From the NCBI GenBank assembly GCA_045046875.1, contig JASFYY010000141.1:1-26893 (forward strand): a DNA stretch of 26,893 nucleotides, in the 5' to 3' direction. Shown here in pieces: positions 1 to 26,893 of the stretch. Origin of the DNA: Verrucomicrobiota bacterium. Its GTDB lineage: Bacteria; Verrucomicrobiota; Verrucomicrobiia; Verrucomicrobiales; DEV007. Below the pieces are notes generated by a model. The model was not told where the DNA came from and made no database searches. It saw only the letters and a program-made list of their open reading frames with translations. Every line of letters starts with the position of its first letter. Positions within the stretch are counted from its first letter, which is position 1. The position numbers and the translations under genes are program-made.

Positions 1-2
1 CG

Positions 3-1004
3 AACTATTATCATGTGGTGAGTCGGACGACGGGGAGGGATATCTTATTTGGTGACGATGAAAAGGAGGTTTTTCGGATTTTGATGCTCAAGCAGTTGAA
101 GTTTAGCGGGCTGCGGGCGTTGGCTTGGTGCTTTATGGGGAATCATTTTCATTTGTTGCTGGAGGTTCCTGATAAGGAGATGGCTTTGGCGAGGTGGTCG
201 CGGGAGGATTATTTGCAAAAGCTCAGTGTTTTCAAGAGCGAATGGACGACGAAGCAGGCGCTCGATGAAGTGGAGCGTTGTCGGGAGATGGGGGCTGAAA
301 CTCGTTTGGATGAAATCGCAGAATCGGTGAAGGGGCGTTTGTTTGATCTGTCGATGTTCATGAAAGAATTGAAGCTGAAGATGACTTTGGCATATAATAA
401 AAAACATGGGCGTTGCGGGACTTTGTGGGAGGGGCCGTTTAAGAGCGTATTGTTACAGGGGGCGGATGAGGGTGAAAGCAGTGATGCGCTTCGCATGGTT
501 GCGGCTTACATTGATCTGAATCCGATTCGGGCGGGGCTGGCAAAGGAGCCGGAGGGCTACCGTTGGTGTTCGTATGCGGCTGCAGTGGCTGGCAATCGCG
601 GAGCTCGACAAGGGCTGTGTTATGCGGTGACGGGGCGCAGTCGAGTGGCGTGGAAGAAGGTGGCGCAGGAATACCGCTGTTTGTTGTATGCGAAAGGGGA
701 AGAGGTGGAGGCAGATCAGAGCGTCGATGGTTATGAGAAAGGCAAGGCTGGATTCAGTCAGGAGAAAATCAAAGAAGTGTTGGAATCGGGCGGGCGTTTG
801 CCAGTGGCGGAGGTTTTGAGGTGCCGGGTGAGGTATTTCACCGATGGAGCGGTGTTGGGGAGCCAGAGGTATGTGGATGACTTTTTTGAGAGCAAGAGAG
901 ATCAGTTCGGAGTGCGGCGGAAGGATGGTGGGCGGAAAATGCGCGGGGCGCAGTGGGGGGATTTACGAGTACTGCGGGATTTGAAGGCGGATGTGATTCA
1001 GTAA
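3..1004 (+). CDS. REP-associated tyrosine transposase (RAYT/TnpA-REP, HUH Y1 family), long form; 5' end lies outside the window
   Basis: The frame is open from position 3 (NYYHVVSR, a typical RAYT N-terminal motif). HUH motif NHFHLLL, G-x-LWEGPFKS, and catalytic-Tyr motif YIDLNPIRAGL followed by YRWCSY. Confidence 0.88.
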   Translation, partial: NYYHVVSRTTGRDILFGDDEKEVFRILMLKQLKFSGLRALAWCFMGNHFHLLLEVPDKEMALARWSREDYLQKLSVFKSEWTTKQALDEVERCREMGAETRLDEIAESVKGRLFDLSMFMKELKLKMTLAYNKKHGRCGTLWEGPFKSVLLQGADEGESSDALRMVAAYIDLNPIRAGLAKEPEGYRWCSYAAAVAGNRGARQGLCYAVTGRSRVAWKKVAQEYRCLLYAKGEEVEADQSVDGYEKGKAGFSQEKIKEVLESGGRLPVAEVLRCRVRYFTDGAVLGSQRYVDDFFESKRDQFGVRRKDGGRKMRGAQWGDLRVLRDLKADVIQ

Positions 1005-1057
1005 TAGATTCACATCAGGCAGAACTAAGGAGTAGCTCATAGATCAGAGATGGTTTC

Positions 1058-1282
1058 GCCCTTTCAGGGCTGGCAATAAAAACGATTTAATCCCAGCGCT
1101 TCGCACTGGGCTATCTCATTTTGTCCTTACAGGACAGTTTACTATCATATCTCTTGCACCAACGGTGCTCAATGAGACAGCCCGGCGCTTCGTGCTGGGT
1201 ACCCCCCCCCAACTCATTCCAGCCTTGAGTTGGAGCGTAGCGACATCGAAGCGAAGCGGAGATCGCCGGAGGCGATGTGCGA
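1058..1282. repeat. Inverted doublet of a three-hairpin REP-like unit directly downstream of the transposase
   Basis: Hairpins gccct-ttc-agggc (1058-1070), cccagcgc-ttc-gcactggg (1092-1110), gtcct-tac-aggac (1123-1135), then the mirror order gcacc-aac-ggtgc (1156-1168) and cccggcgc-ttc-gtgctggg (1181-1199). Linkers gggctatctcatt and aatgagacagccc are near reverse complements. The last hairpin (agccttga, 1221) is interrupted. Confidence 0.75.
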
Positions 1283-1325
1283 GTCGCATAGTGCCAGAAG
1301 CTTAACTAGTTTGTCCTGCACCCAC

Positions 1326-2387
1326 TTAGTGCTGTTTAGCCCTCTTTCCCCCAAACCCGCTGGACTCAGTAAATACGTCTTTGCCGTCATTATCCTTGGC
1401 GACGATCAGGCATTCGAGATCAGGCTGTTTTTCGATATAAGCCAAACCGCGTTTTTTCCCCATCACGCTCACGGCGGTGGCGGTGCTGTCGGTGGTGACA
1501 GCGTTGGGGCCGATGATGGTGACGCCGATCCGTTCGGTGAGACCGAGGCCGGTTTTGGGATCGACGATGTGGGAGTAGCGTTTGCCGTCGATGTCGATGA
1601 ACTGCTGCATGTCGCCGGAGGTGGAAACCGCTGAGTGAATGAGCAGCACGGTGTCGGTGAGTTTTTTCGAGTCTTCTTTATCCAGCGAGCGGATACCGAT
1701 TGCCCAGCCTAAGGGTTGGTCGGGAGGGGCGTCGCCGACCACGATGTCACCGCTGCCGGCGACGATGGCGCGGGGGAAACCGTGTTGGGTCAGAATCGCC
1801 AGGGCGGCGTCGGCGGCGTAGCCTTTGGCGATGCCGCCGAAGTCCAGGCGCATGCGGTCGACGGCAAATTTGACGGCTTTCTTTTTTTTGTCGATCTCCA
1901 CTTTTTGATAACCGGTTTTTGAAAAAGCGTCTTGCAAGGAGGAGGCGCGCGGCAGGCGGTGGTCGCGTTTGCTCAGCCGCCAGTTGCGGATGTGGGGGCC
2001 GGCGGTGACGTCAAAGGCTCCATCGGTGGCGATGGAGAGTTGCCGGCTGATGTTTAGGATGTTGATAAAATCATCGCTGGCGGGCAACCAGGTGTCCTTG
2101 GGCTTGCGGGTGATCAGCAGCAGTTCGGAGTTGAGCTCGTAATCTGATAGAATGGAGTTGAGCCGACCGATTTCTTCAAATGCGGCATCGGCGGCCGCGC
2201 GGGCTTTTTGACTGTCAGCTGGATCTGCCCAAAGGCGAATGGTGAACAGGGTGCCCATGCGCGGTTTTTGGAAGGACAGCAGGATGGGTTTTTTGTCTGT
2301 AGAAGGCGTGGGGTTTTGTGCGATGGAATGATCGAGGAATAAAAAGAGGCTGCTCAGGATGAACAGGTGGATGCGAAGTGGGTGCAT
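1326..2387 (-). CDS. apbE: FAD:protein FMN transferase (ApbE family), secreted
   Basis: Motifs MGT, TDGAFDVT, DFGGIAKGYAAD, AVSTSGD, RYSHIVDPKTG; hydrophobic N-terminal signal-like segment. Confidence 0.95.
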   Translation of the reverse strand: MHPLRIHLFILSSLFLFLDHSIAQNPTPSTDKKPILLSFQKPRMGTLFTIRLWADPADSQKARAAADAAFEEIGRLNSILSDYELNSELLLITRKPKDTWLPASDDFINILNISRQLSIATDGAFDVTAGPHIRNWRLSKRDHRLPRASSLQDAFSKTGYQKVEIDKKKKAVKFAVDRMRLDFGGIAKGYAADAALAILTQHGFPRAIVAGSGDIVVGDAPPDQPLGWAIGIRSLDKEDSKKLTDTVLLIHSAVSTSGDMQQFIDIDGKRYSHIVDPKTGLGLTERIGVTIIGPNAVTTDSTATAVSVMGKKRGLAYIEKQPDLECLIVAKDNDGKDVFTESSGFGGKRAKQH

Positions 2388-2426
2388 TTGGTTGAAATTT
2401 GAGGTAGCAAGAGGTTATTTCTTTTC

Positions 2427-4157
2427 TCAGTAGTCGTCATCTTCGGGGATCACGCCGAGGTTCCAGTATTCGTGCATCTCTTTTGCCGAGGGGACTGTTA
2501 GTGGGCGAACTAGGCGGAAGCCTAGCCAGTCAGCATCGGTGTGGTACCAGATGGATTGGGGCAGTTGTGGATCGGTCATTTTCCAGTCTTTGTCGGATTG
2601 GATGCGCATCGCGCTGCGGCAGTCTTTGGCATAATCATACCATGAACCTCCGCGAGCAACACGCGGGTAGAGTTGGGTAGCTTTGATCCAGGGATTGGTG
2701 GCAGGTTTTTTGTTATAGGGTTGGTGTTGATCGAGCACCCATTCGATTACATTGCCGTGCATGTCGTAGAGTCCCCAGGGGTTGGGTTTTTTGGATCCTA
2801 CCTTGGCGTATTGTTCAGCATCAAATACGGCGTAATCTTTGAGGTCGGCTGGGTCGTCTCCAAAGGAATAGGCGGTTTTGGTGCCAGCGCGGCACGCATA
2901 TTCCCATTCCGCCTCCGTCGGCAGGCGATAAAAATGTCCGGTTTGCGCGCTGATCCATTGACAAAATTTGTTGGCGGAATGCTGGGTCATGCTGATGGCT
3001 GGAAAGCCATCGGTGCCCATGCCGAAGCTCATTTCCGAGTAGGGTGAGGTCGGCGCGGATACCAGGCCTTGAGCAAGCGTGTCTTTGGTCACTTTTTCCG
3101 GAAAGCCATCTTTGCGTCGGGCAATGTCGGTGATTTCGTAAGGTTCATACATGTTCCATGTGACTTCGAACTTACCCATCCAAAATGGGGCGATGGTGAC
3201 CTGGTGCTGCGGACCTTCGTCTTTGCTTCGGTTCTTTTCGTTGGCTGGACTGCCCATGGTGAAGGTGCCACCCTTGATGGCAACCATTTCAAAATCCACG
3301 CCAGTATCAGGGATTTTGCTGGTGTAGCCCTTCATGTCCGCCTCTGTTTTTTCTTTGGATTTACTGAGTATTTTTTCGCGGATATCCGTGGTCAGGGTGA
3401 GGTCATCCTTGGGACCTTTTTCCTCTGCGAGAGGCAGTTTGAATTCCTTGGGCCATGGAGCTCCTTGTGTGATCCAAGTATTCATGGTGGCGATTTCCAG
3501 CTTGGAAAATGGGCCGCCTTTTTTAAGGAGGGGCAATACAGTGAGCGTGAAGTTTTTTTCCGGGGTGCTGACGCTTTTGATTTCGCCTTCCAGTGGGAGT
3601 TTGTAATCAGCTGGCCATAAGGCACCCTGTTTGATCCAGGTCAGGATGGTGGCGATTTTGCGCTCGGAAAAGGGGGCGCCTTTTTTTAGGATCGGCAGCA
3701 CATTGACTTTGAACTTGAGGCGTGGAACGGAAATCAGTTCGATGTCGTCGGGCCACTTGGCGCCTTCTTTGACCCAGGCTTCGAGGATGTCCTGTTGGAT
3801 TTTGGTCAACGGCGCATTGGTCTTAGGTTTGGCGGGCATGACGTCACCATCGGCGGGTTCGGTAGTCATCCACCAGACAGGAGTTTCGTTAGGTTCGCCG
3901 GCGACGATGGACGGGTTGTAGTCACTGCCTCCTTTGAAGGCCAGCTCCTTGGTATCCATGCGGTAGTCGCCGCCTTCTTTTTCATTGCTGTCCTCGTCGT
4001 GACAATGTATGCAAGCGGCTTCGAAGATGGGTTGCACATCTTTGGCGAAGTCGATGTTGCTAGGGAGCTTTGTTTTTTCCTGCGCTTGAGCTGGTAGGGA
4101 GAGCGTGATGCTCGTTAACAGGGCGGTAGCGAAAAAGTGAGGCAGGGGGGATTTCAT
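2427..4157 (-). CDS. Secreted protein: planctomycete-type cytochrome c domain + FGE-sulfatase (SUMF1/EgtB/PvdO) domain, paralog 1
   Basis: Signal peptide ending AQA; DFAKDVQPIFEAA-CIHCH (3999-4013), VMP, WVKEGAKWP; FGE-fold motifs FTMGS, EGPQH, EVTW, RLPTEAEWEYACRAG, NPWGLYDMHGNV, RGGSW, LGFRLVR. Confidence 0.9.
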   Translation of the reverse strand: MKSPLPHFFATALLTSITLSLPAQAQEKTKLPSNIDFAKDVQPIFEAACIHCHDEDSNEKEGGDYRMDTKELAFKGGSDYNPSIVAGEPNETPVWWMTTEPADGDVMPAKPKTNAPLTKIQQDILEAWVKEGAKWPDDIELISVPRLKFKVNVLPILKKGAPFSERKIATILTWIKQGALWPADYKLPLEGEIKSVSTPEKNFTLTVLPLLKKGGPFSKLEIATMNTWITQGAPWPKEFKLPLAEEKGPKDDLTLTTDIREKILSKSKEKTEADMKGYTSKIPDTGVDFEMVAIKGGTFTMGSPANEKNRSKDEGPQHQVTIAPFWMGKFEVTWNMYEPYEITDIARRKDGFPEKVTKDTLAQGLVSAPTSPYSEMSFGMGTDGFPAISMTQHSANKFCQWISAQTGHFYRLPTEAEWEYACRAGTKTAYSFGDDPADLKDYAVFDAEQYAKVGSKKPNPWGLYDMHGNVIEWVLDQHQPYNKKPATNPWIKATQLYPRVARGGSWYDYAKDCRSAMRIQSDKDWKMTDPQLPQSIWYHTDADWLGFRLVRPLTVPSAKEMHEYWNLGVIPEDDDY

Positions 4158-4183
4158 AATTTTGAAAATGGTAGGTAATATAC

Positions 4184-4225
4184 AAAAAAGACGAACGGGT
4201 GCAAGCGAGGCACCGGTTCGTCTTT
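4184..4225 (-). terminator. Probable rho-independent terminator/attenuator between the two paralogs
   Basis: Stem aaagacgaacgggtgc / gcaccggttcgtcttt; the A6 run at 4184-4189 reads as a U tail on the minus strand. Confidence 0.65.
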
Positions 4226-4254
4226 GTGTCCAATAGGACTGAGTTGTGTGTAGT

Positions 4255-5967
4255 TTAGTCTTCGTCGGGGATCACTCCGATGTTCCAGAATTTGTGCATT
4301 TCTTCTGCTGATGGAATTTTCAGAGGACGAACGAGGCGGAAGCCGAGCCATTGGGCGTCGGTGTGGTACCAAATGGATTTGGGCAACTGGGGGTCTTCCA
4401 TTTTCCAGTCTTGCTCGGACTGGTAACGGATGGCGCTGCGGCAATCGGCGGGGTAGTCATACCAGGAACCGCCGCGGGCGACACGAGGGTAGAGCTGGGT
4501 TGGCAGCACCCAAGGATTAGGGTTTTTGAACTCTTTGTTGTAGGGCGCGTATTGGTCGATGACCCATTCGATCACGTTGCCGTGCATGTCATAGAGTCCC
4601 CAAGGGTTGGGTTTGAGGGTGCCTACTTTGGAGTATTGGTTGGCGTCGAATACACCGTATTCTTTCAGTTTTTCTGGATCGTCGCCAAAAGAATAAGCGG
4701 TTTTGGTGCCGGCGCGGCAGGCGTATTCCCATTCGGCTTCGGTGGGCAGGCGGTAGAATTGACCGGTCTGGGCGCTGAGCCACTGAGCGAATTTATTGGC
4801 GGCATGCTGGGTCATGCAGATGGCGGGGAAACCGTCGGTGCCCATGCCAAAACTCATTTCCGAGTAGGCGGTGGTGGGCGCGGAAACTAGCTTTTCCAGT
4901 GGCATATCTTCGCTCACTTTTTCAGGGAAACCGTCTTTGCGACGAGGAACGTCAGTGGTTCCGTAAGGTTCATACATGTTCCAAGTGACTTCGTATTTGC
5001 CCATCCAGAAAGGTTCGATGGCGATCTTGCGCTGTGGACCTTCGTCGTCAGCGCGTTCTTTTTCGGAATCGGGGCTGCCCATTAGGAACTCGCCACCTTT
5101 GATCGCTACCATGTCGAATTTCACGCCTGACAGGGGGATCTTACTCTCATAGTTTTTCATTTCACCCTCGGTTTTTTCTTTGGAGGCGGCGAGGATTTTT
5201 TCGCGGATTTTGGTGGTGAGAGTGAGGTCATCCTTGGGGCCTTTGTCTGCAGCGAGTGGCAGCTTGTAACCTTTGGGCCAAGGGGCGCCTGCTTCAGCCC
5301 ACTTGCTGAGGGTGGCGATTTCTGCAACGGAGAATTCGCCGCCTTTTTTCAGTAAAGGCAAGACGGTGAGAGTGAAGTTGCCAGCAGGTTCGGCGACGGA
5401 TTTGATTTCGCCTTCGAGCGGCAGTTGGTATTTAGCCGGCCAGGTGGCGCCTTGTTTGATCCAGATTTTGATCGCAGCGAGGTTTTTCTCGGAGAAAGGC
5501 GCGCCTTTTTTCAAAGCGGGTAAGATATTGACCCGGAATTTGAGACGTGGGGTCTGGGTGAGTGTGATGTCGTCGGGCCATTTGGCACCTTCTTTCACCC
5601 AAGCTTCGAGGATGTCTTGTTGCAGTTTGGTGAGAGGGGCGTTGGTTTTGGGCTTGGCAGGCATGACGTCGCCGTCAGCAGGCTCGGTGGTCATCCACCA
5701 GACAGGCGTTTCGTTGGGTTCGCCGGGGGTGATGGACGGGTTGTAGTCCGGGCCACCTTTGAACGCCAGCTCTTTGGTGTCCATGCGGTAGTCTCCGCCG
5801 TCTTTTTCGTTACTGGCTTCGTCGTGACAGTTGACACAGGCGGCTTCGAAGATCGGTTGCACGTCTTTGACAAAGTCGATGCCGCTTGGTTTGTCGGCGG
5901 CTTGTGCGGTGAAGGCGCTGCTGGCGATCAGGGCGGTGGCAAAAAAGGTTGGGCGGGAAAGTTTCAT
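4255..5967 (-). CDS. Secreted protein: planctomycete-type cytochrome c domain + FGE-sulfatase domain, paralog 2
   Basis: Same architecture as 2427..4157: CVNCH (5824-5838), RLPTEAEWEYACRAG, NPWGLYDMHGNV; long identical peptide stretches with synonymous DNA differences. Confidence 0.9.
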   Translation of the reverse strand: MKLSRPTFFATALIASSAFTAQAADKPSGIDFVKDVQPIFEAACVNCHDEASNEKDGGDYRMDTKELAFKGGPDYNPSITPGEPNETPVWWMTTEPADGDVMPAKPKTNAPLTKLQQDILEAWVKEGAKWPDDITLTQTPRLKFRVNILPALKKGAPFSEKNLAAIKIWIKQGATWPAKYQLPLEGEIKSVAEPAGNFTLTVLPLLKKGGEFSVAEIATLSKWAEAGAPWPKGYKLPLAADKGPKDDLTLTTKIREKILAASKEKTEGEMKNYESKIPLSGVKFDMVAIKGGEFLMGSPDSEKERADDEGPQRKIAIEPFWMGKYEVTWNMYEPYGTTDVPRRKDGFPEKVSEDMPLEKLVSAPTTAYSEMSFGMGTDGFPAICMTQHAANKFAQWLSAQTGQFYRLPTEAEWEYACRAGTKTAYSFGDDPEKLKEYGVFDANQYSKVGTLKPNPWGLYDMHGNVIEWVIDQYAPYNKEFKNPNPWVLPTQLYPRVARGGSWYDYPADCRSAIRYQSEQDWKMEDPQLPKSIWYHTDAQWLGFRLVRPLKIPSAEEMHKFWNIGVIPDED

Positions 5968-6233
5968 TGGCTATAGATGGATAGTCAGGGTCAATATTAG
6001 TTTCAGGCTGTTGCAGGATAAAAAGTGATATCCTGTGACAGGGCGTAAACCGTTAGAGAGAATTTGCCCTTCGTCAACTGGCCTGATGGTGTTAGTTCTA
6101 TGAAAAGCGCAAAATAGGGGTGAAAAAGTGGATTGGCGTAATTTTGTAATTTTGTTCTCATTTTAAGACATTGTTAAAATCGAAGAATCAAAGCCCTGAT
6201 GGACGCTGGTCTTGCATACGCGTCGGGCTTACA

Positions 6234-6416
6234 GGCCCAAAGGGCCGGCTTTATGACAGCCTGGGGTGAAACCTGGGTATTTGGGTTCCAATTTTCCAGC
6301 CCTGAATGGGTTTAATGATCCTCAACGCTTTAGTGCCGCCCATTCAGGGCTAATTATGGTCTGTCGACCAGACCCAGGGCGATGCCCTGGGCTATTATAG
6401 AATTACCCCGTGGGGT
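6234..6416. repeat. Second inverted doublet of the three-hairpin REP-like unit
   Basis: ggccc-aaa-gggcc (6234-6246), degenerate middle hairpin near 6259-6278, agccctgaatggg (6298-6310) with its exact reverse complement cccattcagggct (6339-6351), cccagggc-gat-gccctggg (6373-6391) + ctat, acccc-gt-ggggt (6405-6416). Confidence 0.75.
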
Positions 6417-6554
6417 GCAGTAACTATCACACTGTTAAGCGCTTGTGATTTTCCTGTATTTCAAATTTATTCCTTTGCTTGACGCTATACGCGGCCGGAG
6501 GACTGATTTGTATTATTTTCACGAGCTGTTTTACAAATAAGAATCAAACCGCAG

Positions 6555-6597
6555 CCGCAGCGCAGCAAGACAGTCGGAGGACATAACTCGAAGGCAA
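6555..6597 (+). repeat. 43-nt mini-cassette, copy 1 (homolog at 16518-16561)
   Basis: ccgcagcgcagcaagacagtcggaggacataactcgaaggcaa aligns to 16518-16561 with 7 substitutions and 1 gap. Confidence 0.75.
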
Positions 6598-6664
6598 ATA
6601 AATAGGAAGTGAAAATTGTCCTGTTTGCCTCATCCCATAGTAAAAGAGTCGGGTGTATTTATTT

Positions 6665-6696
6665 TTTTGTGACAAAAATGGGGGTTTGTCCCTACA
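6665..6696 (+). promoter_or_regulatory. Putative ECF sigma-dependent promoter of the sulfatase operon
   Basis: ttttGTGACaaaaat...GTCCCTACA, 33 nt upstream of the ATG at 6730; a near-identical motif occurs at 13328-13358. Confidence 0.6.
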
Positions 6697-6729
6697 AGGT
6701 AAAGGGAAGTCTTTTTCCGTTTATTTGAT

Positions 6730-8313
6730 ATGAAAAAAAACCAGCTATTTTTGTTTTGTTTATTTGTCAGCACTTCGCTTTTTGCTGACGAGCGGCCCAA
6801 TATTCTGTTTCTTTTTTCAGATGATCATGCTTTGCGCACGATTGGAGCTTACGAAGGTTCTATCAATGAGACCCCGCACTTGGATCGCATCGCCAGTGAA
6901 GGCGCGATTTTTGACCGTTCGTTTAATGTCAATTCGATCTGTTGTCCGAGTCGCGCGGCGATTTTGACGGGCAAACACAGTCACGCTAATGGGATCACTG
7001 GAAATGGCTCGGCGTGGAATGGCAAACAGTGGGTGTATTCCCGCGAATTGGGCAAAGCGGGGTATCAGACGGGTTTGATTGGCAAGTGGCATCTTAAAGG
7101 CAATCCGACGGACGAGTTTCAGCATTGGGAGATTCTATCCGGCAAATCGGGTCAGGGTTCTTATTACAATCCGGAATTTCTCAGCGGATCGGCAGGTGCG
7201 TCCAAGGTGGAGGGCTATTCGACCAACATCATCACCGACAAGGCGCTCGACTGGTTGAAAAACCGTGATACGGAGAAACCTTTTTTGCTGTGTGCCAATT
7301 TCAAGGTGCCGCATATTCACCGTATTCCTTCACCGACCCACATGGGGGGTTACGATGATGTTGAAATTGCCGAGCCAAATACGCTTTTTGATGATTTCAG
7401 CAGTCGCCAGCCTTTTATCAAAGATACTTGGATGGGGCTGAAGGGAATGAAGGAGGGGGTGCTCAATATAGCGCCGTCCAAAGAACAATTGGCAAAGAGC
7501 CCTGACTTGATGCCTAAATTTCTCAAAGAGATGACATCTGTTCAACGGGATGCCTGGCATGCGGCTTACGATCCACGTAATCAAGAATACCGACGACTCA
7601 AGCAAGCCGGACTGCTGGAGGGGCAGGCGGGTTTTCGTTATACTTACCAGCGTTTTATCAAAGACTACCTGCGTTGCATCGACGGCTTGGATGAAAATGT
7701 GGGACGATTGCTAAATTATCTGGATGAAGCGGGATTGAGTGAAAACACCTTGGTGGTTTACAGTTCGGATCAGGGATTCCTCACGGGAGAGCACGGCTGG
7801 GCCGAGAAGCGTTGGATGTATGAAGAGAGCTTTCGTTCACCCTTGCTGATGCGCTGGCCGGGTAAGATCAAACCCGCGACGCGTATTTCCTCGCTGGTGC
7901 AGAATATTGATCTGGCACCGACTTTTCTCACCGCTGCCGGGTTGTCGGTTCCGGAGGAGGTGCATGGACGGGCGTTGCAGCCTTTGTTTTCTGGTCAAGC
8001 CCCGGCTGATTGGCGCAAGGATATTCTCTACACCTATTATGATGGCGGCACTCCGCAGGCGCGCGGTTCCTATAATATGCCGAGGCACATGGGGGTGCGG
8101 GATGAGCGGTATAAATTGATTCATTATTACGATTACGATGCCTGGGAGTTGTATGATTTGAAAATAGATGCGCGTGAAATTTCCAATCGCTATAAGGATC
8201 CCGCTTATCAAGAGGTGTCCAAGCGCCTGAAACTGCGGCTTGATGCGCTCAAGAATCAATACGACCTTCCAGATCCCCCTGCGCTTAAAAAAAAGAAAAA
8301 GCGTAAACATTAA
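6730..8313 (+). CDS. Formylglycine-dependent (S1) sulfatase, GlcNAc-6-sulfatase-like
   Basis: Signal peptide; RPNILFLFSDDH, CCPSRAAILTG (CxPxR), GKWHL, YSSDQG, EKRWMYEES. Subfamily assignment is tentative. Confidence 0.95.
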   Translation: MKKNQLFLFCLFVSTSLFADERPNILFLFSDDHALRTIGAYEGSINETPHLDRIASEGAIFDRSFNVNSICCPSRAAILTGKHSHANGITGNGSAWNGKQWVYSRELGKAGYQTGLIGKWHLKGNPTDEFQHWEILSGKSGQGSYYNPEFLSGSAGASKVEGYSTNIITDKALDWLKNRDTEKPFLLCANFKVPHIHRIPSPTHMGGYDDVEIAEPNTLFDDFSSRQPFIKDTWMGLKGMKEGVLNIAPSKEQLAKSPDLMPKFLKEMTSVQRDAWHAAYDPRNQEYRRLKQAGLLEGQAGFRYTYQRFIKDYLRCIDGLDENVGRLLNYLDEAGLSENTLVVYSSDQGFLTGEHGWAEKRWMYEESFRSPLLMRWPGKIKPATRISSLVQNIDLAPTFLTAAGLSVPEEVHGRALQPLFSGQAPADWRKDILYTYYDGGTPQARGSYNMPRHMGVRDERYKLIHYYDYDAWELYDLKIDAREISNRYKDPAYQEVSKRLKLRLDALKNQYDLPDPPALKKKKKRKH

Positions 8314-8345
8314 GCCGCCTTCCGAATTATTTTAAAAGAGTTTAG

Positions 8346-8366
8346 CCGCGGATAACGCGGATAAGA
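8346..8366 (+). repeat. Short cgcggat-type tandem repeat (related copy at 16372-16433)
   Basis: cgcggataa occurs twice; the ends ccgcgga and cgcggataaga are shared with 16372-16433. Confidence 0.5.
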
Positions 8367-8427
8367 AAGAATTTAAAAGTAGCTTGGGTAACACCTGAAT
8401 AGTTACATATCATATACCAAATCTATC

Positions 8428-9978
8428 ATGCGCTATATTTTAACATTTGTATTTTGCACGCTCGCGACTTTTGCCAGATCGGCTGAAGCTCCCACTAATG
8501 TCTTGCTCATAACTGCTGATGATTTAGGTTATGAGGCACTTGATTTCCTCGATGGGGGATTAGCCGGAGTCACTCCCAATCTTGAGAAGCTGGCTAGTCA
8601 GAGTCTGAGTTTCAAAAAGGCTCATGTGAATGTTGCGATATGCGCGCCCAGTCGAAGTGTGATTGGGACCGGGCGTTATGGGCACAACAGTGGTTTGTTT
8701 GGTTTTAACCGGCTCTCTAAAAAGATTCCGACGGTGTTTGGGACTTTTCAGAAAAACGGGTTTCTTACGGGGGTGTTGGGCAAGGTCACTCATTCGACCT
8801 GTGATCCGGATTTTGTCTGGGACTTTGTTCATGACTATGCGGACTTGGGGGCGGGTCGCAGTCCCAGTAAGTATCATGACTATGCAGCGGAGTTTTTTGC
8901 TCGCAGCAAAAAAGAGGGCAAACCTTTTTATTTTATGGTCAATTCCCACGACCCGCACCGACCTTTTCACAATCCGGATCGGCCGATGAAAACTGCGGAG
9001 GAGCCTTCGCGTTTGTTCACTGCCGAAGAAGTGCCGGTGCCTTCTTACCTGACGGATTTGCCCGAGGTGCGTAAGGAGTTGTCACATTATTACAATTCGG
9101 TCAGGCGCCTAGACGATACGGTGGGGCGGGTGCTCGAAGCGCTTGATCAGTCAGGGCTGGCGGACAATACCCTGGTGGTATTTATCACCGACAACGGCTC
9201 GGCTTTTCCTTTTGCCAAGGCTAACGCCTACCTCGCCAGCACACGCACCGCGTTGCTGGTGCGCTGGCCGGGGGTGACCAAGGCGGGCACTGTGGATACG
9301 AAACATTTTGTCTCGACGGTTGACTTTTTTCCGACTTTCATGGACGTCGCCGGATTGCAAAAACCTGAGGGTTTGGACGGACGCTCACTGGTGCCTTTGT
9401 TTAAGGGAGAGCAGCAGGAGGGGCGGGAATATGTGTTCACTCAGATCGATTACACCATTGGCGGTCCGCCCAAGCCGATGCGTTGTATTCAGGATGGGGA
9501 ATACGGTTACATTTTCAATGCCTTTTCCGACGGCAAGTTCAGATACAGAAATAACAACGAGGGGCTGACTTTTAAAGCGATGGAAAAAGCGGGCAAGGAG
9601 GATGCGGCGATTCAGCAACGAGTGGATATGTATCGTTACCGCATTCCCCAGGAGTTTTATGACTTACAGAAGGATCCGGGTTGCACCATCAATTTGATTG
9701 ATGATCCCGCGCATCAGCAACGCATCGCTGAATATCAGCAACGTCTGCGACAATGGATGGTCGAGACCAATGATCACTGCATCGCGGCCTTTGATGTTCG
9801 CGACGATCCGGTGAAGCTAGCGGCGGCGATCAAGAGCTATCCAAAGTTGGTAAGGCTGGGCAAGCCGGAGAAAAAATCAAAACCCGGCAAAGCTGGGGAC
9901 GACGAGAAAAAGCGCAAACGGCGTGAGCAACGACTCAAGCGGAAAGCAGAGGAGAAGGCAAATCAGGACAAAAAATAA
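8428..9978 (+). CDS. S1 sulfatase, N-sulfoglucosamine sulfohydrolase (sulfamidase)-like
   Basis: Signal peptide; NVLLITADDLG, CAPSRSVIGTG, HDPHRPF, ITDNGSAFPFAKANAY. Subfamily assignment is tentative. Confidence 0.93.
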   Translation: MRYILTFVFCTLATFARSAEAPTNVLLITADDLGYEALDFLDGGLAGVTPNLEKLASQSLSFKKAHVNVAICAPSRSVIGTGRYGHNSGLFGFNRLSKKIPTVFGTFQKNGFLTGVLGKVTHSTCDPDFVWDFVHDYADLGAGRSPSKYHDYAAEFFARSKKEGKPFYFMVNSHDPHRPFHNPDRPMKTAEEPSRLFTAEEVPVPSYLTDLPEVRKELSHYYNSVRRLDDTVGRVLEALDQSGLADNTLVVFITDNGSAFPFAKANAYLASTRTALLVRWPGVTKAGTVDTKHFVSTVDFFPTFMDVAGLQKPEGLDGRSLVPLFKGEQQEGREYVFTQIDYTIGGPPKPMRCIQDGEYGYIFNAFSDGKFRYRNNNEGLTFKAMEKAGKEDAAIQQRVDMYRYRIPQEFYDLQKDPGCTINLIDDPAHQQRIAEYQQRLRQWMVETNDHCIAAFDVRDDPVKLAAAIKSYPKLVRLGKPEKKSKPGKAGDDEKKRKRREQRLKRKAEEKANQDKK

Positions 9979-11087
9979 TGAAAGCACGAATAGTATCAAA
10001 TTGCTTGGCTCTAGCAGCCGCTCTCAGTTTTAACGCCTACGCGGCTGAGCTTCCCTATTTGGGAAAAGAGGAAGGGAAATCGAGCTCAATGCTCAAGGAA
10101 GCCTATGCGAGCACCTCGCCGGAGGATCTGGGCGATGGCATTCAAGTCGGAACGCTGGACTTACCAGGAGCCGAAGCTGCCGTTAAAGCATTTATTGCTG
10201 ATGACAAAGCTGGGAAGTATCAAAATCTAGATAGTTTTTTGATTTGGAAAGAGGGGAAGCTGGTCTTTGAAATGTATAACCGCAACGGGCGTGTGGACTC
10301 CCCTCACTACACCATGTCCGTGACCAAAACGATGACCTCCGTGGTGCTCGCCAGAGCAATTCAACTCGGCTTGTTAAGCATGGATGATCTGGATAAACCT
10401 GTGATTGATTTTATGCCTGAAATCGACCGGGAAAAAATCCAAAAAGGAGTGGAGACGATTACTTTGCGTGATGCCCTTTTTATGAAATCAGGCCTTCGTT
10501 TCAAAGAAAAGAATTTCGACAGAAAGCTGAAGGAAAACAAACAAGATTATTTCCAGAAAATATTTGAGAACACTGAACCTATTTCGGAAGAAAGCAAAAA
10601 ATACAAATACACCGGACTGAACCCTTCTATGATCATGATGATTATAGACATCAAGACAGGGGGGGAAGTGGAAGACTTTATAAAAAAAGAAGTGGCCGAT
10701 AAAATTGGAGCAAAATACACATGGGGGACAGCGAACGGTATTCCCAAATGTGGAGCAGGAAGCCATTTTACCTCTCGTTCACTGCTCAAGGTTGGCACCG
10801 CGATCCTGCAAGAAGGAAAGTATGCAGGTGAGCAATGGCTGTCTCCGGATTACGTCAAGCTCATCATGGATACCAATAAAGGGCAGGGGTATTTTTACTA
10901 CTTCCATAACCGGCGTAAATTCACAGCGAAAGAAGAAGTGAATTTCATCAGCGGTATAGGTGCGGGAGGTCAATACATGAGCATCTACCCGAACGAAAAA
11001 ATGATCATTGTTGCGACATCTACTAAAAGCAAAATAGGTGGCCCTCTGGATGTGATTAAAGATCACTTTTCGAACTTTTTTCAATGA
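9978..11087 (+). CDS. Beta-lactamase-fold serine hydrolase (class C / family VIII esterase-like), secreted
   Basis: SxxK motif SVTK, LFMKSG, YKY, GIGAGGQY; start overlaps the upstream stop (TAATG). Confidence 0.85.
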   Translation: MKARIVSNCLALAAALSFNAYAAELPYLGKEEGKSSSMLKEAYASTSPEDLGDGIQVGTLDLPGAEAAVKAFIADDKAGKYQNLDSFLIWKEGKLVFEMYNRNGRVDSPHYTMSVTKTMTSVVLARAIQLGLLSMDDLDKPVIDFMPEIDREKIQKGVETITLRDALFMKSGLRFKEKNFDRKLKENKQDYFQKIFENTEPISEESKKYKYTGLNPSMIMMIIDIKTGGEVEDFIKKEVADKIGAKYTWGTANGIPKCGAGSHFTSRSLLKVGTAILQEGKYAGEQWLSPDYVKLIMDTNKGQGYFYYFHNRRKFTAKEEVNFISGIGAGGQYMSIYPNEKMIIVATSTKSKIGGPLDVIKDHFSNFFQ

Positions 11088-11193
11088 CTCCGTGATTGGA
11101 CCGTATTCCACCACGGAACGCAACTCGAAGCAGAGCTGTGATAAAATTCCAGTTGGTGTTATTCTAATAAAATGGAACAAATTAAATTCGTCG

Positions 11194-11757
11194 ATGAACT
11201 CAATCACCAAAGAAAATATCCTCGCCGGCGATCTTGATGCCTATGGCGAGGTGGTGCGTGAATACCAGGGCATGGTGAAGGGTTACGCGTTGCGGCGTCT
11301 GGGTGATTGGACACTGGCGGAGGAAGTGGTGCAACTGACCTTTATTCGCGCTTATCAGAAGCTGGAGGAATTCCGCGCTGACGAGGAATTCGGGGTGTGG
11401 CTGTGTGTGACGGCAAAGTATCTCATTTTGAGTGAGCTGGAAAAACGCCGGCGGGAAGTTCACAATCGGGACAAGTTCCGTGATGTATTGGAACTCGAAA
11501 TTGCCACGGCGGCGGCGGACGATCTGGCGGTTGATTTTAAGCAGGATCGTTTTGATGCGCTGCAGGATTGTGTTGATCAACTTCAGGAGGGGAGCGCTGA
11601 GTTGATCAAGCGACGTTATTTTGCAAAAATGAGCTGCAAGGATATTGCGGTAGAAAAAAACCGCAGTCTCACCTGGGTGACGTCGACACTCAGTCGGGTT
11701 AGAAAGGCGTTGAGAACTTGTTTGCAGAATAGAGGTGAGCCGGAGGTTTTGTTATGA
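11194..11757 (+). CDS. ECF RNA polymerase sigma factor
   Basis: Region 2 AEEVVQLTFIRAY...FGVWL; region 4 LIKRRYF...DIA...LSRVRKALRTCL. The ATG at 11194 is preferred to the GTG at 11092. Confidence 0.92.
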   Translation: MNSITKENILAGDLDAYGEVVREYQGMVKGYALRRLGDWTLAEEVVQLTFIRAYQKLEEFRADEEFGVWLCVTAKYLILSELEKRRREVHNRDKFRDVLELEIATAAADDLAVDFKQDRFDALQDCVDQLQEGSAELIKRRYFAKMSCKDIAVEKNRSLTWVTSTLSRVRKALRTCLQNRGEPEVLL

Positions 11758-13178
11758 AAGAGGAACGTTTTGCCGACTTGTTCGAGCGTTATGTTGATCG
11801 CAGCATCGATGAAGAGGGTGCCTGTGAGTTACTGGAATTTTTTGCGTCGGATCCCGCTGCAAAAGATCGATTTGTCGAAGATCTCAGAACCAGTCATTTG
11901 TTACATGGATTGGCAGAGAACGGCGATGGAGAAAGTGTGGTCAAGGAAGTGCTTGAGAGCATTCGCCTTGGTGATGAATCGCCGGACATCACGGAGGAAG
12001 TGATGGCAGAATTAAGGGGGGCTTCTGAGCCCGTCGAGGGCAAGGTGATTTGGTTTCCTGCTTGGCGTAGAGGGGGCTATGCGGTGGCGGCAGTTGCTGC
12101 TGTTGCGGTCGCAGCGATGGTGGCATTGTCTTTGATATTTAACATCCGGGATCATAACGATAGATTGGCAACTCTCACGCATGTGATTGATGCCAAGTGG
12201 CAGGCTGATATTCCACTTGTCGCCGGAGATCAGCTGGGCAAGGGGCGGATCCATTTGTTGTCGGGGGTGGCGCGGCTTGATTTTGCCAATGGGGTGAGAG
12301 TCACTCTGGAGGGGCCGGCGGATTTCGAGTTGATCGCAGTCGGCGAAACGCGCTTGCATTCGGGTAATCTGGCGGCGCATGTTCCACCGGAGGGCATTGG
12401 GTTTTTGGTTCACACCGAGCAGGCGGAGGTGGTCGATCTCGGAACCACTTTTGGCATTTCGGTTGATGCCAATGGCAAAACGGATGTGGCCGTTTATGAA
12501 GGCAAAGTCGAGGTCACATCAGTGCAGAGCCGTGAGGAAAAAATCATTCATGAAGGCAGTGTGGTGACACTTGAAAAAGAGTCAGGAAAATTGACTCCGG
12601 TGAAGTTGATATCCCGTTCCTTTCGGGGTTGGCCGGTTTTATTCGGCGTGCTGAATACCGGGGGGCGGATTCGTTTTGTGAATGCCCAGCCGATTCGCAA
12701 TCCACGCGAAGTGGTCGATGCGGAAAATATCATCGTCTTTCCAGAACGATTCGGGGCTGTGGTCGATACACCATTGATCGTGACGCTCACTGAGCCTGGG
12801 CATTATCGAACTCGGGATCTGATCGACCATGAGATCAGTCTCGATTTGAAGGGTAAGCGGGTGAACACGTATTTGTTACAGTTTAATCCTCCTTATGTCG
12901 AGGATGCGCCCAATTCAGATCAGGTGAGCTTCGTGGGGCAGGTTACTTTTGATCGCCCTGTTATTGCGATTATTACGGATAGGGATCAGTTGAAACAATC
13001 TGATTCAGTGTTGGGTAAAAGCCGTTTTGAATATGATTCTACCCGGTCGCGAGGATTGGAGCATGGGGATTCTTTGAGCTTGAGTGAAGATCTTAAGACT
13101 TTGAGTGTCGATTGGTTGGTGATGCAATCGTTGAAGAATGGTATGGATCAGGTGCGGGTGATTGTGGATGCGCAGTAG
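11754..13178 (+). CDS. FecR-domain anti-sigma factor / transmembrane sensor
   Basis: ATGA overlap with the sigma gene; acidic N-terminus, one TM helix (YAVAAVAAVAVAAMVALSLIF), FecR motifs LEGPADF, VVDLGTTFG, VYEGKVEV. Confidence 0.9.
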   Translation: MKEERFADLFERYVDRSIDEEGACELLEFFASDPAAKDRFVEDLRTSHLLHGLAENGDGESVVKEVLESIRLGDESPDITEEVMAELRGASEPVEGKVIWFPAWRRGGYAVAAVAAVAVAAMVALSLIFNIRDHNDRLATLTHVIDAKWQADIPLVAGDQLGKGRIHLLSGVARLDFANGVRVTLEGPADFELIAVGETRLHSGNLAAHVPPEGIGFLVHTEQAEVVDLGTTFGISVDANGKTDVAVYEGKVEVTSVQSREEKIIHEGSVVTLEKESGKLTPVKLISRSFRGWPVLFGVLNTGGRIRFVNAQPIRNPREVVDAENIIVFPERFGAVVDTPLIVTLTEPGHYRTRDLIDHEISLDLKGKRVNTYLLQFNPPYVEDAPNSDQVSFVGQVTFDRPVIAIITDRDQLKQSDSVLGKSRFEYDSTRSRGLEHGDSLSLSEDLKTLSVDWLVMQSLKNGMDQVRVIVDAQ

Positions 13179-13209
13179 AGATGGAGAAAGAAGGAGGCGC
13201 GTGGGGGAT

Positions 13210-13280
13210 GTGGGACGTAATGGCATTGCGTGGGGGTGAGGGTGGTTTGCGGGAATACACGGATTGCCAATCCATGCCAC
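13210..13280. repeat. REP doublet (REPIN-like), GTGG-type
   Basis: GTGG+gacgtaat-ggc-attgcgtg (13210-13232) and, on the minus strand, GTGG+catggatt-ggc-aatccgtg (13258-13280). Confidence 0.85.
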
Positions 13281-13327
13281 GATGAGGGAGGCGCGTGGTG
13301 GATCTTAAATAGGAAAAGTTTGCTGTC

Positions 13328-13358
13328 TTTTGTGACAAAAATTGGTCTCGTCCCTACA
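13328..13358 (+). promoter_or_regulatory. Putative ECF sigma-dependent promoter of the esterase operon
   Basis: ttttGTGACaaaaat...GTCCCTACA, matching 6665-6696. Confidence 0.6.
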
Positions 13359-13379
13359 TTGGTGATGAACGATTTATTT

Positions 13380-15104
13380 ATGAGCTCAAAGAATGTGTTG
13401 CTTAGGGGTAAGGTGTTCGCTTTTTCATTGTTTTTGCTGTGCGTGCCGGCTCAGGCTGAGATGACTTTTCCGAATTTGTTCGGGGATAATATGGTTTTGC
13501 AGCAGAAGGCGAAAAATACCATCTGGGGTTGGACTGAAGCGGGGCGTAGGGTGACGATCAGCTCAAGCTGGGGGGCTGAAGCTTCGGTCATAGCGGGAAA
13601 GGACGGCAAATGGAGCTTGTTGCTCGAAACGCCGGTTCATGGCATCGGGCACAGTTTGGAAATTTCGGATGGGGTGGATAAAAAATTGGTCAAAAATGTG
13701 GCGATCGGCGAGGTTTGGTTGTGTGCGGGGCAGTCGAATATGGGGTGGTCGCTGGGGCAAACCTTTGGTGGTGAGCAGGAGTCAGCGAAAGCAGATTTCC
13801 CTAATTACCGGATTTTCAAATCATCTAGGGAGCATTGGCATGAGCCGCTCAACAAATCCCGTGACCGTTTGGCCAAGTGGCTACCGTGCACACCCAAATC
13901 GGCAGCGGCTACGTCGGCGGTGTCTTATTATTTTGGTAGGAAACTTCACCAGGAACTCGGGGTTCCGGTGGGAATCATCGTGCAGGCTTACGCAGGAACT
14001 CCGATTGAAGGTTGGATGCCGTGGCAGATTCAGAAGGATGATGCACGGGCTCAGGCGCACAAAAAGAGCTTGGATGATACGGTTGCGAGGCAGACTACGA
14101 AACTGGGTATGACACATGCGAAATCTTTGGTCGATTTTAATCAAGAGCTCAAAACCTACAATGAAAAAATTGATGTGGGTGAGACGATGAAAAATAAATT
14201 CAGGCAACTGTCACCGCCTACCATCACCAAGCCAGCGGATCTTGGGAACCAGTATCCGGCGCATATTTTTAATGCGATGATTTATCCTGTCCGTCCTTAT
14301 GGAATTCGAGGCATGATCTGGTATCAGGGGGAACGCAATGCCAAAAACGTTCCGCAAGCTCTGCGCTACCTTCAGCAATTACCGCAGATGATTGACTATT
14401 ACCGTCAAAGCTGGTTTGAGCTTTCGGGTGGCAATACTGATGAGAATTTCCCTTTCTATTTCACCCAGTTGCCCAGTTGGAATCCGGCTCAGAAAGAGCC
14501 GGTGGAAGGTGAGGAAGCCTCTTGGGCTGTCAGTCGTGAAATGATGCGTTTGGTGAGTGAAGAGCATGCAAACACCGGGATGGTAGTGACGATTGATACT
14601 GGTGACCCTGTTCTCTTGCATCCGCAGAACAAACAGCCAGTTGGGATCCGGCATGCTTATTTGGCTTTGAAACGCACTTACGGAAAAGACCTCATCGACA
14701 GTGGGCCTCGCTATCAAAAATATAGTGCGAAAGGAAATCGGGTCACGCTAGAATTTGACTCGACCGGTGGTGGACTGACGGCTGCACGAGAGGGCAAGTT
14801 GGATGCTTTAGCGATCGCGGGCGCGGATCGGCAATGGCATTGGGCGGATGCTGAGATCAAGGGCAATACGGTGGTGCTTTCCGCTGCCGCTGTAGCAAAA
14901 CCGGTGGCAGCTCGTTACGCATGGGCGATGAACCCCTCTCAGCGCAATTTGCTTTACAATAAAGAAGGGCTTCCCGCTTCGCCATTTCGCACCGATGACT
15001 GGCCGCTGTTTGAACCTGGGAAAGAAGTGATTGAAGTTTTTAAACCTAAAAAACCAAAGGGCTACCAAGCGGCCGATTGGCAGCGGCCTGAAATGACTCA
15101 ATAA
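13380..15104 (+). CDS. Sialate O-acetylesterase (SASA / SGNH) family protein, secreted
   Basis: FGDNMVLQQ, GEVWLCAGQSNM, GMIWYQGE, HPQNK, GLPASPFRTDDW; signal peptide ending AQA. Start is the ATG at 13380 or 13365; the longer ORF from 13230 runs through the REP. Confidence 0.9.
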   Translation: MSSKNVLLRGKVFAFSLFLLCVPAQAEMTFPNLFGDNMVLQQKAKNTIWGWTEAGRRVTISSSWGAEASVIAGKDGKWSLLLETPVHGIGHSLEISDGVDKKLVKNVAIGEVWLCAGQSNMGWSLGQTFGGEQESAKADFPNYRIFKSSREHWHEPLNKSRDRLAKWLPCTPKSAAATSAVSYYFGRKLHQELGVPVGIIVQAYAGTPIEGWMPWQIQKDDARAQAHKKSLDDTVARQTTKLGMTHAKSLVDFNQELKTYNEKIDVGETMKNKFRQLSPPTITKPADLGNQYPAHIFNAMIYPVRPYGIRGMIWYQGERNAKNVPQALRYLQQLPQMIDYYRQSWFELSGGNTDENFPFYFTQLPSWNPAQKEPVEGEEASWAVSREMMRLVSEEHANTGMVVTIDTGDPVLLHPQNKQPVGIRHAYLALKRTYGKDLIDSGPRYQKYSAKGNRVTLEFDSTGGGLTAAREGKLDALAIAGADRQWHWADAEIKGNTVVLSAAAVAKPVAARYAWAMNPSQRNLLYNKEGLPASPFRTDDWPLFEPGKEVIEVFKPKKPKGYQAADWQRPEMTQ

Positions 15105-15132
15105 GCTGACTGAAATAAAATTAACCTGAATT

Positions 15133-16365
15133 ATGAACTCAAATAAAATAACGCACTACTCATGGCATGCAATCACTTGGGTGGTGTGCTCATTCGCATC
15201 ACAGTTGATCGCCCAGCAGAGCACGGGAACGGAAGACGAGAAGGTGAGCTTGAATGTTAAATCCAAGTTCGCCTACATTGATCGAAATCAATTCTTGGAT
15301 CGTGGTGAGATCACCTATCAAGTGCCAGTTAAACGTGATGACGGTATTAAGGTCGGGGATGCGAGCAAGGTGGCCGATGTCAGCGGGATCATGGATTTTG
15401 CCAATCAAATCGAAAAGCAGAATCAGGACTTTAAATTAGGCCGAGGAAAGTCAGTCAAAAAGGGTGACGGCAAACGAAGTCCGAAGATCCAAGGTACGGT
15501 GGATAGCCTGTTGATTGCCAAGGGAGGGGTATTGGTTGTTGAAGAATATTTTGCTGATGCGCGCTGGGATCGCCCGCATTACCAGATGTCGATCACCAAA
15601 AGCATCATGTCCTATGCCATCGGTAAAGCGATTGAGCAGGGGGAAATCAAGAGTGAGAATGACTTGATTCTGGATTATTTGCCAGAGGTGGATCACAGCA
15701 AAATCACCGCTGGCACAGAGAGTCTGAGGCTCAAGGATTTGTTGACGATGAACTCCGGTATCCGGATCAAAAAGGGGGCGAAACCGCGGGCGAAGATTAC
15801 TTTGAAAAATCACGTGGAGGTGATCTTGTCGCTCACGGATCCTATTCCCGAAGATAAAGAATACAAATACGATGGAGTGAATCTGGATTTGCTGGGGCAC
15901 ATTCTTTACAATACCACGGGCAAGACTCTGGGGGAATTTGCCGGGCAATATCTTTTTGCTCCGCTGGGGATTAAGAATTTTAAATTTGGTAAATCCATTT
16001 GCGGGCTCGACAAAGGCGCGGCTGGCATGGCTTTGACATCGCGTGACATGCTCAAGGTGGGACTGATGACAGCAGCGGGGGGTAAGTGGAACGGAGTGCA
16101 GGTTTTGAACTCAGAATGGGTTGAAAAAGCGACCGCTGTGCATGTGAATCAGGATCAGCCAAATCATTATGGGTATTTCTGGTGGAGTCATGAGATTGAT
16201 CTCAAGGGGCAGAGCTACCGTGTGAGGTCAGCGCGTGGTGCGGGCGGGCAGTACATTTTTGTTTTACCGGAGCTGGATCTGGTGTGTGTGTTCACCAGTT
16301 ATTATTCTCCGAATAACCCACTGACCTACTTTGAGAAAGTGGTTGCGCCTGCTTTTGTCGAATGA
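15133..16365 (+). CDS. Beta-lactamase-fold serine hydrolase, secreted; paralog of 9978..11087
   Basis: PHYQMSITK (SxxK), LLTMNSG, YKYDG, YGYFWW, ARGAGGQY. Confidence 0.87.
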   Translation: MNSNKITHYSWHAITWVVCSFASQLIAQQSTGTEDEKVSLNVKSKFAYIDRNQFLDRGEITYQVPVKRDDGIKVGDASKVADVSGIMDFANQIEKQNQDFKLGRGKSVKKGDGKRSPKIQGTVDSLLIAKGGVLVVEEYFADARWDRPHYQMSITKSIMSYAIGKAIEQGEIKSENDLILDYLPEVDHSKITAGTESLRLKDLLTMNSGIRIKKGAKPRAKITLKNHVEVILSLTDPIPEDKEYKYDGVNLDLLGHILYNTTGKTLGEFAGQYLFAPLGIKNFKFGKSICGLDKGAAGMALTSRDMLKVGLMTAAGGKWNGVQVLNSEWVEKATAVHVNQDQPNHYGYFWWSHEIDLKGQSYRVRSARGAGGQYIFVLPELDLVCVFTSYYSPNNPLTYFEKVVAPAFVE

Positions 16366-16371
16366 TTTGGA

Positions 16372-16744
16372 CCGCGGAACCTCCTTCGCCTAGGCTTTGG
16401 CGGTTGAGCGGGCGTGGATGTGCGCGGATAAGAGGGGGGAGGGAGAAAAATTAATGAGGAACACAGCCGATCCCGGTAACGCAGGGAAGACATTTGGATG
16501 GGACTAACCGAACACAGCCGTAGCGTAGCGAAGACAGCTGGAGGAAATTACCCGAAGGCAAATTGCCCCTCCTTCGTTCCGCTGCCGCGTCACTATGGCG
16601 GACAAGCAATCCATGCCACGATTTGAAGAGTGGATGCGCGGTGTGGAGTGTGGCACGCAATGGCATTGCGTGGGTTTTGCTGGTGAGCGAGAGGGGCGCA
16701 GCTGGAGGATAACACGGATTGCCAATCCATGCCACGATTTGAAG
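16372..16744. repeat. Composite repeat region: cgcggat triplet, mini-cassettes, one interrupted REP and one intact GTGG REP doublet
   Basis: Intact REPs at 16650-16672 (GTGG cacgcaat-ggc-attgcgtg) and 16713-16735 (identical to 13258-13280); REP remnant at 16513-16619; cctccttcg...tggcgg...agc units at 16380-16409 and 16568-16607. Confidence 0.82.
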
Positions 16745-16790
16745 GGGGTAAGATCGGCTTATGTCTGGTGTTATGAATAATGGTAGGCAC

Positions 16791-16825
16791 AAAAAAACGG
16801 GAGGAACCGAAGTTTCGCCCGTTTT
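16791..16825 (-). terminator. Rho-independent terminator of the DUF1080 gene (possibly bidirectional)
   Basis: Hairpin aaaacgggaggaac-cgaa-gtttcgcccgtttt with an A7 run, 20 nt past the stop at 16846. Confidence 0.75.
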
Positions 16826-16845
16826 AAATTTGTCTTTAGTGAGAT

Positions 16846-18276
16846 CTAATAAGGGATCTCGCGGATGTAGATGTTTTTGAAATTCAGTTCATCGCCGTGG
16901 TTTTGAAGTTCAATTTGGTCTTCACGGAATACAGGGGTCTGGCGGGTTTTGTCCCAGAAGTTTTCCAATACGGTGCGATCAACCACTAATTTGCCATTGA
17001 GCCAGATGGTGGCTTTTTCTCCGACCATGCGGATCAGGAAGGTGTTCCATTCACCGATGGGATTATCGGCGAGAGTGAGCGGCACATTGCGTGAGTGTTT
17101 GTTATTCCACAGACTGCCGGATCCCAGATTACGTCCTGTTCTGTAGGCGGCGACGATGTCTTCCGGGGTGGTCGCAGGTTTGGAGGTCTTGGCTTTGCGA
17201 TCCTTGAGAGTATTGTCCCAGGGATCCCAGATTTGAACCTGGGGCGTGCCACGCAGGTAGATGCCGGAGTCAGCTGCGTGATGAATTTTCCAGTCCACAT
17301 AGAATTCGAAGTCACCGTAGTCTTTACCGGTGCAGAGGCTCTTGCCGCCGCCGTTGTAGATGAGTTCGCCACCTTTGACGCTCCAGTGTTCGTTCATGCT
17401 TTTATCAGCGATTTCCTGGGCTTTTTTCAGATCCGCGCCTTTCAGTGCGCGACGTTTGAGAGCGTTGGTATCGGCCAGTCCTTTCCATCCCTTGAGGTCC
17501 GTGCCGTTGAACAGGGCGGTGAAGCCTTTGGGTGCGGTATTGTCCTTGTCGGTTTTTGGTTTGGCGGGACTTGGGCTGAAATCGGCAATTCTCAAATCCT
17601 TGAAATCCGTAGGATCGTTGTGGCCGAGGATCATCAGGTGCCCTTTGGGATTACGAAGTCCCGGATGCTGGTGACCATCGATTGGTGTGACGCGGTCGAG
17701 ATTGGCATCGACGATGACGGCTCCGTTGACGATCACTTTCACATGATCTTCGATACAGATGATGGTTTCGTGATTCCATTCGCCGGCGGGTTTCAGGTAG
17801 CCGGTTTTGGCTGGAACCACACCGTAGATGGAGCCGTGTTTTTGATAGGGCTTGGCGTTTTTGTATTCCGTATCGAGGATCTGGATTTCCATCCCGCCGA
17901 TGTGGGGAGGGGCGCCTTTGGGCACGCGCAGGCCGATGCCGTTGTTGCCGGCGCTTTCGAGTTTGAATTTGAAGTCGATAATAAAATCACTGTATTCTTT
18001 TTCGGTGGAAATGGAGTGGGCTCCTTTGGGGCAGGTGACATTGGCTCCGTCAATTTTGTAGTTGGCGGTATCGCCGGTCCAGCCGGTGAAATCCTTGCCG
18101 TTGAACAGCGGCACCCAGTTACTGACTTTGTCGAGCATGGCCTGGGTTTTTTTACCGGCGACGATGGCGGGATCGGGGCCTTTTTTCTTCGGTGCGGCTT
18201 GCGCGGGAAGGGAGAGTCCGGCGATCAGCCCGAGGCCGATGGCGGAGGTGAGTAGGGTGAGTTTATTGGTTTTCAT
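16846..18276 (-). CDS. Tandem DUF1080 (3-keto-disaccharide hydrolase-like) protein, secreted
   Basis: Signal peptide; two domains with LFNGKDFTGW / LFNGTDLKGW, GNNGIGLR / DSGIYLR, EIQILD, GEWN, LQNHG..FKNIYIRE. Confidence 0.9.
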   Translation of the reverse strand: MKTNKLTLLTSAIGLGLIAGLSLPAQAAPKKKGPDPAIVAGKKTQAMLDKVSNWVPLFNGKDFTGWTGDTANYKIDGANVTCPKGAHSISTEKEYSDFIIDFKFKLESAGNNGIGLRVPKGAPPHIGGMEIQILDTEYKNAKPYQKHGSIYGVVPAKTGYLKPAGEWNHETIICIEDHVKVIVNGAVIVDANLDRVTPIDGHQHPGLRNPKGHLMILGHNDPTDFKDLRIADFSPSPAKPKTDKDNTAPKGFTALFNGTDLKGWKGLADTNALKRRALKGADLKKAQEIADKSMNEHWSVKGGELIYNGGGKSLCTGKDYGDFEFYVDWKIHHAADSGIYLRGTPQVQIWDPWDNTLKDRKAKTSKPATTPEDIVAAYRTGRNLGSGSLWNNKHSRNVPLTLADNPIGEWNTFLIRMVGEKATIWLNGKLVVDRTVLENFWDKTRQTPVFREDQIELQNHGDELNFKNIYIREIPY

Positions 18277-18355
18277 GAATACTTGGGTTGAGACACGTTT
18301 GCTGAGGTTTTGTTGAATAATTGTTATTTTCAGTCATTCGGAAGGGCTGTGTCAA

Positions 18356-19759
18356 TTAGGGATCGGTGGCTGATGAGGTATTTTCGGAGAGTAGTAAACT
18401 TCCGCTATACAAATTAATATTCGTTTTGGGGTGATCCCAATTTGCATCGATGATTAACTCTACTTTTTTATTGATGGAATTCGAGCTTAAATATTCTAGC
18501 GCATCAAATTTGAAATAGAAGCAGACAGGCGTTTCATGGGGGTGATGTTCTGAATAATAGTCAGAGAAGATATTAGATTCGTATATGGGAGTTACTGGAA
18601 TATTTGTTGCGTTTATTTTGAGAGTCAAATAAATCCCGATATCGTTTAAATTGGTTAATTGCGAGGTTAGATAGCACCCTGTTATATTTATTAGAGACGA
18701 GTGATTTGATGCAGTTATTTTGATGTTCATCGGGCAGTCGGGCTTTACCATTCCCATTTCCGAAACATATTTCCCATGCAATCTCATGTTGAACAATAAA
18801 GTGTGAATCAGTGCGAATGGCCATAAATGGGGTTGTAAGAATATGGCAAGAAACAATATGCTCTGAGGTAACCAAGTACGGTAGTAAACATCGATATCCT
18901 GATCCCAGGCGAATGATTTTAAGAGAGGGGTTTTTTGTTGGTTGCTTATTTTATATCTTTTTATCAATAGGTAGGTGATGTAAGTGCAAAACCCTAGAAG
19001 AGGAATTATGGATGTTTTTATGGATAGCAGAAGGAGGTATGTTAGTAGAATGCCTTCCAAGGGGGAGATGAAATAGCGGCTAATAAATATTGATCTCTTG
19101 AGGCCTATTCTAGTAACTGCTGTCAGAATACCCGATTTTAAATCGTCTTCAAAATCATCGATTTCATGGCCAATGATGCCTCTCAGTCCACTGAAAAACT
19201 GCCAGGCAAGGGCTATAATGAACAGTAAGCTGTGGTTTGTAGGGTTGCTGGAGCTCAGCTGAGTGGAGATTAAGCATGCGATCGCAAAAGGGATGACATG
19301 CGCATACAGGGAGTCGACGATGACGCCGATGAATGATTCTTTGAACCGAAGAGGAGGAAGGGAATAGATGATAAATAAAGCAGCTTCGATAGTCGCCAGT
19401 AAGTAAATGATAGGAGCGGCTTTGATCAGGATGAGTGCAGAAAATGAAAAAAATAGAGTTACAGTTATTAGGCTGTATCTTTTTTTCGTGGATACTGAGG
19501 ATAAGGAATTTTTTCTAGATGCTTTAGCATCTGTTTTCAAATCGCCGAGGTTGTTGATTATATGTCCAAAAGATGCGGTAAAGATAAAATAAGTCAGTAG
19601 AGCCAAAAAACAAAAGATGGCATTAAGCGTTGGAACATCACTTCCGATGAGGAGAAAGTAGAAAGGTGTAAAAAGGTAACTAAGTTTATAGTTCCACCAA
19701 TCATTGAGTCGGCTTAGTTTTTTAGCCCGACTAAATAAGCTGGATTTTTTTTCGGTCAT
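18356..19759 (-). CDS. UbiA-superfamily membrane prenyltransferase with a soluble C-terminal extension
   Basis: Multiple TM helices; first Asp-rich motif NNLGDLKTD, YSLPPLRFK, second motif HEIDDFEDDLKSGILT. Confidence 0.85.
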   Translation of the reverse strand: MTEKKSSLFSRAKKLSRLNDWWNYKLSYLFTPFYFLLIGSDVPTLNAIFCFLALLTYFIFTASFGHIINNLGDLKTDAKASRKNSLSSVSTKKRYSLITVTLFFSFSALILIKAAPIIYLLATIEAALFIIYSLPPLRFKESFIGVIVDSLYAHVIPFAIACLISTQLSSSNPTNHSLLFIIALAWQFFSGLRGIIGHEIDDFEDDLKSGILTAVTRIGLKRSIFISRYFISPLEGILLTYLLLLSIKTSIIPLLGFCTYITYLLIKRYKISNQQKTPLLKSFAWDQDIDVYYRTWLPQSILFLAIFLQPHLWPFALIHTLLFNMRLHGKYVSEMGMVKPDCPMNIKITASNHSSLINITGCYLTSQLTNLNDIGIYLTLKINATNIPVTPIYESNIFSDYYSEHHPHETPVCFYFKFDALEYLSSNSINKKVELIIDANWDHPKTNINLYSGSLLLSENTSSATDP

Positions 19760-19765
19760 TCTGAA

Positions 19766-20632
19766 CTATTTAGTGGATTGAGCTTCAGTAGGAAAGGAGA
19801 AGCCTGTGTTCTGAAGCTTTTCGGAGTTGAAGCGATCCACAGCATAATCGTATAGTTGTTGATCAATTTCGACGAAGTTTTCTAGTTTTCTACGTAATCC
19901 GAGATGGATACTAGATGACCAGAAATCGGGAGTGATGACGTTTTTTCGCTGAGGAGCAACTCTTTCGAGCAGTAGGGTGCGTTCGCCAGGTAGATTGAGG
20001 CAGTTGGCGATATGGTTTACGGATTCTACTGATTGCTCAAAAATGCCAAATGTCGGCATGCGATCAAGGAAAGTAATCGCATTTTCAAGCATCAAATGTT
20101 GGGGTGGAATGGAAGACTGTTTCATTAGCTCTTGAATTTGCTGGGAATCAGGCTTGCCCTTGGTTAAAAGCTGAAGAAGGGGGCGACGAACGGTAAGCTC
20201 CTGAGCTTGGGCATTCTGGATGGCTTCGATAAATGCTGGCACATCCAACATTGCTTCTACCGGATGAGCAGAGGTCAGGATGTTCTGGTAATGGTCTTTC
20301 CAACCAGGGTGTTGTTCCACAGCTGGCTCGCGTAATATGTGTTGAGCTAAAGAGAGAATACGTTCGATTGGTTTCCGGAGGTAGGTTACCGTGGCTACAG
20401 GGGAATCTAAGATATCAAGTAATGAGGCACCAAAATGTCCGGAGTAACATGAGTAGCTATTGATTTCTTCAAGGGGGAGCTCCAACAGCCCAACGAGATC
20501 ATAACAAGGTATGGAGTTTTCGGCAGTATAGAGACGACGGAGCCAACCCCCAAATGCTGATCCTGAAGTTTTGGGGATATGAAGAAAGTAAACTTTTCGA
20601 GATGGAGGTGCAGATTGATTGGGTTCTGACAT
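19766..20632 (-). CDS. PAPS-dependent sulfotransferase (family 2-like)
   Basis: 5'-PSB motif FLHIPKTSGS, SGHF, 3'-PB motif TYLRKPIERILS, C-terminal DQQLYDYA. Confidence 0.88.
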   Translation of the reverse strand: MSEPNQSAPPSRKVYFLHIPKTSGSAFGGWLRRLYTAENSIPCYDLVGLLELPLEEINSYSCYSGHFGASLLDILDSPVATVTYLRKPIERILSLAQHILREPAVEQHPGWKDHYQNILTSAHPVEAMLDVPAFIEAIQNAQAQELTVRRPLLQLLTKGKPDSQQIQELMKQSSIPPQHLMLENAITFLDRMPTFGIFEQSVESVNHIANCLNLPGERTLLLERVAPQRKNVITPDFWSSSIHLGLRRKLENFVEIDQQLYDYAVDRFNSEKLQNTGFSFPTEAQSTK

Positions 20633-20653
20633 GCTGAATTAAGCGGAATGGGA

Positions 20654-21796
20654 TTATTTGAATCGTTCGAGCGTGAGAGGTAATTTTTTAGGGCCTCGGA
20701 AAACAGAGTAGTTAACTAATGGGGGTTCATCAAGAGGCCAGTTGGGTGAAATATTACTAAACTGATTGAGCAAAGTTTTGATAACAATTTTGGCTTCTAG
20801 TCGGGCAAGATTCATTCCCAGGCATTGGTGATTACCAAAACCAAAGCCAAGATGTTTGTTGCGACGGCGATTGTATTGGAATTTGTCAGCGTCGGGGAAC
20901 TGTTTCTCATCGCGGTTGGCTGAGGCTAATAGGAGTTCGATTTTGTGCCCTTCGGGAATTAGTATTCCGTTTATTTGGCTAGGAGAGAGGGTTGTTCTAC
21001 GGATGCTTTGGGTAGGTGATTCAAATCGGACCACTTCCTCAATAAACAAAGGAATATTGCTAGGCGACTTGCGTAGAAGGTCAGCGAGGCTACTGCTCTC
21101 GGCTAAGATCTTGACGATTGTGCCGAGTAGGTCGTTGGTAGTAACCAGACCTGCCGCAGTCATAATCATGCAAATGTCATTGATTTCGTTGTCGTTAAGA
21201 ACAAAGAGTTCACTGAAGCCATCTTGAGTGTTTTGCCTGCGGGTTTGATTAATGTGTTTTTTGAAAAAATTGCGACATTCTCCTACAGGATCTTCTTGGC
21301 CATTTTTTGGATTAAATGATTCGGGATTTATGAGTGCATCCGACCATCGTTTGAGATCACTACAGTTTTCAGGCTTTAATCTTAGTAGGAAGGCGACGAT
21401 TTTAGTGGGTAACAGTTCGGCGACTTCCTGCATGAATTCGCAGGAACCTTCCTTGTCGATGTCTTGTGTGAGCTCTTGAACCCATATGGGGAGGTAGTCC
21501 TCTAGCAATTTTATTGTTTGCTGATTAAAAAGTTTGCGGACAATAGAGCGCACTCGGTCGTGAGGCTCTCCGTTTGCACCAACTAAAGTGGATTCAAAAG
21601 AACAATGGGTATTCGAATAAATATTAGGACTGTTGAGAACAGCAAGACAGTCGTCGTATCGGCTTATGATCCAAGCTTGTTTTTCTTCACTAAACATCAC
21701 AGGAGAATGTTTGCGTAAATAGTAGTAGTATGGGTAAGGGTTTTGCTGGAAATCAGTTGTGAAAAAAAACGCAGTTGAAGAATTCAATGAAATCAT
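20654..21796 (-). CDS. Cytochrome P450 (soluble bacterial type)
   Basis: NPYPYY, ExxR (EEVVRFESP), SANRDE, heme motif FGFGNHQCLG. Confidence 0.96.
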   Translation of the reverse strand: MISLNSSTAFFFTTDFQQNPYPYYYYLRKHSPVMFSEEKQAWIISRYDDCLAVLNSPNIYSNTHCSFESTLVGANGEPHDRVRSIVRKLFNQQTIKLLEDYLPIWVQELTQDIDKEGSCEFMQEVAELLPTKIVAFLLRLKPENCSDLKRWSDALINPESFNPKNGQEDPVGECRNFFKKHINQTRRQNTQDGFSELFVLNDNEINDICMIMTAAGLVTTNDLLGTIVKILAESSSLADLLRKSPSNIPLFIEEVVRFESPTQSIRRTTLSPSQINGILIPEGHKIELLLASANRDEKQFPDADKFQYNRRRNKHLGFGFGNHQCLGMNLARLEAKIVIKTLLNQFSNISPNWPLDEPPLVNYSVFRGPKKLPLTLERFK

Positions 21797-21839
21797 AGCA
21801 TCAATGTTTTTAAATACTTTGAGGGCGAGTCGGCTGAAG

Positions 21840-24800
21840 CTATTTCCGTTTCACATCAAATTTCATGGGAAGTTCGCTTGGCCCACGAAGAAGGAAGTAA
21901 TTCCTTTGCGGGGATTCGTCCAGTGGCCAGTTTGCTGAAAATGAGTCGGATTGTTCGAGCAGAAGTTCGATAGCTATTTTGGTCTCTAGTCGGGCGAGGT
22001 GCATGCCGATGCATTGGTGTGCGCCGTGTCCAAACGAGAGGTGATTGTTAGGTCTGCGGTCAAAGATGAATTGTTCAGAATCAGCAAATTGAGTTTCGTC
22101 GCGGTTTGCAGACCCGATCAAGAGCTGTATCATTTGCCCTCCGGCTATGGTATGTCCGCCAAGTAGGGTAGGTTTTGTGGTGTAGCGGAATACATCTTGT
22201 GGAGGAGATTCGAAGCGAAGGACCTCTTCGATAAAAGTGGGGATTTTTTGCGGATTAAGCCTGAGTTGGCTGGCAAGGTTTTTGTCGAGAGCCAGGATCA
22301 TGGCAGAGGAGCCTATGAGATTGAGAGTTGTTACAAATCCGGCTACCATTAAGAGCATGCAAATATCTATGATTTCAGGATCGCTGAGCTGCTTGCCGCC
22401 ACTGCTAGATTGGATGAGTTCCTGGAAGGCGTCGTGAGTTTGGTTTTTACGTTCTTTATCGATATGTTGCTGAAAAAAAGAACGGCATTCTTTGATTGGA
22501 TTATTTTGTTTCTGATCAGTTGTGGTATTATCAGGGTATAATAGAGCGTCTGCCCATTTGTTCATATCTTGGTAACGGTCGGGTTCCAAGCGCAGCAGAT
22601 AGGCTATGACTTTGACGGGAAGCACTTCAGCCACCTCTTTCATGAAGTCGCCGCAACCACGACTACGGATATTCTTGAATAGCGGAATAGCCCATTGTTT
22701 GATGTTTTTTTGCAGGGCTTGTATTAACTCCAGGCTGAAAAGCTCTTGAACGACCGAGCGCACTCTTTCGTGCTTTTCTCCGTCAGCTCCAAGGAGGGCG
22801 GATTCAAAAGAAGTTTGATGGGTGGTGAAGGTAGTGTCATCTTTTAAGACCTGTAGGCAATCACTATAATTGCTTACCAACCAGGTTTGACTACCTTCAT
22901 TAAAAAATACCGGGTGATGATGACGTAAAAAATTGTAATAAGGGTAAGGGTTTTTGAGGAATTCTTTTGACCCAAAAATTTCAGGTGGTTGTTTTATTGA
23001 GGCTGAGGCTGAGGGTTGGTAATCTTTAAGTGTTGCGTGGCGTGAAAGAGCTTCAAGGCAGAAGCCGGTGGTCAACTCTTCGGACCCCCAGTATTCATTT
23101 GGGCCTCTGTAGAAGGGGTGTCGTGACCAGGATCCATCACCTTGCTGGTTGTTCAGCAGGTAAGTGATTAAGTCATTTAGAATAGGTGATTCGGGAGCAA
23201 TGGTGATCAAGGTGCAAGCGGCAAGTGAGGCGCTTAGCGGGGAATGTTCAGCTAGAGTTGATGAAAAACGGGATTCGATGCGAGCAGTGATTTGTGGAGA
23301 TGTTTCTTGAAGGCTGGGAGCACTGTGTTGGCAAGCTCTAGCGATCATATAATAAAGAGCCAGCACATCGTGGTAGTAAAAGCTGGACCCTTCTTCGGAG
23401 TTGGAGTCGATCAGTTTCACAAGGTAATTGACGATGGATTCAGTATCTGAATTTTCTCCTAGGTAGAGCAATACATTGGCGTTCACAACAGAATCGATCT
23501 CTTTAGGGAGAGATGGATCCTTGATGGAGTCAAAACGCCTGTTCCCCTCGTATTCAACGGGCTTGGGAGGTGTGTTGATAGCCGCCTGACCTTCGAGATC
23601 GGACAAAAAAGCTTTGTATTTTTCGGTGCTGGTTTCGTCAGCTAGTAGCCAAGTGCAAAAAAGGTGATTTGAATTCTGGTTGCTTTTGAAAATCCATTCA
23701 TTGTCTGGGATTTCCCTGCCATTATCTTTCAAAACAAATGAAGCGCACGAAGTGTCGTCCAAGTCCGGAGGGATGCGTGTGTGTTTGAATTGTTTATTGG
23801 AGTAATAACGCCAAACCCCTCCACGTTCCATCTGGCTTTCTAGGAATGCCAGGGAGCGATCAATGATCACTTTGCTGGCAGGCAAGCATGATTTTAAAGA
23901 GTGAGCAAGAAGGCTGGTGACAAAAGGGGAGCTATCCCAGACGCCATCGCTGAGGGAGCTATTTGATGAAATCAAAGTTTCGAATTCACCGTCTTCGTGT
24001 TGTTTGCTGCTTAAATACTCGATTCCGTGATCGATTGATTTACGGAGATTATTAAGGTTCAGTGGGATCTTTTGTGAGTCATTCTGATGGGGTTTCTGGT
24101 TTTCGAGTGGGATGTCTTTGAATATCCAATCTGCCAAAGCATCTACATAATTTTTGTAAGAGTGATGGCTTTGCACATAGGTGGCTCCTTGATTTTTCAC
24201 TCGGATACGTTGATCGGACGCTCCCATTAGGCTGTCGATGGCTTTAATGGTTTCACCCATATTTTGATAGGGAACTACGATGCCGAAACCGGTTTCGCGG
24301 ATGATGTCGCGACTTCCCTGGCCCTTATCAAAACCAACCACCGGGATGCCCATAAGGAATGATTCGAGGACCACACTAGGGAAAGGATCGATTCGCGAGC
24401 AGAGTAGGAAAACGTCCGCTTGCAATAGAGCGGGGCGAATATCTTCCGTCTCATCGAGGTGGTGAAAGTGCCCGATGATACCTTCTTGTTGCAAATCATG
24501 CATCGCATGGAAAAAGAGATCTTTATCGCCAATGCTCCCGACCCACAGGAAATGAGTATTCGCTGCATGTGGGGAGGTTTTTGAATATTTGATGATCAAT
24601 GAGGTTAACCAGTCAAACCCTTTGCGGGAGTCGACGGTTCCACAAGACATCACTAATCGGTCACTCGCTTGTAGATGATTTACAGAGCGAAAGGTTTCGG
24701 TGAACTCGCTGATGTCATTTTCGGTGGGAGCCTGTTTTTCTAGGAGGTAACATCCTTGGGGGTAAACAGAGAACTTAGTAACAGAGTTTTCTGTATGGCT

Positions 24801-25706
24801 TGTGAATTTCCGGGCAGCAAAGCTTTGCAGGACTGCTTGGCAGGGGAAAACGACGTTGCTTGCAGCAGCGAAGTGACGTTGTACCCACTCATGATCAAAG
24901 GCATAAGGGTATTCGTGAATCAGTGATCTGACATCCATGCCTGCAGCGGCGCAAGCTTCGGCAATGCCGGTAGAGCAGAGAGAATTGATCAGTGCGATTT
25001 GATTGTATGTGACTTGGTTGAGCTCAGCAAAAAAAACAGTAACTTCAGGTATTGTGGTTTTGAACGCCTGCTCGAGATTTTCGACAATCAAAAGGCATTG
25101 CTCGTTAAAATCGGAAAACAAGGTTTCCTTTGGAGCTAAGGACAAAAGGATTATTTCGCAGTCATGCCGTTGTTTGAGATGCCGGATAATCTCGAGGATG
25201 ATCATGGGAGCTCCGGTTCGGGTCATGTCGTGAGTCCCGACCACGAGTATTTTTTTCCCGGTTAACTTCGCGAGTTTGGTAGTGGCTTCTTTGAGCCGAG
25301 TTCTTAGAGTCAGGGTAGATTCTTTTCTTTTCTCTAAATTACGGAGTAAACGCTCAGTAGGAAGTTCTCTTGGGGCTTTGGGGAATATCTCCCCAGTTTC
25401 GAGAACTTTAAACTGGAACAAGTGAGGGGTGTTGAATGGTTTTAACCATTCATAAGGAACAGGAAGTGAGAAGCCATGCCCGTCAGAGATTTCTGCTTTG
25501 AGTGAATTTTTGTTGGCTAAAGTTGAAACGATGACTTCGCCGCTGGAGTCGATCAAACCTACATGGAAGTGGAGGTTGACGGAATTTTGGTTGAAAACGC
25601 CACCGTGGAAACATAAATCTTCGATTCCAAAATAGCGTTTTTTGGTTGAGGTTACACCTGCTTTCCGTTGTGTGATGCCTTTTTTTAGTTTCGAAAGAAA
25701 GGTCAT
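21840..25706 (-). CDS. Multidomain fusion: GT-B glycosyltransferase (GT4-like) + class II terpene cyclase-like beta domain + cytochrome P450
   Basis: aa ~150-530: THDMTRTGAP, GTVDSRKG, SRIDPFPSVVLE (D/E-x7-E). aa ~554-890: QW-like repeats (KQHEDGEF, QMERGGVW, QQGDGSW) and DLDDT at aa 648-652. aa ~910-1288: EEVLRFESP and FGHGAHQCIG (Cys1232). Confidence 0.88.
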   Translation of the reverse strand: MTFLSKLKKGITQRKAGVTSTKKRYFGIEDLCFHGGVFNQNSVNLHFHVGLIDSSGEVIVSTLANKNSLKAEISDGHGFSLPVPYEWLKPFNTPHLFQFKVLETGEIFPKAPRELPTERLLRNLEKRKESTLTLRTRLKEATTKLAKLTGKKILVVGTHDMTRTGAPMIILEIIRHLKQRHDCEIILLSLAPKETLFSDFNEQCLLIVENLEQAFKTTIPEVTVFFAELNQVTYNQIALINSLCSTGIAEACAAAGMDVRSLIHEYPYAFDHEWVQRHFAAASNVVFPCQAVLQSFAARKFTSHTENSVTKFSVYPQGCYLLEKQAPTENDISEFTETFRSVNHLQASDRLVMSCGTVDSRKGFDWLTSLIIKYSKTSPHAANTHFLWVGSIGDKDLFFHAMHDLQQEGIIGHFHHLDETEDIRPALLQADVFLLCSRIDPFPSVVLESFLMGIPVVGFDKGQGSRDIIRETGFGIVVPYQNMGETIKAIDSLMGASDQRIRVKNQGATYVQSHHSYKNYVDALADWIFKDIPLENQKPHQNDSQKIPLNLNNLRKSIDHGIEYLSSKQHEDGEFETLISSNSSLSDGVWDSSPFVTSLLAHSLKSCLPASKVIIDRSLAFLESQMERGGVWRYYSNKQFKHTRIPPDLDDTSCASFVLKDNGREIPDNEWIFKSNQNSNHLFCTWLLADETSTEKYKAFLSDLEGQAAINTPPKPVEYEGNRRFDSIKDPSLPKEIDSVVNANVLLYLGENSDTESIVNYLVKLIDSNSEEGSSFYYHDVLALYYMIARACQHSAPSLQETSPQITARIESRFSSTLAEHSPLSASLAACTLITIAPESPILNDLITYLLNNQQGDGSWSRHPFYRGPNEYWGSEELTTGFCLEALSRHATLKDYQPSASASIKQPPEIFGSKEFLKNPYPYYNFLRHHHPVFFNEGSQTWLVSNYSDCLQVLKDDTTFTTHQTSFESALLGADGEKHERVRSVVQELFSLELIQALQKNIKQWAIPLFKNIRSRGCGDFMKEVAEVLPVKVIAYLLRLEPDRYQDMNKWADALLYPDNTTTDQKQNNPIKECRSFFQQHIDKERKNQTHDAFQELIQSSSGGKQLSDPEIIDICMLLMVAGFVTTLNLIGSSAMILALDKNLASQLRLNPQKIPTFIEEVLRFESPPQDVFRYTTKPTLLGGHTIAGGQMIQLLIGSANRDETQFADSEQFIFDRRPNNHLSFGHGAHQCIGMHLARLETKIAIELLLEQSDSFSANWPLDESPQRNYFLLRGPSELPMKFDVKRK

Positions 25707-25711
25707 CTATA

Positions 25712-26506
25712 TCAATTAACTGACTGAGCTTTGATGTTGGTCCAGACGATGTTGCGGTATTGGGCGCGGGTTTGGAAGGAGCAGAGGCCGAGGGGGATGC
25801 AGAGTTCGATGTCGCCGGGGCGCACGCTGATTTTTTTGTCTTTCAGGTCAAGATCGACAAATTGTTTGTCGTCGAGCCACACTTCGATTTTGGGATCGGT
25901 GACGCGGACTTTGATTTTATACCAACGGTTGTCTTCGAAACCTTCGATGTTCATGGTTTCGTTTTCCGAGGCATCGAGGTCATCGATGCTGGAGATGCCG
26001 ATGATGCCACCACCCCAGCCGCCGGCGATGAAAGAGCAGTGGCTGTCTTTGACGGGAAAGGTGAGGCCGAGGAAAAAGTCGTTGCCGCTCAGTTTCATCA
26101 CTTCGAGGGAAAGTTCGTAGTTGGAGGTGGCGGGTGGTTTATCGCCCCAGACGACGCCGGTCATCATCGCGCCGAAGTCAAACTGCAGGTCGCCTTTTTC
26201 GGTGATGAAAACTTCGCCTTCGCCACCGAACTCAACCGGCTTCCATTGACCCATTTTTTTACCATCAAAGAGAGAGATGATATTGGGATCTTTTTTGGGC
26301 GCAGCAGGTTTGGCTGCGGCTTTGGGCTTTTCCTTGGGCTTTTCAGCAGCAGCTTTTGCTGGGGCTGTGGCAGGTGCTGTTTGGTCTTTAGCTTTGTCAG
26401 CTTCGGGTTTTGGCGGGGTATCGCCGGGCTTGCAGGCGGGCAAGCTGATGAGGGTCAGGGCGAGTAAGCATAGGGCGAGCGGGGATAGTTTGAGCAATTT
26501 TGACAT
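25712..26506 (-). CDS. DUF1080-domain lipoprotein
   Basis: MSKLLK...LISLPAC lipobox-like signal, Ala/Pro/Lys linker, SLFDGK..GQW, GGWGGG, WYKIKVRV. The start at 26506 is chosen over the longer ORF that overlaps the helicase. Confidence 0.82.
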   Translation of the reverse strand: MSKLLKLSPLALCLLALTLISLPACKPGDTPPKPEADKAKDQTAPATAPAKAAAEKPKEKPKAAAKPAAPKKDPNIISLFDGKKMGQWKPVEFGGEGEVFITEKGDLQFDFGAMMTGVVWGDKPPATSNYELSLEVMKLSGNDFFLGLTFPVKDSHCSFIAGGWGGGIIGISSIDDLDASENETMNIEGFEDNRWYKIKVRVTDPKIEVWLDDKQFVDLDLKDKKISVRPGDIELCIPLGLCSFQTRAQYRNIVWTNIKAQSVN

Positions 26507-26615
26507 GAAGGAAGTGTGGGGGCAGAGCGAGAGGTCGCAAGGGATTTTTTGACTTTGAGCAGGAAGAAACGTTTGAAGAGGGCGGCGGAGTGAAGGATGT
26601 AGGGGCAGGAATAAT

Positions 26616-26893
26616 ATGATTTCGATAAATGACAATGCAGCGGGCCAGTCCCTGGTGGACGAGGTCAGGGAGTTTTTCTCTCCTGAGGGCGCGCTTTCGT
26701 CTTTGAAGCACTTTGAATACCGGGCTGAGCAGCAGCAAATGGCGGTTAGTGTGGCGGCATCGCTGGTGAATGCGGAGCCCCTGGTGGTGGAAGCGGGCAC
26801 CGGGGTGGGCAAATCGCTGGCTTATCTGGTGCCGGCGGTGTTGTTGGCGAAGCGGGAGAAGCGCAAGGCGGTGATCACCACTCATACGATCAA
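26616..26893 (+). CDS. DinG/YoaA-family ATP-dependent helicase, 3' truncated by the window end
   Basis: Not in the ORF track. Manual translation MISINDN...FEYRAEQQQMA...VVEAGTGVGKSLAYLVPA...VITTHTI shows the Q motif, Walker A and motif Ia; agga lies upstream of the ATG. Confidence 0.9.
   Translation, partial: MISINDNAAGQSLVDEVREFFSPEGALSSLKHFEYRAEQQQMAVSVAASLVNAEPLVVEAGTGVGKSLAYLVPAVLLAKREKRKAVITTHTI

Follow-up and report, generated by a model that had tools for sequence, protein, structure and literature searches.

Organisation and inheritance of the four-gene island

The window, i.e., the whole 26,893-nucleotide stretch of a Verrucomicrobiota contig that was analysed, contains a low-GC island with exactly four genes (Table 1). 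These are co-oriented minus-strand ORFs (18356-25706) with intergenic gaps of 6, 21, and 43 bp and intact reading frames, encoding a UbiA-family protein (P0001), a sulfotransferase (P0002), a stand-alone cytochrome P450 (P0003), and a fusion protein (P0004) that joins an N-terminal domain, a GT4 glycosyltransferase, a class II terpene cyclase, and a P450. All six enzymatic domains that the initial annotation had read from these tightly packed genes are present according to Pfam, profile, fold, and motif evidence.

The GC content is 0.438 in the island against 0.512 in the remainder of the window, and GC3 is 0.42-0.48 in the island genes against 0.64 in the flank genes. The flanking genes, which are unrelated and of hydrolase type, adjoin each other in four of the five same-genus genomes (G001, G003, G004, and G005), and environmental contigs from runs X1 and X2 join position 18317 to 25726, representing the flanks without the island. 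The four genes were therefore correctly called an insert in the initial annotation, as they form a low-GC island missing from same-genus genomes. The island is rare, being found in none of the 300 sampled genomes of the phylum. It holds no prenyl diphosphate synthase, ferredoxin, or aromatic-precursor gene, as was also recorded initially, and the host genome carries three polyprenyl synthases and one APS kinase.

From the island edge to the first ATG there are only about 19 bp, which leaves the island no promoter region of its own, and a promoter scan gave sites no more numerous than in shuffled sequence. Transcription would thus enter by read-through from the host gene upstream (25712-26812), which has the same orientation. 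These features, the rarity of the island, and the depth in run X1 (23-28 for the island-free form vs. 2.5-4.8 for the island pieces) would suit a recently acquired passenger that this host expresses poorly or carries in a partly inactive form. We consider this very unlikely, because all four frames are intact and the genes, closely spaced and in line with a host gene ahead of them, can be transcribed by read-through.

Table 1. Positions of the island, its genes, and their domains in the window.
Feature	Position	Strand	Basis
Low-GC island, 7,408 bp	18318..25725	.	holds exactly four genes
P0001, UbiA protein, 467 aa	18356-19759	-	ORF
UbiA-family membrane prenyltransferase domain, P0001 residues 1-330	18770..19759	-	Pfam UbiA PF01040
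Soluble C-terminal domain of P0001, residues ~331-467 and stop codon	18356..18769	-	no hydrophobic segment
P0002, PAPS-type sulfotransferase, 288 aa, Sulfotransfer_2 / HS6ST-like	19766-20632	-	profile match
P0003, stand-alone cytochrome P450, 380 aa	20654-21796	-	Pfam p450 2.1e-23
P0004, 1288-aa fusion: N-terminal domain, GT4, class II cyclase, P450	21840-25706	-	ORF, domains
Seven-strand beta-sandwich, P0004 residues 22-114	25365..25643	-	AlphaFold model m376c8a94bb73
GT4 domain (GT-B, retaining-type), P0004 residues 153-530	24117..25250	-	Pfam Glyco_trans_1_4 2.9e-15
Monodomain (beta) class II terpene cyclase, P0004 residues 540-905	22992..24089	-	(alpha/alpha)6 beta-domain fold
DxDD general-acid motif, D648-L-D650-D651	23754..23765	-	alignment
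C-terminal P450 domain, P0004 residues ~910-1288	21843..22979	-	Pfam p450 1.4e-22

Domains and motifs of the encoded enzymes

P0001 matches Pfam PF01040 with 55 bits (cut-off 34.2; E 9.8e-15). Within residues 36 to 318, a crude hydropathy scan placed eight windows above threshold, which amount to six non-overlapping segments; past residue 318 it gave none. P0001 is predicted to be a polytopic membrane protein. Its Asp-rich motifs are N69-N-x-x-D73-x-x-x-D77 and D201-x-x-x-D205. The wider UbiA consensus of the first motif is NxxxDxxxD; the second position (residue 70) is Asn in P0001 and Asp in 6/6 orthologues. This replacement might weaken catalysis, which would fit a partly inactive passenger, but every other catalytic motif of the island is kept. 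The C-terminal domain of P0001 matched no family in a Pfam search and is conserved only in six Verrucomicrobial orthologue loci. Both this soluble domain and the beta-sandwich of the fusion protein had gone unmentioned in the initial annotation.

P0002 was assigned through an alignment with five relatives (A2, six sequences). The A2 profile matches heparan-sulfate 6-O-sulfotransferase (HS6ST, PDB 5t03) at 2.7e-14 with the motifs FLHIPKTSG and LRKPIERILS aligned, and the other five of the six members match Sulfotransfer_2 at E up to 1 (best 7.3e-12). PKTSGS is at residue 20 of P0002 and RKPIERILS at residue 86, with K21, R86, R91, and S94 invariant in all six sequences; we take PKxxG(S/T) to be the 5'-phosphosulfate motif and RxPxxRxxS the 3'-phosphate motif of PAPS-dependent sulfotransferases. 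Unlike HS6ST, P0002 is a bacterial, cytoplasmic protein, and on its own it falls below every Pfam model (even at E 10) and has no NCBIfam match. It is the sole gene of its kind in the genome; a sulfotransferase of this type occurs in two of the six closest orthologue loci (L017 and L018) and was not found in G019 and G026.

Both P450s match PF00067 and have the ExxR motif and intact haem motifs (FGFGNHQCLG and FGHGAHQCIG, conforming to FxxGxxxCxG). P0003 carries its haem Cys motif at residue 318 and its ExxR at 253; in P0004 the haem Cys1232 is invariant in 10/10 orthologues. The best match of P0003 is the P450 domain of the adjacent fusion (47%, against at most 41% for orthologues). P0003 is a lineage-specific duplicate of the fused P450, and its retention argues against the passenger reading.

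The architecture of P0004 is found in nine database proteins and six genome loci. Its beta-sandwich has no Pfam match and gave no lead in Atlas; the same type of domain also stands beside GT4 alone in G024 and G035. The GT4 domain belongs to Pfam families PF13692 and PF00534 and has a GT-B fold with a Glycos_transf_1 C-terminal domain; Foldseek relates it to WaaG, HepE, MshA, BshA, and PglA at about 1e-13.

By its fold, DxDD motif, and QW-type repeat, the central domain of P0004 can be assigned to the class II beta-domain terpene cyclases, with cyclising activity predicted. D648 and D650 are invariant throughout alignment A1 (42/42) and D651 is present in at least 90% of these sequences, while all three are invariant in the ten fusion orthologues. 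The repeat, QGDGSW at residue 855, lies in a region aligned with the QW segments of SHC. With a threshold of E 1e-30, the cyclase family comprises about 840 cluster representatives from many phyla, and its members are unannotated or generically named in public databases.

The domain had initially been compared with MstE; instead, its closest solved structure is the drimenol synthase AsDMS. The profile match to MstE (E 0.006) spans no more than about 45 residues, with a structural-alignment identity of 17%, while the HAD-type drimenol synthases AsDMS (PDB 9mhs, 9m7d-f) and AstC are matched by the family profile at 2.9e-15 and 7.7e-8, respectively. The cyclase part of AsDMS is likewise a lone beta domain with no gamma domain attached, and its general acid D323, as given in the available part of PMC12232559, aligns with D650. 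The two differ in that AsDMS and AstC carry a HAD phosphatase domain, whereas P0004 carries GT4 and P450 and has a UbiA partner gene, and in that the motif is DxDT in AsDMS-type enzymes and canonical DxDD in P0004. No HAD family was found upstream of the cyclase, where the beta-sandwich and GT4 lie. Among the AsDMS phosphate ligands, mapped through an alignment of about 20% identity, R370 corresponds to an acidic residue, R415 to a variable position (Phe in the window), Y416 is kept, and R368 falls outside the alignment. A drimenol synthase of the HAD type is ruled out by the missing HAD domain; R370 and R415, which are not kept in this low-identity alignment, also speak against it. Nor is there support for a sterol- or hopanoid-like product: the cyclase has one beta domain only, and those of its structural relatives that are characterised act on C15-C20 chains.

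Related loci and described clusters

Related loci were collected by the cyclase (80 loci) and partners were sought within 8 kb; contig ends truncate many of these loci, and ORFs were naively called. On this basis, the cyclase is accompanied by UbiA at 36 loci (fused at 10), P450 at 23, GT4 at 22, and a sulfotransferase at 18, with all four present at 6 loci and none of them at 30. GT4 and P450 are common families and may in part adjoin the cyclase by chance. Fusions of the types UbiA-cyclase-P450 (P0016), UbiA-cyclase-PhyH (P0022), cyclase-sulfotransferase (P0057), and UbiA-GT4 (L023) occur as well as stand-alone UbiA-cyclase fusions (P0019 to P0021), and in G019 and G026 the UbiA gene directly adjoins the fusion gene. 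Pairwise distances of cyclase and UbiA at 34 loci are correlated (r 0.84; none of 2000 Mantel permutations as high), to which shared host ancestry contributes. A complete lack of co-occurrence among homologues had been named beforehand as refuting a common pathway; what we found is that the same enzyme kinds recur beside or fused to cyclase homologues across many phyla, which points to more than coincidence. Since, in other lineages, each of the five enzyme kinds is fused with or adjacent to a member of the cyclase family, the island genes look like one pathway, and we think it probable that they jointly make a cyclic terpenoid glycoside sulfate. The 30 partnerless loci and the presence of P0002-type sulfotransferases at only two of the six closest orthologue loci count against this.

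The sulfotransferases near the cyclase belong to four Pfam families (ST1, ST2, ST3, and Stf0). At one locus (L071), seven sulfotransferase-like ORFs, five of the six scanned being named by Pfam, stand beside GT2, GT4, cyclase, and P450. Recruitment of four families beside the cyclase suggests that sulfation matters for the role of the product.

Clustering with surface-polysaccharide loci alone, the other outcome named in advance as adverse, is not what the relatives display. G026 has a Wza-like exporter and GT9, L093 a dTDP-sugar epimerase and GT2, and four further loci (L040, L049, L081, and L085) several GT2, GT4, ABC-transporter, and sugar-nucleotide genes, but elsewhere the core pair is alone or with PKS/NRPS-type genes. 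Perhaps the enzymes serve the cell envelope and yield no free small molecule, the cyclic terpenoid anchoring a sulfated surface glycan in the membrane or acting as its modified lipid carrier. The polysaccharide-type neighbours and the sulfotransferases with GT2/GT4 in L071 are consistent with this, as is the GT4 domain, whose nearest-fold relatives WaaG, PglA, and PimB' act on membrane-bound acceptors. Such an envelope role nevertheless seems quite improbable to us, because the island has a single glycosyltransferase and lacks a flippase, a polymerase, and an exporter, the genes on either side are of hydrolase type and unrelated, and the core pair is not tied to polysaccharide genes.

The cluster is a variant of known clusters with UbiA and class II cyclase, and the literature search found no characterised match of this make-up, in agreement with the earlier impression that the combination is not a described one. 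The phenalinolactone, brasilicardin, and atolypene (pla/bra/ato) clusters of actinomycetes resemble it in having UbiA, a class II cyclase, and P450s, and the pla and bra clusters also hold glycosyltransferases. According to the accessible part of PMC11600129, the cyclases of these clusters have a non-canonical, epoxide-opening xxx(E/D)(T/S)xE motif, a flavin epoxidase and a polyprenyl synthase are encoded in the cluster, and relatives of the ato cluster sometimes have sulfotransferases. A cluster of this type is ruled out for the island by the canonical DxDD monodomain cyclase, the fused enzymes, and the lack of a synthase and of an epoxidase among the four genes. The merosterol cluster of Scytonema likewise combines a monodomain class II cyclase, MstE, with UbiA and P450s. 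As far as MstE is described in the available text of PMC12414744, it has a DxD motif and a prenylated dihydroxybenzoate substrate, and neither a fused glycosyltransferase nor a sulfotransferase is named there; the island has both, a DxDD cyclase, and no aromatic-precursor genes. The PtmT2/PtmT1 pairs of platencin clusters resemble the island, judged by description, in combining a class II cyclase with a UbiA-family protein (accessible parts of PMC10301674 and PMC9814783), but PtmT2-type enzymes are beta-gamma ent-CPP synthases, whereas the island cyclase is beta only.

Proposed pathway, its order, and its implications

Our preferred reading, to which we give slightly less than even credence, is that the four genes of this horizontally acquired 7.4-kb island act in a single pathway, with UbiA first, whose product would be a cyclic terpenoid lipid that is oxygenated, glycosylated, and sulfated. 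The membrane-bound UbiA protein would ionise a C15-C20 prenyl diphosphate of the host and join the chain to a small host-supplied acceptor, not necessarily an aromatic one; GGPP is the likelier guess as the donor, because two relatives carry a CrtE-like synthase. The DxDD monodomain cyclase would then protonate the terminal double bond through D650 and form the rings, for which an epoxidase is unneeded. The fused P450 and its stand-alone duplicate may hydroxylate the scaffold with host redox partners, the fused GT4 would add a sugar from an NDP-sugar, and the HS6ST-like sulfotransferase would sulfate the sugar or a hydroxyl with host PAPS.

The alternative order is less probable, though we take it seriously: free FPP or GGPP would be the substrate of the class II domain, giving a ring-bearing diphosphate such as drimenyl or copalyl diphosphate. 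UbiA would then ionise this diphosphate, either working as a terpene synthase of the UbiA type (class I-like) or transferring the cyclic prenyl to water or another nucleophile. A separate acceptor would be unneeded, and the product would be a plain terpenoid glycoside sulfate rather than a meroterpenoid. AsDMS itself cyclises free FPP, which by analogy favours this order and counts against UbiA acting first. A UbiA-type diterpene synthase converts ent-CPP in platencin biosynthesis (available part of PMC10301674), and PMC9814783 gives a likely UbiA cyclase in ~14% of actinobacterial ent-CPP synthase clusters. The stand-alone UbiA-cyclase fusions point the same way, as does the lack of a recurrent acceptor gene near the relatives. 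On the other side, of R370, R415, and Y416 of AsDMS only Y416 is kept, so that the two phosphate-binding arginines are not retained, and the N-to-C order is UbiA-cyclase-oxygenase in two independent fusion kinds. The joining of cyclase, P450, and GT4 in one polypeptide also fits three successive steps after UbiA better than a UbiA step in their midst. Precedents for UbiA acting first are PlaT3 and AtoD, which act before the class II cyclase and on a non-aromatic acceptor (accessible parts of PMC11317874 and PMC11600129), and MstE, which cyclises a prenylated acceptor (available text of PMC12414744).

The nature of the acceptor separates the preferred reading from its special case, in which UbiA would prenylate an aromatic acid such as 4-hydroxybenzoate or a dihydroxybenzoate, an MstE-like cyclase would close the rings of the prenyl-arene, and the aromatic meroterpenoid formed would bear sugar and sulfate. 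The precedent is MstE with its merosterol cluster (available parts of PMC12414744 and PMC5618424), and the PKS-type neighbours of the relatives, one type III PKS at a distance of about 4 kb from UbiA in the close relative L018 and one PKS-NRPS gene preceding the gene pair in G019, could hint at an aromatic acceptor. We regard this strictly aromatic version as improbable: a Pfam scan of the relatives' neighbour ORFs gave no recurring chorismate, aromatic-acid, or acceptor-forming gene, the island has none for aromatic acids, the MstE profile match is marginal (E as above), and the UbiA partners in the pla and ato clusters take non-aromatic acceptors. Thus, of the glycosylated and sulfated meroterpenoid first envisaged for this locus, a terpenoid with sugar and sulfate stays likely, while the aromatic acceptor does not, as no aromatic-precursor gene recurs near the relatives.

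A much wider proposal, which we put forward as a rather doubtful one, is a phylum-spanning class of bacterial pathways whose core would be a two-part membrane terpene synthase (UbiA with an AsDMS-like monodomain DxDD cyclase) and whose products would be sulfated cyclic terpenoid glycolipids, a lipid class so far not reported from bacteria. To our knowledge, bacterial terpenoids bearing both sugar and sulfate are hardly known. The pathway of the island would itself give a function to the monodomain class II cyclase family and reveal the timing of UbiA relative to cyclisation. Possible roles of the product are those of an amphiphile, a signal, or a surface lipid. In the accessible portion of PMC5618424, UbiA, class II cyclase, and sulfotransferase form the set predicted, and never found, for sulfated sponge meroterpenoids of the adociasulfate type, whose producers are unknown; the cassette matches this set, and by analogy relatives of the island could be a microbial source of such compounds. 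The four-gene cassette is self-contained and expressible as it stands, and its presence or absence among close natural relatives provides a handle for linking the island to a metabolite.

Domain composition of the four-gene island

The island of 7,408 bp (18318-25725) carries just four genes, separated by gaps of 6, 21 and 43 bp. The initial annotation had read them as a prenyltransferase, cyclase, P450, glycosyltransferase and sulfotransferase set, and this observation is confirmed by Pfam, family profiles and fold matches.

Coordinates of the features in the window, a complete contig of 26,893 bp (C141 of G000), and in related loci
Sequence	Position	Strand	Feature
C141	18356-19759	minus	P0001 ORF; Pfam UbiA, 55 bits (cut-off 34.2)
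C141	19766-20632	minus	P0002 ORF; sulfotransferase, via family profile
C141	20654-21796	minus	P0003 ORF; Pfam P450, 2.1e-23
C141	21840-25706	minus	P0004 ORF, 1288 aa; Pfam group-1 glycosyltransferase (residues 337-507) and P450 (residues 1047-1252)
C141	16846-18276		left flank gene
C141	25712-26812		right flank gene, listed as 366-aa ORF (TTG start)
C141	3-1004		ORF at contig start
C141	2427-4157, 4255-5967		tandem PSCyt1/FGE-sulfatase paralogues
C141	6730-8313, 8428-9978		sulfatase genes
C141	13200-13300, 16510-16680		intergenic repeats
L013 (G019)	1-9272		PKS-NRPS
L015 (G024)	5589-8189		beta-sandwich and GT4 module
L016 (G035)	8178-10580		beta-sandwich and GT4 module
L017	4373-6859		UbiA-acyltransferase
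L018	10288-12654		UbiA-acyltransferase
L040	10144-11053		polyprenyl synthase in two frames
L075	3299-5761		polyprenyl synthase with intein

In the UbiA protein P0001, hydrophobic segments are confined to residues 36-318, and beyond them lies a soluble tail of ~140 aa. The first Asp-rich motif of P0001 is N-N-L-G-D-L-K-T-D, the second position being Asp in all six orthologues. A phmmer search of P0001 against PDB gave no useful match, and an Atlas look-up returned a generic UbiA label only. The model of residues 1-545 of the fusion protein P0004 (pLDDT 82.9) comprises a seven-strand beta-sandwich (22-114), a long helix and a GT-B fold matching the retaining GT4 enzymes WaaG, HepE, MshA, BshA and PglA. 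Both the stand-alone P450 (P0003) and the P450 domain of P0004 retain the haem Cys, the ExxR and the I-helix motif. P0003 looks like an in-cluster duplicate, because it is nearer to its neighbour's P450 domain (47% identity) than to any orthologue (at most 41%).

Pfam holds no known family for the C-terminal domain of P0001 or the N-terminal domain of P0004, and an Atlas look-up of the N-terminal 150 residues of the latter gave no lead. An interaction between the two domains, both specific to the clade, was considered, which would tether the fusion to UbiA. This idea is weakened by G024 and G035, where the N-terminal domain accompanies GT4 and the same query did not find UbiA. The beta-sandwich and GT4 module occurs there without cyclase; its fusion partner is an FkbM methyltransferase domain in G035 and, in G024, a segment of about 330 residues of no known family.

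The sulfotransferase P0002 alone matched no Pfam or NCBIfam family, and its phmmer matches in PDB were at chance level. It has five relatives in a set of 5.8 billion proteins, two of them with a precomputed Sulfotransfer_2 assignment; this family is matched singly by five of the six alignment members, P0002 being the exception. The six-sequence profile retrieved heparan-sulfate 6-O-sulfotransferase from PDB (5t03, 2.7e-14), with FLHIPKTSG and LRKPIERILS of P0002 aligned to FLHIQKTGG and LRDPVSRYLS, which we take to be the PAPS-binding motifs. A sulfotransferase of this type occurs once in the host genome.

The class II cyclase domain and its recurrent partners

Residues 540-905 of P0004 reach only a sub-threshold Pfam score for SQHop_cyclase_C (19.5 bits). 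A search with this segment yielded 917 stand-alone proteins, each about 350 aa long, and 54 long ones that join the cyclase domain to other enzymes. Across 42 aligned members, P108, D109 and D111 are fully conserved and D112 and T113 almost fully; this PPDLDDT stretch corresponds to D648-L-D650-D651 of P0004. The AlphaFold2 model built from the alignment is confident (pLDDT 95.3, pTM 0.93), and its top Foldseek matches are class II terpene cyclases throughout. AsDMS is the closest solved structure; after it in the structural comparison rank a myxobacterial chain of 342 residues, entered in PDB as squalene-hopene cyclase (score 28.1), squalene-hopene cyclase (SHC) itself (27.3), MstE and the Actinoplanes “prenylcyclase” 6ij1 (27.1 each) and SsDMS (26.8), with unrelated (alpha/alpha)6 barrels at about 20. 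The family profile retrieves AsDMS (E = 2.9e-15), SHC (3e-11), AstC (8e-8) and MstE (0.006), the last being only remotely akin to the P0004 domain. D650 aligns with D323, described as the general acid of AsDMS in PMC12232559. Two family-specific arginines, Arg94 and Arg138 in domain numbering, may bind a diphosphate or an acceptor head group. Judged from sequence and predicted fold, the domain shows what defines a class II cyclase. An assignment as a HAD-type drimenol synthase was excluded, the cyclase protein having no HAD domain. Among 1.84 billion proteins, the family numbers 840 cluster representatives at E ≤1e-30 and 3,985 at E ≤0.001. A literature search mostly outside subscription journals found nothing on PDB entries 8pak, 8paj or 6ij1.

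Co-occurrence of the homologues, which the initial annotation had set as a check, was surveyed in the best 80 of 226 relatives in the genome collection, within at most 8 kb on each side, by jackhmmer searches seeded with the domains of the window and with sulfotransferases from the surveyed loci. In raw counts based on naive ORF calls, with many loci ending at contig ends and with GT4 and P450 being common families, UbiA accompanies the cyclase in 36 of the 80 loci (fused to it in 10), P450 in 23 (6 fused), GT4 in 22 (6 fused) and a sulfotransferase-like ORF in 18 (none fused). At least one partner is present in 50 loci, all four in six and none in 30; in these counts the homologues do occur together. 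The UbiA gene directly follows the fusion gene in the relatives G019 and G026. In many cyanobacteria the cyclase is itself fused to UbiA, often with PhyH dioxygenase, TPR and thioesterase domains, and further database proteins join it to UbiA and P450 (P0016), to P450 alone or to a sulfotransferase (P0057).

The sulfotransferases near cyclases are of four Pfam kinds and mostly lie right beside the cyclase gene, which suggests repeated recruitment. In one locus (L071), GT2, GT4, cyclase and P450 form a single co-oriented run together with sulfotransferase-like ORFs that belong to four Pfam kinds; another (L040) contains P450, cyclase, sulfotransferase, polyprenyl synthase, UbiA, GT4, GT2 and GT4. 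In the cyclase tree, built from the window and 79 of the 80 loci (one partial domain was excluded), the window falls within a clade of seven Verrucomicrobiota rows (SH-aLRT 99), all of them GT4-cyclase-P450 fusions with UbiA alongside. The four-partner set is also present in a separate Acidobacteriota/Gemmatimonadota clade. Cyclase and UbiA distances over 34 loci are correlated (r 0.84; none of 2000 permutations as high), which shows, at the level of sequence distances, joint inheritance of the two, with the correlation inflated by shared ancestry.

Order of steps, acceptor and probable product

We slightly favour a scheme in which UbiA would act before the cyclase. Two independent kinds of fusion have the N-to-C order UbiA-cyclase-oxygenase, the window places cyclase, P450 and GT4 on a single polypeptide, and in the profile alignment the phosphate-binding arginines of AsDMS are lost from the cyclase. 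PlaT3 and AtoD precede the cyclase (PMC11317874, PMC11600129), and MstE cyclises a prenylated acceptor (PMC12414744). The reverse order, with cyclisation ahead of UbiA, is somewhat less favoured: it would agree with free FPP being the substrate of the nearest structure, with the pairs of class II cyclase and UbiA-type synthase known from actinomycetes (PMC10301674, PMC9814783), and with no acceptor gene being conserved among the scanned neighbours.

These neighbour ORFs were scanned with Pfam in three sets (83, then 136 of 149, then 12). GT2, PhyH, methyltransferases and ABC transporters recur among them, as do A-T-TE proteins resembling fatty-acyl-AMP ligases (L031, L035, L051, L085) and polyprenyl synthases (L040, L049, L063, L075). 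Aromatic-acid genes, chorismate-derived or otherwise, show no such recurrence; exceptions are single cases, a type III PKS in L018 and a PKS-NRPS ahead of the gene pair in G019. The latter exceeds 3,000 aa (DH-MT-ER-KR-ACP-C-A) and ends on the same strand 32 bp before the fusion gene, which hints at a polyketide/peptide-terpenoid hybrid. In the Verrucomicrobiia loci L017 and L018, the UbiA partner has an extra C-terminal PKS AT-like acyltransferase domain (Acyl_transf_1), and in L018 the type III PKS follows after about 2 kb.

The synthases of L063 and L040 read HTSSLIFDDLPxMDDA, presumably the CrtE/GGPP type by the chain-length rule. The L040 synthase extends across two overlapping frames, a frameshift or an assembly error in this MAG. 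That of L075, in a Patescibacteria-group MAG, is broken by an intein with a LAGLIDADG domain and is accompanied by UbiA, cyclase, geranylgeranyl reductase, NUDIX and HMG-CoA synthase genes. The host genome encodes three prenyl diphosphate synthases and an APS kinase and, judging from these genes, can supply prenyl diphosphates and PAPS.

The sterol- or hopanoid-like product initially proposed as possible was dropped, since the cyclase consists of one beta domain and the characterised enzymes nearest to it act on C15-C20 chains. Of the meroterpenoid reading, a cyclic terpenoid glycoside sulfate is retained as the likely product, while an aromatic meroterpenoid is a weaker candidate, aromatic-acid genes not being recurrent among the scanned neighbours of relatives. 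The actinomycete pla/bra/ato clusters resemble the island in enzyme make-up; however, their defining features (a non-canonical epoxide-opening cyclase, an epoxidase and an in-cluster synthase) are absent from it. For sponge sulfated merotriterpenoids, a UbiA-like prenyltransferase, an SHC-like cyclase and a sulfotransferase were predicted in a review, which states that no pathway has been identified (PMC5618424); this parallel may serve as a lead and is not a match. Full-text literature searches, mostly outside subscription journals, found no description of a GT4-cyclase-P450 fusion or of a cluster of UbiA, monodomain cyclase and sulfotransferase. New here are the fused architecture and the pairing of an AsDMS-like monodomain cyclase with UbiA, as well as sulfation as a recurring feature and an island with clean borders whose presence varies in nature.

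Island boundaries, distribution and surroundings

The two flank genes adjoin each other in the same-genus genomes G001, G003, G004 and G005; G002 (73% complete) gave no usable match for this comparison. Homology to G003 ends at 18320 and restarts at about 25728. Contigs from two public sequencing runs connect 18317 to 25726, omitting 7,408 bases, with a depth of 27.9 and 83 letters on the shorter side in X1 and of 6.7 and 52 letters in X2; X1 also contains island pieces at a depth of 2.5-4.8. The GC content is 0.438 in the island versus 0.512 in the remaining window, and GC3 is 0.42-0.48 versus 0.64 in both flank genes. The island starts about 19 bp ahead of the fusion-gene ATG, exactly where a host gene of the same orientation ends (3'), and contains no mobility gene. 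The 7-bp TCAATTA at both ends was considered as a target duplication and is too short to call. The full-length fusion is present in two of 40 relatives (G019, G026) and the cyclase domain in none of 300 additional genomes drawn evenly from the whole phylum (E ≤1e-20), so the cassette is a rare, patchy accessory element.

A promoter and terminator scan gave sites no more numerous than in shuffled sequence. No RNA run is listed as containing window sequence, and four DNA runs contain small shares of it only. The right flank ORF is probably shorter than listed, because its relatives are stop-free only from residue ~67-81, with upstream in-frame stops in G001, G004 and G005; its final few codons are unlike those of the relatives because the island begins there.

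Elsewhere in the window, stretches of ~50-100 bp in two intergenic regions match dozens of sites in G003 and G005 at 77-98% identity; they contain 20-nt and 35-nt direct repeats and look like a dispersed REP-like family. Each of the tandem paralogues combines a cytochrome c domain of the Planctomycete type (PSCyt1) with an FGE-sulfatase domain, and the pair lies beside two sulfatase genes. The host region is devoted to sulfate removal, whereas the island would add sulfate. At the contig start, an ORF weakly matches an IS200-like Y1 transposase over its first 58 residues only, and GC skew around it is unusually high (0.45).
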